A stretch of 64,000 bases of DNA, from the NCBI GenBank assembly GCA_030697795.1, contig JAUYOV010000001.1, positions 24,486 through 88,485 on the forward strand, written 5' to 3'. The stretch comes from a bacterium. Lineage in GTDB: Bacteria > Patescibacteriota > Minisyncoccia > JACQLN01. The translations under genes were made by a program, and so were the position numbers. Within the stretch, counting starts at the first letter, position 1. Each line of letters begins with the position of its first letter. Below the pieces are notes generated by a model. That model had not been told where the DNA came from and ran no database searches. It saw only the letters and a list, made by a program, of their open reading frames with translations. Positions 1-64,000 of this stretch are shown one piece after another.

Positions 1-210
1 GCCTCGATAATTTTTATTTACTAAACCAGCAGTGCAAAGTCTTCTGGTGTGTTCGCCTAAAGTTTTTTCGTTGGCTTCTAAAGCGTCTACTATAAACTGA
101 AGCGTTATGTTTCCGTGTTCTGCAATAAGCAAAAGAATTTCTATGCGATAGTGATTCGCCATTCCCTTAAGATGCCTCTCCATTTGTTTGGCAGTCTTAT
201 TTTTAGTCAT
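1..210 (-). CDS. winged-helix (ArsR/SmtB-like) transcriptional regulator, C-terminus beyond window start
   Basis: Reverse-strand ATG at 210..208; translation MTKNKTAKQMERHLKGMANHYRIEILLLIAEHGNITLQFIVDALEANEKTLGEHTRRLCTAGLV has the ArsR-type HTH pattern; partial, so absent from the ORF track. Confidence 0.55.
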   Translation of the reverse strand, partial: MTKNKTAKQMERHLKGMANHYRIEILLLIAEHGNITLQFIVDALEANEKTLGEHTRRLCTAGLVNKNYRG

Positions 211-230
211 ATCATAGAATATAAATAGAT

Positions 231-812
231 TTAGAAAATATTCCCAACTCTTTCTTTTGCGTCTAATTCTTTAATCCTTTCGTTAAGATAATTATTATCT
301 ATTTGATAGATGTTTAAAAAGTTATGAATGTCCTCTATATCTTTTTTACCTTCTTCTGGCCCACGTTGCAATAAGGCTTTTATAAGCAAAACATCTTCTG
401 GAGGTAATAAATACAGATTAACCCCTTTATATTCAAACTGAATTCTTTTTTGCTTAATATTTTCAGTAATGCCAAATTTATAGTGCTTATCAAGATTAAA
501 TTCTAAATGGCTAGTAAATTGTATAGAATGATTTCCTTCGGGATTAGAGTTTCTAACCGGTCCAGCTTTCGATGTGTGTGTATACGATTCTATGTTAAAC
601 AACTGGTCAACAATGTCGTGTTCGCCGTTTGGTAAAAAAATATCTACATCATCCGGAATTCTTTTGTTACCCAGCAAGAAAAGGCAGCCACTACCGCCTA
701 TCATCCAATTTATAGAAGCCTTATTTAATTTTTCCGCAACAGAAACCAACATCGGAAACCTAAGCATAGATTCTTCTAGCTTTTTAATATCCATATTTAA
801 ATTATACAGCAC
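231..812 (-). CDS. Pol-beta-superfamily nucleotidyltransferase domain protein
   Basis: GGSGCLFLLG...DDVDIF matches the GS-x(9-13)-DxD nucleotidyltransferase signature; 193 aa; lies immediately upstream of the wHTH gene on the same strand. Confidence 0.5.
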   Translation of the reverse strand: MLYNLNMDIKKLEESMLRFPMLVSVAEKLNKASINWMIGGSGCLFLLGNKRIPDDVDIFLPNGEHDIVDQLFNIESYTHTSKAGPVRNSNPEGNHSIQFTSHLEFNLDKHYKFGITENIKQKRIQFEYKGVNLYLLPPEDVLLIKALLQRGPEEGKKDIEDIHNFLNIYQIDNNYLNERIKELDAKERVGNIF

Positions 813-870
813 ACCCTTATAATCTCAAGTTTGTCAGGGTATGTTTATTGTGTTGAAACGATAGCTTGGA

Positions 871-980
871 TTATATTAAACCATAGTCTCAAGTATGTTG
901 GGGTGTCATAAGTTAGCCTGCCCAGAATAAAAACTAAACTCCCTGCTTCTTTAAACGGACTGAATGGAAAATTAGACATG
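871..980. repeat. dispersed intergenic repeat, degenerate module A plus module B (copy 1)
   Basis: Module B (cccagaataaaaactaaactccctgcttctttaaacggactgaatggaaaattagacatg) is near-identical to 1665..1727; a degraded module A precedes it. Confidence 0.6.
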
Positions 981-1060
981 AATTTAATTCTCAGAAGGGC
1001 AACCCTTCGTTCTTTGTTTTTATATTGATATAATAAACCTATATTAAGCACCCGTCTATT

Positions 1061-1450
1061 ATGAATAAAAGATTTAACGAATGGATTAACTTAAAAGAAT
1101 CTTTAGACAAACAAAGTAACCGTCCGCCGCTTGTTTCAAAAGGAGATATTTGGTGGGTAAGTGTTGGAGAAAATGTTGGATCGGAAATCAGTGGTAAAGA
1201 TACTTTATTTTCACGTCCGGCAATTGTTCTTAAAAAACTTGCTCATGGTTTTTATTTTGTAATTCCAACAACAACTAGACCAAGAAAAGGAACTTGGTAT
1301 GTGGATTTTAAACATCAATCTATAGATATGGTCGCTTGTCTCCATCAAGCGCGTGCAATTGATTATCGCAGGTTATCTTCTAAGCTTGGAACGCTTGATG
1401 ACGAAGATTTCGCTAGAGTCAGAAAAGGATTCCAAGAACTCTATATATAA
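1061..1450 (+). CDS. mazF: MazF/PemK-family endoribonuclease toxin
   Basis: GDIWWVSVGENVGSEISGKDTLFSRPAIVL matches the PemK/MazF N-terminal signature; 129 aa; a hairpin terminator follows at 1455..1485; no adjacent antitoxin ORF. Confidence 0.7.
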   Translation: MNKRFNEWINLKESLDKQSNRPPLVSKGDIWWVSVGENVGSEISGKDTLFSRPAIVLKKLAHGFYFVIPTTTRPRKGTWYVDFKHQSIDMVACLHQARAIDYRRLSSKLGTLDDEDFARVRKGFQELYI

Positions 1451-1581
1451 ACGAATTCCCCGCCTTTTGAGGGGCGGGGCCGCGGGAAAATCCCGAATAT
1501 AATACGAGTATATTACCAATCACTCCTACTGTCAATTGTTCCCTTATTTTGCGATAGGGTCGGGCCGAAGCCATTGTTAAT

Positions 1582-1727
1582 ATATATTAAACCACAATAT
1601 TAACATACTGACATACTTGAGATTGTTGGTATGTTGTTAACCTAGGATCGAGCTGAGGTTAGTGCCCAGAAATAAAAATCAAATTCCCCCTGCTTCTTTA
1701 AACGGACTGAATGGGAAGTTAGACATG
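1582..1727. repeat. dispersed intergenic repeat, module A (hairpin, 13-bp stem) plus module B (copy 2)
   Basis: Module A aacatactgacatacttgagattgttggtatgtt recurs at 5783..5836 and in-frame at 19881..19917; module B recurs at 921..980. Confidence 0.65.
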
Positions 1728-1733
1728 GAAGAT

Positions 1734-1934
1734 TTATAAAGAATCTTTTTTAATTTTATCTTTTATCAAGCCCTCTTTTTGTTCTTTTGTTAATAATCCC
1801 CTTGCTTCATCTAATAAGTTTTTGCAAAACTCCCAGTCTTTTTTTAGCTTTGTTATTTCTTTGTTTCTTTCTTTAATTTCGATCAACGCCACTACACTTA
1901 TAAGAATAATAGAAATTAGTAATGATATTGTCAT
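1734..1934 (-). CDS. small single-TM hypothetical protein
   Basis: 66-aa ORF with a hydrophobic N-terminus; last gene of the minus-strand operon 4464->1734. Confidence 0.3.
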   Translation of the reverse strand: MTISLLISIILISVVALIEIKERNKEITKLKKDWEFCKNLLDEARGLLTKEQKEGLIKDKIKKDSL

Positions 1935-2036
1935 AAGGTTATTTGTCTAATGGCATATTAATAAATTGATCCCGAAGGGTTACTATTCGTTTTTTATTTT
2001 TTACAGTTTACTGGTTGAAATTGATGGGGCATAAAA

Positions 2037-2984
2037 TTATTTTTCTAATTTTTGTATGTATTTTGGAAATATTTGTTTAAATATATCCATTTGACCGATT
2101 GCCCATCGAATAAGCTCATTGATTTGGTTATCTGTCATTTTCTTAATATTTGAAGGCATTTTTTTATAAACCACTATTCTTGATGCTCGTTTTTCTGATA
2201 ATTCTTCCCAATTCAAATCAGAAAATTTTATATCTATTTCTGTTTGATATTTTTTCAATACTTGGAAATAGGCTTTTACTTCTTCCTTGTCCCCCGTATC
2301 AATATAAAGTTCGGTATCAAAACGATTATCTCCTCGAAATGCCCAGGCAAATTTAAATCCTGTTTTTCCAGCTCCAAATGCGATCCAACTTGAAGGACGT
2401 GCAGTTAGGTGTCCCCATTCTGGTTTTACTTTTTCATATTCAGAGACAAGACGAGTAAAAAATTGTAAATACTTTTGATGTCTCTCATCAATCTGCTCTG
2501 TGGCTTTTTTTACTTCCTTACCCCACGTATTCGGTTCAACCACCGATTTAAAACTTAAAGCCGGATTACTTTCATCTATAGTAATTGCAGAAACCTCAAC
2601 TCCAAAAAAAGACACATCGCTTGCGTTTTCGTTTAACCACTCAAGAGCTTTTTGATGCTCCTCTCGTATTTTTTCTGATACCCATACCACATATCTCGCG
2701 CCTACACCTGAAGCGTATGTGATAATTTTTCCAAGATGATCATGATTAGTTTGGTTAAATTGATTTTCAATAATTACTTTATCTTCAGAATTTGCCTCTT
2801 TCCCTATAAGATCGCAGTTAAAATCTCCAATTCTCTCTTCTCTTTTGACGTCTATAATTTCAACTCCAATTGCTTCAGATAACTGGTCAATATTGCTTTC
2901 GAGCCATGGAGTAAAATCTGACGCTTCACCAGGGAAAACATCTCTCAAATCTACTTTTTTAATTTTGCCTAGATTTTTTTTCAT
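2037..2984 (-). CDS. DUF4268-type protein with N-terminal PD-(D/E)xK/NucS-like nuclease domain
   Basis: N-terminus VDLRDVFPGEASDFTPWLESNIDQL is the hallmark start of DUF4268-family proteins; 315 aa. Confidence 0.5.
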   Translation of the reverse strand: MKKNLGKIKKVDLRDVFPGEASDFTPWLESNIDQLSEAIGVEIIDVKREERIGDFNCDLIGKEANSEDKVIIENQFNQTNHDHLGKIITYASGVGARYVVWVSEKIREEHQKALEWLNENASDVSFFGVEVSAITIDESNPALSFKSVVEPNTWGKEVKKATEQIDERHQKYLQFFTRLVSEYEKVKPEWGHLTARPSSWIAFGAGKTGFKFAWAFRGDNRFDTELYIDTGDKEEVKAYFQVLKKYQTEIDIKFSDLNWEELSEKRASRIVVYKKMPSNIKKMTDNQINELIRWAIGQMDIFKQIFPKYIQKLEK

Positions 2985-3065
2985 ATTTTTTATTTAATTA
3001 AATCATCAACGCTAACTCCAAATATAAAACCAGCAAGGATTGTTCTTGGTAAAGATTTTTTACTT

Positions 3066-3887
3066 CTAGCGAGTAATAAGAACTATAATCTCCAGCTCTT
3101 TACCACCCATACTAATTTTACTCTCTATGCCTGACTTAAAAGCATATTCGTTATCTATTGCGTGGCTTGGATCAAAAATAACAAATATTATTCTATAGCA
3201 AGAACTCTGATTACCGTATGAAATAATATCCTCTTTGCATTGTTTTTGAATTTCTTTTTCCTTACCTTTATCTGAAATATATTTTGTCTCTATAAAAAGT
3301 CCAAGTTCTTCAATAGTAAAATCAATTGTGCTTGAAGCGGTACCAACTTTTTTATTTGGGTCTTCATATTGTAGAGTAGGAAATGGTCCTTTCAACATGA
3401 CATACAATATATCTTGAATATCATACTCGTCTCTGACTTCTAAGGAATTCTTTCCTTTCCTACGATGCTTAAGACGACTAATCACATCTGACAATCTATT
3501 CAAGATATTTATCACTTGATGGACCGAAGGGAGGGTATTTCCAACTAAAGGGATCCCTGTTTTTATTTTTGTTCTTGCACTCATCGCAAGACCTCGGAGT
3601 TTCAAAATACTTTTTGTTTTTATAGTATTTTGGAAAGACCCAATAAATCCATCAATAAATAAATCCCCATCATGCAGTTTACTTTTTGGATCAAATTCAT
3701 CACTTAAATCTCCAGTAGTGGAAATTCCAAGTTGTTTAAATATTTCTTCTATAATCCCCCAAATATTCTGTATATTACCTAGGTGTTCCTCTATTTCTTC
3801 TATATTTCCTTCGCTCCTTTTTTTCAACCAGTTTGAGATGTTATTGATGAAACTATCAAGGTATTTAATTTGGGATCGTTTATCCAT
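3066..3887 (-). CDS. hypothetical protein, C-terminal half with a possible PD-(D/E)xK-like motif
   Basis: 273 aa; IDFTIEELGLFIETK resembles a D..E.K nuclease core; overlaps the upstream Bro-N gene by 8 nt, implying an operon. Confidence 0.35.
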   Translation of the reverse strand: MDKRSQIKYLDSFINNISNWLKKRSEGNIEEIEEHLGNIQNIWGIIEEIFKQLGISTTGDLSDEFDPKSKLHDGDLFIDGFIGSFQNTIKTKSILKLRGLAMSARTKIKTGIPLVGNTLPSVHQVINILNRLSDVISRLKHRRKGKNSLEVRDEYDIQDILYVMLKGPFPTLQYEDPNKKVGTASSTIDFTIEELGLFIETKYISDKGKEKEIQKQCKEDIISYGNQSSCYRIIFVIFDPSHAIDNEYAFKSGIESKISMGGKELEIIVLITR

Positions 3888-4464
3888 ATATTATTTTATA
3901 ATCTTTTACGCTTCTATCTGCCCAGGCTTTTGTAATCTCGTCGGTTAGTATCGCATATTCTAATCCTTCTTTCATTTCCCGTTCTTGCCATTCATCGGTT
4001 AATTCTTTGCGTACTTCAATACTTTTTAAGCGTTGATTTATCCATTCTTTGCTGTATCCTTTTTGCAAATATGTTTTCATCGCCCTATTAAAAGCTAGTT
4101 CTGGATCTGCTGTTTCTTCTATCCGTTCATAGCCAACCTTAGCCAGCCATAATTTAAAAGGTTCTGCTTTTGGGGAAGGGATTGATTGGACTACACGGAG
4201 CAAATCTTCTGTGGAAAAACAGTCTGTTGCATATTTCTTTCCATCAGAAGCTACAAATTTCAGTTGTACGATTTTCTCGTACACCTCACCGCCTTCATCT
4301 TTCAACTTATTCTTTAAATCACTCCAATATCGTTTCGGAATAGTAGAATCAACTAAGACTCCTATTACATCAATAACAGAGAAATACCAAGTTTCTTTTT
4401 TTTCATTATAAAAACGGCGTACTTGCTTTTGGTTAAATAAGACTATTGAATTTGATTTTTTCAT
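3880..4464 (-). CDS. Bro-N (KilA-N/DinD-like) domain protein
   Basis: WYFSVIDVIGVLVDS...KRYWSDLKNKL...KLWLAKVGYERIEE resembles Bro-N/DinD family proteins common on phages and MGEs; 194 aa. Confidence 0.5.
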   Translation of the reverse strand: MKKSNSIVLFNQKQVRRFYNEKKETWYFSVIDVIGVLVDSTIPKRYWSDLKNKLKDEGGEVYEKIVQLKFVASDGKKYATDCFSTEDLLRVVQSIPSPKAEPFKLWLAKVGYERIEETADPELAFNRAMKTYLQKGYSKEWINQRLKSIEVRKELTDEWQEREMKEGLEYAILTDEITKAWADRSVKDYKIIYG

Positions 4465-4504
4465 AATGTAGTACTTGATTTAAAGTATACCAATCAAAAA
4501 TAGT

Positions 4505-5779
4505 TTAACAACTATTCCCCGCCACATAGCCAGTTGTCCAGCAAAGCTGGAGGCTGTAGCCGCCGGAGGGGCGGTTTATGTTTAATACATCGCCCACCAA
4601 ATAAAGCTGGGGCAATATGCGCGATTGCATCGTTTTAAAATCAACCTCGCTTAATATTACTCCACCACTAGAAACCGCCGCTTTATCTTTGCCTAATAAT
4701 CCATCTACATTTAAAATAACAGCTTTTAAAAGCGAAACAAGTGTTTTGCGTTCGGCTGTTTTTACACTGTGGTTAAATGTCTCGCCGTCTATGACGGAAA
4801 GCATAAGGATAGGTTCTACCATGGCTGGTTTAACCAGCATAGAAAGTGTGTTTTTAATTTTTTTATTGCTTTGTTCGGTTAAAATGGTTTGGAGTTTTTG
4901 TTTTAAAGCAGATTGGTCTAGGTTTGGGAATAAATCGAGTTTTATGGTTACATCCGCTTTTTCGGCGTAATCGGCACCTTCGCCTGTGTTTAAAAGTTCG
5001 CCAACTTCGCTACTCATATTTAAAACAGTTGGCCCGCTTATGCCAACGTGTGTAAACAAAAGTTTGCCTTCTTTTGCAAAACATTTCTCTATTCCTTTAT
5101 ATACAGTCATTTTTACGTTATCCAAAGTTACACCGGCTAATCTTTTTACCCATTCGTCTTTAAGTGTAATTGGTACAAGCGCTACATCGTTTTCTTTTAC
5201 AGTGTGCCCCAAATCTTTAAGCCATTTAAAACCTTCGCCGGTAGAACCTGTTTCTGGGCGAGATGTTCCGCCAGTTGCCACAATGCATTTGTGGGCGTGG
5301 ATTATAGATTTATCGGCAAGGGTTATAGAAAATTGTTTTAAATTTTGATCAAAACTTATTTTTGTAACTGCGGAATTAGTTTTAACTTTTACTCCTGCAT
5401 TTTTTATATATTTAACTAAAACATTTAAAACAGTTTCAGCTTTGTTAGAAACCGGAAACATTCTGCCTTCGTTTTCTTCTTTCATCTGCATACCTTTTTT
5501 ACCAAAAAAAACTATTGTTTCGGTTACGCCAAATTGAGAAAACGCCGAAAACAAAAATTTATCGCTTTCTTTATATTTAGCTAATATTTCGCGGATATTG
5601 GGCTTGTTGTTGGTTACGTTGCACCTGCCACCGCCTGTAATTAAAAGTTTTTTGCCAAGAGTTTGGTTTTTTTCTAACAGTAAAACGCTTTTGTCTTTTT
5701 CGGCAGCTCGCCCAGCCGCCATCATACCAGCCGGCCCTCCGCCGATTACTACTACATCAATTGGTTCATTAGATTTCAT
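4505..5779 (-). CDS. HI0933-family (BaiN-like) NAD(P)/FAD-dependent oxidoreductase
   Basis: VVVIGGGPAGMMAAGRAA dinucleotide fold, GGGRCNVTN motif, C-terminal GYSLQLCWTTG; 424 aa. Confidence 0.8.
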   Translation of the reverse strand: MKSNEPIDVVVIGGGPAGMMAAGRAAEKDKSVLLLEKNQTLGKKLLITGGGRCNVTNNKPNIREILAKYKESDKFLFSAFSQFGVTETIVFFGKKGMQMKEENEGRMFPVSNKAETVLNVLVKYIKNAGVKVKTNSAVTKISFDQNLKQFSITLADKSIIHAHKCIVATGGTSRPETGSTGEGFKWLKDLGHTVKENDVALVPITLKDEWVKRLAGVTLDNVKMTVYKGIEKCFAKEGKLLFTHVGISGPTVLNMSSEVGELLNTGEGADYAEKADVTIKLDLFPNLDQSALKQKLQTILTEQSNKKIKNTLSMLVKPAMVEPILMLSVIDGETFNHSVKTAERKTLVSLLKAVILNVDGLLGKDKAAVSSGGVILSEVDFKTMQSRILPQLYLVGDVLNINRPSGGYSLQLCWTTGYVAGNSC

Positions 5780-5782
5780 TAA

Positions 5783-5836
5783 ATATATTAAACCACAATA
5801 TTAACATACTGACATACTTGAGATTGTTGGTATGTT
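5783..5836. repeat. dispersed intergenic repeat, module A only (copy 3)
   Basis: atatattaaaccacaatattaacatactgacatacttgagattgttggtatgtt fills the gap between the HI0933 gene start and the ABC-F stop. Confidence 0.65.
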
Positions 5837-7289
5837 ATCGTTCTAAATCCAGAACTTCGTCTATGCGTATCTGCGCCACAAATTCTGGAACGTGACTAAC
5901 TAAAACCATCGCGCCTTCGTAATCATTAAGGGCTTTAGCAATTATGGGTAAATGCCTAAAGTTTATGTGGTTGGTAGGTTCGTCTAATATAAGTAAGCCT
6001 GGGCGTTCTAAAACCAAACGGGCAAATGCCACTAAACCTTTTTGCCCTTCGGATAGTGTTCCAATTTTACTGTGCATATGTTCGCGAGTAATTAAAAAAC
6101 CGGCCGCAATAGAACGAAGTTCCTCTTGGCTGGTTTCGTGTGTGGTAACAGCAGAAAGAGATTCGTAAACTGTATCGTTAAAATTAAGTGTAGAAAAATC
6201 TTGGCGGTAGTAGCCTACTTTTACACCACTCGCAATTTTAGCGCCTTTGGCTTTACCCGAAGCTAAACATTCTAGTAACGTACTTTTACCAATTCCGTTT
6301 GGCCCTTTTAAAAGCAGATGCGTTTTCTTTTTTAAAGAAATTTCTACTTTTTTCTCTACAACTTTATGATTAATTATTATACCAAGCGAAGTTATGGCAA
6401 GCGCTTCGCCCACAAAATCGGTTTGGTTAGGAATAGTAAAAGGCCTAATGGTTTTATCTTCTTTACGCACATCTACCATTTCGTCTTCCATTTCGGCAGC
6501 TTTTTCGCGCATACGTTTGGCTAACAAACGTAATTGGCCACCTTTGTTGGCAAAGAAGTTAGATTTGTCTTTGTTTTCTTGAATCTGTTTGGCTAACTGT
6601 GCATTTTTTCGGTTTTCTTTTTCTATGCGGGCAGTAATATCTTTTAAAGCATCGTTGTAGTTACCCACATACCATTCTAATTTTTGGGTATGAAGATCTA
6701 AGTATAAAACACCTTCGGTAAACGAATTTAAAAAATCGGCATCGTGCGAAATAACAATACAGGTTTTTTGATATTCAATTAAAAATTTTGTTAAATGTTC
6801 AATACCTTGTTTGTCTAAATTGTTGGTAGGTTCGTCTAAAAGTAAAAGATCTGGATTTTGAATAAGGGCAAAAGCCAAAAGAAGCCTAGCTTGCTGACCA
6901 CCAGAGAATGTTTTTATAACTTTATCGTGTTTTGCCGTAAGGTTAACTGCTTCTAAAACTGCATCTATTTTTGGGTCGATGTCGTAAACTTTTTTTGGGA
7001 AAGCTTTGGCAAAAAATTCGGTTACGGTTAAATCGAGTTCGTTTCTAGAAATAACTTGGCGTGCGATAGCAATAGAAAGATTAGGCGAAATTATTACACT
7101 GCCACTTTCGGCTTTATATGTGCCAGTAATTAAACCGAAGATTGTGCTTTTACCTGCGCCGTTTTGACCCATTAGCGTTATTTTGGCTCCACGACGCACC
7201 GAAAAAGTCGCCTCGTCTAGAAGGCGCTTACCATAGGAATGTTCGAACGAAACCTCGTCGAACCTTAGTATTACTTCGTCTCGAGCCAT
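5835..7289 (-). CDS. ABC-F family ATPase (two tandem ABC domains, no TM domain)
   Basis: Two Walker A motifs (GQNGAGKST, GPNGIGKST), two LSGGQ-like signatures, two LLLDEPTN Walker B motifs; 484 aa. Confidence 0.85.
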   Translation of the reverse strand: MARDEVILRFDEVSFEHSYGKRLLDEATFSVRRGAKITLMGQNGAGKSTIFGLITGTYKAESGSVIISPNLSIAIARQVISRNELDLTVTEFFAKAFPKKVYDIDPKIDAVLEAVNLTAKHDKVIKTFSGGQQARLLLAFALIQNPDLLLLDEPTNNLDKQGIEHLTKFLIEYQKTCIVISHDADFLNSFTEGVLYLDLHTQKLEWYVGNYNDALKDITARIEKENRKNAQLAKQIQENKDKSNFFANKGGQLRLLAKRMREKAAEMEDEMVDVRKEDKTIRPFTIPNQTDFVGEALAITSLGIIINHKVVEKKVEISLKKKTHLLLKGPNGIGKSTLLECLASGKAKGAKIASGVKVGYYRQDFSTLNFNDTVYESLSAVTTHETSQEELRSIAAGFLITREHMHSKIGTLSEGQKGLVAFARLVLERPGLLILDEPTNHINFRHLPIIAKALNDYEGAMVLVSHVPEFVAQIRIDEVLDLER

Positions 7290-7384
7290 AGTACTTTACA
7301 GAATAGCGTATTTATTACTTAAAAACAAACTCCGCAATTTAAACTTGCGGAGTTTGTTTGGGCTAACTGTAATTTCTTTGTCGA

Positions 7385-7708
7385 TTACTTATCCATTATA
7401 TCTTTCATTGAAGCACTGCTTTCTGTTGCTTTTTCGTTTTCTTTAACATATTTTTCTCCAACAGCTTGCAAATCTTTACCTTTTTCAATTGCGGTTTCAT
7501 CTTTATACTTCATTCCCATTTCTTGCATTACTGTTCCGCTTGTTTTCATCATTTCCGCCATTTTTTGAATACTACCCGATTGTTCTTTCATCATACTGAT
7601 TGAATCTTGCAATTTTTTATCTTGCATACCACCATTAGAACCTCTGATTGTATAACCTATACCACCAGCAACTACGGCAATTATTATAATTATTATTACG
7701 TTTTTCAT
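7385..7708 (-). CDS. small secreted/membrane-anchored Met-rich protein, possible Cu(I)/Ag(I)-binding accessory (CusF-like role)
   Basis: Hydrophobic N-terminus; Met-rich segments MMKEQSGSIQKMAEMMKTSGTVMQEMGM; immediately downstream of the RND pump. Confidence 0.45.
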   Translation of the reverse strand: MKNVIIIIIIAVVAGGIGYTIRGSNGGMQDKKLQDSISMMKEQSGSIQKMAEMMKTSGTVMQEMGMKYKDETAIEKGKDLQAVGEKYVKENEKATESSASMKDIMDK

Positions 7709-7827
7709 TTTATTATTTTTATTTTAATTAATTATTAACTACATTACACGATTACACAAACACAAATATTAACAGGCGGTTCACGCGAAAAATTATTATG
7801 TTTCATTTTGATTTATTTTAAGTTTTA

Positions 7828-10800
7828 TTAGAATCCTGATGATTCATATCTTTTATACTGTTGTGTTGCAGCTTTTTTGCCAAAGCGATAAAACAAGGCA
7901 GGGGTTAGAAAAAGCGAAATAATAGTAGAAGATACAAGCCCCCCAAATATTACTACCGCTAGCGGATGAAGCATTTCTTTGCCTGGATCGTGCCCAGAAA
8001 TTAAAATTGGCACAAGAGCTAAAGCTGTTACTAACGATGTCATTAAAACTGGCACAACTCTGTCTAGTGTTGCTTTTACAATTGTTTCGGGCGCAAAAGG
8101 TAGACCTTCTTTTTGCACCAAAGTTAAGCTACGTCCTATAAGCATTATTCCGTTTCTAGAAACAATTCCTGCTAGCGAAATAAACCCAACCATATGCGCA
8201 AGATTCACCGATCCACCTGTAAGCCAAATTCCAACCATTCCGCCAATTAAAACCGTTGGAATATTGGTCATAATCAAAAGCGCAATTGGTATTGATCTAA
8301 AGGCGTGATATAGCACGCCAAAAATCATTATAATGCCAACAATAAATACCAAGGCTAACCTTTGTGAACTTTCTTTTTGGCTTTTATAATTTCCTTCAAA
8401 AGAAAGTGTGGTGCCCACAGGAAGTTTTTGTGATTCAATTGCGGTTTTTGCTTTATCAACCGCTCCCACCACATCGGAACCTTGATAATTTGCAGAAACC
8501 ACAAGAACTCTTTTACCGCCTTCATGATCTAAACTATTTCGACCGCCTTCAATTCGAACATCACCTATACTTCCCAACGATTCCGCTCCTTTAAAAGGAA
8601 GAGACAAATCGCGGATAGATTCCATAGAGCCTTTAGATTCTGCGTCAAAATACGACACAACATTTACAGACGCAGCCCCAAGACGAACTTGGCCAAGCTT
8701 ATCGCCCATTAATCCCATTTCAATATCGCTGGCAACCGAACCAGGAGAAAGACCATATTCTGCTAGACGGTTTTGATCAACATAAATTCGAAATTCTGGA
8801 ACAACTGTATTTTGTTGAATACGCGCATTCGAAATTCCTTTTTGTTTTTTTAATTCGGCCACAACTTGTTTAGCGGCGCGTTCCATATTTGCAGGATCAT
8901 CGCCAAAAACTTTTACAACGATTGGCGCACGCACACCAGAAATTAACATTTCTACTCGGTGGGTTATGGGTTGCCCTAAACTAAAATCTGCACTGCCGAA
9001 TTTATCTAGTATTGCTTGAACATTACTAAAAATTCTTTTGTATTCTTTTTCAGAACCAGTTTTAATAGCTATTTGTAGTTCGCTAGAATTAGCACTTCCG
9101 CCATGAGGGTCTGCCGGAGCACGACCAGCAATATGACTAACTTGGCGAATACCTTCTACCTTAAGAAGTGCGTTCTCAAGTTTTGTAACATATTCATTTG
9201 TTGTAGAAAGAGCGGTGCCTGGCGGTAAAAAAATCATTGCCACCATAGAGCCTTCATTAAAAGGAGGAATTCCTTCTTTGCCAGCAAAAAAATACATACC
9301 CACAGTAAGAAGCAAAACAATAATTATTGCGCCACCCATACTTTTTACATTCTTAATACACCAATATATCCATGGAGTTATACGTTCTTTAATTTTTTGA
9401 ACTATTTTTGTTTCTTTTTCGTGCCCTGCTAGAGCTTTATCGTTAAGCAAAAGAGCAGATAAAACCGGAGTCACTGTAAGCGATACCACCATAGATGCCA
9501 CAAGAGAAACAAGATAGGCAGAACCAAGAGCAATAATGAGCCTGCCTTCTATGCCCGGCATTAGGAATATTGGAAAGAATACAACAGCTACAAGAATGGT
9601 TGCGTAAACAATTGAATTTCTAACTTCTTGTGAAGCTTGTAAAACAATATCTTCACGATTTTCTTTTTTACCGCCCGATACCCAAACACGCAGTCGATGA
9701 AAAATATTTTCCACATCAACAATAGCGTCATCAACAAGTTCGCCCACAGCGACTGCGATACCACCCAGCGTCATAACATTTACCGAAAAACCAAAATATT
9801 TAAACACTATGGCTGTAGCAAGAATAGATAAAGGAATTGCTGTAAGAGTGATAGCTGTTGTTCTGGCATTCATTAAGAAAATAATGAGAATAAGTACAAC
9901 CAGCAACGTACCGTCTCTAAGCGCATCTTTAACATTATCTAAACCTGCGCTAATAAATTTTTCTTGTCTAAAAAGATCTGAATGCAATTCAACACCTTTT
10001 GGGAGACTAATTGATAACGATTCAAATGTTGTGTTTATGGCATCTGTAACATTTATTGTTTGTGCGTCGGGTTGTCTAATAACTCGCAAAATAACGCCTG
10101 GTTTGCCATCGATGCCACCGCTACCACGGATAGGGCTAGCGCCTTCAATTACAGAGGCAATATCTCCAATACGAATAGGTCTTGATCCTGTCATACTGCG
10201 GCCAATAGCTACTTCTTGTAAATTTGAAATTTCAGTAGGAGCAGTAAGAATGCGTATGGAATATTCTTTTTCGTCTTGCGTAACTAAACCGCCACTTCTG
10301 TTTGTTAAAGTATTTTCTATGCTTTTGCGAATATCGTCGAACATTATTTCATAACGCCGCATACGTTCGGCGTTAATATTTATTTGCCATTCGCGAACAT
10401 CTCCACCCATAACAAGCACGCTGGCTATACCTGGTGTTTTTTGAAGCGCTGGACGAATTGTCCAATCCGCAAGTGTTCGAAGTTCCATTGGGGTTATATT
10501 TGAATCAGAAGAATTGATTCCTACCCACATTATTTCTCCTAAAAGAGAAGTCGATGGACCAAGTATAGGTTTTACGCCTTGCGGTAACACAGCTTGTGTT
10601 AAGCGTTCTTGCACTATTTGTCTGTTACGCAAAATATCGCTTCCCCAAGCAAATTCAATATTAACAGTCGCTTGAGAATACGATGCATTCCCTGTTAATC
10701 TCTCAATGCCCGGAGCGCCAGCTATAACTGATTCAATCGGGTTAAGGACCAACTTTTCTATTTCTTCCGAAGCCATGCCAGGGTTTTCTGCAAAAATTGT

Positions 10801-10941
10801 AACTGTAGGTTTATTTATATCTGGAAGAATATCTACTTTCATTGTGGCGACACTCCAAATACCTATTACTGTCATAAATCCAGCAATAAGAAGCACAAAA
10901 ATTTTATTGCCTAACGACCATGAAATTATTTTATTAAACAT
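7828..10941 (-). CDS. RND efflux transporter permease, CzcA/CusA-like heavy-metal (HME) type likely
   Basis: 1037 aa, 12-TM RND architecture; N-terminus VDILPDINKPTVTIFAENPGMASEEIEKLVLNPIE matches the HME-RND start pattern. Confidence 0.8.
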   Translation of the reverse strand: MFNKIISWSLGNKIFVLLIAGFMTVIGIWSVATMKVDILPDINKPTVTIFAENPGMASEEIEKLVLNPIESVIAGAPGIERLTGNASYSQATVNIEFAWGSDILRNRQIVQERLTQAVLPQGVKPILGPSTSLLGEIMWVGINSSDSNITPMELRTLADWTIRPALQKTPGIASVLVMGGDVREWQININAERMRRYEIMFDDIRKSIENTLTNRSGGLVTQDEKEYSIRILTAPTEISNLQEVAIGRSMTGSRPIRIGDIASVIEGASPIRGSGGIDGKPGVILRVIRQPDAQTINVTDAINTTFESLSISLPKGVELHSDLFRQEKFISAGLDNVKDALRDGTLLVVLILIIFLMNARTTAITLTAIPLSILATAIVFKYFGFSVNVMTLGGIAVAVGELVDDAIVDVENIFHRLRVWVSGGKKENREDIVLQASQEVRNSIVYATILVAVVFFPIFLMPGIEGRLIIALGSAYLVSLVASMVVSLTVTPVLSALLLNDKALAGHEKETKIVQKIKERITPWIYWCIKNVKSMGGAIIIVLLLTVGMYFFAGKEGIPPFNEGSMVAMIFLPPGTALSTTNEYVTKLENALLKVEGIRQVSHIAGRAPADPHGGSANSSELQIAIKTGSEKEYKRIFSNVQAILDKFGSADFSLGQPITHRVEMLISGVRAPIVVKVFGDDPANMERAAKQVVAELKKQKGISNARIQQNTVVPEFRIYVDQNRLAEYGLSPGSVASDIEMGLMGDKLGQVRLGAASVNVVSYFDAESKGSMESIRDLSLPFKGAESLGSIGDVRIEGGRNSLDHEGGKRVLVVSANYQGSDVVGAVDKAKTAIESQKLPVGTTLSFEGNYKSQKESSQRLALVFIVGIIMIFGVLYHAFRSIPIALLIMTNIPTVLIGGMVGIWLTGGSVNLAHMVGFISLAGIVSRNGIMLIGRSLTLVQKEGLPFAPETIVKATLDRVVPVLMTSLVTALALVPILISGHDPGKEMLHPLAVVIFGGLVSSTIISLFLTPALFYRFGKKAATQQYKRYESSGF

Positions 10942-10952
10942 ATTTTTATTTA

Positions 10953-12671
10953 TTACATTTCCATTCCGCCCATTGATTCTTCTTTGTCTTTTTTATTAGA
11001 AGGATCCATATTGCTCTCTTTGGGCAATATGTCTTCGAGCAACATATCTTCTTTAATATCGGGTGTTGGGTTTATTAGATAGTGATCACTATTTTTAATT
11101 CCGCTATATATCTCTACCGATGCACCCAGAGTACGGCCAATAGTTATCTTTTTAATGAATATCCTGCCTCCTTCAGATACCCCCAACATATAAGGCAGGC
11201 CTGCTTCATTCCACAAAATTGAGGAAAGCTTAATAATAGGAGTACTTGAATTTTCTGGAGCAATAACGCGCACCGAGGCTCCGGCTGGCCAATTAACTTT
11301 ATCGATAAGGACGGCATCAGCCATATATGAACCTGATTCGTTAAGGGTAGTACCAACGCCAAGTATTTTGGCTTTATATACATCTCTTGGAAATCCAGGG
11401 CGAACGACTGAAATTTCATCTCCCTTTTTAGGTTTAACAATATTGTTTGGAATATTCATTCTTACAATAAGATTGCTATCATTGAACCCAGAAATAACGG
11501 CAATCGGCATGGTAGGGTCAACAAGATCGCCAACTTTTCTATAAATTGCCGATACAGTACCTGCCCGCGGAGATATAATGTATGATCCGCCGTTAATTTC
11601 TCTGGCCACTGTGTTGTACGCTACCTCTGCCGCATCTGCTTCTGCATGCGCCATTAGCCTCTCTTTTTCAATCGCCGACCCTCCTTCATTCACCATAATT
11701 TTATATTCAGTTTCTTTGTCATCTAGTTCGGCTTGAGTCATTCTGTAATCGGAAAGCGTATCTAAAAATTCTTTTCCATCTTCAATAGCAGATAGTTTAA
11801 ATTCGTTTACAGCTGAATCTCCTGCAAAATTTCCAGAATTATTTGCAAGCTGTACTACAAGTGAAAAATAATTTTCCGCATCTTCTATGGGTAAATCGGT
11901 AGAATTTTTTAATTTATCGGCTAATTTAAGAAGTGCAGTTTCATAAGCGCTTTGGATATTTGGGCTATAAATTCCATATTGTGGATTTAGTCCACCAAAA
12001 CGGAGATATCGCCAATCGGTAAAATTGGTTAAAACACTAACATGATTTGAAAGTGTTCTTTCTATAAAAGATCGGACAGTGTTTTTTTTAGATACTACTT
12101 TTTTACGCATACCATCAAGCGCCATAAAAGAAAGATCAGAACTTGAAGTATTGTTGCCGCTAAGAGCATTTTTTAAGGCATCAAGACGTTTTTTCTCTTT
12201 GGATGAAAATTCATCGGCTATACTTGCTTGCGCCTTAGATCGATTAGCCGCTTCGGCTTGTTCAGCCAGCATTTTAATCAGCTCGGGCGTGGCTGGCGCA
12301 GCAGATATTTTTCCTAAGATTTTTCCAACTGAAACAGTATCTCCAATACGTACTTTCCAATCAATAATTACACCTTCCCGTTGGGGTTGTATTTGTGATA
12401 CTTCCGAAGAAATAATTTCTCCAGGCCAAGAATTATTTAATTTATTGTTATCATCTGTCCCCACTATTCCAACAATAGAGGTATCATTTAAAGGGTTATA
12501 TGGAGTGGTTGTTTCTGTACTGTCTGCCTTAGTTACTTCTGCTTTGTTTACAAGGGGAAAAAGCATAAAAATAGTTACGATAATAGATAAGACCAAAACC
12601 GATAATAACGTAAGTGTGGGTGGATGGCGTTGTTTTATTTTCTGTGTAATATTTTTTAATTTTTCTTTCAT
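10953..12671 (-). CDS. RND efflux periplasmic adaptor (membrane fusion protein), Met-rich C-terminal tail
   Basis: N-terminal TM, coiled-coil/beta-barrel regions, HlyD-like; C-terminus ...EESMGGMEM; upstream of the RND permease on the same strand. Confidence 0.65.
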   Translation of the reverse strand: MKEKLKNITQKIKQRHPPTLTLLSVLVLSIIVTIFMLFPLVNKAEVTKADSTETTTPYNPLNDTSIVGIVGTDDNNKLNNSWPGEIISSEVSQIQPQREGVIIDWKVRIGDTVSVGKILGKISAAPATPELIKMLAEQAEAANRSKAQASIADEFSSKEKKRLDALKNALSGNNTSSSDLSFMALDGMRKKVVSKKNTVRSFIERTLSNHVSVLTNFTDWRYLRFGGLNPQYGIYSPNIQSAYETALLKLADKLKNSTDLPIEDAENYFSLVVQLANNSGNFAGDSAVNEFKLSAIEDGKEFLDTLSDYRMTQAELDDKETEYKIMVNEGGSAIEKERLMAHAEADAAEVAYNTVAREINGGSYIISPRAGTVSAIYRKVGDLVDPTMPIAVISGFNDSNLIVRMNIPNNIVKPKKGDEISVVRPGFPRDVYKAKILGVGTTLNESGSYMADAVLIDKVNWPAGASVRVIAPENSSTPIIKLSSILWNEAGLPYMLGVSEGGRIFIKKITIGRTLGASVEIYSGIKNSDHYLINPTPDIKEDMLLEDILPKESNMDPSNKKDKEESMGGMEM

Positions 12672-12761
12672 TTGTTTATGTGATTTTTTAATTTTTTAAC
12701 AAAAAAATCCTTGCACTATACAAGGATTTTCCGACATAAAAACATAACTAAAACGATGTTA

Positions 12762-13127
12762 TTATGTCGGTTTTATAAAGTTTGGACTTACTTCAAACAA
12801 AGATAGCCAACTTCTGATTTTGGGTTCACCTATATATAAGTTACTCCAGTACTTCCATTTTGAATAACTTAATATATTAAGTTGGAAAAAAGATAATGCT
12901 ATTAAACTTAATGTCGAAAATAGAAAAATGATTAAAGATAGAGTACTTAAAATGGTAGTTGCTAATACTAATTCTTTAGCATGGAAAATATGAGACGTAA
13001 ACTTATCATGGCTTGATGCCATATTATCCATAGAAAAAACTGAGAAAAATGCGCAAAACAAAACCGCACCTATTACGGTGAGAATTGAAAAAACAATAGA
13101 AGCTTGTTTAAAAGTGTTTTTCATCAA
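12762..13127 (-). CDS. hypothetical membrane protein
   Basis: 121 aa with 3-4 hydrophobic segments. Confidence 0.3.
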   Translation of the reverse strand: MMKNTFKQASIVFSILTVIGAVLFCAFFSVFSMDNMASSHDKFTSHIFHAKELVLATTILSTLSLIIFLFSTLSLIALSFFQLNILSYSKWKYWSNLYIGEPKIRSWLSLFEVSPNFIKPT

Positions 13128-13427
13128 TAAATCTATTTAACTTATTTAATAAGGATATACCCTATAGGGGTATCAAGTCAAGAAGTGGGTATTTGCTTAA
13201 AAATATGATCTACAGAAGATTGGGTATATAAAAAAGACTCCCTTTTATAGGAAAGGTATAAACTGAGCCAAGGTCGCTTCAACAAATGGATTGGGATATC
13301 TTTTGAAACAACTCGCCAAACAAGCTCTCCTGCACGCCAATTTCGCTCATAGCAATTCCTCCAGTTTAGGGTTTTAAAGAACTTTTGATTGAATTTACTG
13401 CCTTATTTTGCTATTATACTCTCATAT

Positions 13428-13501
13428 TGCGGGATCGTCTAATGGTAGGACACCTCCCTTTGAAGGAGGGTATCTTGGTTCGAATCCAGGTCCCGCAGCC
13501 A
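13428..13501 (+). tRNA. tRNA-Gln (anticodon UUG)
   Basis: Cloverleaf folded by eye: U1-A72 acceptor TGCGGGA/TCCCGCA, anticodon loop CTTTGAA, T-arm CTTGG-TTCGAAT-CCAGG, discriminator G, encoded CCA. Confidence 0.8.
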
Positions 13502-13533
13502 CCGTGCACGAACAGAGGTGAGAGCCTTTGTTT

Positions 13534-14592
13534 TTATATTGATTTCTTAATTTTTCTGGCTAAATTAAACAGTTTGTAAAATAAAGGTTTTATAATTATG
13601 TCTACATTGCCGATGTATTCAAATTCTTCACCTTTAAAACGCCTTTTAAACGTAGTTAGCGAAGCCCACAGCTTTTCATCTATACCGCCCAGATCGTAAT
13701 ACTTAAAACCCATTTTTTTAGATTCCTTAATGCCGTACCAATGCAAATACGTAGTTATTTTTGAAGGAAGTTCTAAAGTTGCCGAAGCGCCAAACAAATA
13801 AGTTGCCGTTCCGCCAAAAAATAAAACCATATTTATGGCTCCCACCCTACCCTCGTGTTTACCCACAAAAAAACAAATTGATAGATCATTCTTTTTGGCT
13901 TTTTTAACACTAAGCGCAATTTTTTGTATAGTTTCAAAATAACTCATATCAGGAAAAATATGCTTGCTGTTGTTTCTGTAGCTTGTATCTTTAGCTAAAT
14001 TAAAAAACTGGTTTAATTCCTCTGTATTTAAAGATTCTTTTGTTTCTACGGTTACGTTCTTTCTTTCGGCTTTTCTAACGTTAGCCCTATTAGAGGGATG
14101 GAATTCGGTTAAAATCTCTTCTTCGGTTTTATTTAAGTTAATAGCCAAATTGCGGCGAGGCTGAATATAGTATTCTGGAAAAGAAACTGCTAGACCCTTT
14201 ATTTTAAATCTCTCCTTTATGGGCGGTTCGAATCTTACAAAAATAAATTGCGGGAAATTTTCTTTAACCCACACCTGTAAAGATTTAAAAAGGTCGCCTA
14301 TTTTTTCGTTTGTATTAAAAAAATTTAAATCAAGCGCTGGACCGCGCGGAATATAACCATAAGATTGTTTTAAGGGTAAATTGCAATAAATCAAAGTAAA
14401 AAAACCAACAATATTTTCACCCGAAGTTATTTTAAAACGCTCGGTTTTTCGCCCCAGTGCGGTTTGAAAGCTACCCCACTCCCACGAAAGCATAAAACTA
14501 CCTATGGGGGGGTAATTTTTTATAACAAAACTATTCCAAATTTCTTTTTCGTCGTCAGTTATAGGTTTAATTTTAATTTCGCTATTTAACAT
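13534..14592 (-). CDS. FemAB-family peptidoglycan interpeptide-bridge aminoacyltransferase
   Basis: 352 aa; FemX/FemAB-like N- and C-terminal acyltransferase halves (WNSFV...SWEWGSFQ..., ...TYLHWYGIKESKKMGFKYYDLGG). Confidence 0.7.
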   Translation of the reverse strand: MLNSEIKIKPITDDEKEIWNSFVIKNYPPIGSFMLSWEWGSFQTALGRKTERFKITSGENIVGFFTLIYCNLPLKQSYGYIPRGPALDLNFFNTNEKIGDLFKSLQVWVKENFPQFIFVRFEPPIKERFKIKGLAVSFPEYYIQPRRNLAINLNKTEEEILTEFHPSNRANVRKAERKNVTVETKESLNTEELNQFFNLAKDTSYRNNSKHIFPDMSYFETIQKIALSVKKAKKNDLSICFFVGKHEGRVGAINMVLFFGGTATYLFGASATLELPSKITTYLHWYGIKESKKMGFKYYDLGGIDEKLWASLTTFKRRFKGEEFEYIGNVDIIIKPLFYKLFNLARKIKKSI

Positions 14593-15085
14593 TATTCAAA
14601 AAAATGGTATTACCTATTTTAATATTGTTCTTTTTGCTAAACCCTGCGTTAACTTCTAAAATATAGTTGGCTTTTTTAATGGGCAAGTAAAATTTTGGGT
14701 TCGCCGGATCAAACTTATTAGAAACATTGTGGCTAATATCTACTATTTGATTGTTGTTTATCCAAATAATATCTATAGGGAAATACATATCTGGCATCCA
14801 AAAGTTATAATAATCGGCCTTAGAGAATATAAACAACATTCCGTTTGATGCATCCAGACTAGTACGCCCCGACAAACCCTTTTGAACTTCGGCTGGAGTT
14901 TCGACAATTTCTACAGAAATTTTTGTATCATTTATTTGAACATAAGGGACACTTTGCTTAATTGTATTTTTAACTGTGGCCGTAAGATTTGTATTAACTA
15001 TGTTAAACACTGGATGTTTAACATTTTGCACCCAAAAGACCGCGGACCCTAGAAAAATTAAGCCACTTAAAATATATTTTCGCAT
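14582..15085 (-). CDS. DUF192 (COG1430) secreted protein
   Basis: Signal peptide; GMLFIF...WMPDMYFPIDIIWIN matches the DUF192 core. Confidence 0.65.
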   Translation of the reverse strand: MRKYILSGLIFLGSAVFWVQNVKHPVFNIVNTNLTATVKNTIKQSVPYVQINDTKISVEIVETPAEVQKGLSGRTSLDASNGMLFIFSKADYYNFWMPDMYFPIDIIWINNNQIVDISHNVSNKFDPANPKFYLPIKKANYILEVNAGFSKKNNIKIGNTIFLNNVK

Positions 15086-15158
15086 AAATATTTCTTTTGC
15101 ATTATAGCATCAAATCTGGATTTTTTAATAGAAAAGGGCTAATCTGAAACCAAAGTCT

Positions 15159-16307
15159 ATGGAACCCCTAGCTTCTAAAATCCGCCCAAAAAACCTAGAT
15201 GATTTTGTTGGGCAAGAACATTTGGTTGGTTTGGGCAAGCCGATACGGGTTGCTATAGAAAAAAAGCATTTGTTCTCGTTTATTTTATGGGGAACCCCTG
15301 GAGTTGGCAAAACCACGCTCGCTAAAATTTATGCCAATGCCTTAGATGCTAAATTTTACGAACTTTCGGCCGTTTCGGCCGGCAAAGATGATATTAAAAA
15401 AATTCTCAGTGAAGAAAATGGCCAACGTCGAAGGTCTGCCATTATGCAGGCTAAAGTTTTATTTCTTGATGAAATACACCGCTTTAACAAAGCCCAGCAA
15501 GATTTTTTATTGCCCTATGTGGAGTCGGGTCAGTTGACGCTGATAGGCGCCACCACCGAAAACCCAAGTTTTGAGATTATATCTCCCCTGCTCTCGCGTC
15601 TGCGAGTTTTTATTTTAAACGAATTTTCTAATGCAGAAATGGAAAAAATAATTAATCGCACCGGTTTAAAATTAAATAGCGAAGCCAAAGAATGGTTAAT
15701 TGCCATGGCTAACGGTGACGCAAGGCAAGCTATTGGCCTTTTGGAAAATACCAATAAGCTTTACCATAAAATCACGCTAGAAAATTTAAAAAATGCCTTG
15801 CAATCTAAATTTTTACGCTACGACAAAAAGGGCGAAGAACACTACAACACCATAAGCGCCTTTATAAAAAGCATGCGAGCGAGCCAACCCGATGCCGCCA
15901 TCTATTATCTAGCCCGAATGATAGATAGTGGCGAAGACCCGAAATTTATTGCGCGCAGAATGGTGGTATTTGCTAGCGAAGATATAGGGCTTGCCCAACC
16001 TACTGCGCTAGTTGTAGCTAACGATGTTTTTCGGGCTTGCGAGACCATCGGTCTGCCCGAATGCGGCATCAACCTAGCGCATGGTGTGGTTTATCTGGCA
16101 CAATGTAAGAAAGACCGCAGAGCTTACGACGCGTACAAAGAAGCCATGAGCGATGTTAAAAAATTAGGCAACTTGCCTATCCCCTTAAAAATCCGCAATG
16201 CTCCAACAAAATTAATGAAAGAGCTCGGCTACGGCAAGGGTTATGAAAAATATACCAAAGAAGATTTACTGCCAGAAAAACTCAAAAGTAGAAAGTATTT
16301 AGAATAA
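15159..16307 (+). CDS. rarA: replication-associated recombination protein A (RarA/MgsA AAA+ ATPase)
   Basis: MRP-like start ...RPKNLDDFVGQEHL, Walker A GTPGVGKTT, Walker B LFLDEIHRFNK, C-terminal MgsA domain ...ARMIDSGEDPKFIARRMVVFASEDIG. Confidence 0.85.
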   Translation: MEPLASKIRPKNLDDFVGQEHLVGLGKPIRVAIEKKHLFSFILWGTPGVGKTTLAKIYANALDAKFYELSAVSAGKDDIKKILSEENGQRRRSAIMQAKVLFLDEIHRFNKAQQDFLLPYVESGQLTLIGATTENPSFEIISPLLSRLRVFILNEFSNAEMEKIINRTGLKLNSEAKEWLIAMANGDARQAIGLLENTNKLYHKITLENLKNALQSKFLRYDKKGEEHYNTISAFIKSMRASQPDAAIYYLARMIDSGEDPKFIARRMVVFASEDIGLAQPTALVVANDVFRACETIGLPECGINLAHGVVYLAQCKKDRRAYDAYKEAMSDVKKLGNLPIPLKIRNAPTKLMKELGYGKGYEKYTKEDLLPEKLKSRKYLE

Positions 16308-16403
16308 ATTTATCGAAGTGGGACTTCAATAATTTAAGTTTGTAAATTAACAACAACACTCCGACATTCTCAAGAATATTGGAATATTGAAAAAAATTAA
16401 AAT

Positions 16404-16835
16404 ATGGAAATAGAACAACATTCAGAGGGACAAAAAGAAATATTTTTAGAACATTTGCGAGATGAAATCTGGCAAGTAGCGCAGGAAATGGGTGTTGAAT
16501 TAACAGCTGAGGAGTTAAGAGTAGCATGGGCAGGGTCAAAAATAGAAGAAGAAATGTGGGTACCGTTTAAACTGGGCGACCGCGCTTCCGATTTTTCTTT
16601 AAAGGCCAAAGATACAACTCGATCTTCCAAAGAACGTCGCGAGGCTGGCGTGCATAGTTTGGTGTTAAAAGCTGCTACTTATCTTAGAGGCTCTCCCGAG
16701 ACTTCGGCCGAATGCCTCCAGTATGCCCGTGATGTTTGGAGCGAAAAATATGTTTGGGATGAACGTGATGTGCCTCAACCGATTCCAACCCCGCAACAGG
16801 ATCAAGCTATTAAAGAGGAAAAAGAAGCTGCTTAA
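16404..16835 (+). CDS. hypothetical protein, locally elevated GC
   Basis: 143-aa ORF in a ~48% GC segment; no recognised domain. Confidence 0.3.
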   Translation: MEIEQHSEGQKEIFLEHLRDEIWQVAQEMGVELTAEELRVAWAGSKIEEEMWVPFKLGDRASDFSLKAKDTTRSSKERREAGVHSLVLKAATYLRGSPETSAECLQYARDVWSEKYVWDERDVPQPIPTPQQDQAIKEEKEAA

Positions 16836-16849
16836 AATTTTTATTAAAA

Positions 16850-17452
16850 ATGAAAAGAGTTTTTATTATTCACGGCTACGATGCCACGCCCGAAGACAAT
16901 TGGCTCCCTTGGCTTAAAAAAGAATTGGAAGCTAAAGGATTTGATATTGCGGTGCCCCAGATGCCCGAAGCCGATAACCCAACCTTGGAGAAATGGCTTT
17001 CGCATATTCAACAACTTATCGGCGAGTGCGATGAAAACACTTTTTTGGTCGGCCATAGTTTAGGCACTATAACTATTTTAAGATTTTTAGAAGCTTTGCC
17101 CGAAAACCAAAAAGTTGGCGGAGTTGTTTTGGTAGGCGGTTTTTCTGAATCTTTAAACTTTAAGCCCTTAAAAACATTTACCGAAAAACCGCTTGATTAC
17201 GAAAAAATAAAAAGATCAATAATAACTGACCAAATTAGCACGAGCTTGCGATCGCAAGCTCGTGCTAAAGAAAGAATAGTAGCTATACATTCTACTGATG
17301 ACCCCAGCGTTCCTTTTAGATTCTCCGAAATTATTCGCGACAAGCTTAGCGCGGAACTTATAACTCTGCATGGACTCGGCCATATAAATTGGAAGAGTAA
17401 TTGTCTTGAACTACCACAAGCCTTGGTTGCTATACTCAAAATGAATGAATAA
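16850..17452 (+). CDS. RBBP9/YdeN-like alpha/beta serine hydrolase carrying an in-frame palindromic insertion
   Basis: IIHGYDATPEDNW...GHSLG nucleophile elbow ...HG.GH; a 34-bp perfect palindrome (17235..17268) encodes an extra loop. Confidence 0.65.
   Translation: MKRVFIIHGYDATPEDNWLPWLKKELEAKGFDIAVPQMPEADNPTLEKWLSHIQQLIGECDENTFLVGHSLGTITILRFLEALPENQKVGGVVLVGGFSESLNFKPLKTFTEKPLDYEKIKRSIITDQISTSLRSQARAKERIVAIHSTDDPSVPFRFSEIIRDKLSAELITLHGLGHINWKSNCLELPQALVAILKMNE
17235..17268. repeat. perfect palindrome centred on CGATCG, intragenic and in-frame (copy 1)
   Basis: ttagcacgagcttgcgatcgcaagctcgtgctaa; near-identical copy at 63476..63507; related palindrome at 19481..19516. Confidence 0.9.
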
Positions 17453-19013
17453 AGAAAATTTGTACAAAATTCTGCCGATTGCTGCCTTGCTGGCCTTGGC
17501 TGTTTTTTTTGCTTTTTATTACCCGCCTACTGTCGGCATAGATAATTATTACCACATCAGACACGCTTGGATTTATCAAACTCAAGGAATCTTTAATAGC
17601 GATTTTCCTTGGCTGGAAAATTCCGTTATTGGGAAACTAGGTGGCGATATTTGGTATGGTTTCCATATATTACTTATTCCTTTCACTTTCTTTACAGATC
17701 TTCTTTTGGGAATTAAGCTTGCAACTGTAGCTATTATTTTTTTCGCACTATTTGCAGTTTATTTTATATTTAAAAAATTTAATATTCGCTGGCCATTTCT
17801 ATGGACTATATTTTTCTTTTTTTCTGTACCTGATGTTCATTTTAGATTAATGATGCTTCGCCCACATGTTTTAACCTTGGCTTTATTAGCTATAATATTC
17901 TACTTGTTAGTACAAAAGAAATTTGGTAAATCAATTTTTATTACTTCGGCTCTAGCTTCATTTATACATATTTCTCTTTTATGGTTACCCCTGCTTATAG
18001 CTTTTGTTATTTTTATTTTCCAAAAAATATTCGAAAAGCGTTGGGAAATTAAAAATAATATTTATTTATTCGCTGGTTTAATTTTTGGTGTAATTTTAAG
18101 GCCAAACGCTCTATCTTCCCTAAAACTTGCCTATATTCAGGTTATTCAACTAAGTTTAGAAAAGTTAAATAACGCACCTTTAAGATTTGGCACAGAACTT
18201 CGTCCTGGCAATGATCTAAGTATACTTTTATTCGAAATTTTACCAATATCTTTAATTGTTATAGCAAGCATTGTTAGTTTGGCAATCTTTTTAAGAAAGA
18301 GAAAAATTAGTTTAGAAAATCAAGAAAAAACCGTTATATGGAGTTTAGTTACCTTTTTTATAATCTTTGGCGTATTGTTTTATACTTTTGCCCGCCGTAC
18401 TGCCGATATCTGGGTTTTATTTTCTATATTACTAGCTGCAGTAGCTTTTTCTATGGTTTTAAAAAATAACGAAATATATTTAAAGTTTAAAAAAATATTT
18501 TTAACTATATTTTTTGTGGTAATAATTGGTTTTGGCGCTCAAACATTAAGAATTGTTTCTGGTTACATTTCTGGCTTGCCACCACAAAATATGTTTAAGG
18601 AATCTGCCAACTGGCTCAAAGAAAATAGTGAAAAAGGAGATATTGTTTTTAATACTCGTTGGGATAATTTTTCTTTTATGTTTTTTTGGAACCAACATAA
18701 TCATTTTATAAATGGCATGGATCCAATATTCGAATATTCAAACAATAAAAGCTTATATCTACAGCATTACTTTTTAGAGATAGATAAAATCTTAATGGTG
18801 AATGGCGAAGCCTACACTTGTGGTGCTAACCCTTGCCAAGAAGGTGCTGTAAGCACGGTTTACGATTCGTTAAAAAATAACTTTAAAGCAAAATATATAT
18901 TTGTGGAACCTGCCAGAAATCCTATGCTCTATAAATTTTTAGATTCCAATAAACATTTCGATAAAGTTTTTGATGCTAGAAATAGCTTAGAAATTGTTTT
19001 CAAAGTTTTATGA
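17445..19013 (+). CDS. polytopic membrane protein, putative GT-C-fold glycosyltransferase (paralog 1)
   Basis: 522 aa, ~12 TM segments then a soluble Cys-containing C-terminal domain; D.YYH motif near the N-terminus; paralogous to the next gene. Confidence 0.45.
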   Translation: MNKENLYKILPIAALLALAVFFAFYYPPTVGIDNYYHIRHAWIYQTQGIFNSDFPWLENSVIGKLGGDIWYGFHILLIPFTFFTDLLLGIKLATVAIIFFALFAVYFIFKKFNIRWPFLWTIFFFFSVPDVHFRLMMLRPHVLTLALLAIIFYLLVQKKFGKSIFITSALASFIHISLLWLPLLIAFVIFIFQKIFEKRWEIKNNIYLFAGLIFGVILRPNALSSLKLAYIQVIQLSLEKLNNAPLRFGTELRPGNDLSILLFEILPISLIVIASIVSLAIFLRKRKISLENQEKTVIWSLVTFFIIFGVLFYTFARRTADIWVLFSILLAAVAFSMVLKNNEIYLKFKKIFLTIFFVVIIGFGAQTLRIVSGYISGLPPQNMFKESANWLKENSEKGDIVFNTRWDNFSFMFFWNQHNHFINGMDPIFEYSNNKSLYLQHYFLEIDKILMVNGEAYTCGANPCQEGAVSTVYDSLKNNFKAKYIFVEPARNPMLYKFLDSNKHFDKVFDARNSLEIVFKVL

Positions 19014-20569
19014 AAACTCTAATTCCAGTTTTATTTTTTTTATTACTTTCAATAGTTTTTAATTTTTCCTCACCCAATATCCCCGACCCCGATTCTTTTT
19101 ATCATATTGCGCACGCTAAAATTTACCGCACCGAAGGAATAACTTTTAAAGAATTTCCTTGGACACAGTTTTCGACCATCAAACAATATTCTGCCGACCT
19201 TTGGTATGGTTTTCATATTTTATTGATTCCTTTCTCTTACTTTTCCGGAACACTTGGCATTAAACTTGCTGGGGTTTTGTTAACATTTTTTGTTTTACAC
19301 TCTCTGTTTTTTGTTTTAAAAAAACTGAATGTTGTTTATTCTGGGCTTTGGACATTTCTGGCTTTTGTTTCGGCACCTAACATATTAAACCGCCTGCTTA
19401 TGATGCGGCCGCATCTTTTATCTTTAGCTTTAATCATCTTGATTTTTTATTATCTGACACACCACAAAAATCAAGTAACACATACACTGAGCATACGATC
19501 GTATGCTCAGTGTATGATAATTTTTACCCTTTCATTTTTAGTCTCATGGATACATTTAAGCTTAGTTTGGATTCCCGTGATGGTTTTTGGAATAGTATTT
19601 TTAATTAAACTAATTATCGAGAAAACTTGGTTCTGGCGCGAAGGCTTGGTTTTATTAGCCGGTAGCATAACAGGCTGGTTGGCTAGGCCAAACCCTATTG
19701 GAGCCATAAAACTTGCCTACATTCAAGTGATAGAGCTTATGCTTCAAAAACAACAAGAAGTTACACTTCTTTTTGGGCGAGAAATCTTTCCTTTAGCACT
19801 CCAGACTCTTTTCCAAAACTTCTCTGCATTTGTGATTCTATGGTTTTTTGCCATAGTGGTTTTAATCTTGCTGATCAAAAAACATACCAACATACTTGAG
19901 AATGTTGGTATGTTATCTTCGGGCATAATATCTATAATATTTTTTATCTTAACTTTAACCACCGCTCGCCGTTCGCACGATATCTGGATTCCTTTTGGCA
20001 TAATTTTTATTGCGTTAGTGTTAAGCGAAGCACTTAAACTAAATAAAAAAAATAGTTTATATTACATAACTATTTTTATAACAGGCTTAGTCACAATATT
20101 TTTAACAATTTATACTCCCTATAAAAATAGTACTAGCTTAAAAGAAAACGCTATAAAACCAACTAAATTCAAAGAAGCGGCACTATGGCTAAAAGAAAAT
20201 TCCCAACCAAAAGATATTGTTTTTAATGTACGCTGGAGCGATTTTCCCATGCTTTTTTATTGGAACAATAAAAATTATTATATTGGGGGTATGGATCCTA
20301 TATTCCAATATTCTTTTGATAAAAATCTCTATTGGAAATTTCACTATATTTCGGTAGACGAAGTCACTAAATATACTTGTGCCACCCCTGCTTGCACCAA
20401 AGAGATGCTTGTAGATACCTATACAGTTTTAAAAAACGATTTTAAGGCCAAGTATGTATTTTTAGAAAAACAAAGAAACCCGCTTTTTTATTATTATCTA
20501 GAATCAACTCCAAAACACTACGCCAAGAAAATAGATACCTTAGCCGAAGCGGTTTATGAAATAAAATAA
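19010..20569 (+). CDS. polytopic membrane protein, putative GT-C-fold glycosyltransferase (paralog 2) with two in-frame repeat insertions
   Basis: 519 aa, same architecture as paralog 1; contains the 36-bp palindrome at 19481..19516 and a module-A hairpin copy at 19881..19917, both in-frame. Confidence 0.45.
   Translation: MKTLIPVLFFLLLSIVFNFSSPNIPDPDSFYHIAHAKIYRTEGITFKEFPWTQFSTIKQYSADLWYGFHILLIPFSYFSGTLGIKLAGVLLTFFVLHSLFFVLKKLNVVYSGLWTFLAFVSAPNILNRLLMMRPHLLSLALIILIFYYLTHHKNQVTHTLSIRSYAQCMIIFTLSFLVSWIHLSLVWIPVMVFGIVFLIKLIIEKTWFWREGLVLLAGSITGWLARPNPIGAIKLAYIQVIELMLQKQQEVTLLFGREIFPLALQTLFQNFSAFVILWFFAIVVLILLIKKHTNILENVGMLSSGIISIIFFILTLTTARRSHDIWIPFGIIFIALVLSEALKLNKKNSLYYITIFITGLVTIFLTIYTPYKNSTSLKENAIKPTKFKEAALWLKENSQPKDIVFNVRWSDFPMLFYWNNKNYYIGGMDPIFQYSFDKNLYWKFHYISVDEVTKYTCATPACTKEMLVDTYTVLKNDFKAKYVFLEKQRNPLFYYYLESTPKHYAKKIDTLAEAVYEIK
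19481..19516. repeat. 36-bp perfect palindrome centred on CGATCG, intragenic and in-frame (family member 2)
   Basis: catacactgagcatacgatcgtatgctcagtgtatg; each half is related to the 17235 palindrome (cacgagcttg|CGATCG vs cactgagcata|CGATCG); encodes about 12 aa extra relative to paralog 1. Confidence 0.85.
19881..19917. repeat. module-A hairpin repeat copy inside a coding sequence
   Basis: aacataccaacatacttgagaatgttggtatgttatc, ~30/34 identical to intergenic module A; encodes NILENVGML. Confidence 0.6.
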
Positions 20570-20617
20570 AAAGTCGAAGTGTTTTTGTTTACTTCGACTT
20601 TTGTTAAGATCGACCAA

Positions 20618-21568
20618 TTAAGCAGTTTTTATAAACTTCTCATACACCATTTTGGCGGCATTAACATCTTGAACAGCAAGGCCAGTAAAATAAGCTACTT
20701 TAACTCCATCGCCGAGTTCTAATCTGCCCAATGAAGCATCACCTATATTGGCTACGCGATTATCTATTCTTGCAAAGTTTATATCTTGATAATAACCCTC
20801 GGTCAAAGCCTGTTTAAACTCACCACTTTTTTTACATTGTTCTTCGTTATCTGGAATAACAATTGCCCGTATCATTATTTCTTTATCAAGCTGAGTCGTG
20901 CGAGAATCGCCACCCATAACTGATATAAAAACCCCTGCTGGCAAATCTTTAAAAAACAATATCGGCTCCGGTGTAGGCACAGCGCTCAAAATCGCTTGAG
21001 TATCGACTAGAGCAGAAGCGATTGAATCATGTAGTATAATATTATCGAACACCGAGTGTTTGATAATTTCTTGCTTAAATTTTTCTCTATTTTCAGCGTT
21101 GCGACTATGAACATTTATAGTAGTTACCCCTAATTCAGCAAGGCACAAAGCAACGGCTTTGGAAATTTTTCCCGTACCTAATATGGCAACAGATTTAACT
21201 TGTGGAGCAAAATATTTTAAACCAAGCGCGCCAGCCGCGCCAGTTCGCATATTGGTTATATATTCAGCATCCATCTCAATCGCGTTTGACGCGACTTCAT
21301 TATTTTCAGGCTGGATTTTTATAACCGCGCTCCTTTGACCTAACTTGCCTTGAGATTCGGATGGCAACTCTTCTATAAATTTATATCCTGTATAGCCCGG
21401 TATACTCGCTGGCATTTTTAGAGTAAACCGACCCAGTGCATCTACATTTTGCTCGCGGGGCGGCATAGTGGCTAGGCCTTGCCCATACAATCTAAAAACT
21501 TCATCGCAATTAGCCAAAAAATCTGCCGCAGAAAAATTACTTTCTATAAAATCTGTTGGGATTTTCAT
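20618..21568 (-). CDS. ornithine cyclodeaminase/mu-crystallin family protein
   Basis: 316 aa; Rossmann segment ILGTGKISKAVALCLAELG and overall OCD-family layout. Confidence 0.6.
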   Translation of the reverse strand: MKIPTDFIESNFSAADFLANCDEVFRLYGQGLATMPPREQNVDALGRFTLKMPASIPGYTGYKFIEELPSESQGKLGQRSAVIKIQPENNEVASNAIEMDAEYITNMRTGAAGALGLKYFAPQVKSVAILGTGKISKAVALCLAELGVTTINVHSRNAENREKFKQEIIKHSVFDNIILHDSIASALVDTQAILSAVPTPEPILFFKDLPAGVFISVMGGDSRTTQLDKEIMIRAIVIPDNEEQCKKSGEFKQALTEGYYQDINFARIDNRVANIGDASLGRLELGDGVKVAYFTGLAVQDVNAAKMVYEKFIKTA

Positions 21569-21623
21569 TTTCCTCCTTTGGCTATTTTAAGCAATTTTTT
21601 AGATAAATAAAAGAACTACAGAA

Positions 21624-22235
21624 TTACTGATTAACTGGCGGGGGAAGTCTTTTTTTAAAAACAATATATTTCATACCCAAAAAATTCCAAGTTAAAACTA
21701 AAAATACCGAACTTAAGGCGGCAATATTATCCCAAAGTTTTGCCGAAATGCCTTCGGGCGCGCCTATCACGTCTACCATATAAGAAGCCCAGCCGACATT
21801 TAACAAAGCGCTACCAGAAACTACCACAAGAAACAAAAAGAAATTGCCTTGCTTTTGAAATGTCCAGTTTTTATTCCAAATAAAGCTATTTACCACGGCA
21901 CAAGTAAAAGATATTGCCTTAAAAATAGCAAAATAAAGCCCATGCGTAATGTTTGTTATGTAAATTAAAAAATTCAAAACCCCTAAATCTAAAAATGTGT
22001 TAGATAAACCCACTACAAAGAATTTTCCAAACTGATACACAAAAGGCCTCCAGATTTGAGATATTTTATAAGTTGCATATAGCCCCAGCACCGACAGGGG
22101 CGATATAATAACCGGCAACAAATATTTATTTATTGGTAATTTAAAATCTAAATTCTTAATAACTACCAACAACATTATAGAAACAAAAAAACCTAGAAAC
22201 AGCGCCTTTAAAGCGTCTTTTTTTGTAAAAATCAT
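21624..22235 (-). CDS. GtrA-like membrane protein
   Basis: 203 aa, multiple TM; FGKFFVVGLSNTFLDLGVLNFL and FLGMKYIVFKK resemble the GtrA family. Confidence 0.55.
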   Translation of the reverse strand: MIFTKKDALKALFLGFFVSIMLLVVIKNLDFKLPINKYLLPVIISPLSVLGLYATYKISQIWRPFVYQFGKFFVVGLSNTFLDLGVLNFLIYITNITHGLYFAIFKAISFTCAVVNSFIWNKNWTFQKQGNFFLFLVVVSGSALLNVGWASYMVDVIGAPEGISAKLWDNIAALSSVFLVLTWNFLGMKYIVFKKRLPPPVNQ

Positions 22236-22345
22236 ATACTTTTCGCTAATATACGAATTAACACGAATATGGCTAATAAGAATTTACATCAAATCTAAAA
22301 CCATTCACTATATTAGCGCTGATTAGCTATATTCGCGAGAACTCT
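22236..22345. promoter_or_regulatory. conserved ~100-bp upstream leader element with dyad symmetry (copy B)
   Basis: ttttcgctaatatacgaat...cgaatat..ctaataag...tatattagcg..agctatattcgcgag; homologous to 24798..24900 and 53230..53325, each directly upstream of a minus-strand start codon. Confidence 0.5.
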
Positions 22346-24797
22346 AAAGATTAAACTTTGGTTCGTTGGGTTGAAGCTGGGGTTGAGCCTGTTCTAAAGA
22401 TGGCCCCAACCTAGCTCGCGCCAATATTTCCTGTTCTACCACCTCCCTTTCTTTACCATAAGTCATACGCGACAAATTCTTAACAACTTTTATAGTTTCA
22501 GCATTGCCCTGAACCGGCGGATAAGTTTTTAAATTAAACGGCCTCGATGTTTGCCCTTTAAACATAAGTTTAACATAGGCATTATGATTATCTAAATTTA
22601 TTAAATCGCGCTCATTAAAAAGTGGAGCCAACTGCGGTTTTAAAAATTCTGCATCTTCCACACCAATCCTAAACATAATCATGGTGCCGACGTTGCCAAA
22701 AACCGCAGCCTTAATTTTATCGGTCAGCTGGGCAATATACTGATGCGCCATTACCATGCTTAAGCGATATTTTCTGGCTTCGGAAAGAATAGTGGCTATA
22801 GAATCGGTAGTAAAATTTTGGAATTCATCTAAGTATAAATAAAAATCCACTCTTTCCGATTCGCTAATATACGCGCGTCTCATAGCATTTAACTGCAACT
22901 TGCCCACAATCATTAAACCTAAAAGATTAGCATTAACGTCGCCGACTTTGCCTTTAGAAAGATTGGCCAAAAGTATTTTTTTCTCGTTCATTATTTGGGC
23001 AAAATTTATGCCAGATTTTGTTTGGCCAATAATATTTCGCATCATGCCATTTTCTATAAACCGGCCCACTTTGGAAACCAAATAACCCAACATTTCCGAT
23101 TTATGAAAATCGCTGGTTTGAGCCATTTCTTTTTCCCAGAAAGATTTAACTATGGGATCGGTGACTTTGGCTACTTTATTTTTTTGAAATTCTTTATCGG
23201 TAAAAATTCTTGGAATTTCCACCAAAGTGCCGGGGTCAGCCTCGTCGGCCATCAGCGTAAGCATGGCATTTCGCATATTATGTTCAAACATCGGCCCCAT
23301 AGTTTCGGGCGGAAATAACTTGTAAAAGATCGACATCATTTCCTGAACCACAAAATCTCTTTCTTCGGTGCTGGCCGCTTCCAGCATATTTATGCCAATC
23401 GGGCGTTCTATATCGGAAGGATCAAACAAAATTACATCTTTCCATCTGTGTTGTGGAATATGCGATAAAGTATATTCAACTAAATCACCGTGCGGATCCA
23501 ACACCGCAATACCATTACCCATTTCTACATCTTGGCGGATCATTTCTTGCAACAAAGTAGATTTACCGGTTCCGGTTTGACCAATAATATAAGAGTGTCT
23601 TCTACGATCGTCTGGAGCAATCCTGACAATAGTTTGCTCTGAACGAAATTCATTCCAGCCCAAATACGGCCCATCATTCATGCCCCAAGGCGCAGGCGCC
23701 GAACGGGCTTTCAACCATTTAATTTTTGGCACTCTAATACCTTGATGAGGCAGGTGATAGATGCTGGCCAGTTCTTCGGAACTTAAAATTATTTTTTTAT
23801 TTTCATCAAAAAGCCTAAAGCTAAATTCAAAAATAATATTTTTCTTTTTTTCTCTGCTTTCTGAAAAATCATTTAAATTAGGAAAATTAAACTGATTAAA
23901 AGAAGTTTCAAAATCTTTTAATATGAGTTCGGCCCGTTCTTCGGTTGGGGCCGAAGCTACTAAACGAATATTAACCTCAAAATTAGGCTTAGCGGCATGG
24001 TTTTCTATGCCTTTTATAATTTCTTGATCTTGGGGAGTTAAAACAGGATTAGCCTTTTCTGCTTTTACCTTAAACGGAGCCAGCCACGATTTTTTAACCA
24101 AATGAAAGGCTTTATCGAAAGAATAGCCCTCCTGCATTTTTTTAGTAATTTTAAAAGCTGTTTTATTAAACTTTTTAGGAGATGGCCGCATTAAAATCTG
24201 CATGACCGCGCCTTCGTTATCTATTAGTTTTGAAAAATGCGTAGCAATTTCATTTAAAGGATCAACTTCTAAATCTTGATATGTTTTTATAGGTAAAAAA
24301 GAACTGCGACGCGTTCTTAAATAAGAAGCGGCTACCCCGCCACCCTGCTCTGGTATAAAAATATTATAGTCGGGCGCGGGTTCAACCACAGCTTCCGAAG
24401 AAACAGAATGCACCGCCCTTACCAACATATCTTTATATCTAGCAGGCACAGAAACATAAAACCTAATTTCATTTTTTATATAGGCAATTTCCCAAACCAA
24501 ATAGGGCTGGCCAAATTCAAAAATTCTCCATGAGCCTTTTTCCATCATAGAAGCAAACACAGAATAGAGCTGTTCCATAGGCTGAGTTCTTTCTTTGTCT
24601 GTTTTAGGTTTTTGCCCAGGCTCTAAATATTCATCTTGGGGAATCAAAATTAAAAAAAGCTCCATATTAAGCCCGCGAGCTACCCGCCCGCGATTCTTAA
24701 TGGAGCCAACAACCAGATAAAAAACAATAAGCCCGGCTAAAAATAAGCCGAACAATAAACCAACGCTAGGGAAAAAACCCAATAAAATCTCAGACAT
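22344..24797 (-). CDS. VirB4/TrbE-like (DUF87/HerA-FtsK superfamily) type IV secretion ATPase
   Basis: 817 aa; N-terminal TM segment; Walker A IIGQTGTGKST, Walker B-like LYLDEFQNF; C-terminal SMVMAHQY segment. Confidence 0.55.
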   Translation of the reverse strand: MSEILLGFFPSVGLLFGLFLAGLIVFYLVVGSIKNRGRVARGLNMELFLILIPQDEYLEPGQKPKTDKERTQPMEQLYSVFASMMEKGSWRIFEFGQPYLVWEIAYIKNEIRFYVSVPARYKDMLVRAVHSVSSEAVVEPAPDYNIFIPEQGGGVAASYLRTRRSSFLPIKTYQDLEVDPLNEIATHFSKLIDNEGAVMQILMRPSPKKFNKTAFKITKKMQEGYSFDKAFHLVKKSWLAPFKVKAEKANPVLTPQDQEIIKGIENHAAKPNFEVNIRLVASAPTEERAELILKDFETSFNQFNFPNLNDFSESREKKKNIIFEFSFRLFDENKKIILSSEELASIYHLPHQGIRVPKIKWLKARSAPAPWGMNDGPYLGWNEFRSEQTIVRIAPDDRRRHSYIIGQTGTGKSTLLQEMIRQDVEMGNGIAVLDPHGDLVEYTLSHIPQHRWKDVILFDPSDIERPIGINMLEAASTEERDFVVQEMMSIFYKLFPPETMGPMFEHNMRNAMLTLMADEADPGTLVEIPRIFTDKEFQKNKVAKVTDPIVKSFWEKEMAQTSDFHKSEMLGYLVSKVGRFIENGMMRNIIGQTKSGINFAQIMNEKKILLANLSKGKVGDVNANLLGLMIVGKLQLNAMRRAYISESERVDFYLYLDEFQNFTTDSIATILSEARKYRLSMVMAHQYIAQLTDKIKAAVFGNVGTMIMFRIGVEDAEFLKPQLAPLFNERDLINLDNHNAYVKLMFKGQTSRPFNLKTYPPVQGNAETIKVVKNLSRMTYGKEREVVEQEILARARLGPSLEQAQPQLQPNEPKFNL

Positions 24798-24900
24798 TAG
24801 TTTTCGCTAATATACAAATCTACGCGAATATACTAATAAGGCATATAAATTCTGATCTGATTCGCCATATTAGTATTAATTAGCTATATTGGCGAGAGTT
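24798..24900. promoter_or_regulatory. conserved ~100-bp upstream leader element (copy A)
   Basis: ttttcgctaatatacaaatctacgcgaatatactaataag...ttcgccatattagtat...agctatattggcgag. Confidence 0.5.
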
Positions 24901-25333
24901 ATAGTTTTTCTATTTTGCCCAATTCTTCTAGCTTCATTCTAAAATCTGGATCGTCTTTCAATTCATCGTGAAATTTATCTTCCAACCAAGGATCATTCAT
25001 ATTCTTAACCATACGAATAGCCTTTTCCAAACTAGTTTTTTGAGCTACTTCTTTTAAATGCACCAATTTTTCTTCTTGGGGTAAATGCGCTACATCTAAA
25101 ACTTCTTGCTGTATTTCTTCATCCAATAAAACTTCCTCTTGCACTTCTGCGGCATCAGTATTTTGATCGTCTGCCACCTGAGGTTGAGCAGTTGGAAGTT
25201 CTCCAGATTCCTGTGCTGAAATTTCTGGCGCAACCTGTGCCTCAATATTTTCTTGGGGCAACAAAACCTCGGGCGCGACTTCTGTTTCTGAAGCTTCTGG
25301 GTTTAATATGTTTTCTTTAGAAATTTCGTCCAT
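24899..25333 (-). CDS. acidic hypothetical protein
   Basis: 144 aa, very E/D/Q-rich low-complexity N-terminal two-thirds. Confidence 0.3.
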   Translation of the reverse strand: MDEISKENILNPEASETEVAPEVLLPQENIEAQVAPEISAQESGELPTAQPQVADDQNTDAAEVQEEVLLDEEIQQEVLDVAHLPQEEKLVHLKEVAQKTSLEKAIRMVKNMNDPWLEDKFHDELKDDPDFRMKLEELGKIEKL

Positions 25334-25370
25334 AAGATGATATTATTATAGCATATATCTAAACCTTTAA

Positions 25371-26894
25371 ATGAAGAAAATAACCTTTTTGACTTTGTTA
25401 GGTATTTTAGCTGTTTCTGTTTTTTTTAGATTTTATCAAATCAAAGAAACTCCATCGGGTTTATACCCCGACGAAGCAGTTAATGGTGTAAATGCCTTAG
25501 AGGCTTTAGCCTATAAAGATTGGAAAATTTTTTATCCCGAAAACTATGGCCGAGAAGGCTTATTTATAAACCTTCAATCCATAAGCGTTAACCATTTTGG
25601 TGCTTACCCTTGGGCTTTAAGAATAGTTTCGGGAATATTTGGCGTTCTTACCGTTTTAGGCTTGTTTTTACTAACTCGAGTTTTATGGGGCGATCGCATA
25701 GCTTTGCTTTCTAGCTATATGATGGCGATAAGTTTTTGGGCGGTTAATTTTTCGCGCATAGGTTTTCGGGCAATTATGCTACCGTTTGTTTTAGTCTGGG
25801 CTTTTTATTTCTTTTGGTCTGGAATTTTAAAACAAAATCGATATTTAATTATTGTTTCAGGCTTAATTTACGGTTTAGGCTTTCATACATATATTTCTTG
25901 GCGATTATCTCCCCTTCTTATACTTTTAGTTTTTTTAATGCTTCTTGTTAAAAAGGATTACAACAAAAAGTTTATTTTAAAATCTGTTTTATGGTTTTCT
26001 ATAGCAGGCTTTATAGTGATGTCTCCCCTCGCTTTATACTACTTTAATAATATTCCCGACTTTTTTGGCCGGGCCGGTGATGTTTCTATTTTTAAAACTG
26101 CCTCACCCGCAAAGGCTTTCGCTGAATCTGCAGTAAAAACATTGGGTATGTTTAATATTTACGGCGACGCTAACTGGCGACACAATCTTTCCACTAGGCC
26201 TGAACTTTTTTGGCCTTTTGGCCTAGGTTTTATTATTGGCCTTGCTTCTGTATTAAGACGTTTTACCTCGGATAGAAATTTCTTTTTAATTTCTTGGTTT
26301 TTTGTAATGTTATTGCCCAATTTTCTTGCACCCGAAGGTGCGCCCCACGCCTTGCGTGCTTTAGGCGCCATGCCGGCTGTATTTATTATGTCGGCTATAG
26401 GCTTAAATAATTTTTATAATTGGGCTCAAAATAAATTAGATCACAATTCAAAAAACATAAAGCGCATTAAAAAAGAATTTACTTACTTATGTTTACTAAG
26501 TTTGATTTTATGTGGCGTTTGGGAATTTAGAACTTACTTTGTTGTTTGGGCCAACAAAATGCAGGTTATAACTAGTTTCGAAACTCGCTTAACCCATATT
26601 GCCAATTACTTAAATGGTCTAGACTCTAAAACTCAAAAATATGTAGTAGTTAACGAAACTGGCTCTATAATAAAAGGCGTTTCTATACAGGCTCAACCTA
26701 TAATGTTTTTGGCGCACAAACAAAATATAAAATACCTAAACACAACCGAAATTGATTCTATCCCCTTAAATTTAACCGATGCGACTATCGTTTTAACAAA
26801 ATACGACCCAGAATTATTCCAAAAAATAATGGCCAAATATCCCAAGGCGCACGAAGCTAACTTGATAACATTTAAAGCGATACGAATACAATGA
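25371..26894 (+). CDS. GT39/PMT/ArnT-like membrane glycosyltransferase
   Basis: 507 aa polytopic; first periplasmic loop has YPDEA (DE motif of GT-C PMT/ArnT-type transferases). Confidence 0.65.
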   Translation: MKKITFLTLLGILAVSVFFRFYQIKETPSGLYPDEAVNGVNALEALAYKDWKIFYPENYGREGLFINLQSISVNHFGAYPWALRIVSGIFGVLTVLGLFLLTRVLWGDRIALLSSYMMAISFWAVNFSRIGFRAIMLPFVLVWAFYFFWSGILKQNRYLIIVSGLIYGLGFHTYISWRLSPLLILLVFLMLLVKKDYNKKFILKSVLWFSIAGFIVMSPLALYYFNNIPDFFGRAGDVSIFKTASPAKAFAESAVKTLGMFNIYGDANWRHNLSTRPELFWPFGLGFIIGLASVLRRFTSDRNFFLISWFFVMLLPNFLAPEGAPHALRALGAMPAVFIMSAIGLNNFYNWAQNKLDHNSKNIKRIKKEFTYLCLLSLILCGVWEFRTYFVVWANKMQVITSFETRLTHIANYLNGLDSKTQKYVVVNETGSIIKGVSIQAQPIMFLAHKQNIKYLNTTEIDSIPLNLTDATIVLTKYDPELFQKIMAKYPKAHEANLITFKAIRIQ

Positions 26895-28609
26895 AAAATT
26901 TAAAATATAATATTCTTGCTGGGTTAATAATTACTTCGGCTTTAATATTAGCCGTTTTTTCGGTCAAAAACGATTCTGTAACCACCGATGAATCGCCTCA
27001 TGTTTCGGCTGGCTATTCCTACCTAACGCAAAAAGATATGCGCTTAAACCCAGAACATCCGCCTTTGATGAAAGATTTGGCGGCAATTCCCCTATTATTT
27101 AAAAAAATTAACTTTGATGCAGGGCATTATTCTTGGCAGAATGATATCAACGGCCAATGGACTTTTGGCACGCACTTTCTTTATGAAAGCGGAAACAACC
27201 CCGACAAGATAATTTTTAATGCCAGGCTCGCTGTAATGCTTATCTTTGTTTTGTTAGGCATTGTGGTTTATATATGGGCAAAAGAAAGATACGGCGGTAA
27301 AACCGGATTGTTTGCATTATTTTTAACTGTATTTTCGCCCAACATTATGGCGCATGGCCGTTATGTAACCACCGATGTCGCCGCCTCATTCGCTTTTGTT
27401 TTAGGTACTTACTTTTTTGTTAAGTTTATAAACAATCAAACAAAAAAGAATTTATTGTTTGCTGGCTTAGCGTTTGGCGTGGCTCAACTTTTAAAATTTT
27501 CTTTAATAATTTTGGTGCCATTATTTATTTTTACGGGACTCGTTTATTGGATAGTTTCAAAAAAGATTTCTTTCTCGCGACTTATCTTGTCCCTAGTGGC
27601 TATTTTTACTATTGGCTATTTGCTAGTCTGGCCAGTTTACCAATTTCACGTCTGGAAATATCCCGTCGAAAGGCAAAAAGCCGATACAACATTTACTTTG
27701 CGTTCTTACCCAGTTAAACCTTTGGCTAATGCTGTTATTTGGATGACGGATAAACCATTACTGCGCCCCTACGCTCAATATTCGCTTGGGCTTTTGATGG
27801 TTTTTCAAAGAACCGGCGGTGGCAACACAACTTATTATATGGGCGATGTGGCCTCTGTTGCTTGGAAAAGTTATTTCCCCATAATCTATCTGCTTAAAGA
27901 ACCCATTCCCATTTTAGCTTTAATAGCCCTCGCTGTTATTTCTGTTTTGCCGCGAAATAAGTGGCGTTGGTCATCAATTAAATTTTGGATTAGTAACAAT
28001 TTTACCGAATTTGTCTGGCTAACTTTTATAGTTATCTATTGGGGTTTAAGCATAAAAGGAAACTTAAATATTGGAGTCAGACATGTTTTGCCAACTTTTC
28101 CATTTATATATATGCTTACAGCTGGGCAAATTTCTAGCTGGGTTAAAACTGGTTTAAAACCAATAAAAGTTTTAGTTGTTTGTATTTTTGCCATATGGCT
28201 TGGTATGGAAACACTAAGCACTTACCCCTATTACCTTTCGTACTATAACGAATTCGCTAGTGGCCCAGATAACGGTTATAAATATGCGGTAGATTCCAAC
28301 CTAGATTGGGGGCAAGATTTAAAACGTTTAACAAATTTTGTTAATGAAAATAATATAGAAAAAATAAAACTAGATTATTTTGGCGGTGGCAACCCAGAAT
28401 ATTATTTAGGCAATAAATATGAACGTTTAGATGCTAACGATACTTCGCAACGCCACGGCTGGCTAGCAGTTTCGGCTACTCTATTACAAAACGGCCGAGC
28501 CACCGCCACCAAAGGCTTCCAAGGTGATACAACGTTCTATAAATGGTTAAACGATTACGAACCCGTAACTAAAATTGGGTATTCTATATTTGTTTTTAAA
28601 ATTGATTAA
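26891..28609 (+). CDS. GT39/PMT-like membrane glycosyltransferase
   Basis: 572 aa polytopic; TTDESPH loop motif; overlaps the upstream GT39 by 4 nt. Confidence 0.6.
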   Translation: MKNLKYNILAGLIITSALILAVFSVKNDSVTTDESPHVSAGYSYLTQKDMRLNPEHPPLMKDLAAIPLLFKKINFDAGHYSWQNDINGQWTFGTHFLYESGNNPDKIIFNARLAVMLIFVLLGIVVYIWAKERYGGKTGLFALFLTVFSPNIMAHGRYVTTDVAASFAFVLGTYFFVKFINNQTKKNLLFAGLAFGVAQLLKFSLIILVPLFIFTGLVYWIVSKKISFSRLILSLVAIFTIGYLLVWPVYQFHVWKYPVERQKADTTFTLRSYPVKPLANAVIWMTDKPLLRPYAQYSLGLLMVFQRTGGGNTTYYMGDVASVAWKSYFPIIYLLKEPIPILALIALAVISVLPRNKWRWSSIKFWISNNFTEFVWLTFIVIYWGLSIKGNLNIGVRHVLPTFPFIYMLTAGQISSWVKTGLKPIKVLVVCIFAIWLGMETLSTYPYYLSYYNEFASGPDNGYKYAVDSNLDWGQDLKRLTNFVNENNIEKIKLDYFGGGNPEYYLGNKYERLDANDTSQRHGWLAVSATLLQNGRATATKGFQGDTTFYKWLNDYEPVTKIGYSIFVFKID

Positions 28610-28800
28610 AAAAGACTTATATTTCTCTTTCTATCGAAGTTCCACTTCGATAGGTTTTAATGTCTTAGATAACTTTGACTTTTACCACAATATTTGCCAT
28701 ACTAATTATAGCGTTTGGAGGGTTCGCCCTCTCACAGCTTTCAAGCTGTAGCCAGACGCTAACAAAGAACCCGCCTTTTGGCGGATTTTTTGTTTTAAAT

Positions 28801-29133
28801 TTATAGCCGATCTTTTACCATACGAATCAAATCATACTCATTGTGATATATACCGTGACGAGAGAAAACAAGGATTTTGTATGATTCTCCCTTAATTAAT
28901 TGAAAAATAACTCTATATCCTTTTGATTTGCCAATATTTTCTCGCAAAGGAATAACTCTTCCTTTATATATTTTTAACCCACCAAACCCAGGAAACAGAT
29001 CAATCCCGGGTGTTTCTTTAATACCCTTTAGGCAAAAAAGACGTTCCCATGCTTCTAACGATTCTTGTGGAGTTGGAAACCGTCGCAAGTTTCTGAAATC
29101 TTTTTCAATATCATTATGCCGAGACAACTCCAT
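28801..29133 (-). CDS. RelE/ParE-superfamily toxin-like protein
   Basis: 110 aa; KGYRVIFQLIKGESYKILVFSRHGIY resembles the RelE/ParE core; 12 nt downstream of the Panacea-domain gene. Confidence 0.5.
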   Translation of the reverse strand: MELSRHNDIEKDFRNLRRFPTPQESLEAWERLFCLKGIKETPGIDLFPGFGGLKIYKGRVIPLRENIGKSKGYRVIFQLIKGESYKILVFSRHGIYHNEYDLIRMVKDRL

Positions 29134-29145
29134 GAATATTCTTGA

Positions 29146-29658
29146 TCAAATATTTGCCATCTCGCCGTATTTGTTACGATAGAGAGATAAATTATAATCA
29201 ATAACCTCATTTGGCTTAGTAGCAATCCACGGAGCTTCACCGTGACTGGCATTTTTCATTTCTGATCCAGTAAATTTATCCCACTTAACGGCAATTTCTT
29301 CAAGCATTAACAATTCTTCTTTTTCAAAAACATTTACATCAAAATCAGCCACTAAAACTTCGATGTGCTGTTGATCATTATATCCATTTCCAATTTTTCG
29401 TTTAGTGATTTTTATCTCTTGCCCATCCATCTCTTTAAGAATTTTTTCTGCCATACGAGGTACAGGTCCGTTTTCAAAACGAAGATATTCATCACCAGTA
29501 ACTGAACGGCCATATTTTTCAAAGAAATCAAAGTCTAGATAATATAAAAGCTTCATCATTTTGAGCTTACCCAAAGTGCCATTCTGAATCCTTTTTGCAA
29601 AGAAAATAATGGCGTTTCTATACTTTTTTTGATTGATTTTAGTTACATTTTTAACCAT
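29146..29658 (-). CDS. Panacea (DUF4065, SocA-like) domain antitoxin-type protein
   Basis: KMMKLLYYLDFDFFEKYGRSVTGDEYLRFENGPVP matches the Panacea/SocA domain. Confidence 0.6.
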   Translation of the reverse strand: MVKNVTKINQKKYRNAIIFFAKRIQNGTLGKLKMMKLLYYLDFDFFEKYGRSVTGDEYLRFENGPVPRMAEKILKEMDGQEIKITKRKIGNGYNDQQHIEVLVADFDVNVFEKEELLMLEEIAVKWDKFTGSEMKNASHGEAPWIATKPNEVIDYNLSLYRNKYGEMANI

Positions 29659-29715
29659 ACATATATAATACGCCTTTCTCTTAAATTCTACAACTTAGGG
29701 CAAACAATGACTTCT

Positions 29716-29853
29716 TCTACGCTACTACTCCAAAACGGCGGAGCTAACGCCATAAAAGATTTTAAAGGAAGTACCACGCAGTATAACTGGCTAAATGCCT
29801 ACGAACCCACAGCAAAAATTGGGTATTCTATATTTATGTATAAAATAGATTAA
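29716..29853 (+). pseudogene. orphan duplicate of the 3' end of the GT39 gene 26891..28609
   Basis: Encodes STLLLQNGGANAIKDFKGSTTQYNWLNAYEPTAKIGYSIFMYKID*, compared with the GT39 C-terminus ATLLQNGRATATKGFQGDTTFYKWLNDYEPVTKIGYSIFVFKID*. Confidence 0.55.
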
Positions 29854-29911
29854 CCACACACCTAGCAAGGATGGTCATTGCTAGGTGAGGAATGGCTTTT
29901 ACTAATTTAAA

Positions 29912-30343
29912 CTATTTTCTGTAACTTTTTATTAAACTCAAACACTCTCCATAAGCTTCTGCCTTTCCACCAATAAACTCATTTAGTCCATATTCTTCTA
30001 TTTTGTTGCTCTCTGGTAATTTTTCCCTGTAATCCTTTCTATAACTTTTTACTAATTCTGCAACGTGTAGCTCTAAAGATTTATTGGTTATTTTTTCAAT
30101 AAAACCCCTTGCTATTATTAATTCAATCGTCTCCTCATATAAATCTTGCAAGTTTTCCCAGAGTTGAAATGTTTGGTATTTGTCATCTTCTTGAAGATTC
30201 TCCCACTCATCCGGTTCAATTTCCACAAAATTATCATCCTCTTCAGCATATTCATGGTTCATTACGAGGAATGGAAAATAAAAATCGGGATGCTGGTGCA
30301 AATATTTTAATATTTGAATTGCAAGTTCTCTACTTATGTCCAT
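29912..30343 (-). CDS. hypothetical acidic protein
   Basis: 143-aa ORF, no recognised domain. Confidence 0.3.
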   Translation of the reverse strand: MDISRELAIQILKYLHQHPDFYFPFLVMNHEYAEEDDNFVEIEPDEWENLQEDDKYQTFQLWENLQDLYEETIELIIARGFIEKITNKSLELHVAELVKSYRKDYREKLPESNKIEEYGLNEFIGGKAEAYGECLSLIKSYRK

Positions 30344-30377
30344 ACTCGATCTTTGATCAAGTATTAGGTAAAGTCAA

Positions 30378-31394
30378 CTATCTAACTCTGTATACACCTC
30401 TACCCATAAATTCAAGATAATTTTTGTCACGTAAAACCTGTAATTGTTGACGAATTTTATCCTTATGGTTTGGGCTACTTTCTGCCACAAGAACTGTAAG
30501 TGCGGTAAGCGCGGAAGGAGTTATCTTTTTAGTATCTAGAATATTCGCTTGTCTTAAAAACCAAGCAAACGCAAAAGCACCCGATCGTTTATTGCCATCG
30601 ATAAATGGGTGATCTTTAACTATAAAATATAACAAATGTGCCGCTTTTTCTTCTGCGCTTTCATATAATTCCTTACCGCCAAAAGTCTGCATTACATTAC
30701 CAACAATTCCTGCCACAGAACCCTTGCTTCTTTCCGTACCAAAAATATTAGTGGCTTCTTTTTTATGAATAAGCTCTGCTTTTAGTTTATTTAAACTATC
30801 GGTAATTTTCTCTGCAGTTAACTCAACTTTCTTTTTTGTTAATTTTCCTTTTGGTAAAATGCCTTTGTCGTAAGCATCAAGCGATAACCAAGTATCCGCA
30901 AAAAGCGATATAAGTTCAATGGCGTCTCCCGCGTTCACACTAGACCCTACAGGTAAAATCTTTTTAATGTTTTCTACAATGCTTAAAAACTGTTCGTAAT
31001 TTTTAGCAATTCGGTTTTTGTTTATAGCAAAACCATCTACAACATAGCTTTTTAGTGTTTTAGTTGCCCACTGGCGAAAAATAGTTGCTTTTTTGCTATT
31101 AACCCGATAACCAACCGATAAAATCATATCAAGATTATAGAATTGCACTTGATATATTTTTCCATCGTCGGCAGTATGTGCAAATTTTGCACATACTGAA
31201 GTAGCATCTAATTCTTTATCTTTTAGGATATTTCTAATATGCTTTGTCACAACCGAACGTTCAGCCTGAAAAACCTCGGATATTTGAGCCTGCGTAGCCC
31301 AGATAGTTTCGTGCGTAAAATCACCCCGAAACTCAATAGCTCCGCTTTTTGCTTGATAAATCACTAATTCCTTATTTTTCTTTATATTCTTCAT
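30378..31394 (-). CDS. RhuM-like N-terminal domain fused to a Fic/Doc domain
   Basis: N-terminus LVIYQAKSGAIEFRGD...ETIWATQAQISEVF is RhuM-like; C-terminus HPFIDGNKRSG is the Fic/Doc motif. Confidence 0.7.
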   Translation of the reverse strand: MKNIKKNKELVIYQAKSGAIEFRGDFTHETIWATQAQISEVFQAERSVVTKHIRNILKDKELDATSVCAKFAHTADDGKIYQVQFYNLDMILSVGYRVNSKKATIFRQWATKTLKSYVVDGFAINKNRIAKNYEQFLSIVENIKKILPVGSSVNAGDAIELISLFADTWLSLDAYDKGILPKGKLTKKKVELTAEKITDSLNKLKAELIHKKEATNIFGTERSKGSVAGIVGNVMQTFGGKELYESAEEKAAHLLYFIVKDHPFIDGNKRSGAFAFAWFLRQANILDTKKITPSALTALTVLVAESSPNHKDKIRQQLQVLRDKNYLEFMGRGVYRVR

Positions 31395-31999
31395 TTAAAC
31401 TTATAGTAAACCTTATTCTGAATGCGTAGATCTAAATAATCCAACAAAGCGGTTGGGCCGGTTTTTTTAATTTCGCCTAACGATTGTTTTAAAGTTTCTA
31501 AGGTTTTATATATATTCTCGCTTAAATTTAAACGCAAGACCCAGCCTTCGCTGGTTGTAAAATCAAAATCGGAATAATTGGAATCTTCGGTTTTAGTGTC
31601 TAATAATTTAATTTCAAACTTTGTTGCTAATTCCTCTTTTAAAAAATTTATTTTACCTAAAGTATTTGGGTCCAAAAGTTTATCGCCAACTTTAAGCTCT
31701 TTATTTGTTTTATCTTCTACAACCGGAACCATATTGCCACTAACCTTAGCCCCTTCGTTAAAAGAAACGCCTTCCTTGTTTAACCAAAAACACTTTCCTG
31801 TTTGGCATAAAACTGCCGACAAGGTTTTATCTATAGAATTTTCTTCTTTTACTTCTTGGCTAACAGTATGCTTTTTAAAATAGAAAAATATTCCAGTAAT
31901 TAAGGCTAGGGTTAAAAACAAAAGTGGCCCCGCATAGCTAGGGACTTTTACTTTTGAAAAAACATTTTCTTTTTGCGCAAGACGGAATTTTTCAGCCAT
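31391..31999 (-). CDS. membrane-anchored hypothetical protein
   Basis: 202 aa, single N-terminal TM; overlaps the RhuM-Doc gene by 4 nt (co-transcribed); weak resemblance to FtsQ-like layout only. Confidence 0.3.
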   Translation of the reverse strand: MAEKFRLAQKENVFSKVKVPSYAGPLLFLTLALITGIFFYFKKHTVSQEVKEENSIDKTLSAVLCQTGKCFWLNKEGVSFNEGAKVSGNMVPVVEDKTNKELKVGDKLLDPNTLGKINFLKEELATKFEIKLLDTKTEDSNYSDFDFTTSEGWVLRLNLSENIYKTLETLKQSLGEIKKTGPTALLDYLDLRIQNKVYYKFK

Positions 32000-32105
32000 T
32001 TGAAAAAACTCTAAATACTAAAAACTAAATTCTAAACAAACCCCAATTCTCAAAACCCAAAACTGTTTAGAACTTAGAATTTATAATTTGTTTAGAGTTT
32101 AGATA

Positions 32106-33389
32106 TTAGGATTTGGGATTTATGGATTTAAAGGTAAGGTATCTTTGCAGATTCTTTGGAATAGTTACCGAACCATCCTCTTTTTGATTGTTTTCTAATA
32201 TGGCAATTATAGCGCGTGAAGTAGCCACAGCTGTGCCGTTTAATGTATGAACAAAGTCTGTATCGCCATTTGGTAAACGATATTTAATATTTAAGTTTCT
32301 AGCTTGGTAATCTGTGGTGTTAGAAGTAGATGTAACTTCGCCCCATTCGCCTTGTGGTGAGCCTGCTGTCGAACCACCTCTACCCGGCATCCAAGCTTCT
32401 AAATCGTATTTGGCAGCAGCTTGCGCGCCTAAATCGCCAGTGCACATTTCTAAAACACGGTAAGGAATATTTAAACCTTGGAAAATTCTTTCTTCCAAAC
32501 ACAAAATTTCTGCGTGCATATTTTTAGATTCTTCGGGCGTGGTAAAGGCAAACATTTCCACCTTGGTAAATTGGTGTACTCTATATAACCCCTTGGAATA
32601 TTTGCCATATGCGCCAGCTTCTCGGCGGAAACAATGCGATAATCCAGCATATTTTTTAGGTAACACTTTTGAATCTAAAATTTCATCGGCATGATAGCCC
32701 GCCAAAGCAACTTCGGCGGTAGCAATCAAACCTAAATCGGAATCTGTAATTTCGTAGGTTTGAGCTTCGTCGCCTTTTGGCAAATAACCTGTGCCTAAAT
32801 AATATTTAGAACGAACTATATCTGGCGTAAACAAAACTTCAAAACCTTCTTCGCGTAGTAAATCTAGCGTATAAGTTATTAAAGCTAGTTCTAACATTGC
32901 GCCTTCATTTTTTAAATAGAAAAATTGGCTACCGGCAACTTTGGCGCCCGCTTCAAAATCTACCATGCCCAAACTTTCAGCCAACTCTAAATGGTCTTTG
33001 GGTTTAAAAGAAAATTCTGGAATATTGCCAACAGCTCTTATTTCTTTATTGCCCTTATCGCCCACGCCTTCTGGAACTTCATCAAATGCGGGGTTTGGTA
33101 TTTGCGAAAATTTTTCCGCAAGATCACTGGCTACAACATCTAATTCTTTTTCCTTAACTTTTATTTTTTCTTTTAAGCTTCTGCCCTTTTCTCTATCTTC
33201 TTCGGAGGTCTCTTGACCTAAAGCAGATATTTCTTTAGCCATACGCCTAATCTCTTCGGTTTCCTGTATAAGAGCGCGGCGACGCTTATCGATTTCTAAA
33301 ATTTCATCAACATCAATTTTATAACCCTTTCTGCGAATGGCTTCTTTAATATAGTCTGGTTTTTCTCGTAATAACTTAATGTCTATCAT
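32106..33389 (-). CDS. serS: seryl-tRNA synthetase
   Basis: 427 aa; N-terminal coiled-coil arm MIDIKLLREKPDYIKEAIRRKG, class II core motifs (GLSHCFRREAG..., GDLGAQAAAKYDLEAW). Confidence 0.9.
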   Translation of the reverse strand: MIDIKLLREKPDYIKEAIRRKGYKIDVDEILEIDKRRRALIQETEEIRRMAKEISALGQETSEEDREKGRSLKEKIKVKEKELDVVASDLAEKFSQIPNPAFDEVPEGVGDKGNKEIRAVGNIPEFSFKPKDHLELAESLGMVDFEAGAKVAGSQFFYLKNEGAMLELALITYTLDLLREEGFEVLFTPDIVRSKYYLGTGYLPKGDEAQTYEITDSDLGLIATAEVALAGYHADEILDSKVLPKKYAGLSHCFRREAGAYGKYSKGLYRVHQFTKVEMFAFTTPEESKNMHAEILCLEERIFQGLNIPYRVLEMCTGDLGAQAAAKYDLEAWMPGRGGSTAGSPQGEWGEVTSTSNTTDYQARNLNIKYRLPNGDTDFVHTLNGTAVATSRAIIAILENNQKEDGSVTIPKNLQRYLTFKSINPKS

Positions 33390-33503
33390 ATTATTTTTTC
33401 ATAAACGCTTGCTCTCCGAAGCTAATGCCCTACTACGCTCCTCCTTCGCCAAGGCTACGGAAGGACACGGTAAAGCTTCGCAGGGCTCTCCTTCGCTATT
33501 GTA

Positions 33504-34862
33504 TTAAATATCTTTATTTTTGGGGCGAAGGAGAGGGAATAATATCACATCTCTAATATTGGTATGTTCACCTATTATCATAGCTAACCTGTCGATACCA
33601 ATACCCAAACCAGCCGCTGGGGGCATCCCATATTCTAACGCTTCCAAAAAATTCTCGTCTAGGCGTGTAACTTCTTTATTGCCACCTCTGAAAGCCTGTT
33701 CTTGGCGTTCCATTTGTTCGCGCTGTATTAAAGGATCATTCATTTCCGAAAAACCTTTAACAACTTCCGAACCATTTAAAACCAATTGAAAGCTTTCGGT
33801 TAATTTTGGATCGCCTTCTTTTAATTTAGCCAGAGGCATTATGCTTTCTGGATAATGCGTAATAAACATCGGGCCTGCTATTTTGGCTCTAACTTCTTTT
33901 TTATAAAATTCGTCTAATTCGGACGGATCAACCTCGGTATATTTTTTGCCAGTTTTTTCTTTAAATATTTTAGAAAAATCTTTAGTTTGCCATTGGCCCT
34001 TTATCCATTTTTTAAGAAGCTTTTGAGTAAACTTCATTAAACCTTTGTAATCTTGGTAGGCCCAATAAAGTTCTAACATAGTAAACTCTGGATTATGTAC
34101 TGGGCTTATGCCTTCGTTTCTAAAACATCGGCCTATTTCGAATATTTTTTCAAAACCCCCCACCAATAAGCGCTTTAAATAAAGTTCGGGCGCCACGCGT
34201 AAATATAAATCTATATCTAGCGCGTTTAAATGAGTTTTAAATGGTTCGGCCAAAGCGCCACCAGCCAATGGTTGCAACATCGGAGTTTCTACTTCCATAA
34301 AGCCTGCTTTGGCTAAAAACTTTCTGATATCGCTTATTAGTTGCGAACGATTTTTAAAAGATGCCTTAACGCCTTTGTTTAGAATTAAATCTATATAACG
34401 ATGGCGCATTCTTTCTTCTATATCTTTTAAGCCAAACCATTCTTCGGGCAGTGGACGCAAGGTTTTTACCACAATTTTAAAGCTATCAACTTCTAAAGTT
34501 TTGGTGTCTTGCTTAGTTTTAAATAATTTGCCGCCAACTTCTATAAAATCGCCCACATCGGTAGTGGTTTCGAATAATTTAAAAACTTCCTCGCCTAAGC
34601 GATCTTTCTGTAAAAAAACCTGCACTTCGCCGGTATTATCTTCTAAATCTAAAAAAGCCGATCCGCCGTGTAAGCGCATAGCTTTAATACGCCCGGCCAA
34701 AAATACAGGTGTGGCCGAAGCTATTAAAGAATCAAAATTTTCGTGAATATAAGAATTCGTATAATCCTTACGCACCCGAGCGGGATAAGGGTATTTACCC
34801 GCGTCTTTTAGAGCTTTAAGTTTGGATATTCTAGTATCCCTAAGTTCATCTAATGATGCCAT
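33504..34862 (-). CDS. lysS: lysyl-tRNA synthetase, class II
   Basis: 452 aa; motif 3 YGMPPAAGLGIGIDRLAMIIGEHTNIRDVILFP; N-terminal OB anticodon-binding region. Confidence 0.9.
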   Translation of the reverse strand: MASLDELRDTRISKLKALKDAGKYPYPARVRKDYTNSYIHENFDSLIASATPVFLAGRIKAMRLHGGSAFLDLEDNTGEVQVFLQKDRLGEEVFKLFETTTDVGDFIEVGGKLFKTKQDTKTLEVDSFKIVVKTLRPLPEEWFGLKDIEERMRHRYIDLILNKGVKASFKNRSQLISDIRKFLAKAGFMEVETPMLQPLAGGALAEPFKTHLNALDIDLYLRVAPELYLKRLLVGGFEKIFEIGRCFRNEGISPVHNPEFTMLELYWAYQDYKGLMKFTQKLLKKWIKGQWQTKDFSKIFKEKTGKKYTEVDPSELDEFYKKEVRAKIAGPMFITHYPESIMPLAKLKEGDPKLTESFQLVLNGSEVVKGFSEMNDPLIQREQMERQEQAFRGGNKEVTRLDENFLEALEYGMPPAAGLGIGIDRLAMIIGEHTNIRDVILFPLLRPKNKDI

Positions 34863-34949
34863 TAATGTATTTTAGCTTTTAAAGCAACTTGGGTCAAAGT
34901 CATTTAAACAAAAAGACCGAGGAAAGTTATTCTTTCCTCGGTCAAAACT

Positions 34950-35126
34950 CTATATCCTCCTCGGTTTGTTCTGAGAAGGGTTATCGGTCATGGTGTTCTG
35001 GGTAAGTTCTCCCTCTGGCGGACGCAGTGAAGGATCAATGTGAGACAAACTCGCACGAAGCGAGTTCAACTCCCCAATCGAAAGCGGCCGTTGCATTTCT
35101 CTGCTCCCGAATATGCTGTTATCCAT
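34950..35126 (-). CDS. small ORF (58 aa) in a standalone transcription unit; possible small protein, or the region is an ncRNA
   Basis: Minus-strand tataat-like box near 35185, AAGG RBS 4-5 nt before the ATG at 35126, 12-bp-stem intrinsic terminator at 34907..34940; ~50% GC; no homology recognised. Confidence 0.25.
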   Translation of the reverse strand: MDNSIFGSREMQRPLSIGELNSLRASLSHIDPSLRPPEGELTQNTMTDNPSQNKPRRI

Positions 35127-35231
35127 ATAGCCTTCTCCCCAGAAGGTTGAGTGGAATTGATAAAAGAACACTAGCCAAGCTAGTTTTTATATTATACAAA
35201 ATCCATTTAAAAAGACAAATTTAACAAATCC

Positions 35232-35702
35232 TCACTTTATCGCTAAGATTTTATATTTTAGCTTACCCATTGGCGTTACAGCTTCAACCTCTTCGCCGGG
35301 TAATCTAAAAAGAAACGCTTTACCTAACGGCGATTCGTTGGATATTTTATTTTGCATAGGGTCGGCACCATTCGAACCCACAATAGTATAAATTATTTTA
35401 TCGCCTTTTTCGTTTTTGACTTCTATAGTATCGCCTACTTCTATGGCAACCCTAGCTCCCGCCTTGTTTTTGTTTTCATCTATAATAACCGAAGTTTTTA
35501 CCAATTCTTCTAGTTCTCTTATTCTGCCTTCATTAAAAGCTTGAGCTTCGCGAGATTCTAAATATTCGGCGTTTTCGGAAAGATCTCCCAACGACTTAGC
35601 TTCTTCGATACGTTCTGCAATTTCGTGGCGTTTAACTGTTTTTAATTCGTGTAATTCTTCTTTAAATGTATCTAAATCGGCTTGAGAAATATATTTTTGC
35701 AT
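35232..35702 (-). CDS. greA: transcription elongation factor GreA
   Basis: MQKYISQADLDTFKEELHELK...SENAEY...; start moved to the internal Met because the track ORF extends into the upstream structured region. Confidence 0.85.
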   Translation of the reverse strand: MQKYISQADLDTFKEELHELKTVKRHEIAERIEEAKSLGDLSENAEYLESREAQAFNEGRIRELEELVKTSVIIDENKNKAGARVAIEVGDTIEVKNEKGDKIIYTIVGSNGADPMQNKISNESPLGKAFLFRLPGEEVEAVTPMGKLKYKILAIK

Positions 35703-35741
35703 ATTTGTCTGTGAGCGTAGCGAATAGCTACAAATATGCAA

Positions 35742-35895
35742 CCCCGCTCCAATTTTGCCGTGATAATTTGTTTGATCTTAAAAAAATAACAAAGTTGATC
35801 TAATTTCTGTGAAGCGCGTGTGCGAATAGCACATGCCTTGATGGGCGAAGCGCTTCGCCATAAACTATTTTGCAAAATTGGCGTGGGGTTGCTTA
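35742..35895 (-). ncRNA. candidate structured RNA (terminal ~20-bp inverted repeat closing a ~150-nt element)
   Basis: caaccccgctccaattttgc (35742..) pairs with gcaaaattggcgtggggttg (35871..); internal perfect 16-bp palindrome ggcgaagcgcttcgcc; lies between the folD terminator hairpin and greA. Confidence 0.3.
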
Positions 35896-35931
35896 CATTT
35901 ATTTATTAATAAAACACCAATGTGATTGGTG

Positions 35932-36801
35932 TTAGTTTTTAAATTTAGTTGAATACTTAAATAATTTTGCTACATTAGAAAAAAGCCGAGCTACCGTAAT
36001 TGGGCCTACGCCACCCGGAACTGGAGTAATTAACGAAATTTTGTCTTTCACAGAGTCTAAGTCTACATCACCTACTATCTTTCCGTCAACCCCGCCCTTG
36101 CCTGCAAGGGCGGGGTCAAGGATGGAAAACCCAGCATCTATAACTACGGCACCGCTTTTTAGCATATCCCCCTTTATTAAATTTGCCTCACCCACAGCGC
36201 TTATAACAATATCCGAACCCAAAGAAATTTGTTTAACCTGCTCTTTTGGCGTATTTTTATCTATGATAGATACTGTTGCACCTTCCTTTATAAGCATCGG
36301 CACTAAAAACCTGCCCACGAGCCTGCCGTAGCCAAGTAAAGCTATTTTTTTGCCAGACAAACTAATATTTTCCTCTTTTAAAATATCTAAAATAGCTTCA
36401 GCTGTTGGCGGGTTAACTAAAGAATGCTCATTAAAAAACATACCCACCGATCTATCAGAAAGCAGATCGGGATCTTTCTCTGGCGGTATAACATTTAAAA
36501 TAGAGGTGTTAATTTCGGCAGGTAATGGCATCTGAACCACCACAGCCGAAACATTTTCCATTTTTACTATTTTATTTAAATATACCCTAGCTTTTGAAAA
36601 ATCATCTTTAGAATAATGATAATGCTTAAAACCAAAACCTAAACTTTCGGCGGTTTTTCTTTTTTGAATTATATAAGAAGAATTATCTTTTTTGGCACCA
36701 AAACTAACCACAGCCACGCTTGGTTTTTGTGGCCATAAATTAGTTTCTTTTTTAATTTCTTCTAAAATTTTATTGGCTAATTGCCTACCATCAAAAATCA
36801 C
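35932..36801 (-). CDS. folD: bifunctional methylenetetrahydrofolate dehydrogenase/cyclohydrolase FolD (GTG start)
   Basis: 289 aa; ...VGRFLVPMLIKEGATVSI... and C-terminal PVPGGVGPITVA typical of FolD. Confidence 0.85.
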   Translation of the reverse strand: MIFDGRQLANKILEEIKKETNLWPQKPSVAVVSFGAKKDNSSYIIQKRKTAESLGFGFKHYHYSKDDFSKARVYLNKIVKMENVSAVVVQMPLPAEINTSILNVIPPEKDPDLLSDRSVGMFFNEHSLVNPPTAEAILDILKEENISLSGKKIALLGYGRLVGRFLVPMLIKEGATVSIIDKNTPKEQVKQISLGSDIVISAVGEANLIKGDMLKSGAVVIDAGFSILDPALAGKGGVDGKIVGDVDLDSVKDKISLITPVPGGVGPITVARLFSNVAKLFKYSTKFKN

Positions 36802-36957
36802 AATAGCTTTTAGCTTATAGCTTATAGCTTATTAGGTAAATTCCTAAAAAGCTAATAACCTAGAAAGCTAGTTACCTAGTTAAATACCATTCTAACACTT
36901 CTCGCGCTATTGGTGCTGCTATATTCGAACCCTCGCCACCGTTTTCTACTAAAACTA

Positions 36958-38760
36958 TTAAAACAATTTCTGGGTTTTCGTATGGCGCAAAAACAGAAAA
37001 CCAAGCATGCGTATTATTACCCACACCGGTTTGAGCTGTGCCTGTTTTGCCACCTGCACTGCCTGGTAAAGATGAAAGAGCTTACCCGAACCCGAAACAA
37101 TTGTTTCATGCATGGCCTTACGAATTATTTCTAAAGATTCTTGATCTACAAAATTTTTGCTTAAAACTTCGGGCTCAATATTTTTTATAACCTTGCCCGA
37201 AGCATCTGTTACATTCTTAACCACTCTTGGTTTAAATAAAGTACCATGGTTTGCGATGGCCGAAGTAGCGAGAGACAATTGCACAGGGGTTGTCTGCACA
37301 AAACCTTGCCCAATAGACATATTATAAGTATCGCCCGAAAACCAACCTTCACGCTTGTTTAAACGTTTCCAGTTTGGCGTAGGAATAAAACCATCGGCCT
37401 CACCCGGCAAATCTATTTCTGTTAATTTTGAAAAACCAAATTTTTTATAATATTCCGCCAGTTTTTCTGGCCCTAAACCCGGAATATCACCATAACCACC
37501 GCCCACAGTATAAAAAAAGATGTTAGAAGACATGGCAATCGCCTTATAAACATCCACTAGGCCCAAAACTTTCCAGCCTTTAAATATTTGGTTGCCTACC
37601 GTTATAAAACCTTTATCATTTATTAAAGTTTTATCGCTAACAATTTTTTCTTGAAGCGCGCCTATGCCAATAAATGGCTTAATGGTAGAACCCGGCGGGT
37701 AAACTCCGCCAATGGCACGGTTAAACATGGGCTGGCTATTACTTTCAAAAAGATTTTTAAAAGTTTCTAGGCTTAAACGTGTTGTAAAAACATTGCTATC
37801 GAATAAGGGAAAACTTTGTAAAGCCAATACTCCACCGCCCCTTGGATCGATTGCAATTGCAGCGCCCCTACCTAAACCAATAGCATTTAAATGCCTAGCC
37901 ATAATCTCCGTTAACTTGGCTTGTAAATCGGCATCTAAAAATAAATTTAAATTATTACCCGCCACAGCTTGCCTACTGCCCACCACCCTACCGATGCCAC
38001 CCTGGGCATAGCTTTCTAACATCGTTACGCCGTTTTGGCCTCTTAAATAATTTTCGTACTGAAGTTCTGCGCCATCTTTGCCAATAACATCTGTTAACAA
38101 AAAATCATTTTGTTTTTTGATATCCTTTTCCGTAACTCGGCCGGTATAACCTAAAACATGACTAAACACTCCTCGGTCTTCGTATTCTCTTTTAAAATTT
38201 TCTTCCAAGCGGAAACCCGGCAAGTTTTCTATTTGGCTTTTAAAAGCTAAAAGTTCGTTATGATCCAAATCTTCTAAAACTAGCACCGGGCGAAAAGAAA
38301 ATCTATTTATATCTTGATATTGTTCTTTTATGGCATCGGGCGATTGTTGCAAAAGCTCGCTTAAAATTTTTACTATTTTTTCTTGAGCTTCCTTGTTTCT
38401 AGGTAGCTCGGCCGGAATCATCACCAAGTTAAAAGACAAAACATTTTTTACCAAGGTTTTACCCTTAGCATCGTAAATTATGCCCCGAGGCGCCCGATCC
38501 CAAATTTCTTTTATATAGTTAGCTTTAGCTAGCGCGGTATATTCTTTATTTTTAAAAATAACTATATACAGATTTCTAAATAAAACCACACCAAAAATAA
38601 GCAGAAGGACCAAACCCAATTTTTTTATGGCTGAATCCGAAATGGTTTTAGAAATTCTGTTCTCCCACTTAAAGCTATTTTCGGCCAGCTGATGTTTATC
38701 AAAAAAAATCTCATCTATTTCTAAATGGTCTAGGTTTTTTATTCTTTTTTTTCTAAACAT
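36958..38760 (-). CDS. mrdA: penicillin-binding protein 2 (MrdA-like D,D-transpeptidase), apparent C-terminal frameshift
   Basis: N-terminal TM, dimerisation and transpeptidase domains. The canonical GGKTGTAQ...HAWF...FAPYENPEIV...AAPIA tail is in the +1 frame from about 37053..37081 down to a stop at 36872. Confidence 0.7.
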   Translation of the reverse strand: MFRKKRIKNLDHLEIDEIFFDKHQLAENSFKWENRISKTISDSAIKKLGLVLLLIFGVVLFRNLYIVIFKNKEYTALAKANYIKEIWDRAPRGIIYDAKGKTLVKNVLSFNLVMIPAELPRNKEAQEKIVKILSELLQQSPDAIKEQYQDINRFSFRPVLVLEDLDHNELLAFKSQIENLPGFRLEENFKREYEDRGVFSHVLGYTGRVTEKDIKKQNDFLLTDVIGKDGAELQYENYLRGQNGVTMLESYAQGGIGRVVGSRQAVAGNNLNLFLDADLQAKLTEIMARHLNAIGLGRGAAIAIDPRGGGVLALQSFPLFDSNVFTTRLSLETFKNLFESNSQPMFNRAIGGVYPPGSTIKPFIGIGALQEKIVSDKTLINDKGFITVGNQIFKGWKVLGLVDVYKAIAMSSNIFFYTVGGGYGDIPGLGPEKLAEYYKKFGFSKLTEIDLPGEADGFIPTPNWKRLNKREGWFSGDTYNMSIGQGFVQTTPVQLSLATSAIANHGTLFKPRVVKNVTDASGKVIKNIEPEVLSKNFVDQESLEIIRKAMHETIVSGSGKLFHLYQAVQVAKQAQLKPVWVIIRMLGFLFLRHTKTQKLF

Positions 38761-39229
38761 TATTAAAATCTTTAGCTAAAAATTTATTAAATAAAAAACT
38801 GCTGGCGGCCGATGTAAATATTAAAAGCACTATTGGGCCAATTCTATTTACGCCTTCGCTTATATTACCCAAGCCCAGCGCCCAATTTAAAGAAAATATA
38901 GTTAAATAAAAAACTAAAATCCCGAACCCAGAAAATACTAAAGTTTGCCAAGCCGAGCGGTGGAAGAAATTGGTAAGAAACCATCTTTCAAAAACCAGCA
39001 TCAACATTAAAGCTATAAATATTATACCTAAGTTAAAAGGGGTGGTAATTCGTATATATATTAAAGAAAAAAGAAAAAGAATTTTTAAGTGTTTAGTTGG
39101 CAAAAATAAAAAGCCGAAAGGTAAAATGGTAAAAAATAGGTTAGGGATTAAGCTTGCGCCCAAAAACCAAGGCAAAATTGCCAGATCCAACAAAACCCCA
39201 ATAACTAAAGTAAGGTAATACCACTTCAT
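38753..39229 (-). CDS. MreD-like rod-shape membrane protein
   Basis: 158 aa, 4-5 TM; immediately upstream of and overlapping mrdA, as in mreCD-mrdA clusters. Confidence 0.45.
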   Translation of the reverse strand: MKWYYLTLVIGVLLDLAILPWFLGASLIPNLFFTILPFGFLFLPTKHLKILFLFSLIYIRITTPFNLGIIFIALMLMLVFERWFLTNFFHRSAWQTLVFSGFGILVFYLTIFSLNWALGLGNISEGVNRIGPIVLLIFTSAASSFLFNKFLAKDFNNV

Positions 39230-39285
39230 TGTTAGTTATTATTGAATATACTTAGTTAAAATACAAATGCTATAATTAAGCTTAG

Positions 39286-39879
39286 ATGAAAAAGGACTTT
39301 TGGAACAATATATTTTCTCAAGATAAGAATTATGTAAAAGTAAGTCCTCTTTTTTTAGACGAACTATTTAAACATATTAATATAAAACCAAATTATAAAG
39401 CTCTAGATATCGGTTGTGGTACTGGAGATCTGGTTATTAAATTAGCTAAAAAAGGTTTTCAATCTATTGGCTTAGATGTTTCCGATGCTGCTTTATCTAA
39501 GGCAAAAAATAACGCAGAAAAAGAAGGTGTAAAAAATTTAACAAAATTTATAGAGTTTGATATTGATTCTTCCAATTATAAAAATATACCAGATTCCCCT
39601 TTTAATTTAATAGCCTGTAAATTAGTTTTTGCTTTTATAAAAGATAAATTCTCTTTTTTAAAAAACATTAAAAACATTCTAACTAAAGATGGGCATTTTG
39701 TTTTAATAACACCTGTTTTATACCCCAACGTTGAATACAGTGAACATCTTAAAAAAATATCTGTAGATAAAGAAAGAACATTAGAACTATTGAATGAAGT
39801 GTTTAGTAAAGTAGAAATTTTTAAAGAAACTCCAATAAAAGGAAACGGCACCGAAATTATTTTTATAGCTTCTCTATAA
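39286..39879 (+). CDS. class I SAM-dependent methyltransferase
   Basis: ALDIGCGTGDLVIKLAKKG motif I; 197 aa. Confidence 0.8.
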   Translation: MKKDFWNNIFSQDKNYVKVSPLFLDELFKHINIKPNYKALDIGCGTGDLVIKLAKKGFQSIGLDVSDAALSKAKNNAEKEGVKNLTKFIEFDIDSSNYKNIPDSPFNLIACKLVFAFIKDKFSFLKNIKNILTKDGHFVLITPVLYPNVEYSEHLKKISVDKERTLELLNEVFSKVEIFKETPIKGNGTEIIFIASL

Positions 39880-39946
39880 AAAAGTTATAAAACAAAAATG
39901 CCCGTCTTTTACACGGGCGTAAAGGAGAATTTCGTTTGGCTTTGTT

Positions 39947-40207
39947 TTAAGCCAAACCCAGTTCTTTTAATTCTGTGAGTGTATGAACTTCCGCCCAAAA
40001 TTTAAACCCTTCTTCAAGAAGTTCCTCTAATTCTTTAAACATATTCAAACAAAAACGTATAATTTCTTCATCATTATCGGGATCATTTTTTAGCCCTACT
40101 ACTCTTTCAAATTCTCTTAAATTATCTGGAAAGTTTCTAAACATAAGAGATTCTCGCGCTAAAGCCAGAGTTTCTTCTTTTAGTTTTTCAAATTCTTCGG
40201 TGTTCAT
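39947..40207 (-). CDS. hypothetical small acidic protein
   Basis: 86-aa ORF, last gene of the minus-strand block 43096->39947. Confidence 0.3.
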   Translation of the reverse strand: MNTEEFEKLKEETLALARESLMFRNFPDNLREFERVVGLKNDPDNDEEIIRFCLNMFKELEELLEEGFKFWAEVHTLTELKELGLA

Positions 40208-40242
40208 ATTTTTTCTCCTTGTTTTAATGTTTTTAAAAGAAC

Positions 40243-40836
40243 TTATGAATTTAGTAATCCATCTACAAATTTGTAAAAACTCTCTTTTTCCTTTCTTACT
40301 TTATCACCTTTTGCTATTTCTGTTTTTTCTCTTAGTTTTATCCTGTCATCTTCACTAAGTCCGACTGGTCTTAAGGGTGTGCTTAGTGTTTTAGCAATTT
40401 CTTCTTGTTGTACTTCTTCAAAACCTCTTAACATTTCTAATTTATTCAGTTTTCCTGCTAATTCACCCACAGAATTTGCAAAACGCTGGCGAATTTCTAG
40501 CCGTCGTTCTTTTCTTTCTGTTATGTGATCGACTATCAATGACCCAATATCAGCAATAGTTTTTCCTAAAATCGGTTTAACTTCAGCTGGTTCTGTTAAA
40601 ACATCTTTTTTTGCTTCTTGAACAACTCTTTTTACTTCTACGCCCTTGTCAGCCATAAATAACTTTACTCTTATTCCTAATGCAATAACACCTACTATAG
40701 CCTCCGCAGTAGTTATTTTTTTCTCGGCTTGTTCTGGTGTTACTAATGTTTCGTCTTTTTCTGTTTCTGGATTTTCTTTTTGTTCTTGAGCTTCTCTTCC
40801 TTCTGGATAGAATTTCCCTAGTTCACTAATTCTCAT
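40243..40836 (-). CDS. hypothetical protein with one central hydrophobic segment
   Basis: 197 aa, charged and coiled-coil-like. Confidence 0.3.
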   Translation of the reverse strand: MRISELGKFYPEGREAQEQKENPETEKDETLVTPEQAEKKITTAEAIVGVIALGIRVKLFMADKGVEVKRVVQEAKKDVLTEPAEVKPILGKTIADIGSLIVDHITERKERRLEIRQRFANSVGELAGKLNKLEMLRGFEEVQQEEIAKTLSTPLRPVGLSEDDRIKLREKTEIAKGDKVRKEKESFYKFVDGLLNS

Positions 40837-40894
40837 ATTTAAATATATACATGCTGGGTATATTTAAGTAAAGAATTTGAGAGGTCATTTAAAA

Positions 40895-41563
40895 TTATTT
40901 ATCATTCAATAAAAAATCCTTTCCTTCTTTTATAACTTCATCTATACTCCCCCATTGTTTTGAGGCATATAAATTTCTTAATCCTTTCTCGTTTGGCTTG
41001 CCTTTTTGTTCGGGATTAGAAAAATAAGATAAGGACTCTTTAAGTAATTCATATTTTTCATACCCGAGTTTATCTTTAAGATTCAAATAATAAAAATAAA
41101 ACATAAAATGGTTTAATTCATGCAAAAGAACTTTTATTTGTTTTTCTGGGGTATCGTTTAAATAAATATAAATAAACTTATCTTTGTAGCTATAAGGACA
41201 TAAAGATAAAGATGTTAAATAAATTGTAATATTATCAAAAGGAAATTCTTTTTTATATAAATTCTCTAATTTTTGTAAAACTAATCCACCTTTTTCTTCC
41301 CATTTATTTTCTAAATTTTTAATAACATTTTCTATTTTTTGATGATTTTTTATTTCCCATTCATTTAAAAAAGTTTTTATTCGCACACCTGCGTCTTCTT
41401 TGTTTTTAGAATTTTCTATCTCTTTTCTTAATTTTGAATCCAATTGGCTAAGAAGTTTCTCACGAATATTTTCTCTACCATGCTTTAAATGCTTAAACTC
41501 AAAAACACCATCTAGGTGGTTTTTGGTGTCTTTCTCTATTGAATATGTTATTTTTAAATTCAT
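40895..41563 (-). CDS. HExxH-motif protein, putative zinc metallopeptidase
   Basis: 222 aa with LLHELNHF (HExxH); directly downstream of the Cys/Asp precursor peptide. Confidence 0.35.
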   Translation of the reverse strand: MNLKITYSIEKDTKNHLDGVFEFKHLKHGRENIREKLLSQLDSKLRKEIENSKNKEDAGVRIKTFLNEWEIKNHQKIENVIKNLENKWEEKGGLVLQKLENLYKKEFPFDNITIYLTSLSLCPYSYKDKFIYIYLNDTPEKQIKVLLHELNHFMFYFYYLNLKDKLGYEKYELLKESLSYFSNPEQKGKPNEKGLRNLYASKQWGSIDEVIKEGKDFLLNDK

Positions 41564-41623
41564 TTTTTAAAAAACCCTCAATTCTGTGTATTTTACAGAA
41601 CTGAGGGTGAACTTCAATCATGA

Positions 41624-41767
41624 TCAATCTCCGTCAATGCAATCGCAATCGCAACTGTCACATTCCACACAATCGTCGCAGTCGTGACAATCGCAATCGC
41701 AAGAGCTATCGGGCATGACCGCACTAGCATCATGTCCATGCTTTAGCTGGACAATACCTGCTGGCAT
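41624..41767 (-). CDS. Cys/Asp-rich 47-aa precursor peptide (candidate ranthipeptide/SCIFF-like RiPP precursor)
   Basis: MPAGIVQLKHGHDASAVMPDSSCDCDCHDCDDCVECDSCDCDCIDGD: 9 Cys alternating with Asp/Glu in the C-terminal 25 aa; starts 16 nt after the rSAM/SPASM stop; below the ORF-track cutoff. Confidence 0.55.
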   Translation of the reverse strand: MPAGIVQLKHGHDASAVMPDSSCDCDCHDCDDCVECDSCDCDCIDGD

Positions 41768-41782
41768 TATTCTCACCCCCTT

Positions 41783-43096
41783 TCATGGTTGAAGTGGAAC
41801 TAGGATTTTACTACTTACAAGCCTAGAAATCGTTTCCTCTGCTTCTTTTATAATAACACCATATTCCTTAGAAATAACACTAGGGTCAATATTAGATCCA
41901 ACATTCCTCGATTCCATAAGAATTTTATACATTCTATGATCTATGGATAACCAATTTCTTTGGTTAAAAAATGCTATTGCACCAAAACTTTCTGGCCTAA
42001 AACGCACCTCATCAGAAACTCTATATAAAGTATTTCCTTTATTTTTAGTCTTATTTTTTATCACATGGAAATTGCGATTAATACAGCCCAAACAACTAGG
42101 GTCCTTACCCCCTAAACCTCTATTATGAGTATAAGCTTCTATTCTACAACCACCTCCACAAAAAAATGGGAAGGCAGAACATTTATCTTTACATAATATG
42201 GGTATAAGAGAATCATCCCTCCATGCATGCATATTATTCCAAGCATTTTTTAATCCATCTGCAATATTTCCATACTCCATAGAAGCATGAGAACAAGGAC
42301 GAATTTCGCCATTAAAACCAATTGAACAAGAAGTTTTAGCAGCCGTACAACTTCTAAAACCAAACGTGGCGCGGGCATCATTGTTTGGAAACACACAAGT
42401 TGGATAATGTTCTAAAGAATCAACATTAATATCGTACTTATCTCTAATACGTAAAAGCACTCCAAACATTTCCGTTAACTGGGCTTGATCTATAGAAAAC
42501 TCACTAAAATCAAGACAATTACTAGGAGCAGAAGCTTTTGTAGCACAAAAAGTTTTAGCTCCTAGTTCTTTAGCTAATTTTCCTGTCTCTTCAATAGTGT
42601 GAAAATTATCTTTTGTAACTACCATGTTAACAGAAACACCCAACCCGTTTTGTACAGCAAATCTAATCTTTTTAACAATTATTTTATAAGAACCTTTCCT
42701 TTGGGAGATTTTATCATTTATTTGAGGATCAGCCGACATAAGAGATGTTAAAACTGATTTAATACCCAGCTCTCCTAACAAATAAATCATTTTTGGCGTT
42801 AATAAAGTTATATTACTATTTAAATTGAAGGTTATTCCTCTTGATCTCATCCTTTTTAATATATTACTGATCCTAGGAATAACAAGCAGGGGTTCCCCAC
42901 CGGTTAAGGTAATACTAAAAACATTATTTTCAACCACCTCTTTTTCAACAAGACAAAAAATACTATCATTAACCTCAAAAACAGGACTGCCTATCTCTTC
43001 CGATCGCCAATAGTTATAACAATGAATACAGTTATGATTACACCAAGATGTAAGCTCCCACTGTACATTTATAGGTCCAGAAAGCCTAGTAAACAT
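41783..43096 (-). CDS. radical SAM enzyme with C-terminal SPASM domain (peptide-modifying maturase)
   Basis: CNHNCIHC (Cx3Cx2C) at residues 19-26; C-terminal Cys cluster CTAAKTSC...RPCSHAS...CKDKCSAFPFFCGGGC typical of SPASM auxiliary Fe-S domains. Confidence 0.8.
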   Translation of the reverse strand: MFTRLSGPINVQWELTSWCNHNCIHCYNYWRSEEIGSPVFEVNDSIFCLVEKEVVENNVFSITLTGGEPLLVIPRISNILKRMRSRGITFNLNSNITLLTPKMIYLLGELGIKSVLTSLMSADPQINDKISQRKGSYKIIVKKIRFAVQNGLGVSVNMVVTKDNFHTIEETGKLAKELGAKTFCATKASAPSNCLDFSEFSIDQAQLTEMFGVLLRIRDKYDINVDSLEHYPTCVFPNNDARATFGFRSCTAAKTSCSIGFNGEIRPCSHASMEYGNIADGLKNAWNNMHAWRDDSLIPILCKDKCSAFPFFCGGGCRIEAYTHNRGLGGKDPSCLGCINRNFHVIKNKTKNKGNTLYRVSDEVRFRPESFGAIAFFNQRNWLSIDHRMYKILMESRNVGSNIDPSVISKEYGVIIKEAEETISRLVSSKILVPLQP

Positions 43097-43192
43097 GATA
43101 CTTTCTCCTTGTGATTTGTTTAGTATAAAAAGTACTGTTTAAAGTGTATTACTACATATAACTATTGTCAATTAGTTATATTTTAGGTATAG

Positions 43193-43762
43193 TTGATTAG
43201 AAAAATTATAAAAGTTATGAAAGAAATAGAAGTTAAAATTGAATTAACATCAAAAGAATTTAAAAACCTTACTCCTGTTTCTAGTGGTTTCCACTTGGAA
43301 AGAACTTTTGGTTATTTTAAAAAAGATTTTTCAAATATAAAAGAAGGCATATTTCCAAGAATAAAATATATAGATGGAAAGAAAAAAGAAGTTATTTTAA
43401 CTGTAAAAAGAAAAATAAAAAAGAACGTTAAATTTTTTGAGCGAGAAGAAATGGAAGTTAAAATGACTGGAGGGGAAAAAATAGAAATATTAAGAGAGAT
43501 GATAAAATCTTTAGGATTTAGTAAAGAAATAATTTTTGAAAAGAAAAGAAAAAATATTTTTAAAAAAGATATAGTGATTTCTTTCGATAAACTCCCTTTT
43601 GGTTTTTTTGTTGAGTTTGAAGGTGAACCAGAAAAGATAAACAAGTATCTTGGTAAATTTAATCTTTTAAACCGTCCTAGAATTACTAGAGCATACCTTG
43701 GAGTGTGGGAAGATTATAAAAACAAAAATAATATTAAAGAGGAGGATTGTCTTTTTAAATAA
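43193..43762 (+). CDS. CYTH-domain (triphosphate tunnel metalloenzyme/CyaB-like) protein
   Basis: MKEIEVKIEL (ExExK signature) near the N-terminus; true start probably 43217. Confidence 0.6.
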   Translation: MIRKIIKVMKEIEVKIELTSKEFKNLTPVSSGFHLERTFGYFKKDFSNIKEGIFPRIKYIDGKKKEVILTVKRKIKKNVKFFEREEMEVKMTGGEKIEILREMIKSLGFSKEIIFEKKRKNIFKKDIVISFDKLPFGFFVEFEGEPEKINKYLGKFNLLNRPRITRAYLGVWEDYKNKNNIKEEDCLFK

Positions 43763-43854
43763 GAAGATTGAAATATGTATTCAAAACTTTAAAAACTCAA
43801 ATTAAAAACCCCTGCTTGTGTTTCAAGCAGGGGGGTTCTATAGAGGCTTAGCCT

Positions 43855-45234
43855 CTATAGAGATTTGCCGAAGCTGTCGGCGAAGAGGAAGAAATCGCCG
43901 AAGCCGATTTCTCCATTCCAATCGAGGTCATATTGCTGAACCTCTTGGGTAAGAGCTTTTCGGCCAAAGTAATCGGCAAAGAGGAAAAAATCTTCGAAAT
44001 CTACCATGTCGTCGCCAGTAAAATCTGGAATGGGTAAAGAAACAACTTCCCACTCCTTAGAATTTACCAGCAACTTATCGGGATCGTACCGAACGAATTC
44101 GGTTGTATCTGTCACTTCCACTTTTACAGTATGCTGACCATAGCCAATACTCGTGTCTGTAACCTGGAAAGTTGTGGCATCATCGGCTATGGGCATAACT
44201 ACCCCATCCACAAACCATTGGATTCTTAAATTATGATCCGTCGGCTGAGGCATATTCCTTATTGTGAAAGTGGTGGTATGCTCGCCAACATCTACCGCCA
44301 AATCCGCCAACGGATTGACGTATTTGTAGATGGCTTTGACGATGGCTTCACGGCAGACCTTGCAGAACTGGGGCCTAGGTTCAACATCTGGATCGTAAGC
44401 ACCCATAGTGCATTTAAGCTCTGGATGATACCATCCAGATGCAAATCCTCCACCACCTTCAAACAAACCAACCCTACCAGCAAATTCATCTACAGATGGA
44501 GTTGGAATAGGAACTGTTGGATCAATCCAATGTTTCCACCTTATGAGATTGAATTTTGTTTCGGTGGTTACATTGATCAAACCAACAGTACTTCCAAAAC
44601 TTCTTTCGGTTTGACCAGGCTTCATAGCAAGAAGACCTGTGTATTCATCTTGAACACCTGCTAGAGCGTGCGCTAATTCGTGCGCACATGTACTCGCATA
44701 TAGCTCGGGAACAAAAGGTTTCGGATCACCACGTAACATTCCTGCACCTAAAGTAGCTATACCTATTAAAGATAGGCCAGGAGGCTGCGCAGCCTCAGCA
44801 CCAGCAAAATCGTTTACAATTAAAACTGAAACAATTGGATCCTCTTTGCCAAAAAAACTTCTGGAAATAGATTCTATTATTTCAAGATTCGGGTTATAAC
44901 CGCCAAACTGCCCAAAATAAGTTTTGGGTGTCTGGCCGTATTCTACAGCAGAAAGAAGTGAATCTTGAGAAGCTGCCCATATCAGATGCACATTGAAAAA
45001 CTTCTTGTACTCCTTGTAAGGTGTACGTTCAAACATATTATCAATCGCCAACCTAGCATCGCTGTAGAATCTTTCTCTCATAGAAGCCGTGTAAGCCTCT
45101 GAAAGAAAGACTATGTTTACTCTGTTACTGCTGTGGCCGTTTTCCATTATTGCGGTTATGGTTGGTACTTCTTCAGAAAATACAGAAGTTACCCAAGCCA
45201 TAACAATGGCTAAAGTGAAAATATATTTTTTCAA
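43855..45234 (-). CDS. secreted M64-like zinc metallopeptidase with C-terminal dockerin-type repeats
   Basis: Signal peptide; HELAHAL HExxH; tandem Ca-binding-like repeats DFTGDDMVDFEDFFLFADYFG and DLDWNGEIGFGDFFLFADSFG. Confidence 0.6.
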   Translation of the reverse strand: MKKYIFTLAIVMAWVTSVFSEEVPTITAIMENGHSSNRVNIVFLSEAYTASMRERFYSDARLAIDNMFERTPYKEYKKFFNVHLIWAASQDSLLSAVEYGQTPKTYFGQFGGYNPNLEIIESISRSFFGKEDPIVSVLIVNDFAGAEAAQPPGLSLIGIATLGAGMLRGDPKPFVPELYASTCAHELAHALAGVQDEYTGLLAMKPGQTERSFGSTVGLINVTTETKFNLIRWKHWIDPTVPIPTPSVDEFAGRVGLFEGGGGFASGWYHPELKCTMGAYDPDVEPRPQFCKVCREAIVKAIYKYVNPLADLAVDVGEHTTTFTIRNMPQPTDHNLRIQWFVDGVVMPIADDATTFQVTDTSIGYGQHTVKVEVTDTTEFVRYDPDKLLVNSKEWEVVSLPIPDFTGDDMVDFEDFFLFADYFGRKALTQEVQQYDLDWNGEIGFGDFFLFADSFGKSL

Positions 45235-45257
45235 CTTTTTTCCTCCTCTTAAGATTT

Positions 45258-45296
45258 AAGGTCAGACCTTGTCTTAGGGATTAAGGTCTGACCTTT
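45258..45296. terminator. hairpin element aaggtcagacc...ggtctgacctt plus T-run (member of a 2-copy family)
   Basis: 11-bp stem then ttttt; related copy at 47629..47668. Confidence 0.6.
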
Positions 45297-45463
45297 TTAG
45301 GAATTTTTTAAAGGACTAGCCGTGGTTTTGAATGTTTTTATGATACCATAAAAGATAAGCAAAAGCAAGTTAGCAATTATCCACAATAGGAAAAAGAAAA
45401 AGGTATACTCGTTAGAGCATACCTTTAAGGAAGGAACACGGAGTTACTGGTCGGCCGACAGAA

Positions 45464-45583
45464 TCAGCTATTGCTGGTATCGGCATCGTCATCGCCGTCA
45501 TTTCCTTGCTCTTCGGCGGGACCGTCATCCCAGTCTTGGTAATCGGAATCCCCGTCTCCGCCGCCCAAGCGTAGTTGGCTCAT
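45464..45583 (-). CDS. acidic 39-aa small peptide with strong RBS
   Basis: AAGGAGGTGATATAA-ATG; MSQLRLGGGDGDSDYQDWDDGPAEEQGNDGDDDADTSNS; ~55% GC; downstream of the GNAT and M16 genes on the same strand. Confidence 0.3.
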   Translation of the reverse strand: MSQLRLGGGDGDSDYQDWDDGPAEEQGNDGDDDADTSNS

Positions 45584-45665
45584 TTATATCACCTCCTTTC
45601 GCCAGTTTGATATTGAAAGAACTTACTAGTTAGCTTACAACTTTTAAATATATACCTTAAAATAT

Positions 45666-46265
45666 CTACGTCAATGGTTGCCCCCTACTTTTAAACTTTT
45701 GGAGTAAAGATTCTATTTTATCTAACGAATCTCTAAGTATCGCGAAACGGAAAACATCATAGTACTTACCATCAAAAAACCTATGTTCCTTAAAACAGCC
45801 TTCCTCGCAAAAACCATAGGATGAAACTGCGTTTCTCATTGTTGAAAGGGAAAGGCAGTTATACTCAAAAACTTCAAAACAAATCTTATGGATTGGTAGA
45901 AATTTAAATAAATAACGCACTATCACAACGATAGCTTCGGCCCCATAGCCCCTATTCTCATAATTCTCATCAATATAGACATTTACAAATATATATCCAT
46001 CAATATGGTTGAAATTGAAAGAGAATATTGTTCCTAGAGCCACAACGTCTTTTTTACGCAATACTATGAACTGTAGATGACGATTTCGTTCAAATTCCCT
46101 AGCTAGTTCTTTGGTAAAATTCTCCGGACTCACAACTTCTCGTTTCGCTGAAAACAAAGCCAGAAACCGTGATTCATTACGCCATCTGTGTAAAGTGGGA
46201 TAATCAGAATCCTCAATCGGTTTAAGGGTTATTCTGCTGGTTTCTAGATCTTCGGTGGCCACCAC
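45666..46265 (-). CDS. GNAT-family N-acetyltransferase
   Basis: 199 aa; acetyl-CoA-binding-like core ...NRGYGAEAIVVIVRYLF... Confidence 0.7.
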   Translation of the reverse strand: MVATEDLETSRITLKPIEDSDYPTLHRWRNESRFLALFSAKREVVSPENFTKELAREFERNRHLQFIVLRKKDVVALGTIFSFNFNHIDGYIFVNVYIDENYENRGYGAEAIVVIVRYLFKFLPIHKICFEVFEYNCLSLSTMRNAVSSYGFCEEGCFKEHRFFDGKYYDVFRFAILRDSLDKIESLLQKFKSRGQPLT

Positions 46266-46333
46266 GTTCTCCTTTCTCGTTTATCAAGGTACATTGTTTG
46301 ATAACCTATATAACCACACTTAACACTATGTAA

Positions 46334-47572
46334 TCAAATCCTATTTTTTATATCTTCTGGACCTAAAATTGTCAATAAACTGTTATCTTTTTTTAAGTAT
46401 TTTTTACCTGTCTTTACCACTTCTTCAAAAGTGGTTTCTCTAATTATTTTTTTATAGTTCTCCGGTTCAAATAATTTATTGAACAAGCTGAGTCCTTCCC
46501 CTAAAAAATTAAGTTCATTTTTTGAGCTTGAATAAAAACGATCAAAAACATTGTATATTTTTTCTTTAGTCTCTTCGATTTCTTGCGGGGATATATTTTG
46601 TAAGAAATTATAAATTGAATCAAATATTATTTTTACCGTTTTTGATGGATTAGAAGAAGCTGTTTGGATTTGGAAAATTCCTGCATCTGTATATCTGGTG
46701 TTGAAGGTATTTACAGTATAAACTAAGCCTGTTTCGTGTCTCAATTTTTCAGATAAAAAGCTTTTAGTTCCAAAACCTAGGTAGTTACTTATTATTGCCA
46801 GCGCGGCTTCTTCTTTTAGGTTCAGTCCTCCTGGGGTATGAAAATTTAATAATATTCTTGTTTGTTCTGTTTGGTTAGATACATATAAATAGTTTTCGTG
46901 ATTATTTAAAACCAACACAGGTTTTTCTGTTTCTGATTTTGAATTACTACTCCACGATCCAAAATATTGTTCTGTTTCTGCCAGAATTTGTTTATGAGGT
47001 AAGTTACTTATTACTATGATAGCGCTCCTTTCCGGTGTGAAATAACTGCGCTGGTATTCTCTTAGTTGTCCTATTGTTGAACCCTTTATTACATCCATAG
47101 AGCCGATTGGTTCTTGAGAAAGCGGGTGTGCGCTAAAAAAGTTTTTTAATACTAAAAAATTAAACTTTCTAATTGGTTTGTTTTCGTCTATCAATGCTTC
47201 TTCTATAATAATTTTTTTGTTTATTTCAAAATCTTCAGTACTTATTTCAAAATCATTTATTAGCGCGCTTAAAACTTTTATAGAATCATCCATATATTTT
47301 ATTGGTAACTCTATAATAAAATGAGTATTTTCACGGCTGGTAAAAGCATTGGTGTAAGCGCCTACTTGTTTCCTGCCAGTTTCGTTGTAGAGATTATTTA
47401 TTTTTTTACAAAGCAAATGTTCTAGAAAATGAGTATAACCCAGCTGATCTTTTTTTTCGTGTCGCGCGCCGGCTTTTACCCACAACGAAACTATAGCAAC
47501 AGAGGCGCTTTCATTGGTTGAAGTGATTAGTCTTAATCCATTTTTTAGTACGCTTTCTCGGTATTTAGGCAT
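46334..47572 (-). CDS. M16-family (pitrilysin/insulinase-like) zinc peptidase
   Basis: HFLEHL inverted zinc motif (HxxEH) at residues ~48-53; 412 aa. Confidence 0.75.
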   Translation of the reverse strand: MPKYRESVLKNGLRLITSTNESASVAIVSLWVKAGARHEKKDQLGYTHFLEHLLCKKINNLYNETGRKQVGAYTNAFTSRENTHFIIELPIKYMDDSIKVLSALINDFEISTEDFEINKKIIIEEALIDENKPIRKFNFLVLKNFFSAHPLSQEPIGSMDVIKGSTIGQLREYQRSYFTPERSAIIVISNLPHKQILAETEQYFGSWSSNSKSETEKPVLVLNNHENYLYVSNQTEQTRILLNFHTPGGLNLKEEAALAIISNYLGFGTKSFLSEKLRHETGLVYTVNTFNTRYTDAGIFQIQTASSNPSKTVKIIFDSIYNFLQNISPQEIEETKEKIYNVFDRFYSSSKNELNFLGEGLSLFNKLFEPENYKKIIRETTFEEVVKTGKKYLKKDNSLLTILGPEDIKNRI

Positions 47573-47628
47573 ATTTTTGTATAAATTATTATACTAAAAA
47601 ATATATTATTTGACAATAGATTGATACT

Positions 47629-47668
47629 CCTAAGCACACTAAGACCAGACCTTGGTTTAGTAAATTAA
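47629..47668. repeat. hairpin element agaccagacctt...aaggtct (family with 45258..45296)
   Basis: ctaagaccagaccttggtttagtaaattaaggtctttt is alignable to the 45258 element. Confidence 0.5.
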
Positions 47669-47791
47669 GGTCTTTTATTGTAAATTATGCCACTACTTGA
47701 CAAGTAGAGCAATGATATGCTATACTTGTTACAGTACCAAAAATAGTAAGGTTTTTCCTTACTAAATCATCCCTTAAAGGAGGATATCCCG

Positions 47792-48088
47792 ATGGAATCT
47801 GCAACCCACATTCAGGACCAACAGGATCAGGCCTTGAGAGGCAGAGTGAAGCGCATAGCGTTCTTTTTCTTCATAATGGGCTTCTGGGGTTGTCTCTTAA
47901 CCATAGGGGCACTGCGCCAACTGAATCACGATCTGAATCGGTGGGCTGATACCAGAATCCATTATGGTATCGTCGGCACGGAAGAACAATCACCCCCTAG
48001 GTGGGTTGGCGAGGCAAGCAAAACAATCAAGGCCGAACTCACAGGGGCCAAGCCCAAGATCGAAGCAGTGATTGATCTGCTGTTCTGA
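47792..48088 (+). CDS. hypothetical single-TM protein, elevated GC
   Basis: GGAGG RBS; 98 aa; strong terminator at 48118..48150 (tcccctctct...agagagggga + T-run). Confidence 0.35.
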   Translation: MESATHIQDQQDQALRGRVKRIAFFFFIMGFWGCLLTIGALRQLNHDLNRWADTRIHYGIVGTEEQSPPRWVGEASKTIKAELTGAKPKIEAVIDLLF

Positions 48089-48235
48089 ACTATGATCAAT
48101 CACCAAAATCTTATCTCCCCTCTCTATAACTAGAGAGGGGAATTTTTTTATTTAAATCTTTATCGTGGGTATCCCCGTAGTAGAACTTTGGCAACTTCGA
48201 CACAAGGTCGAAGTATTAAGAACAGCCAAAGTTCA

Positions 48236-51200
48236 CTAACGGGGCAAGATTTCTTTGAACGAAGGGAGGCTTCGGCCGATGCTTATGTCGGGCAGATTAT
48301 CGGCAGGATTGTTTTCGTTAGAACCTTTTTCACAAACTAAGCCATCGGAATCTGTAACACGAAGCTTAATATTTTTTGATCCCGGTGTAGAAAAACTAGC
48401 CGAAGCCGTAGAAGCATTTGTTGGGCCAATTACCGTAGCTCCAGCTGCTTCCGAAAAATCCCAATTCCAAGCTGTCTTAGTTGCTCCCCCGCTAACTGTG
48501 GTTGTGTCTGTAAATGTAATTGGTTCGTCTTTAGATGCCCGCAAAGGCAACATACTAAACGATAAGGCGGGAGCGGCGTGTTTAATTGTTGTAAAACTAG
48601 AACCATTGGCTTGGGCGCTTAAACGCGCGGGATCGCTTTCCCAAACCGTTACGCGCCAATCATAAGTTTTATTAAAGTCTAGAGTGGCCAGTGGAATGTT
48701 ATAAGAACCAGAAGAAGAAACAACTTGCCCCGTATCTTTAACCACGCCACCTGTGCCTTGATCCGTTATTACAGCTTGGTAAGCATATTGCGTATCGCCT
48801 CCAGCATCGGAAAAATTCCAACTTAACGTCCAGCCAAATGGAGCCACACAATAATTACTTGGCGCCGATGGAGAAAATGCATTAACTGTTGGCGCAACAT
48901 TTGGCAGAACAACAATATCTACGTGGGCAGCGCGCGAAATTCCACCACGCTCCACAATAACTTTAGCCGTATAGTTACCAGCCGAAGAGTAATGGCAAGG
49001 CCATGCTGGAGGATCGTAATTCATAGAGCTTTCGCCATCTTTTTTGTGAGTCCAACCGCCTGTTACTACAGTGTCGGAATCTGGGCCAGATTTATTGCAA
49101 TAAAAAGTATAATTATTGCTAACACCTGTTATATTGCTAGAAATTGAAACCGACATATTATTTCCAGAGCCCGGAGTTTCTTTGCCAGCTGGCGAAACAG
49201 TAAACGAAGTAATACTTAAGCTTGGATTAACTGTGATATATACATCATTCGAAGCAGTGCGGCCATCTGAACTTGTGCAAGTTATTGTGAATTTAAATTC
49301 TCCCGGCACAGAAAGAACTCCTGTAGACTGCGAATACGGAACAGATTCAGCAACAGGTTTAGAGCCACTCCAGTTTGGACCTGTGCCACCAGAAGCCGAA
49401 CAAGTTACGGCATTGGTTGTTCTCCAAGAAAGCGTAGCCGATGTTCCAGATTCTATAGAAATTGGTCCATCGGAACTGTCGGCTTTAATATCTACGCTTA
49501 ACGCCGGTAAAACAGTAAAGGCATATCTTCTTTCGGCCACCGCGCCACCACGCTCCACAATAACTTTAGCAGTGTATGTTCCGGGTGTTGTGTAATTACA
49601 AGCGTCTACTGCAGTTTTACTTAACGTGCCGGCAGGCACGCCATCGTGTTTTGCGGCGTAACCCGTTATAACATTTGTTCCAGCATCTGAACGATTGCAA
49701 TAGAATGTAAAGTTACTAGAACTATTAACATTGCTTGTAATGGTTGCGCTTATATCTACACCATTAACTGGCACTGCTTGATTATTAGGATTTGGAGTGA
49801 GTGTGATCGGGTCTGTAATAGTTACGTAAGCACTAGAAACAACAACGCTACAGGCATCTAATAACGAACCATTTTTTAAAACGACACTATATGTGCCAGC
49901 ACTGTTGAATTTAGTTATAAAACTAGTTCCTGTTCCAGTTGCAGGTGAACCACCTGTAACTGACCACGAATAACCAAGAGCTGGGTTTCCAGAATTATCA
50001 GATGAAAAAGTTATATTTTGACCAGTTGAGCCTGTAGAAGAAGTTGGACTACAAACAGGAGCGGCTCTGGTGGTAACAGTAACCGAAGCCGTCGTTCCGT
50101 TTGACGTGCTAGCTGAAATTAAATTTCCATATTGATCTGTATAATTTGCATATATTGTTGCAGAAGCACTTGTTTGACTATTTGTGCCTTCTCCTGTAGC
50201 CAAACCTTTTTGGCTTGTATTGTTTATACTAGCAACAGCCGAATTTGTTGAGCTCCAACTTGCACTATTAGAAACATCGGCCGATCCAGATGTATCACAA
50301 ACGCCTGATGAGTTGCATCCATACGGATAATATTCACTAACAAGTTGTTGTGTATTATCAATTCTAATAGTAGATAATGGAGGCAAAACTTTTATCCCCG
50401 GTGTTCTCACATCAACCGAACTAGAACAATTTACTGTTCTGGTTTGCGAACTAGACGTTACGGTTAAACTTCCAGTTTTTGTTCCAGCAGTTGTGTACGT
50501 TGTATCGCCAAGCGCAGAAGTTTGCCCTGCTAAGGGAGCCGTTCCGCCCCAAGAATATGTATATGTTCCAAAACCACCGCCACCAGTTACACTGCTTGTC
50601 CAAATAACTCTCTCACCTTTGGTTGTTTTTAATTTTCCCGGAGCACACGAAACACTAAGCCCTGGCAATGAAACCGAAACAGGAATAATCGCTTGAACCG
50701 CCGAAGCCGAACCGCGTTCAACAATAACTTTGGCGTTATAATTGCACGTACCCGAAGCGCAAGCATATTGATGAGCCATAGATTGAGGATTTGTATTTAC
50801 ACCCGCACATCTGTAACCACTCAAATTTGAAGCACAATTGCCCGGAGGTACTGGCGGCAAAGTTCCGCAAAAAACTTCTATGCCAGCTATGCTGGTACCG
50901 TTATAACCACAATTCCACCAATAATTATAATTTATTGTGCCTATGGCTTGGCCACTTACGCTAGACGAAAACGTGGTATTTAAAGGCGATGAACCAGACG
51001 TTGGCGTAACAGAAAAGTTAACGTTTAAAGACGGCGCGGCAACATTAACGGTAACGCTACTGGGAGCAGACGTGGTGCCTCCAGCGCCAGTACAATTTAA
51101 TGTATACGTTTGAGATTGAGTTAAACTGCCCGTACTTTGACCGTATGTGTTTGAGGTGCCACTCCAACCACCCGGCGACACCGAACAACTGCCGGCATTA

Positions 51201-52801
51201 GTGGAAAACCATTTTAGATAAGCCGCGGTATTGTAGCTAATACTAGCCGAGCTGGCATAACCGCCATTGGGGTTATTAGATATCTGCAAAGTGGCAGTTG
51301 GAGCTGGCGGTTGTGAAACATTAACAGTAACGGTATCTGTTGGACTAGTACCGCCCGTGCCAGAGCAAGAAATAGAGTATGTTCTACCAGAAGTTAAGTT
51401 TCCGCTTGATTGAGAACCCGAAGTTCCCGTCCAACCGCTGGGTGAAACAGAACAAGCCGAAGCATTGCCAGAAGACCAAGATATAGTAGCCGCAGTATTA
51501 TAAGCAATTGTTATAGAAGCATCCGAATTATTGGCTTTAACATCGGCGGTTGGTGTTAGAGCTGTTATAACTAAATTTACAGTAGCACTAGTACCGTTTG
51601 GAGAACCGGTAACCGTTATCGGAAAAGTTCCTGCGGGAGTATTTGACGTTGTAGAAATCGTCATACTTATTGAACAGCTAATATTCGGAGCGCAGGGATT
51701 AGGACTAAACGAAGCATTTGCTTGGCTGGGCAAACCGCTAACAGATAACGTAATAGGTTGAGTAGTTCCTCCAGTTTTTGTTGTTGTTACCGCAAATATA
51801 CTCGTGTTTCCTTTCAATATACTTATGTTGCCATCACTCCCCCTTGATACAGAAACCGTATAGGTAAAGGGTATTACTATATTTACAGTTAAACTAGCTG
51901 ATCCAGAAGTTGTGCCACTAGAATTTGAACAAGACATGGTATATGTTGTGCCAGAGCTTGGAGAAACAGTTGTGGCACCGAATGTATTTGGCTGAACCGA
52001 ACCAACGTTGGTAACATTACATCTAGAAGCACCCGAAGACGACCAGCTTAATGTTGCCGACGAACCTTGTGTGATTGTTGATGGACTAACAGAAATAGAA
52101 ACTGTTGGTGGTGCTGGCGAACGCGTAGCTGTGCAAGAAGCATTAGAGCCTCCGTTTGAACCAGAACAACTCCAATTTGTAGAACCACCTTGCGATGGGA
52201 ACGATGGATTAGATGGACTCGCCGAACCAGAACTACAAAAACTTCCGGAATATCCACCAGCATTATATGCATAATTGGTTGCATTGCTTCCACAAGAGCC
52301 ATTTACTGGGCAAGCTTGCGTGTTACAAGAAACAGTTTGTGTGGATGGACCGACACAATAATTCGTACCACCGCAAGAAGCCGTGCCTTGGCAAGTTCTA
52401 GACTGTGTTTTGGTTCCACCGCCGCAAGATTGCGTACAGCTACTAGTATCGGTCCAGCCACTCCAAGTAGCATTTGTTGGCGAACAACTTGGTGGTGGAG
52501 GTGGAGGTGCTGGATTACAAGATCCCCCGGAACAACCATAAGAACAAGTTTGGATATATCTGGTTGAACAATTACGCGCTCTATACCAGCGTTGACTGCC
52601 CGAACAATAATACCCCGATGAACAAACTGCGGCTAACTGACTATAGCTAGAATCGGAATCCGAAGTATCACTTATTTGAGCATCTACTTGGCTAGAAAAA
52701 AGTATAAAAGCCGAAACCATAACAGCCACAGTAAAAATTAAATAAGGGGCTAACTTAATAAGTTTAATATTTTTTAAATTGGCTTTAGAAAAATTTAGCA
52801 T
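48236..52801 (-). CDS. giant (1521 aa) secreted/cell-surface repeat protein with Cys-rich N-terminal region, many Ser/Thr/Gly-rich beta-sandwich-like repeats and a C-terminal PKD-like domain
   Basis: N-terminal signal/TM; Cys-dense region (residues ~60-230); repeated Y.(L/M).C.G.GG...VTVNV modules; WNWDFSEAAG...RVTDSDG PKD-like signature near the C-terminus. Confidence 0.65.
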   Translation of the reverse strand: MLNFSKANLKNIKLIKLAPYLIFTVAVMVSAFILFSSQVDAQISDTSDSDSSYSQLAAVCSSGYYCSGSQRWYRARNCSTRYIQTCSYGCSGGSCNPAPPPPPPSCSPTNATWSGWTDTSSCTQSCGGGTKTQSRTCQGTASCGGTNYCVGPSTQTVSCNTQACPVNGSCGSNATNYAYNAGGYSGSFCSSGSASPSNPSFPSQGGSTNWSCSGSNGGSNASCTATRSPAPPTVSISVSPSTITQGSSATLSWSSSGASRCNVTNVGSVQPNTFGATTVSPSSGTTYTMSCSNSSGTTSGSASLTVNIVIPFTYTVSVSRGSDGNISILKGNTSIFAVTTTKTGGTTQPITLSVSGLPSQANASFSPNPCAPNISCSISMTISTTSNTPAGTFPITVTGSPNGTSATVNLVITALTPTADVKANNSDASITIAYNTAATISWSSGNASACSVSPSGWTGTSGSQSSGNLTSGRTYSISCSGTGGTSPTDTVTVNVSQPPAPTATLQISNNPNGGYASSASISYNTAAYLKWFSTNAGSCSVSPGGWSGTSNTYGQSTGSLTQSQTYTLNCTGAGGTTSAPSSVTVNVAAPSLNVNFSVTPTSGSSPLNTTFSSSVSGQAIGTINYNYWWNCGYNGTSIAGIEVFCGTLPPVPPGNCASNLSGYRCAGVNTNPQSMAHQYACASGTCNYNAKVIVERGSASAVQAIIPVSVSLPGLSVSCAPGKLKTTKGERVIWTSSVTGGGGFGTYTYSWGGTAPLAGQTSALGDTTYTTAGTKTGSLTVTSSSQTRTVNCSSSVDVRTPGIKVLPPLSTIRIDNTQQLVSEYYPYGCNSSGVCDTSGSADVSNSASWSSTNSAVASINNTSQKGLATGEGTNSQTSASATIYANYTDQYGNLISASTSNGTTASVTVTTRAAPVCSPTSSTGSTGQNITFSSDNSGNPALGYSWSVTGGSPATGTGTSFITKFNSAGTYSVVLKNGSLLDACSVVVSSAYVTITDPITLTPNPNNQAVPVNGVDISATITSNVNSSSNFTFYCNRSDAGTNVITGYAAKHDGVPAGTLSKTAVDACNYTTPGTYTAKVIVERGGAVAERRYAFTVLPALSVDIKADSSDGPISIESGTSATLSWRTTNAVTCSASGGTGPNWSGSKPVAESVPYSQSTGVLSVPGEFKFTITCTSSDGRTASNDVYITVNPSLSITSFTVSPAGKETPGSGNNMSVSISSNITGVSNNYTFYCNKSGPDSDTVVTGGWTHKKDGESSMNYDPPAWPCHYSSAGNYTAKVIVERGGISRAAHVDIVVLPNVAPTVNAFSPSAPSNYCVAPFGWTLSWNFSDAGGDTQYAYQAVITDQGTGGVVKDTGQVVSSSGSYNIPLATLDFNKTYDWRVTVWESDPARLSAQANGSSFTTIKHAAPALSFSMLPLRASKDEPITFTDTTTVSGGATKTAWNWDFSEAAGATVIGPTNASTASASFSTPGSKNIKLRVTDSDGLVCEKGSNENNPADNLPDISIGRSLPSFKEILPR

Positions 52802-52806
52802 TAAAA

Positions 52807-53229
52807 TTATTTAATTTTTTCTATATTGGCCGCGTAAAGCATGCCTATAGATTTTTGAGCATCTATAAAGTTTATTCTAACCTTGGTATCCTTTTTTAAA
52901 ATAGAATCTTTTTTGCCATCCCACATAGTTTCGGGAAAGGTAGCTACAGTATATTCTTTAGCATCACTGCCTAGCAAAACAAAAGTACTGGCTTTTATAT
53001 CTATAGAACTAATAACCCCCTCAACTTCGTTTATAGTTTGATCTATTAATTTAACCTTGCTATTTTTTGCGCCAGACCCAGAATCACTGCCAGAAAAAAT
53101 AAAATAAAAAGCGGCGCCAATTAAAACAACTGCGCCCATAGCCAGCATAATTTTTTCTTTTGATTTCCCAGTAGCAGAATCATAAGGATCTATTACTGGC
53201 CCTTTTTGTGAATCGTAATCCATAAACAA
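52807..53229 (-). CDS. membrane-anchored hypothetical protein (TTG or internal ATG start)
   Basis: 140 aa, one TM; preceded by conserved leader element copy C. Confidence 0.35.
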   Translation of the reverse strand: MFMDYDSQKGPVIDPYDSATGKSKEKIMLAMGAVVLIGAAFYFIFSGSDSGSGAKNSKVKLIDQTINEVEGVISSIDIKASTFVLLGSDAKEYTVATFPETMWDGKKDSILKKDTKVRINFIDAQKSIGMLYAANIEKIK

Positions 53230-53325
53230 TATACTAATCTACAAATTGATACGAATTATACTAATGGCTTCACGAATATTTGTAACTTATTCGTAGCATT
53301 CGCATACATTCGTATATTGGCATAA
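53230..53325. promoter_or_regulatory. conserved upstream leader element (copy C, diverged)
   Basis: acgaattatactaatggcttcacgaatatt...attcgcatacattcgtatattggcat shares cgaatat/actaat/tatattggc blocks with copies A and B. Confidence 0.4.
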
Positions 53326-54105
53326 TTATCTGATTTCGAAGACCACGCTCACGTTAACCGCAACTTCTTGGCTACCCGACTGGATGTCTGGCACGCCTCC
53401 ACCGCCTATGCCCGCGCCTATACCATAGGCTTTTTCATAAAATATTGGCGGCTGGCCGTTGTAAGATTCGGAAAACGTAGCCACCCTGCCCAAACGCACG
53501 CCCGCAAGTTTAGCCATTTCTTTGGCTTTAATTTTGGCTTTATCAAACGCCATCTTTCTGGCTTCAGCTTTAAATTTTTCGGGCTCATCCACAAAAAAAT
53601 CTATACCTTGAACTTGGTTGGCGCCCCGAGCCACTGTGCCCGTTACTATCTCGCCTACTTTTTTTAAATCGCGCACTTTAATTTCGGCCGATTGCGAAGC
53701 CGAAAAACCTGCGGGAACTTGCCGGCCATTTACATAATCGTATCTGGGGTAAAGGTTATAATATGTAGTTTTAATATCTTTAGCTTCCACGCCCAAGCCT
53801 TTTACATAATCTATAACCTTATTCATGTTTTCGGTATTATTCTTTTGAACTGCATCGGCGGTTTTGCCATCGGTCACCACGCTTATACTTATTTTAGCAG
53901 TATCGGGCGTAACTGTAACTTCGCCCTCGGCATTAACAGTTATGGTTTTAATATCTTGGGCTATGGGGCTAACCCAACCGAGCCTAGCTAATAAATCCCA
54001 GAAACTATTTAAGGCAACTATTAAAAGCAAAACTGTTAATATTCCAGCGGCATATTCTGTTATCCGATTCTCGCGCAAAAAAAGCTGTTTGATTTTATTT
54101 AGCAT
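53326..54105 (-). CDS. SIMPL-domain (DUF541, BP26/OMP28-like) protein
   Basis: N-terminal TM then ...ITVNAEGEVTVTPDTAKISISV... and C-terminal ...QEVAVNVSVVFEI typical of SIMPL; start set to the internal Met. Confidence 0.6.
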   Translation of the reverse strand: MLNKIKQLFLRENRITEYAAGILTVLLLIVALNSFWDLLARLGWVSPIAQDIKTITVNAEGEVTVTPDTAKISISVVTDGKTADAVQKNNTENMNKVIDYVKGLGVEAKDIKTTYYNLYPRYDYVNGRQVPAGFSASQSAEIKVRDLKKVGEIVTGTVARGANQVQGIDFFVDEPEKFKAEARKMAFDKAKIKAKEMAKLAGVRLGRVATFSESYNGQPPIFYEKAYGIGAGIGGGGVPDIQSGSQEVAVNVSVVFEIR

Positions 54106-54239
54106 TGGCTTAAATCCTAAATCCGAAGCACGAAATACGAAACAATATCTAAATTCCAAATTATAAAAATAAACCGTTTAAAAAATTTGGATTTTGAATA
54201 TTAAAACTTGTTTAGAATTTCGATATTCGGATTTCGAAT

Positions 54240-54671
54240 TTGTGCTATTATTATAACAATATGTTTAGACTTTTACTATACACAGCCTTAATAGGCGGGG
54301 GCACATACCTAGCGGCAACTATTTTGCCAGATACGTACAAAGAAACTATTTTAAAAAAAACCGGCTTGGGCAACATCCAAGGCGAAAGTTTTGCTTTGTT
54401 TAATCCTGTGGGCGAACGCGCCAAACTTATAAACGACTTAAAACAAAATATATCGGCTCTGGAAAATTATGCCAAAGGCGACGCGGCTATTGCGCCCGCC
54501 ATTGAAGAATCCAAAGAGTTATTGGCAGAATTAGAAAAATTAAATCCAAAATCTAGCGTAACCAGCAGTGTTGTTGGAAAAATATTGGGAGTTACGCCTC
54601 CTGCCGAAACTGCTAGCGTCGCCAACACAGCTGAATTAACTGCCGAACAAAAAGCCAAAATCTGCAGGTAA
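54240..54671 (+). CDS. membrane-anchored hypothetical protein
   Basis: likely true start at the MFRLLLYTALIGGG Met (54261); terminator ggaccgc..gcggtcc + T-run at 54688..54716. Confidence 0.35.
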   Translation: MCYYYNNMFRLLLYTALIGGGTYLAATILPDTYKETILKKTGLGNIQGESFALFNPVGERAKLINDLKQNISALENYAKGDAAIAPAIEESKELLAELEKLNPKSSVTSSVVGKILGVTPPAETASVANTAELTAEQKAKICR

Positions 54672-54819
54672 TTTATCGGAAGGACCGCCCTTCCCAAAAA
54701 AAGCGGTCCTTTTTTTATAATTTGATCGGATACCGAGTGTTTAATCAGATTCTTGTCTTATTCTACTCGTCTCTGTTACACTGCCACCAGTTCTTAAACT
54801 TACCTAAAAGGAGGTTTTG

Positions 54820-55052
54820 TTATGATGTGCTTTCGCGAAGGCTGTCATCACGGTATAGATGAACCGGGCGGAGTGGAATTGATCGTTGGGGTTGGCACCA
54901 GAGGCAGTATCGGCAGTTCAAGAGCCAGAATTTCGGCAAAGTTCTGTTCTGTCACCTGCACTTCCATTTTTCTGGTACAATATCCTTCTCAATCGGATAT
55001 TCTGCGAAAAGTGGGAGAGCTTTGCGAGAAGCAAACTCTCGCCTCCTCCTGA
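54820..55052 (+). CDS. small Cys/His-containing ORF in a GC-rich islet
   Basis: AAAGGAGG RBS; MMCFREGCHHG...; ~55% GC; flanked by an imperfect inverted repeat (54718..54752 / 55058..55088). Confidence 0.25.
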
Positions 55053-55188
55053 ACCAACTTGATCGAACACTCGGTGTTTGATCAGGAGAATTTAAACAAA
55101 AAATAAAGCGGGTATGCATTATGCATCCCGCTATTTTTATTAAAATATTCTCATATTCTTGAGAATGTGAGAATATTTTTGTGCTTGG

Positions 55189-56850
55189 TTAAACTGGCCG
55201 GCGCTTGTTTCTTAATTCTTCCCGATAAGCGGGAATTTTATTTACGGCGTCGGCCAAGAACTTAGAAAAAATATCCCAACGAACTACCGCCACTGTCAGC
55301 CTTCGCTCGCCCCGATAAATTTTACCTTCCAACGTTTGCCCCAAAGCTATCAGACGGCGAGATTCTGCCTTAAGCCAGGCGTCGTCTGCTGGGTGAGCAA
55401 TCAGACACAGGTAGGGCGAGTAAGGATCTTCGTTTTTTGCTTGGATAATAAGAGCTAAACCGCCAGCCAGACCATACTCTTTATTGTTTTTAACTGACTT
55501 TTTTTCAGAGCTGTTTCTGAATTCAACCCAAGCCCCCACGGGCAGAATATTGAAAGCATTAGCGATAGCCGCCAGCGCGTAAGCCATCATCGGCAATTGC
55601 TTCTGTCTGTGAAATACTAAATTATAATCGGACGGCATTTCCAGCACGGCTATTAACCGATCCAGAGCCAGCAATTCCGGTCGGCCGATAACCACCTCGT
55701 TTATAAAACTTTCGGTGAGCGAGAGTATCAGCGCCGAAGCCATAAATTTGTTGGCTAGGCGTTCCACAAAAGTCTGCGCGTCAACACCACTCTCTGCTGG
55801 TCTAGCTTTAGCGCTAGTATGCGGATCAAGCTCATCCAAAATTCGGCGTTCCTGACCAAGAACATCCCGCTGGTGAAAAGAATGAGTAATTATTTCCTCG
55901 GTTGATTCTGATTGAACGATGCACTCCGATCTATATACAAACCGGCTCGCCCATATATAGGAGTGGTGAAGAATAAGATCTTCCAGCCCTTCTGGCAAAT
56001 CACAGCCATGGGTGCGCAATAGCCTGACCACTTGAGCACTTCTGGCTTCGTGCCCAGCCAAATCTTGCCCGCCCCACATACCACTGTTTTCCAGCAGGCC
56101 CGCCAAAAAGAAAATCTCCAGATCGGTGGTATCAAACGGAATAAGGTCGCTGTAGCCAGAAACTAAATTCCCCCATTCCACATTTTTTCTAAACCAGTAA
56201 GCCACGCGAATTGCGGTGATGGCCAGCTTCAAAGCCTCCCTAGCTTCTTGTTCATTTGGCGCAGGCATGCCTTCCAGTTCACCCAAAATTCTGCCTTCGC
56301 CGTTTAAAAGATCATAAGCCGCTTGAAATACTGCCACGCGAAGATCCTTCACGGCTTCACCCAAAGATGCTACTTCTTTGATCAGCTCCGAATCTGGCGG
56401 ATTTTTTGAAGACAATGCCGCACTATTTATCCCTTTTAAACTTAACAGCACTGCCCGGCAACGCTCGTAGATTTCAATGGCAGAACGGTAGATTGTTTCA
56501 GCGCGGGCTTTGGCGCTTTCTGCTGTTTGAGCGCGGGCGCGTTCCAGTTCTTGCGTCAGTTTCCCCAGCGCCACAGCGTCAAAAGCAACTTTATGTGGCC
56601 ACATCACCACATCCAGATTGGCAATTCCTTTGCCACCGAATAAAATAATTTTATTCGGATCTAACAGTACGCCGGCTTCTATTTTGTTGGGACCGCCCAC
56701 CCGTCCGGGGAAACTTACCGATTTAGCCGTATAAATATCGTAATCGGCATCGCGTAAACCAATTTCAATTTCGTTTAAACTAGCGCGTCCAATTTGGGCA
56801 ATCTTATTATCCTCCAAGGCCATTTCCACAAAACCATTTTTGAATTTCAT
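55189..56850 (-). CDS. large hypothetical protein (553 aa) of atypical high GC, no recognised domain
   Basis: ~50-55% GC against a ~35% background; own terminator-like hairpin at 55108..55135 and palindrome aatattctca...tgagaatatt at 55140..55173. Confidence 0.45.
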   Translation of the reverse strand: MKFKNGFVEMALEDNKIAQIGRASLNEIEIGLRDADYDIYTAKSVSFPGRVGGPNKIEAGVLLDPNKIILFGGKGIANLDVVMWPHKVAFDAVALGKLTQELERARAQTAESAKARAETIYRSAIEIYERCRAVLLSLKGINSAALSSKNPPDSELIKEVASLGEAVKDLRVAVFQAAYDLLNGEGRILGELEGMPAPNEQEAREALKLAITAIRVAYWFRKNVEWGNLVSGYSDLIPFDTTDLEIFFLAGLLENSGMWGGQDLAGHEARSAQVVRLLRTHGCDLPEGLEDLILHHSYIWASRFVYRSECIVQSESTEEIITHSFHQRDVLGQERRILDELDPHTSAKARPAESGVDAQTFVERLANKFMASALILSLTESFINEVVIGRPELLALDRLIAVLEMPSDYNLVFHRQKQLPMMAYALAAIANAFNILPVGAWVEFRNSSEKKSVKNNKEYGLAGGLALIIQAKNEDPYSPYLCLIAHPADDAWLKAESRRLIALGQTLEGKIYRGERRLTVAVVRWDIFSKFLADAVNKIPAYREELRNKRRPV

Positions 56851-57013
56851 ACCAAACCTCCTTTTTTATATAAAAGATCTAGCCGTTATCGGTTAGCTAA
56901 GCTTAGCAACATAGCCCAAGAATTAGCAATCCTGCATCTTCTTTGGTTAAAAAGGCGCGGGATAAAAATACCGAACGCTTGTTTGAGCGTTCGGTTTGTT
57001 AAATGTGATTGTT

Positions 57014-57298
57014 TTATATAAACTTAGTTTTTCTGGTTAGGTGATTCCCCTTTTTATCAAAAAATCTATAATCCCAAAAATATTCGCTTTCAGCGCCTGT
57101 AACTCTTAAAACAACAACAGAAACATATCCTCCGTTAAGGTGGCTGATTTTAATATTGGCTTTTCCAGAAAAAGCTCTTGCGGAAAAATCAATATTGAAT
57201 TCGCCTGTTTCGGTTTTCTTGCCTAAAAAAAATTGACACGGCACAGCCATAGCTAACTCTAAAGCTGTCTTACGGATTTTACTTACAACCGAGTCCAT
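57014..57298 (-). CDS. hypothetical small protein
   Basis: 94-aa ORF followed by an intrinsic terminator (ataccgaacgc...gcgttcggt + T-run on the minus strand) at 56960..56995. Confidence 0.3.
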   Translation of the reverse strand: MDSVVSKIRKTALELAMAVPCQFFLGKKTETGEFNIDFSARAFSGKANIKISHLNGGYVSVVVLRVTGAESEYFWDYRFFDKKGNHLTRKTKFI

Positions 57299-57506
57299 AA
57301 TATACGCCTTTTGATAGAGTTTATTTGTATATAAAGATCTAACTATATATAAACACTATAACCCTATTTACGTCAACCGAGCTGGGGTCAAGCCCGTTGA
57401 ATATCGCCAAGATTACACAAACACCGATCAACAATTTATGCTATCGCCTAAAAGAGTGACCATACTAACAAAGACTACCCTTATTAGTTGTTAGAGTTGT
57501 TAGCTT

Positions 57507-57529
57507 TACTGCTCCGCGGGCAGGATTCG
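57507..57529 (-). repeat. displaced partial copy of the tRNA-Asn 3' end (T-arm/acceptor), direct repeat with 57825..57847
   Basis: tgctccgcgggcaggattcgaac vs tRNA tgctccggtggtaggattcgaac (20/23). Confidence 0.6.
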
Positions 57530-57542
57530 AACTCAATTCCCG

Positions 57543-57815
57543 CTAGGAGCGGGATGAGCCATCCGATAAAAATTCTTTTAACAATCTTATTCGTTCTTTA
57601 TAGCCAAATAGACTCTTGAGAAACTTTTCTCTTCTCATCGCTTCGGATCGTGACTTATATATTTCACTTTTGATGAATAATAATGGTCGCCTGTTTTTCG
57701 TAGATTTAACCTTGCCACCAAAATGCTCTTTGAGTCTAATGTCGATTTTACTTGTTTGCCCAATGTAAAGTTTTTTATCTTTTTGGCTATAAAGAATATA
57801 TACAAAATAGTTCAT
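57543..57815 (-). CDS. GIY-YIG nuclease-domain protein
   Basis: MNYFVYILYSQKDKKLYIGQTSKIDIRLKEH...NRRPLLFIKSEIYKSRSEAMRREKFLK is a GIY-YIG core; start set to the internal Met because the track ORF runs into the tRNA. Confidence 0.6.
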   Translation of the reverse strand: MNYFVYILYSQKDKKLYIGQTSKIDIRLKEHFGGKVKSTKNRRPLLFIKSEIYKSRSEAMRREKFLKSLFGYKERIRLLKEFLSDGSSRS

Positions 57816-57826
57816 AAAATACTTTG

Positions 57827-57898
57827 CTCCGGTGGTAGGATTCGAACCTACAACCATCGCCTTAACAGGGCGCCGCTCTACCGTTGAGCTACACCGGA
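57827..57898 (-). tRNA. tRNA-Asn (anticodon GUU), CCA not encoded
   Basis: Reverse complement folds: acceptor TCCGGTG/CACCGGA, D-arm GCTC-AACGGTA-GAGC, anticodon loop CTGTTAA, T-arm GTAGG-TTCGAAT-CCTAC, discriminator G. Confidence 0.8.
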
Positions 57899-57936
57899 GC
57901 GAAGTATTTTATACAAAGAATTTTTATCGAAATTGG

Positions 57937-57998
57937 CCTGCAACCATCGCCTTAACAGGGCGCCACACTACCTCCGCCAGCTGGCGGAGAGCTACCGC
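57937..57998 (-). pseudogene. partial tRNA-Asn-like copy (D-arm and anticodon-arm sequence, no T-arm) with an inserted perfect hairpin
   Basis: 24-nt exact match caaccatcgccttaacagggcgcc to tRNA-Asn 57851..57874; upstream gtagctc D-arm remnant interrupted by the hairpin tccgccagctggcggag. Confidence 0.5.
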
Positions 57999-58168
57999 GG
58001 AATATATTTTTTAAGAACAATCATAATATAACCTGTAAATATATAACCTGTAAATCCCTAGTTATCAAGCTTAAGTTTGCGCTGTGTTAAACTCGACCGA
58101 TAGAAAAACCAATCCCAAAAACGCAGCTCGAGTGGTGGGCTGTTTTTGTTTTAGAAGCGTGGGGTAGA

Positions 58169-58315
58169 CTACATCGAAATAACTCCCGAAATAACGATCA
58201 GCGCGGCCCAAACATAGTTGAGCCAGCTGGGCCATTTTAGCTTGGTCGTGAGTGCCATCACCACGCCCAGCACAACCGCTCCCCACCCTGTAAATAATCC
58301 TGCGAGTAAATCCAT
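58169..58315 (-). CDS. possible 48-aa two-TM small membrane protein (GC-rich)
   Basis: AAGGAG ~13 nt before the ATG; MDLLAGLFTGWGAVVLGVVMALTTKLKWPSWLNYVWAALIVISGVISM; preferred over the overlapping track ORF 58071..58286, which has no RBS and a low-complexity product. Confidence 0.25.
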   Translation of the reverse strand: MDLLAGLFTGWGAVVLGVVMALTTKLKWPSWLNYVWAALIVISGVISM

Positions 58316-58384
58316 ATAGAAATTATACTCCTTTTAATTTACAATTAAATAGTCGTCTGTTGATAACTCACAAACTTTTTAGCT

Positions 58385-59092
58385 ATGCCCGAATTTATTC
58401 AAGAACTAGTCTCTCCCATGCTTAGTGGCGTGCTTACCATGTTATTTTTGGTGTGGTTTGTTTTTTATCGCGCCACGCGGAAATTGTTTTTAACTTTTTG
58501 GATTGGACTTGTTTTATGGGTTTGGCTGGTTACAGTTTTTTTGCTGGCGCAACAAGACAAATTCTTTTTAAAACTTTCGCTCTCATCATTGCCTAACATT
58601 GGCTTACTGTTTGTGCCGATTATAGTAGGCCTAAATTTTTTGGCAAAATCCAGCACTTTCCGAAAAATAGTTGATAACATTTCTCAACCTTGGCTGATCG
58701 GAGTGCAGATGACCCGAATGATGGGCGTAATGTTTTTGGCGCTTTATGCCAGAGGTTTAATGCCGGCGGAATTTGCCATTCCGGCTGGCGTAGGCGATGT
58801 AATAGTGGGCACCACAGCGCCCCTGGTGGCCGTTATGCTGTTTTTAAATCGGCCCGGTGCCAAAAAAATAGCTATTGTTTGGAACATAGTAGGTTTCGCC
58901 GAATTGGTTCTGGCCATAGGTCTTGGTTTTTTAACTTCGCCTACACCTTACCAAACACTAGCGCTTGATAGACCTAATAACTTTCTTTTTGAGTTTCCGC
59001 TGGCCTTAATACCCACTTTCGCCGTGCCTTTATCGTTACTGCTTCATATCTTTTCTCTCCGTGTCTTACTTAAACGGAAAACCTTGTCTTGA
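58385..59092 (+). CDS. hypothetical polytopic membrane protein
   Basis: 235 aa, ~6 hydrophobic segments. Confidence 0.4.
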   Translation: MPEFIQELVSPMLSGVLTMLFLVWFVFYRATRKLFLTFWIGLVLWVWLVTVFLLAQQDKFFLKLSLSSLPNIGLLFVPIIVGLNFLAKSSTFRKIVDNISQPWLIGVQMTRMMGVMFLALYARGLMPAEFAIPAGVGDVIVGTTAPLVAVMLFLNRPGAKKIAIVWNIVGFAELVLAIGLGFLTSPTPYQTLALDRPNNFLFEFPLALIPTFAVPLSLLLHIFSLRVLLKRKTLS

Positions 59093-59109
59093 TCTAACCT
59101 GCGGCGTTT

Positions 59110-60225
59110 TTGGGCAGTTATATAGATATGAAGGTCTGCTATTTAAACCACGATCTTAAAGACTCCACCGGCGCCGGGCGGTTTTGTTTATCTTTAATTA
59201 AAGAGATAAAAAACATTCTGACGGAAAGCCAAATTACGGTTTTAACTTCCGAAGCCAGCGATCACAATTTAGAAAAACCCATACTCAAGAGCGGTGTGAT
59301 GGGCGCGGTTTTTTCTTTGCCAAAAATAAGGCGTGTTTTCAAAAAGTGCGATGTTATACATGCTCTAGACGGTTGGCCCTATGGAGTTTTGGCTATGCTA
59401 GCGGGCTTTGGCTTAAAAAAGAAAATTATTATAACCGCCATTGGTAGCGGAGCTGTAGCGCCACTATATAGTTTTTGGCGCCGAGTGATTATTAGCTGGG
59501 CTTATCGCCGAGCCACCAAACTTACCGCTATTAGCCATAATACAAAAAAAGAAATATTAAAAATTCTGCCTGATCTGAAAATTACTGTCATCAATCACGG
59601 AGTTGATTTCAATAAATTTTCCTACTTCGCTAAAGCTTCGCAGGACAAGCAAGTTACAAAATACAAACCATATATCCTTAGCGTCGGCACGCTCAAAAAA
59701 AGAAAAGGATACGAATATTCAATCGCGGCTTTTGCCAAGATAGCTCCGGAATTCCTCGATCTTAAATATGTTATTTTTGGTGCGGATAATTCTAAAGAGA
59801 AAAAAGAGTATGCCAGATTAAATCAAATTGCGGAGGAATTGGGAGTAAAGAATCAAGTTATATTTTTGTCCAAAAAGATTTCGGATGCCGAACTAACTGC
59901 TTTATACAAAAACGCCGAACTTTTTATTTTATTGCCCCAAGACGCGGCTAAAGATATAGAAGGTTTTGGTTTAGTTTTTTTGGAAGCCGCCGCTTGTGGT
60001 CTGCCTGTAGTTTCGGCTAAAGACACTAGCGCCGAAGATGCGGTTTTAGATGGTAAAAATGGAATTTTGGTATCGGCCCAAGATACGGCCGCCGCGGCCG
60101 AAGCTATAAAACAAATATTATCCGACAAAAAGCTTAGTGAATCGTTTAAACAAGCCTCGCTAGAATTTGCCCAAAAAATGAGCTGGCACAAAACCGCCAC
60201 CGCTTACGCCGAGCTTTATATTTAA
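59110..60225 (+). CDS. GT4-family (group 1) glycosyltransferase
   Basis: C-terminal GFGLVFLEAAACGLPVVSAKDTSAEDAVLDGKNG matches the GT4 EX7E region. Confidence 0.8.
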   Translation: MGSYIDMKVCYLNHDLKDSTGAGRFCLSLIKEIKNILTESQITVLTSEASDHNLEKPILKSGVMGAVFSLPKIRRVFKKCDVIHALDGWPYGVLAMLAGFGLKKKIIITAIGSGAVAPLYSFWRRVIISWAYRRATKLTAISHNTKKEILKILPDLKITVINHGVDFNKFSYFAKASQDKQVTKYKPYILSVGTLKKRKGYEYSIAAFAKIAPEFLDLKYVIFGADNSKEKKEYARLNQIAEELGVKNQVIFLSKKISDAELTALYKNAELFILLPQDAAKDIEGFGLVFLEAAACGLPVVSAKDTSAEDAVLDGKNGILVSAQDTAAAAEAIKQILSDKKLSESFKQASLEFAQKMSWHKTATAYAELYI

Positions 60226-60285
60226 TTTATATCGTTTTGACAGTCCCCCTTTAACCCTATATACTTACAGTAAAACAGTAATACC

Positions 60286-60750
60286 ATGCCTATAGTTAAA
60301 ACCCAAAAAAAGGATGAGACGCTATCTCTTTCTAAGATCAGCACTAAACATCAGGTGACTATTCCCCAAGAAGTGTTTGAAGAATTACAACTAAAAATTG
60401 GTGACTTGGTAGAAATAGTAGCCGAAAGAGGTAAAGCCACCCTCGTTCCCAAGAGGGTGGTTTCCCGTCCACTGGCATCTAAACTCTCGGCCCGGGAACA
60501 AAAAACTCTCCAGTCTGCCCAAAAAAAGATTGAAGCCATCAATAAAAACATCCTTACCTCAAAAGGGCTGACGCCAGCTGAAGCGGATGTAGCAGTCAAG
60601 ATTGGACTGATTAACCATGATCAAAAATACTGGTGGCTGGAGGAATGGCAAGAAGGTGAGCGCGAGGTAGAGCGCGATATCAAGGCAGGCCGGGTCTCTG
60701 GACCGTTTGAGACCGCAGAGAATCTGCTCGCGCACCTCCACCAGCTATGA
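60286..60750 (+). CDS. AbrB/MazE/SpoVT-type swapped-hairpin DNA-binding antitoxin with long C-terminal extension
   Basis: ISTKHQVTIPQEVFEELQLKIGDLVEI is the AbrB/MazE fold signature; overlaps the downstream toxin by 4 nt. Confidence 0.55.
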   Translation: MPIVKTQKKDETLSLSKISTKHQVTIPQEVFEELQLKIGDLVEIVAERGKATLVPKRVVSRPLASKLSAREQKTLQSAQKKIEAINKNILTSKGLTPAEADVAVKIGLINHDQKYWWLEEWQEGEREVERDIKAGRVSGPFETAENLLAHLHQL

Positions 60751-61004
60751 GAACCGAAACCACCCCGCGCTTTGACCGGGAGTACACCCGGTTGCCCCAG
60801 CACATCCAAGCGCGAGTTGATAAGCAATTTGCGCTCCTTCTTTCTGATCCCCGCCACCCTTCACTGCGAATACGAAAAATGAAAGGCTGGAGAGATATTT
60901 GGGAAGGTCATGTGACCCAAAACTGTTGCTTCACTTTTAACATTGTTGGTGATATCTATATATTTAGACGCATAGGCACACATAATATTTATAGGAAACC
61001 CTAA
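60747..61004 (+). CDS. RelE/ParE-family toxin
   Basis: 85 aa; ...LRIRKMKGWRDIWEGHVTQNCCFTFNIVGDIYIFRRIGTHNIY resembles the ParE/RelE C-terminal core. Confidence 0.55.
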   Translation: MRTETTPRFDREYTRLPQHIQARVDKQFALLLSDPRHPSLRIRKMKGWRDIWEGHVTQNCCFTFNIVGDIYIFRRIGTHNIYRKP

Positions 61005-61043
61005 AGACAACTATCTTTCTTTATAATATAATAGAATAAAAAA

Positions 61044-61424
61044 ATGGCTTTAACAAAAATAGTAATCGGCGTATTAATAGGCGGGGTTTTGGCTTTGGTG
61101 GGCTATGGCATTTACGATTATCGCCAGCCGGGTAAACTAGACGGCTTGGCCCAATGTATAAAAGATAGTGGCGCCATTTTTTACGGCGCTTTCTGGTGTC
61201 CGCACTGTCAAAATCAAAAAAAGATGTTTGGTAAATCAGATAGGCTTTTACCATATGTAGAATGTTCCTTACCGAGCGGACAAGGTCAAAATCAAACTTG
61301 CGCAGATAAAAAAATAGAAGGCTACCCTACTTGGGAGTTTAAAGATAGCACTCGGGCCACTAAAGTATTTTCTTTAGGAGAACTAGCCGAGAAAACTGCT
61401 TGCCCGCTACCCGAACCAAAATAG
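61044..61424 (+). CDS. membrane-anchored thioredoxin-fold protein (DsbA-like, WCPHC active site)
   Basis: N-terminal TM; FWCPHCQNQKK CxxC motif. Confidence 0.6.
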   Translation: MALTKIVIGVLIGGVLALVGYGIYDYRQPGKLDGLAQCIKDSGAIFYGAFWCPHCQNQKKMFGKSDRLLPYVECSLPSGQGQNQTCADKKIEGYPTWEFKDSTRATKVFSLGELAEKTACPLPEPK

Positions 61425-61427
61425 CCA

Positions 61428-61940
61428 ATGATAGATTCTGTTAACTTTATTCTTTCTGTTTTTGCTGTTATTGCTCAAATAGCCATAGTGTTTTTAATTG
61501 TGGCCAAAATAACTAAAAACCAATCTATTTTAAAATTTGTTAACGAAAAAGTTTTAATATTATCTTTGGTAATCGTTTTGGGCGGAATATTTGGCAGTTT
61601 ATTTTATTCGGAAATTGCCGGTTACGCGCCTTGCTCTTTATGTTGGTGGCAAAGAGTTTTTTTGTATCCGCAAGCTATTATTTTGGGTTTGGCTTTAATA
61701 AAAAAGGATTTGGCTGTAACTCGTTATATTAAAACCCTGTCTTTATTTGGATTAGTTATCTCGGCCTATCAATCGCTTTTACAAATGGGTTTGGTGCCAT
61801 CTATAATATGTGGCACTAGTTCTATAAGTTGCGCTCAAAGATATTTTATAAATTTTGGTTATATAACTTTACCTTTAATGGGCTTTACCGCTTTTTTGCT
61901 TTTAACTATCTTAAACTGGAACCCCGCCCTTGAAGACTAA
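61428..61940 (+). CDS. disulfide bond formation protein B (DsbB/BdbC family)
   Basis: 4 TM; CSLCWWQR first Cys pair and a second Cys pair (CGTSSISC) in the second loop, as in BdbC. Confidence 0.65.
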   Translation: MIDSVNFILSVFAVIAQIAIVFLIVAKITKNQSILKFVNEKVLILSLVIVLGGIFGSLFYSEIAGYAPCSLCWWQRVFLYPQAIILGLALIKKDLAVTRYIKTLSLFGLVISAYQSLLQMGLVPSIICGTSSISCAQRYFINFGYITLPLMGFTAFLLLTILNWNPALED

Positions 61941-62183
61941 TATTCTGACTTGCGATTATAAAAAGTTTGTTTAATTTTCAAAATATTTTTCCGTAACACT
62001 TTGAACAATTACCATTTTTAGTCTTCTCTTCAAGGGCGGGGTTGACACGCTTTTGCCTATAAGTTAGACTACTCCAGCTAAGGTGCATAAGGCATCCCAA
62101 GCCCCAAACCCAGGTAAGCGCCTAAACGGCCAAAAACCTAAGGTTTCGGGAGTTCTTTCACTCTTATTAGGAGGTTTATCCTA

Positions 62184-62441
62184 ATGGATCAGCAGACCCA
62201 GACCCGCCAGAGTCTCCTCGTAGTGGAGTTCAACGAGATCAACCAGCCCGGCTGCTACATCACCCCCAAGGGCGACCTGGTGCGCGTGGTTCCGGAAGGC
62301 ATCAAGGCCCAGCACTCCCCGCTCATCACCGTGGAGTCGAAGGACGACACGCGGGTGACCAAGATCTCCGACAATGCCTTCGAGCCCATCGGCAAGGCCA
62401 GGCTCCTGGCCGCCAACGCCGATCTCGCGGTCAACTTCTAG
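62184..62441 (+). CDS. hypothetical 85-aa protein of very high GC (~62%) with own promoter-like region, GGAGG RBS and terminator
   Basis: MDQQTQTRQSLLVVEFNEINQPGCY...; codons dominated by G/C third positions, unlike the rest of the window; TTGACA-like box at 62041; terminator ccccgttccaa..ttggaacgggg + T-run at 62479..62515. Confidence 0.45.
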   Translation: MDQQTQTRQSLLVVEFNEINQPGCYITPKGDLVRVVPEGIKAQHSPLITVESKDDTRVTKISDNAFEPIGKARLLAANADLAVNF

Positions 62442-62549
62442 AACCTGACCTGACGGTCTCGTCTGGAAACAAGCTTCATCCCCGTTCCAACTAAATTGGA
62501 ACGGGGATTTTTATTTTGGGTTAAAAAGTTGCCATCCATAATAGAAAAT

Positions 62550-62572
62550 CTATCGAAGTGGAACTTCGATAG
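62550..62572. repeat. 23-bp hairpin ctatcgaagt-gga-acttcgatag (family also at 28631..28653 and, degenerate, 16311..16331)
   Basis: Perfect 10-bp stem; each copy sits just after a plus-strand stop codon. Confidence 0.6.
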
Positions 62573-62637
62573 AAACAAACCCAGCACCTTTTGTTTAAAA
62601 AGGTGCTGGGTCTTTTAATAATTACTAACTACTACGT

Positions 62638-63045
62638 TTACCAGCCATAGTTCGGCAAAAACTTTTGCAGAATGCTGGAACTGAATGGTGCTGGAGCTAC
62701 CGATCCGCCAGTTGGAGCCGGAGCAAATCCTCCCGAAGATCCTGCTTGCCCGCCAGAGCCTTGCGGCGGCTGGGAGCTTGGCGAGGGGCTACCGCCACCT
62801 TGTTGGAGCACCCCCTCTATGTTCTGTCTGATATTTTCACGGATATTCTGCCTGACATTCTGCTGAACGCCCTGCTGTATATTCTGCTTGATACCCTGCT
62901 GAATTTGCCTCTGCTGTTGGATATTTTGTTTAACATTCTGTTTTGTGTTTTGCCTCGCCGTTTGCACTGCCTTTCTAGCCGCATTTATTTTAATTTGATA
63001 TTCCGAACGAATAGCTCGAATTTTTTCTTCCATTTCCCTTTGCAA
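62638..63045 (-). CDS. Gln/Asn-rich low-complexity protein
   Basis: 135 aa; QNIQQ/QNVRQNIRENIRQNIE repeats, Gly/Ser-rich tail. Confidence 0.35.
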   Translation of the reverse strand: MQREMEEKIRAIRSEYQIKINAARKAVQTARQNTKQNVKQNIQQQRQIQQGIKQNIQQGVQQNVRQNIRENIRQNIEGVLQQGGGSPSPSSQPPQGSGGQAGSSGGFAPAPTGGSVAPAPFSSSILQKFLPNYGW

Positions 63046-63062
63046 ACGAGAAACCTCGTTAC

Positions 63063-63269
63063 CTACATTGCCACCAGCCTGCCCGGAACTACTTGCCCCG
63101 AACCTTGTTGAGGTGTCCCGACCGAAGTGGGGAGGGTAGAGGGAACCGTCCCTATCGTAGTTGTATCTGTTGGAGTTGTGGCTGTGGTGCTATCTTGCGC
63201 CATCGCGTCAAACACGGCTAAAGCCAAAGAAAATATAAAAACCGAAAACATTAAAAAAACTTTTTTCAT
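63063..63269 (-). CDS. small secreted Thr-rich protein (signal peptide)
   Basis: MKKVFLMFSVFIFSLALAVFDAMAQ then a T/P-rich segment; may be the N-terminal part of one gene with 62638..63045. Confidence 0.3.
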   Translation of the reverse strand: MKKVFLMFSVFIFSLALAVFDAMAQDSTTATTPTDTTTIGTVPSTLPTSVGTPQQGSGQVVPGRLVAM

Positions 63270-63475
63270 ATATTTTTTAAATCAATAAATTTTTAATATA
63301 TATCAACATTGTATCATTTATCAGTCAAAGACTTTATCCACAATCTAATCTTGGCACATTGCCCACACTAATAATTGTAATAAAAAGAACGATAGATATG
63401 GAAATTATTTTACGGGGATTATTGAACAGATAATTATCCCGCATCTTTTTAATCAAAAAGGTGCGGGACTTTACC

Positions 63476-63507
63476 TAGCACGAGCTTGCGATCGCAAGCT
63501 CGTGCTA
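63476..63507. repeat. 32-bp perfect palindrome centred on CGATCG, intergenic copy
   Basis: tagcacgagcttgcgatcgcaagctcgtgcta, identical core to 17235..17268; lies just downstream of a minus-strand gene, next to the hairpin cccgcatcttttt..aaaaaggtgcggg. Confidence 0.9.
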
Positions 63508-63535
63508 TTTTTAACTTCAATAGATAAACCACCAG

Positions 63536-63994
63536 TTAAAATCCAGCTGGCGGGCCAGTAGGTATTCCTGCGGGCGGCCCAAATTGAGTTCCGGCTGGTG
63601 GACCAAACTGGGTACTGGCAGGCGGGCCAAAAGACCCGCCCGAGGGCGCGCCGCTCTTTTCCATTTGTTCCTTAACTTTTTGCTGTATAATATTTTGAAT
63701 TTGTTCCTGTGACGGCGGACCGTTCTTCATCATTTCCGGTGTAACTTCTACACCTTTAGGCAACATTTTTTGTATATCTTCGGCAGATGGAGGACCCTTT
63801 TTTAACATTTCTGGCGAAACATCAACGCCTTTTGGAATCATCTTTTGTATATCTTCAGCCGAGGGCGGACCACTCTGACCCTCAAACCCTGCGGGGGCAC
63901 CGCCTTCAAAACCGGCCGGCGGTTTCATTAACTTAGAAAAGCATTGCCCCATCGCTTCACCCACAGATTTATCTGGAATACCGCCCGATTTCAT
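63536..63994 (-). CDS. Pro/Gly-rich tandem-repeat protein
   Basis: Repeats GPPSAEDIQKM(I/L)PKGV(D/E)V(S/T)PEM(L/M)KKGPP and FGPPAGTQ; start 6 nt from the window edge. Confidence 0.35.
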   Translation of the reverse strand: MKSGGIPDKSVGEAMGQCFSKLMKPPAGFEGGAPAGFEGQSGPPSAEDIQKMIPKGVDVSPEMLKKGPPSAEDIQKMLPKGVEVTPEMMKNGPPSQEQIQNIIQQKVKEQMEKSGAPSGGSFGPPASTQFGPPAGTQFGPPAGIPTGPPAGF

Positions 63995-64000
63995 TTTTTC

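Follow-up and report, generated by a model that had tools for sequence, protein, structure and literature searches.

Among the systems closest to the locus described here are the ranthipeptide pathways, such as PapB/freyrasin, QhpD/QhpC and NxxcB, which share with it a radical-SAM (rSAM)/SPASM enzyme and a leader-bearing peptide whose core holds Cys residues near Asp or Glu. PapB joins the Cys sulfur to the Cβ of Asp or the Cγ of Glu and accepts spacings from CX0D to CX6D (PMC9413430). Other relatives are the SCIFF system (CteB/Tte1186), the sactipeptide synthases AlbA, SkfB and ThnB, and the mycofactocin (MftA/B/C) and PQQ (PqqA/D/E) pathways. RiPPs usually show a conserved leader and a variable core, and in the characterized thioether maturases the leader-recognition element (RRE) is, to our knowledge, N-terminal. 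The FibroRumin family (TIGR04135), a computational family for which we know of no experimental data, also combines a short precursor, a Cys-rich C-terminus and an adjacent rSAM. In CPR bacteria, the graspetide survey of Makarova et al. (2022) described loci where a RiPP system is accompanied by a SPASM rSAM maturase together with two peptidases of the zincin superfamily (PMC8939145). The hallmarks of those loci are an ATP-grasp ligase and graspetide precursors, whereas the present loci have no conserved ATP-grasp gene, and the Cys-rich family reported below is absent from that survey.

The locus is a real three-gene cassette of about 2.2 kb that encodes a radical-SAM/SPASM enzyme, a precursor peptide of 47 residues rich in Cys and Asp, and a protein resembling zinc proteases. 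It is present once in the window, i.e., the whole 64-kb stretch of DNA that was analyzed, within which no second copy was found. The 437-aa peptide maturase gene (41783..43096, minus strand) is followed by the 47-aa ORF (41624..41767, minus strand), which encodes MPAGIVQLKHGHDASAVMPDSSCDCDCHDCDDCVECDSCDCDCIDGD, is preceded by a Shine-Dalgarno-like site (aaaggggg) and is separated from the rSAM stop codon by 15 nt. The third ORF (40895..41563, minus strand) encodes a 222-aa zincin-like HExxH protein with HELNH at residues 148-152. The earlier note on this DNA had described the same arrangement, and the rSAM gene with its CNHNCIHC motif and SPASM Cys cluster, the small ORF on the same strand and the HExxH gene after it were all found as it had them; the 16 nt that it gave between the rSAM gene and the small ORF is corrected here to 15 nt. 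The two small proteins that it placed further downstream exist as ORFs of 197 and 86 aa after the HELNH ORF, but they are not conserved with the cassette. These two ORFs, as well as methyltransferase, CYTH and M64 genes, were rejected as cassette parts, since they are missing from related loci or occur in a single locus at most. Two antisense ORFs over the core (41586..41687 and 41620..41718, plus strand) and one in another frame (41614..41739, minus strand) were dismissed as by-products of the repeats.

A consensus scan places a promoter-like site (TTGACA-17-TACACT, 10/12 matches; 43143..43171, minus strand) upstream of the rSAM gene, a pattern match only, as such sites are no more numerous in the region than in shuffled sequences. 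Between the peptide and HExxH genes lies an intrinsic-terminator-like hairpin with a 14-bp stem and a U-tract (41566..41608, minus strand), whose RNA fold of -22.7 kcal/mol (z = -4.9) was matched by 0 of 200 shuffles. Hairpins of differing sequence occupy the equivalent place in four related loci (L082, L083, L086 and L007); the terminator directly 3′ of the precursor gene keeps its structure across loci but not its sequence.

The enzyme displays the traits of the radical SAM/SPASM superfamily, namely a CX3CX2C motif, a TIM-barrel core, the SPASM cysteines and a co-conserved adjacent small peptide. The rSAM motif CNHNCIHC, read from the sequence, spans residues 19-26 (43019..43042, minus strand); Cys19, Cys23 and Cys26 are kept in all but one of 29 homologues, the exception being truncated at its N-terminus, and the Pfam model PF04055 matches at 1.8e-20. 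The SPASM auxiliary Fe-S domain covers residues ~234-338 (42083..42397, minus strand) and exceeds the cut-offs of both TIGR04085 (35.2 bits versus 27) and PF13186 (21.6 versus 21.5). Its cysteines at positions 234, 250, 268, 302, 306, 313 and 317 are invariant in the 29 homologues, while Cys257 is found in 26 and Cys335 in 21. The AF2 model of the enzyme has a pLDDT of 90. The family is large, with 627 homologues at E ≤ 1e-10 and 1497 clusters at 50% identity at E ≤ 1e-30.

The enzyme attains no curated family cut-off (MftC, PapB, SCIFF, AlbA or anSME), and no NCBIfam equivalog is matched above its threshold. Its best NCBIfam match is MftC (TIGR03962), at 89.7 bits against a cut-off of 265. 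The HMM search against SCIFF-maturase, ranthipeptide and sactisynthase models stayed far below every cut-off: PapB (NF047865) reached 75.7 bits versus 340, which places the maturase outside the PapB family, AlbA (NF012164) 66.8 versus 850 and SkfB (TIGR04403) 52.3 versus 300. The match to the SCIFF maturase (TIGR03974) was marginal (E 0.12, 11.2 bits versus 425) and was obtained with a C-terminal fragment, residues 190-437, as the query. Non-peptide SPASM enzymes score comparably to MftC and PapB, with 88.5 bits for AhbD and 86 for NirJ2. Among solved relatives, the closest by sequence are SkfB (1e-20), PqqE (7e-20), SuiB (2e-14) and the anaerobic sulfatase-maturating enzyme anSME (2e-11); the nearest solved structures are the peptide maturases SkfB, PqqE, SuiB, CteB and ChlB, although by fold alone anSME is equally similar. 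Clustering with the anaerobic sulfatase maturases, the outcome that the earlier note held would overturn its reading, was not found, as SkfB, PqqE and SuiB are closer by sequence. anSME is also missing from the 25 best NCBIfam matches. Enzymes of this type recognize a CxPxR motif, and anSME was rejected as an identity for the enzyme on its weaker PDB match compared with SkfB and PqqE and on the lack of CxPxR or SxPxR in the peptide.

The last part of the enzyme, residues ~355-437 (41786..42034, minus strand), is modeled by AF2 as a β-sheet (strands at 358-385) followed by three helices (387-428), and matches to eS25, Z-alpha, MarR and TrmB identify a winged-helix domain. Pfam returned generic winged-helix families and no PqqD match for it. 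An R, an E, a G and a W are invariant in its strand region, and it weakly matches the RRE protein MftB (E 0.0017, 18.7 bits versus a cut-off of 33). On the basis of its topology and of this one sub-threshold match, the domain is tentatively read as RRE-like; in the mycofactocin and PQQ systems, peptide binding requires a domain of the RRE type. Its C-terminal position differs from the domain order of the ranthipeptide, SCIFF and sactipeptide enzymes, and its fusion to the enzyme from the mycofactocin and PQQ pathways, in which the RRE protein is separate.

The peptide is divided into a leader, residues 1-22 (41702..41767, minus strand), which carries a motif shared by the family and represented here by PAGIVQLK at residues 2-9, and a core, residues 23-47, CDCDCHDCDDCVECDSCDCDCIDGD, which together with the stop codon occupies 41624..41701 (minus strand). 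The leader motif is unlike those of the SCIFF and sactipeptide systems. The count of nine Cys and eleven acidic residues in the last 25 positions, made in the earlier note, is correct, the acids being ten Asp and one Glu. All nine Cys have an acidic residue within the next two positions, so that the spacing is C-X0-1-[D/E], set in a CxC/CxxC lattice, and not the CX3D of the ranthipeptides. Cys makes up 0.84% of the long ORFs in the window; the probability of at least nine Cys in a given run of 25 residues is about 4e-13, and the core is the most Cys-dense of the window's 951 stop-free segments. The Cys density of the core exceeds chance. A microsatellite artefact was also considered and rejected: the hexamer repeats in the core DNA are short, at only 3.5 and 2.5 copies, and the same residues are encoded by different codons in relatives. 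The window peptide matches no Pfam or NCBIfam model, SCIFF peptides (TIGR03973) and FibroRumin included. For eight to ten family peptides searched against both collections at E ≤ 10, the sole result was a weak full-length FibroRumin match of one peptide of CYCHCACAC type, from locus L029 (E 0.012, 15.6 bits versus a cut-off of 45), and the 25 best matches of the rSAM do not include the FibroRumin maturase model. The 47-aa peptide was also used in a word-indexed protein search, which is uninformative for so low-complexity a query and gave one candidate and none that scored.

Homologous peptides next to rSAM-SPASM genes, which the earlier note proposed to seek in related genomes, were found in abundance. 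Of 80 genome loci, about 72 have a Cys-rich small ORF beside the rSAM homologue, directly downstream on the same strand in 62 and nearby or upstream in about ten more, and metagenome contigs supply additional pairs. Most of 73 peptides carry the leader motif x-[LP]-G-[FIY]-[VEL]-[ST]-[LIM]-[LIFV], which scores 1012.6 versus 621.9 ± 13.1 in shuffled leaders, i.e., some 30 standard deviations higher. In the closest relatives, including L082 and L083, the core is nearly invariant and its synonymous/non-synonymous codon differences number 6/1, 6/1 and 7/2; by this codon comparison, purifying selection acts on the core. The small ORF is preceded by a ribosome-binding site both in the window and in relatives, and the comparative evidence shows it to be a gene. 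The concern that it might not be conserved beside rSAM homologues, also raised in the earlier note, is answered by these loci, by the leader motif, by the selection and by the ribosome-binding sites.

Across the family, the cores are hypervariable in everything except Cys spacing: of 376 gaps, 135 are CxC and 102 CxxC. In 52% of cases a Cys is followed by Asp or Glu. Core classes differ wholly between clades (CD repeats, CYCNCGCAC, PPPPC, CEDNCDGED), one sub-group (CYCNCGCACxVTG) being devoid of Asp and Glu, unlike the ranthipeptides, and another being rich in Pro. The rSAM tree tracks both the core class and the type of zincin. All-against-all clustering of the neighboring ORFs revealed no transporter or immunity gene that is conserved, nor any ATP-grasp or other tailoring gene, and signal peptides likewise do not recur with the cassette; export is therefore not evident.

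The co-conservation, the leader motif, the selection on the core and the zincin partner together support the proposal that maturase and peptide form a RiPP system. It appears probable that the locus is a RiPP cassette of a large uncharacterized family, in which the leader guides the rSAM maturase and a zincin serves as leader peptidase. The 47-aa product would be the precursor, and its leader, through the PAGIVQLK motif, would dock as a strand on the C-terminal winged-helix RRE-like domain of the rSAM/SPASM enzyme. The enzyme would then modify the Cys-rich core by means of a 5′-deoxyadenosyl radical and two auxiliary Fe-S clusters. With family resemblance as the one guide to the maturase chemistry, the likeliest modification would be a set of intramolecular thioether (S-C) cross-links; the nine C-X0-1-[D/E] units could plausibly link Cys to the Cβ of Asp or the Cγ of Glu in ranthionine fashion, with a loss of 2 Da per link. 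The zincin-like HExxH protein, encoded past what may be an attenuating terminator, would most likely cut off the leader, leaving a small peptide with several staples and a strong negative charge.

It is also conceivable, if unlikely, that the rSAM modifies the peptide otherwise than by Cys-to-Asp thioethers, the target common to the family being the CxC/CxxC scaffold and Asp a local decoration. The reaction could then be sactionine formation (Cys sulfur to Cα), oxidation of the Cys Cβ as performed by anSME, epimerization, C-C cross-linking or some other Cys-centered reaction. Cys spacing is the sole core feature that the whole family shares, and entire clades, such as that with CYCNCGCAC, are free of acids; given the acid-free and Pro-rich sub-groups, a Cys-to-Asp linkage cannot be the family-wide reaction. 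SkfB, the best solved relative by sequence, forms Cα thioethers, and the PapB and SCIFF models are far under their cut-offs. On the other hand, no Cys of the window core lacks an Asp or Glu within two residues, the frequency of acids after Cys across the family is hard to explain if acids play no part, and an anSME-like reaction sits badly with a peptide that has no CxPxR. PapB, moreover, cross-links such short spacings (PMC9413430).

The HExxH protein, which the earlier note had proposed as a candidate leader peptidase, proves to adopt a zincin fold and to be conserved as a partner. It has an HExxH helix with a downstream Glu as candidate third ligand and the zincin catalytic-domain fold; HELNH and Glu172 are invariant, and Glu172 lies 20 residues past His152, the third ligand of thermolysin likewise following the second His by 20 residues. 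No Pfam or NCBIfam family was matched above cut-off, and the only matches were faint ones to M78, SprT and DUF3920. A zincin adjoins 67 of 84 loci, a dedicated partner that distinguishes the family from the ranthipeptides, and is of one of two unrelated types: the HExxH type of the window or the Pfam family Peptidase_MA_2, which takes its place in 24 loci and is in some cases above its cut-off. A profile of the HExxH type (A2), compared with one Peptidase_MA_2-type sequence, aligned the HExxH helix only, with a probability of 27.6%, and the two are treated as separate families. The HExxH type of the window also accompanies cores without any acidic residue, so that the leader, and not Asp, is its likelier conserved target. 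The conserved zincin-fold partner and its replacement by Peptidase_MA_2 favor the predicted role as leader peptidase.

HExxH oxygenases, long mis-annotated as peptidases, do occur in rSAM RiPP clusters, where they hydroxylate Asp and His (PMC12636437). The core being Asp-rich, the 222-aa protein might similarly be an α-ketoglutarate/Fe(II) oxygenase that, like ChlH, BpmH and PflC, hydroxylates the core (e.g., at the Asp Cβ) or cleaves the backbone oxidatively, but this seems distinctly unlikely. None of 27 family members convincingly matches the α-KG-HExxH model (TIGR04267, which we take to be the IPR026337 cited in PMC12636437) or any other NCBIfam model at E ≤ 10. The presence of the same family beside acid-free cores, its replacement by a member of a peptidase clan and the thermolysin-like spacing of Glu172 all argue in the same direction; furthermore, the majority of CPR bacteria are probably anaerobic fermenters, a lifestyle that would fit badly with an enzyme dependent on O2 and α-ketoglutarate. 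The two roles are not exclusive, since PflC is also hydrolytic (PMC12636437).

A mainly metal-binding peptide (metallothionein-like, or a thiolate/carboxylate metallochaperone or metallophore), which the rSAM and the zincin would process lightly or merely neighbor, is very improbable. Closely packed CxC/CxxC motifs flanked by carboxylates are classic ligands for soft and hard metals, the lack of a conserved exporter or immunity gene would suit an intracellular role, and the cassette is retained in very small genomes. Nevertheless, a simple metal-binding protein has no need of a separate conserved leader motif, nor of an RRE-like domain on the enzyme and a dedicated zincin; ten of the peptides match no metallothionein or other Pfam family at E ≤ 10, and core class changes in step with the rSAM tree. 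That the mature, modified product might bind metal is a different matter, compatible with the RiPP reading. Least probable is a peptide-derived small-molecule cofactor akin to PQQ or mycofactocin, cross-linked by an RRE-bearing rSAM/SPASM enzyme and excised by the peptidase, which would be in keeping with MftC as top NCBIfam match, PqqE as second-best solved relative, the weak MftB match of the C-terminal domain and a transporter-free enzyme, peptide and peptidase layout retained in reduced genomes, but for which all scores are far under the cut-offs of MftC and PqqE, the peptides match no family of MftA or PqqA type, MftD/E/F and PqqB/C are absent from the conserved neighbors, and the hypervariable Cys-rich cores, completely different between clades, contrast with cofactor precursors, which hold their reacting residues strictly.

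The probable RiPP cassette described here belongs to a large, uncurated family spread through ultra-small CPR bacteria and some DPANN archaea, organisms with tiny genomes and very few recognized specialized-metabolite pathways. Neither Pfam nor NCBIfam has a model for the cassette peptides, and literature searches on rSAM RiPPs of CPR/Patescibacteria, with a coverage that leaves aside subscription journals, returned no description of the cassette family, in agreement with the earlier suggestion that the peptide is not of a described precursor class. With hypervariable cores and no curated model, these roughly 1,500 sequence clusters are a large group that annotation and genome mining overlook. 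It may be suggested, as a tentative possibility, that the locus is the founding member of a RiPP class in its own right, frequent among CPR bacteria and DPANN archaea. In such a class, a separate SPASM clade with a C-terminal RRE would turn CxC/CxxC lattices into contiguous thioether rings of very small size, built in the present member from nine C-X0-1-[D/E] units; we know of no such cross-link topology among natural sactipeptides or ranthipeptides. The polyanionic stapled product would act in the episymbiont-host relationship through signaling, antagonism or metal capture. For peptide stapling with rSAM enzymes, the maturase could offer a cross-link topology, or a layout of leader recognition, that is new. 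Its product is a candidate molecule for the interaction of ultra-small symbionts with their hosts, at whose interface it may serve in signaling, antagonism or metal binding.

The cassette comprises three genes on the minus strand of the window: an rSAM/SPASM gene at 41783..43096 (437 aa, radical-SAM motif CNHNCIHC), the gene of the putative 47-aa precursor peptide at 41624..41767, preceded by an aaaggggg ribosome-binding site, and the gene of a 222-aa HExxH protein at 40895..41563 (HELNH). The rSAM, the adjoining Cys/Asp-rich ORF and the HExxH ORF are thus all present as described in an earlier note, the sole correction being that the rSAM stop codon and the 47-aa ORF are separated by 15 bases rather than 16. 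Directly past the peptide stop codon, a hairpin with a 14-bp stem and a U-tract (41608..41566, minus strand) has a fold energy of -22.7 kcal/mol (z = -4.9), equalled by 0 of 200 shuffles, and the rSAM gene is preceded by a promoter-like TTGACA-17-TACACT, a pattern match only. The ORFs of 197 aa and 86 aa further downstream show no conservation with the cassette. The peptide, MPAGIVQLKHGHDASAVMPDSSCDCDCHDCDDCVECDSCDCDCIDGD, holds 9 Cys, 10 Asp and 1 Glu in its C-terminal 25 residues, with an acidic residue no more than two positions after each core Cys. Cys makes up 0.84% of the window's long ORFs (P ~4e-13 for 9 Cys in 25), and the segment has the highest Cys density among the window's 951 stop-free segments; this density is beyond chance. 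The DNA contains a hexamer in 2.5-3.5 copies only.

Homologues of the rSAM are numerous: a clustered protein database yielded 627 at E<=1e-10, mostly from Patescibacteria/CPR MAGs, and a profile search at E<=1e-30 recovered 1497 clusters at 50% identity. At 62 of 80 loci sampled from species-representative genomes, the rSAM gene is followed directly, in the same orientation, by a small ORF (38-84 aa, 4-10 Cys), and a wider look adds about 10 loci with a Cys-rich small ORF, in some cases placed upstream of the rSAM, which bears out the conservation beside rSAM homologues on which the earlier note had made its proposal depend. The peptides have a leader motif in common, x-[LP]-G-[FIY]-[VEL]-[ST]-[LIM]-[LIFV] (PAGIVQLK, residues 2-9, in the window), which scores 1012.6 against 621.9 +/- 13.1 for shuffled leaders. 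In the nearest relatives of the window cassette, loci L082 (rSAM 58% identical) and L083, the core reads CDCHDCV[SD]DCVECDSCDCDCI[DE]; the codon differences counted for this core are 6/1, 6/1 and 7/2 (synonymous/non-synonymous), and GGAGG-type ribosome-binding sites occur in both relatives. Hairpin terminators of unrelated sequence stand past the peptide gene in L082, L083 and two other relatives' loci (L086, L007). Given the conserved neighbour, the leader motif, the synonymous bias, the ribosome-binding sites and the terminators, the small ORF is, as judged by sequence comparison, translated and under purifying selection.

The rSAM matches Pfam Radical_SAM and SPASM, exceeds the TIGR04085 (SPASM) cut-off and retains seven invariant auxiliary-cluster Cys. 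It reaches none of the NCBIfam equivalog cut-offs: MftC scores 89.7 bits (cut-off 265), AhbD 88.5 (500), NirJ2 86 (500), GeoRSP 85.3 (400), PapB 75.7 (340), AlbA 66.8 (850) and SkfB 52.3 (300). The SCIFF maturase and anSME models are absent among its best 25 NCBIfam matches, which places the enzyme outside the anSME family, as the RiPP proposal required. Its solved-structure relatives by sequence are SkfB, PqqE, SuiB, MoaA, TigE, anSME and CteB. Because of this pattern of relatives and the unreached cut-offs, the rSAM is best classified by sequence as a clade of its own within the SPASM group; its chemistry is not readable from the fold alone. In the predicted structure, a small sheet and then three helices make up residues ~355-437. 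Searches with this domain lead to winged-helix proteins and, weakly and under cut-off, to the mycofactocin RRE protein MftB (E 0.0017), while Pfam PqqD gives no match; we infer a putative C-terminal RRE-like leader-binding domain.

Peptide and rSAM very probably form a precursor-maturase pair. In the reading with the best support, the leader would dock on the C-terminal RRE-like domain, the rSAM/SPASM enzyme would modify the Cys-rich core, and the zincin would take off the leader. To our knowledge, every characterised SPASM enzyme acting on Cys-rich RiPP precursors forms thioether cross-links (compare PMC9413430 and PMC8939145), so that this modification would be the most probable here, at about even chances by analogy. 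The nine C-X0-1-D/E units of the window member suggest Cys-to-Asp/Glu links, and PapB forms such bonds, accepting CX0D to CX6D (PMC9413430); side chains of Asp/Glu as acceptors nonetheless stay a tentative proposal. Family cores are hypervariable except for their Cys spacing (135 CxC and 102 CxxC among 376 gaps), and the residue after Cys is Asp in 42% and Glu in 10%. In the rSAM tree every clade has its own core class and zincin type: CD-repeat cores go with HELNH in the window clade, CYDCDYNCEEC with HEISH, CYCNCGCACxVTG with HELLH, and both CEDNCDGED (WWE3-type) and CxPPPPC (Pro-rich) with Peptidase_MA_2. Since some clades are acid-free, as with the L029 and L022 cassettes (core CYCHCACAC), Cys-to-Asp linkage cannot be a family-wide rule on this sequence record, and a different rSAM chemistry on Cys, though unlikely beside the acid-spaced window core, would suit such clades.

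The 222-aa HExxH protein has 34 close homologues, all unnamed, and matches no Pfam or NCBIfam family; HELNHFMF, E172, K175, E176, R30 and R196 are invariant. By iterated HMM, this family stands beside the cassette, in either orientation, at 47 of 84 loci, including clades with acid-free cores, and a different zincin matching Peptidase_MA_2 (some above cut-off) occurs at another 24; either type is found at 67 of 84, several of the remainder being truncated contigs. Its substitution by a family of a peptidase clan and its independence from core composition favour the candidate leader peptidase already proposed for this protein. An oxygenase role is kept as a rival because alpha-KG/Fe(II)-dependent HExxH oxygenases (ChlH, BpmH, PflC), long mistaken for peptidases, occur in rSAM RiPP clusters, where they hydroxylate Asp and His (PMC12636437); with zincins of either type accompanying the cassette, we consider it quite unlikely. 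That the peptide is mainly a metal-binding protein, as its Cys content might suggest, is improbable alongside a shared leader motif and the RRE-like domain of the adjacent rSAM, and a peptide-derived cofactor, with the rSAM well short of the MftC cut-off, is hardly credible.

The closest homologue of the window HExxH protein (83% identical) lies at locus L081 (45..2492), directly after a second family member of 244 aa (HEMLH). The two are preceded by a different SPASM-type rSAM, which the contig end truncates at >330 aa, with no small Cys-rich ORF between these genes, so the zincin family may serve more than one rSAM system.

Elsewhere in the window, 43855..45234 (-) encodes a protein of 459 aa whose N-terminus resembles a signal peptide and which has an IgA-peptidase M64 domain (5.9e-27) and two C-terminal dockerin-like DFFLFAD repeats; its GC of 0.42-0.44 stands out from the 0.24-0.35 of its neighbours, and the gene may therefore have been horizontally acquired. 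Near the cassette, both in the window (45666..47572, -) and at locus L039 (6790..8898), whose rSAM is only 33% identical, lie a GNAT-like protein of 199 aa (42% identity) and an M16-like peptidase (22% identity). Other RiPPs and cofactors have precursors that M16 peptidases process. As the pair is found at a single one of the 80 loci, a functional link would be conjectural. The ~430 nt at 45235..45665, between the M64-like and GNAT genes, hold no ORF >40 aa and no Rfam family at gathering score. A 189-aa ORF running divergently at 43193..43762 (+) has a CYTH-domain match just under the Pfam cut-off (22.4 vs 23.2), with a homologue near the cassette at L069 only. The 135-aa ORF at 62638..63045 (-) is of low complexity, with QQN[IV]RQNI-type repeats and a tail rich in Gly, Ser and Pro; a Cys-rich ORF in its antisense frame was rejected as spurious.

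The 80 loci span WWE3, Uhrbacteria, Paceibacterota, Microgenomates, Saccharibacteria and many other CPR lineages. Outside CPR, the cassette occurs in two archaeal MAGs (L040, 'archaeon'; L057, Nanoarchaeota) and in a few bacterial ones, namely Clostridia (L067, L070), Caldisericia (L010), Bacteroidota (L014) and Omnitrophica (L044). The DPANN-type archaea have CD-repeat cores closely resembling that of the window. Such a distribution suggests that small-celled symbionts have exchanged the cassette horizontally, with MAG misbinning as the alternative. In some genomes there are two cassettes that differ in their cores, and two or three HExxH paralogues occur at several loci; the loci concerned are L036 and L046 (both MAG JAKAHO01), L028, L045, L029 and L074. 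Two 392-aa genes on one contig (L085, 440..1618 and 3001..4179), one of them an rSAM homologue, are separated by transposase fragments and may represent a maturase duplication.

The general logic of the system is familiar, being shared with ranthipeptide and sactipeptide systems. When checked by HMM against known maturase families, as had been suggested, the cassette nevertheless does not qualify by sequence as a member of PapB, SCIFF, AlbA, SkfB, MftC or anSME, and FibroRumin TIGR04135, the closest peptide family with a curated model, is matched weakly and by one clade only. According to a 2022 graspetide survey (PMC8939145), some ATP-grasp loci of CPR bacteria include SPASM maturases together with peptidases of the zincin type; those loci are of ATP-grasp type, whereas the cassette neighbours include no conserved ATP-grasp, transporter, immunity or other tailoring gene. 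No description of the family was found in the literature searched, a coverage outside which subscription journals fall. What appears new is an extensive rSAM RiPP family without a curated model, whose maturases form their own clade and end in an RRE-like domain, whose cores are CxC lattices and which has a zincin dedicated to it. Besides being large, the family is open to direct testing, and the organisms that carry it have hardly any known specialised metabolism.

Follow-up and report, generated by a model that had tools for sequence, protein, structure and literature searches.

The closest described analogue of the locus reported here is SegB of phage T4/T6. SegB is phage-borne and has a DNA-binding region besides its catalytic domain. 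The T4 protein is a GIY-YIG homing endonuclease that recognises GGTTCRANTCC and prefers a tRNA-Asn gene; its targets also include tRNA genes of many other isotypes, and it promotes tandem amplification of the tRNA plus segB (PMC2330249; PMC13096335). No published description of tRNA-nested mini GIY-YIG cassettes was found in the full-text literature (most subscription journals lay outside its scope), the 2006 GIY-YIG survey or a 2023 meeting report. Likewise, nothing found in the literature searched connects UPF0213, a family of small GIY-YIG proteins, with tRNA genes or with mobility.

The DNA analysed, called the window below, is a stretch of 64,000 nucleotides from a bacterium of the Patescibacteriota. 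A 405-bp insert (57532-57936) splits a resident tRNA-Asn gene of the window into a 5' fragment, A, and a 3' fragment, D. Read from A to D, the insert consists of a spacer, an intact tRNA-Asn within a leader/trailer helix, a GIY-YIG gene and a hairpin. The features of the locus are as follows.

57510..57531, minus strand: D, read as the displaced remainder of the resident (old) tRNA-Asn from position 54 to its 3' end, pairing with A; it contains the T-loop TTCGAAT, the 3' strands of the T stem (CCTGC) and of the acceptor stem (CCGCGGA), the discriminator G, and CA
57532..57538, minus strand: (G)AATTGAG, the right-hand end of the insert, which is conserved within the tRNA-Asn clade
57539..57553, minus strand: hairpin H, CCCGCT-cct-AGCGGG, overlapping the stop codon of the GIY-YIG ORF
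57543..57815, minus strand: GIY-YIG nuclease gene, 90 aa, single domain, UPF0213/Slx1-like, NCBI MDP3764075.1
57816..57825, minus strand: 3' trailer of the inner tRNA, ending at the GIY-YIG ATG and pairing with the 5' leader
57826/7..57898, minus strand: B, the intact tRNA-Asn(GTT) within the insert (ARAGORN; Rfam tRNA, 71 bits), with acceptor stem TCCGGTG/CACCGGA and T stem GTAGG/CCTAC
57899..57936, minus strand: left-hand section of the insert, first the conserved spacer CCAATTTCGATAAAAATTCTTT... and then the 5' leader, which forms a helix with the trailer
57937..58001, minus strand: A, read as the displaced 5' portion (positions 1-53) of the resident tRNA-Asn
57972..57989, no strand assigned: perfect 18-nt palindrome CTCCGCCAGCTGGCGGAG at the D-loop position of fragment A
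58025..58054, minus strand: sigma-70-like promoter match TTTACA-18-TATATT, just upstream of fragment A

The insertion junction, GG|TTCGAATCC, lies at the boundary of the T-stem 5' strand with the T-loop. Inspection by eye for terminal inverted repeats in the Asn-clade insert revealed no more than a weak CAATT match. From the anatomy alone, the locus is very probably one nested insertion that brought its own tRNA. The promoter at 58025-58054 is a consensus match in a region where the number of such matches is not above shuffle expectation; it is probably the promoter of the native tRNA-Asn gene, and transcription of A, B, the nuclease gene and D may now start from it.

Fragments A and D pair with each other along the entire acceptor stem (7/7) and T stem (5/5); acceptor pairing is 5/7 for A with B and 5/7 for B with D. 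A carries the 5' strands of the acceptor stem (TCCGCGG) and of the T stem (GCAGG), which compensate all three mismatches of D (in CCGCGGA and CCTGC) against the intact copy. When A and D were joined and the palindrome was swapped back to the AAC of the intact copy, ARAGORN called a tRNA-Asn. On this complementarity, A and D are the two halves of one disrupted tRNA-Asn gene. They are assigned to the resident allele because the native tRNA-Asn of the closest relative (locus L157, where a flanking 235-aa protein is 88% identical) has the acceptor strand TCCGCGG and the T-stem strand GCAGG. Synteny of L157 with the window is limited to 58102-59082 and ends about 100 nt outside fragment A; the tRNA-Asn of L157 lies elsewhere. 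The resident gene was probably single-copy. Fragment A has decayed, with two D-stem substitutions and the palindrome in the D-loop, where its 16-nt core TCCGCCAGCTGGCGGA stands in place of 3 nt. Similar perfect palindromes occupy the same spot in the displaced tRNA 5' fragments of loci L004, L005 and L013.

A preliminary description of the locus had reported the intact minus-strand tRNA-Asn, which ARAGORN (anticodon GTT) and the Rfam match confirm, and a repeat of its 3' end bracketing exactly one 90-aa GIY-YIG ORF, which is likewise borne out. The 23-nt repeat, GTTCGAATCCTACCACCGGAGCA, does recur with three mismatches (20/23), at 57510-57532 rather than at 57507-57529 as first given; a second match to the 23-mer arose in 0 of 100 dinucleotide-preserving shuffles of the window. 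The upstream pseudo-copy has the reported exact 24-nt anticodon-arm match to the intact tRNA (57941-57964) and the D-loop palindrome, but is longer than reported, reaching from 57937 to 58001. An insertion into the tRNA-Asn gene that displaced the old 3' end as the downstream 23-mer, with a tiny cargo including the GIY-YIG gene, also finds support. The derivation proposed at the time does not: the tRNA was held to have been regenerated by a 3'-end crossover and the upstream copy to record a separate event at a hotspot, but the intact tRNA is a complete, different allele inside the insert, and the upstream copy is, by its pairing with D, the other half of the same gene.

That derivation corresponds to an integrase-mediated, Campbell-type integration of a small circle carrying a tRNA 3' end, with the upstream pseudo-copy as an independent hotspot rearrangement, and is very improbable. 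It would explain the direct repeat of the tRNA 3' end around the GIY-YIG gene, and two loci (L061 and L062) show only a B-C-D form. However, there is no integrase in or near the locus: the insert consists of one tRNA and the 90-aa ORF, with neither a tyrosine nor a serine recombinase, and no integrase, transposase or ribozyme was found at the locus. The intact tRNA is not a chimera, since its 5' acceptor strand TCCGGTG mismatches the displaced end CCGCGGA (5/7 pairs); it is self-consistent, and the native 5' part is present as the separate fragment A, which exactly complements the displaced end. The A-B spacer is conserved between loci (it recurs in L063, L064, L066 and L155) and hence is part of the insert.

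In searches of Pfam, NCBIfam, PADLOC and PHROGs, neither the ORFs at 54240-57298 nor the ORF at 58385-59092 showed a recombinase or defence domain; the glycosyltransferase at 59110-60225 was covered by Pfam only in this screen. The GC-rich ORFs at 54718-57298, once suggested as further cargo, lie beyond the 3' end of the old tRNA, match no family in the same databases and are bounded by no further tRNA repeat; nothing links them to the insert. No further tRNA repeats were found in the window, and no tRNA fragments at its tRNA-Gln locus (13428-13501).

It is extremely improbable that the 405 bp are removed from an A...D transcript, either as a group I intron or through an archaeal-type bulge-helix-bulge. 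In favour of this explanation, the halves could pair within one transcript, and group I introns of bacterial tRNA genes have GIY-YIG genes as typical passengers. However, an Rfam search to E 10 over 57300-58200 returned only tRNA and chance-level hits, with no group I or group II intron and no ribozyme. The insert sits in the T-loop and holds a whole tRNA, the joined A-D product would be defective because of the D-stem mismatches and the 16-nt palindrome, and the host is a Parcubacteria-type bacterium, not an archaeon.

The inner tRNA B is identical to the inner tRNA of L062 at 71 of 73 positions (own count) and is unlike the native allele of its lineage, as seen in L157. Compensatory changes affect 6 of the 11 pairs of the leader/trailer helix across six loci, and the leader/trailer fold has a z-score of -5.2. 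The GIY-YIG ORF starts about 10 nt past the inner tRNA. The (G)AATTGAG heptamer before TTCGA is found also in L063 and L066; L064 has TCAGAG. A hairpin is present at the position of H in L062, L063, L064, L066 and L155, with an entirely different stem sequence in each, and other clades have a YCCCG..CGGGR hairpin in place of the pseudo-tRNA anticodon arm. H was ruled out as an intrinsic terminator, as no T-run follows it.

The 90-aa protein matches the Pfam GIY-YIG family PF01541 (E 7.5e-17; 61.8 bits against a cut-off of 22.6), and no further Pfam domain was found in it except for a sub-threshold T5orf172 match. A phmmer search of the PDB returned 1zg2 (BH0048; E 7.6e-9) and 1ywl (EF2693; E 1.5e-6). 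The AlphaFold2 model (pLDDT 93.5) has the element order E-E-H-E-H-H and shows the three-stranded sheet and helices of the GIY-YIG fold; Foldseek placed 1zg2 first, followed by Slx1 nuclease-domain entries and then I-TevI. In 39 homologues, Y6, Y17, G19, H31 and E63 are invariant and R27 is conserved at a level of at least 90%. Judging from these residues and the modelled fold, the nuclease looks active. It is a stand-alone domain of the UPF0213/bacterial Slx1-like kind (about 90-100 aa) and stands nearer to Slx1 than to the lineage of UvrC and I-TevI. An extended DNA-binding module, as in I-TevI and the Seg proteins, is absent; the 90 aa comprise the catalytic fold and one C-terminal helix.

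Specific similarity to the SegB family was not found: a tblastn search of 50,697 phage records gave five weak hits, none of them SegB-named, annotated or T4-like, and the PHROG 'homing endonuclease' matches (E 1.4e-5 at best) cover the catalytic core only. No relatives of the nuclease were found in viral contigs, which together with the mere five weak phage-genome matches disfavours a phage origin. Within the window, tblastn matched the nuclease only to itself.

The same cassette occurs at other loci. Metagenomic loci L063, L064 and L066 have junctions identical to that of the window, inserts of 406-419 bp and nucleases that are 63-74% identical. Their outer alleles (TCCGGCG, TCCGGTG and TCCGGAG) are each 7/7 self-complementary, and together with the window these loci show four different host alleles in unrelated flanks. 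The dead halves, being non-functional, would be under no selection to stay complementary; different self-complementary outer alleles at shared junctions argue for repeated, independent site-specific insertion. The gene order rpoD, bAvd, tRNA-Asn is intact in L158/L159 and cassette-bearing in L155/L156, so that the same site is seen both occupied and unoccupied, between species and not within one population. As to an empty site in the same species, an exact-sequence look-up of the window nuclease matched no contig, and no tRNA was found near L160. The preliminary description would have given up the insertion if related genomes conserved an identical arrangement as a functional unit. The arrangement does recur, but the host tRNA allele differs from locus to locus and the flanks are unrelated, which suits a mobile unit better than a conserved host operon.

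The association extends to the nuclease family. Directly beside its relatives (156 homologous ORFs at 143 loci) lie 97 same-strand tRNAs, against 3.3 expected, and one on the opposite strand. The adjoining tRNAs have 26 anticodons, and the nuclease subclades are tRNA-specific. tRNA 5' and/or 3' fragments are found at 44 of the 70 unique tRNA-adjacent nuclease ORFs, and tandem nuclease-plus-fragment arrays at L001, L003, L011, L022 and L073. The distribution of the family is patchy and includes CPR, Bacteroidota and others. A 20-nt perfect palindrome, CCTGCCTGCCGGCAGGCAGG, is common to five unrelated loci and lies 15-19 nt from the nuclease gene in three of them. In the Glu clade, inverted repeats stand on both sides of the nuclease ORF. 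Neither a target-site duplication nor a terminal inverted repeat was found that all clades share.

A domesticated host operon, in which a housekeeping repair or RNA-processing nuclease would use tRNA promoters, the fragments would be debris of local duplication or recombination, and the unit would be immobile, is quite unlikely. The short distance from tRNA to ORF within a processing-type helix, the constant orientation, the agreement of nuclease subclades with tRNA identity and the constraint on the catalytic residues all speak for it. In the same direction, UPF0213 proteins are widespread in bacteria and without a known mobile role. A UPF0213 fusion with a TrmH-type tRNA methyltransferase, which has been noted (PMC1564403), would fit as well. 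An immobile unit is nevertheless hard to reconcile with four loci that combine identical junctions with four self-complementary outer alleles and unrelated flanks, with an inner tRNA allele unlike the native one of the lineage, with occupied and unoccupied sites in the same gene context, with the patchy distribution across phyla and with the tandem arrays.

The hairpins and palindromes suggest instead a transposition directed by structure, in which the Slx1-like nuclease would act on cruciforms or cloverleaves formed by tRNA genes and by the hairpins of the element (H, the leader/trailer helix, the palindromes), in a cut-and-copy process akin to IS200/IS605 and REP/RAYT. The fold, closest to Slx1 and UPF0213 ahead of I-TevI, and the lack of a DNA-binding domain are consistent with such a process, as are the hairpins with covarying stems at conserved positions in every clade, the shared palindrome and its closeness to the nuclease gene, the inverted repeats around the Glu-clade ORF, and the many tRNA isotypes targeted. 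It is still unlikely: the Asn-clade junctions are sequence-precise in the T-arm motif, as for SegB, the clades share neither a target-site duplication nor a terminal inverted repeat, and the tRNA halves are more simply understood as homology arms. Moreover, GIY-YIG transposases of the hairpin-directed kind are not known.

The preferred reading is a homing-type cassette with the tRNA halves as homology arms and a replacement tRNA; as a whole it is credited with somewhat better than even chances, and the homing mechanism taken by itself with about even ones. Building on the observed anatomy, its recurrence with differing host alleles and the intact catalytic residues, this reading proposes that the nuclease cuts an uninterrupted tRNA gene at, or close to, the T-arm, which is universally conserved. 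Both broken ends would then pair with the homologous A and D halves of a donor copy, and repair would copy all that lies between A and D. The native promoter upstream of A would probably transcribe the tRNA and the nuclease mRNA together. The insertion would be tolerated because the cassette's own tRNA supplies the essential function, and the cassette could move between species that share little else because its homology arms are tRNA sequence. The related B-C-D, A-C-B and tandem-array forms seen elsewhere would be accounted for by repeated cutting and by pairing in alternative registers.

Several properties of the cassette sit less easily with homing. The protein is a bare 90-aa catalytic domain and has no DNA-binding domain of the kind that gives SegB or I-TevI its site specificity, and in structure its closest relatives are the Slx1 nuclease domains, which are structure-specific and partner-dependent. 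The inner tRNA retains an intact GGTTCGAATCC, and the model does not account for immunity to self-cleavage. The right homology arm has only about 22-23 nt, which is borderline for RecA-type repair. The model also has no need of three kinds of conserved feature: the covarying hairpin H, the leader/trailer helix and the perfect palindromes.

A wider and more tentative proposal, to which a little less than even chances are given, is that UPF0213 Slx1-like mini-nucleases are the motors of widespread, undescribed selfish cassettes nested in tRNA genes of CPR/Patescibacteria, Bacteroidota and other phyla. They would recognise the architecture of tRNA genes, in the form of the T-arm motif or of a cloverleaf or cruciform that is extruded. 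The tRNA halves would be homology arms that work across species, a spare tRNA or a spare copy of the missing part would neutralise the damage, and the hairpin and palindrome modules would serve immunity, processing or recognition.

If the cassette model is true, the large UPF0213/bacterial Slx1-like family of small GIY-YIG proteins, for which structures have been available since 2005 and no function has been assigned, would gain a concrete role. There would be a third way for a nuclease gene to live in an essential RNA gene, neither by splicing as in introns nor by end regeneration as in islands, but by bringing a whole replacement gene and leaving the target halves as homology arms. In the reduced CPR genomes, tRNA alleles would be replaced horizontally by such cassettes, and the pseudo-tRNAs and tandem arrays that they leave would confuse annotation. 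tRNA targeting of the SegB type would be extended from phages to cellular chromosomes, and a 90-aa nuclease with specificity for tRNA genes would be of interest to enzymologists.

Compared with known systems, the cassette shares with tRNA-targeting prophages and islands the insertion in a tRNA gene, the maintenance of function by element-borne tRNA sequence and the displacement of the old part as a direct repeat. Those elements use an integrase and an att core, carry only a 3' tRNA segment and are kilobases long, whereas the cassette is 0.4 kb, has no recombinase, carries a whole tRNA and leaves both target halves in place. Group I introns with GIY-YIG genes likewise place a nuclease gene within a tRNA gene and keep the host function, but they are self-splicing and inserted in the anticodon loop; the cassette has no ribozyme, relies on a spare gene copy and sits in the T-loop. 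The UPF0213/bacterial Slx1-like proteins (BH0048 and EF2693; Slx1 cluster, Dunin-Horkawicz et al. 2006, PMC1564403) have the same size and single-domain architecture as the cassette nuclease and resemble it in sequence and fold. With SegB, the cassette has in common a GIY-YIG nuclease gene among tRNA genes, which in SegB spreads with the adjacent tRNA DNA by break repair; the cassette shows a junction in the same T-arm motif, many isotypes and tandem arrays. It differs in that its protein is a bare 90-aa domain of the Slx1/UPF0213 type on bacterial chromosomes, and in that SegB lies between genes, whereas the cassette lies inside a tRNA gene, leaves both of its halves and brings a replacement tRNA.

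Two tRNAs were called in the window by ARAGORN, one of them a minus-strand tRNA-Asn(GTT), 57826-57898 (Rfam tRNA, 71 bits). A repeat of its 3' end, noticed in the preliminary description, is real (20/23 identical) but lies at 57510-57532, 3 nt off the position first reported; dinucleotide-preserving shuffles of the window gave no second match. The exact 24-nt anticodon-arm match (57941-57964) and the perfect palindrome CTCCGCCAGCTGGCGGAG (57972-57989) were both located, and the bracketed ORF does encode a GIY-YIG domain (Pfam, E 7.5e-17). The features of the locus are as follows.

58001-57937, minus strand: 65-nt 5' fragment of tRNA-Asn (A)
57936-57899, minus strand: spacer, 38 nt
57898-57826, minus strand: intact tRNA (B)
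57825-57816, minus strand: trailer, 10 nt
57815-57543, minus strand: nuclease ORF, 90 aa
57553-57539, minus strand: hairpin CCCGCT-cct-AGCGGG (H), overlapping the stop codon of the nuclease ORF
57538-57532, minus strand: right end of the insert, AATTGAG
57531-57510, minus strand: 3' fragment of tRNA-Asn (D), TTCGAATCCTGCCCGCGGAGCA

Three positions distinguish D from the 3' end of B, and A compensates each of them. A starts with TCCGCGG and ends with GCAGG, D reads CCTGC-CCGCGGA, and the two pair over the acceptor stem (7/7) and the T stem (5/5); only 5/7 acceptor pairs form when A is set against B's 3' strand, or D against B's 5' strand. Joining A to D, with the palindrome swapped for the AAC of B, yielded a tRNA-Asn call by ARAGORN. 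On the strength of the compensated differences, the pairing and this call, A and D are identified as the two halves of what was once a single tRNA-Asn gene, with the break falling after position 53, just before the T-loop (between GG and TTCGAATCC). The whole stretch between them (57532-57936, 405 bp) is insert, and B is a different allele (TCCGGTG/CACCGGA, GTAGG/CCTAC) borne by it. A has decayed by two D-stem substitutions and by the palindrome within the D-loop. A separate recombination hotspot, as first proposed, is superfluous, since one insertion accounts for both fragments. Integrase-type integration was rejected (no recombinase, B not chimeric, A complementary to D), as was an intron (no ribozyme; a defective product expected from joining A to D). 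The GC-rich ORFs at 54718-57298, once suspected of being cargo, are located beyond the end of the old tRNA, show no tRNA repeats at their borders and have no family match in Pfam, NCBIfam, PADLOC or PHROGs; comparable GC also occurs elsewhere within 50000-64000. Those adjoining the locus, at 55189-56850 (553 aa) and 57014-57298 (94 aa), are likewise without a match in these four collections, and no link of either to the cassette was found.

Relatives of the 235-aa membrane protein adjoining the locus (58385-59092) occur in Parcubacteria-type MAGs. In locus L157, the closest relative (88% identity of this protein), tRNA-Asn has the acceptor TCCGCGG and the T stem GCAGG; to judge from L157, the native allele is that of A+D, not that of B. 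Synteny with L157 is limited to 58102-59082, and L157 is thus no true empty site of the same species. B is identical to the inner tRNA of L062 at 71/73 positions (counted by hand), and the nuclease of L062 is 69% identical to that of the window. L157 also contains, at 6889-7120, a nested tRNA-Asn without a nuclease gene: outer positions 1-11 are followed by a hairpin-rich spacer of 62 nt, an intact tRNA that has a leader/trailer helix, a further 30 nt and then outer positions 21-73, with one and the same allele throughout. This nest may be a cassette derivative lacking the nuclease, or the footprint of one.

All of the nuclease's nearest homologues (63-74% identity) adjoin tRNA-Asn. The complete A-spacer-B-nuclease-hairpin-D layout is present in L063, L064/L065 and L066, with inserts of 406-419 bp and common junctions: on the left ...NNNGG followed by CC(A/T)...TAAAAA(T/C)T..., on the right hairpin-(G)AATTGAG followed by TTCGA. 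Homology between loci spans the entire unit and ends at the outer tRNA ends. The outer halves vary by locus (TCCGCGG, TCCGGCG, TCCGGTG, TCCGGAG), and each A pairs 7/7 with its own D. Dead fragments are under no selection for complementarity, so each outer pair must derive from one intact host gene, and insertion of the cassette at one and the same position must have happened repeatedly, in different tRNA-Asn alleles. Such repeated entry, as read from these alleles, is the strongest argument for mobility. Layout variants were found in L061/L062 (B-nuclease-D only) and L155/L156 (A truncated at its 5' end, D absent). L158/L159 and L155/L156 share the gene order rpoD, bAvd-like, tRNA-Asn, without the cassette in the former pair and with it in the latter. 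In L155 (2009-2615) and L156 about 70 bp (CCGGCTCCTTTATTTGTATAATTATATTTATTGAATAG...) are present twice, once ahead of the truncated A and again past the nuclease stop; this may reflect tandem duplication of the whole unit or a secondary-site insertion.

The wider family was surveyed in 143 genome and metagenome loci with 156 homologous ORFs. Within -400/+200 nt of these ORFs there are 97 same-strand tRNAs, against 3.3 expected from the remainder of the same loci, and one on the opposite strand. Twenty-six anticodons are represented, and subclades of the nuclease are tRNA-specific. Fragments were counted for 70 unique ORFs beside an intact tRNA. Where the tRNA precedes the nuclease (49 ORFs), a 3' fragment follows the nuclease in 25, a 5' fragment is present in 17 and both in 13; where the nuclease comes first (21 ORFs), 13 have a 5' fragment upstream of it. 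In Bacteroidota and some other loci a hairpin, commonly YCCCG...CGGGR, replaces or interrupts the anticodon arm of a downstream pseudo-tRNA. Tandem arrays of a GIY-YIG gene plus the 3' part of a pseudo-tRNA, with periods of about 337-470 bp, occur in L001 (3001-3980), L003 (3001-4111), L011 (3001-3642), L022 (2628-4232) and L073 (2501-3191). In L030 (1-300) a tRNA-Val 5' fragment with a hairpin is repeated in tandem as four copies of 80 bp. A sister clade (L147-L154, tRNA-Glu and tRNA-Thr loci) has the nuclease gene on the upstream side of the intact tRNA. In the Glu loci inverted repeats of 16-17 nt (TCAAAATTTCTGAGATT / AATCTCAGAAATTTTGA) enclose the gene; in the Thr loci its flanks are formed by a direct repeat, roughly 50 bp long and including the ATG, with tRNA positions 1-19 and long hairpins ahead of it.

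The acceptor stem of B is prolonged by a helix between the 5' leader and the 3' trailer (folding z-score -5.2 in the window). This helix recurs at six loci with a different sequence in each and compensatory changes in 6/11 pairs. The trailer runs up to the ATG of the nuclease gene, the stem of hairpin H preceding D differs at every locus compared, and a sigma-70-like match lies immediately upstream of A. Together these features suggest that the old promoter makes B and the nuclease mRNA as a single RNA, which would then be cut at the helix. In the window 57899-57914 and 57816-57825 form a 12-bp helix with the nuclease start codon directly after it, and no Shine-Dalgarno sequence is evident before that codon; translation may depend on tRNA processing that frees a nearly leaderless mRNA. 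Another perfect palindrome, (T)TAGCACGAGCTTGCGATCGCAAGCTCGTGCTA(A) of 32-34 nt, has two copies 46 kb apart (17235-17268 and 63476-63507) and may be a dispersed palindromic repeat of the host genome. An identical 20-nt perfect palindrome, CCTGCCTGCCGGCAGGCAGG, occurs in five unrelated CPR loci (L004 2486-2505; L005 2961-2982; L013 2633-2652; L043 2299-2318; L083 476-499), in three of them 15-19 nt from a GIY-YIG gene. In L004, L013 and, by position, L005, displaced 5' fragments of tRNA (Asn, Ile, Ser) carry it in the D-loop region, where the window has its own, different palindrome (57972-57989).

The nuclease is a single domain with no second one. Its closest matches are the UPF0213 proteins BH0048 (1zg2, E 7.6e-9) and EF2693 (1ywl), and a confident AlphaFold2 model (pLDDT 93.5) retrieved, by Foldseek, 1zg2, then Slx1 nuclease domains, then I-TevI. 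Among 39 homologues Y6, Y17, G19, H31 and E63 are invariant and R27 nearly so; essentially no phage relatives were found.

Homing is the best-supported model for the cassette. The nuclease would break an uninterrupted tRNA gene, whose broken ends would then pair with a donor through its halves A and D. The spacer, tRNA B, nuclease gene and hairpin would be copied during repair; B, presumably immune to the nuclease, would keep the cell alive. Arms derived from tRNA would permit transfer between species, different pairing registers could give the B-C-D and A-C-B forms (C being the nuclease gene), and repeated cutting the tandem arrays. The main rival is a structure-directed mechanism instead of simple SegB-like homing. 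It is kept alive by the bare 90-aa domain without a DNA-binding module, the Slx1-type structural relatives, a right homology arm of just 22-23 nt, and conserved hairpins and palindromes that simple SegB-like homing does not explain.

Such cassettes were not described in the full-text literature searched, which took in a superfamily-wide GIY-YIG survey (2006) and a meeting report (2023); coverage was incomplete and this is hence no proof of novelty. By analogy, the precedent for the homing model is SegB of phage T4, a GIY-YIG homing endonuclease within a tRNA cluster, whose 27-bp site contains GGTTCRANTCC; its preferred site is inside a tRNA-Asn gene, and it cuts nine further sites in tRNA genes (PMC2330249). 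SegB drives tandem amplification of tRNA and segB, and its phage homologues are enriched beside tRNAs of many isotypes (PMC13096335). The tandem arrays found here resemble the segmental amplification attributed to SegB in phage T6. Conceptually, though not by sequence, the cassette can be classed as a cellular relative of the free-standing homing endonucleases of the SegB type; its nesting inside a tRNA gene, the replacement tRNA it carries and its minimal Slx1-like nuclease stand out as distinguishing features.
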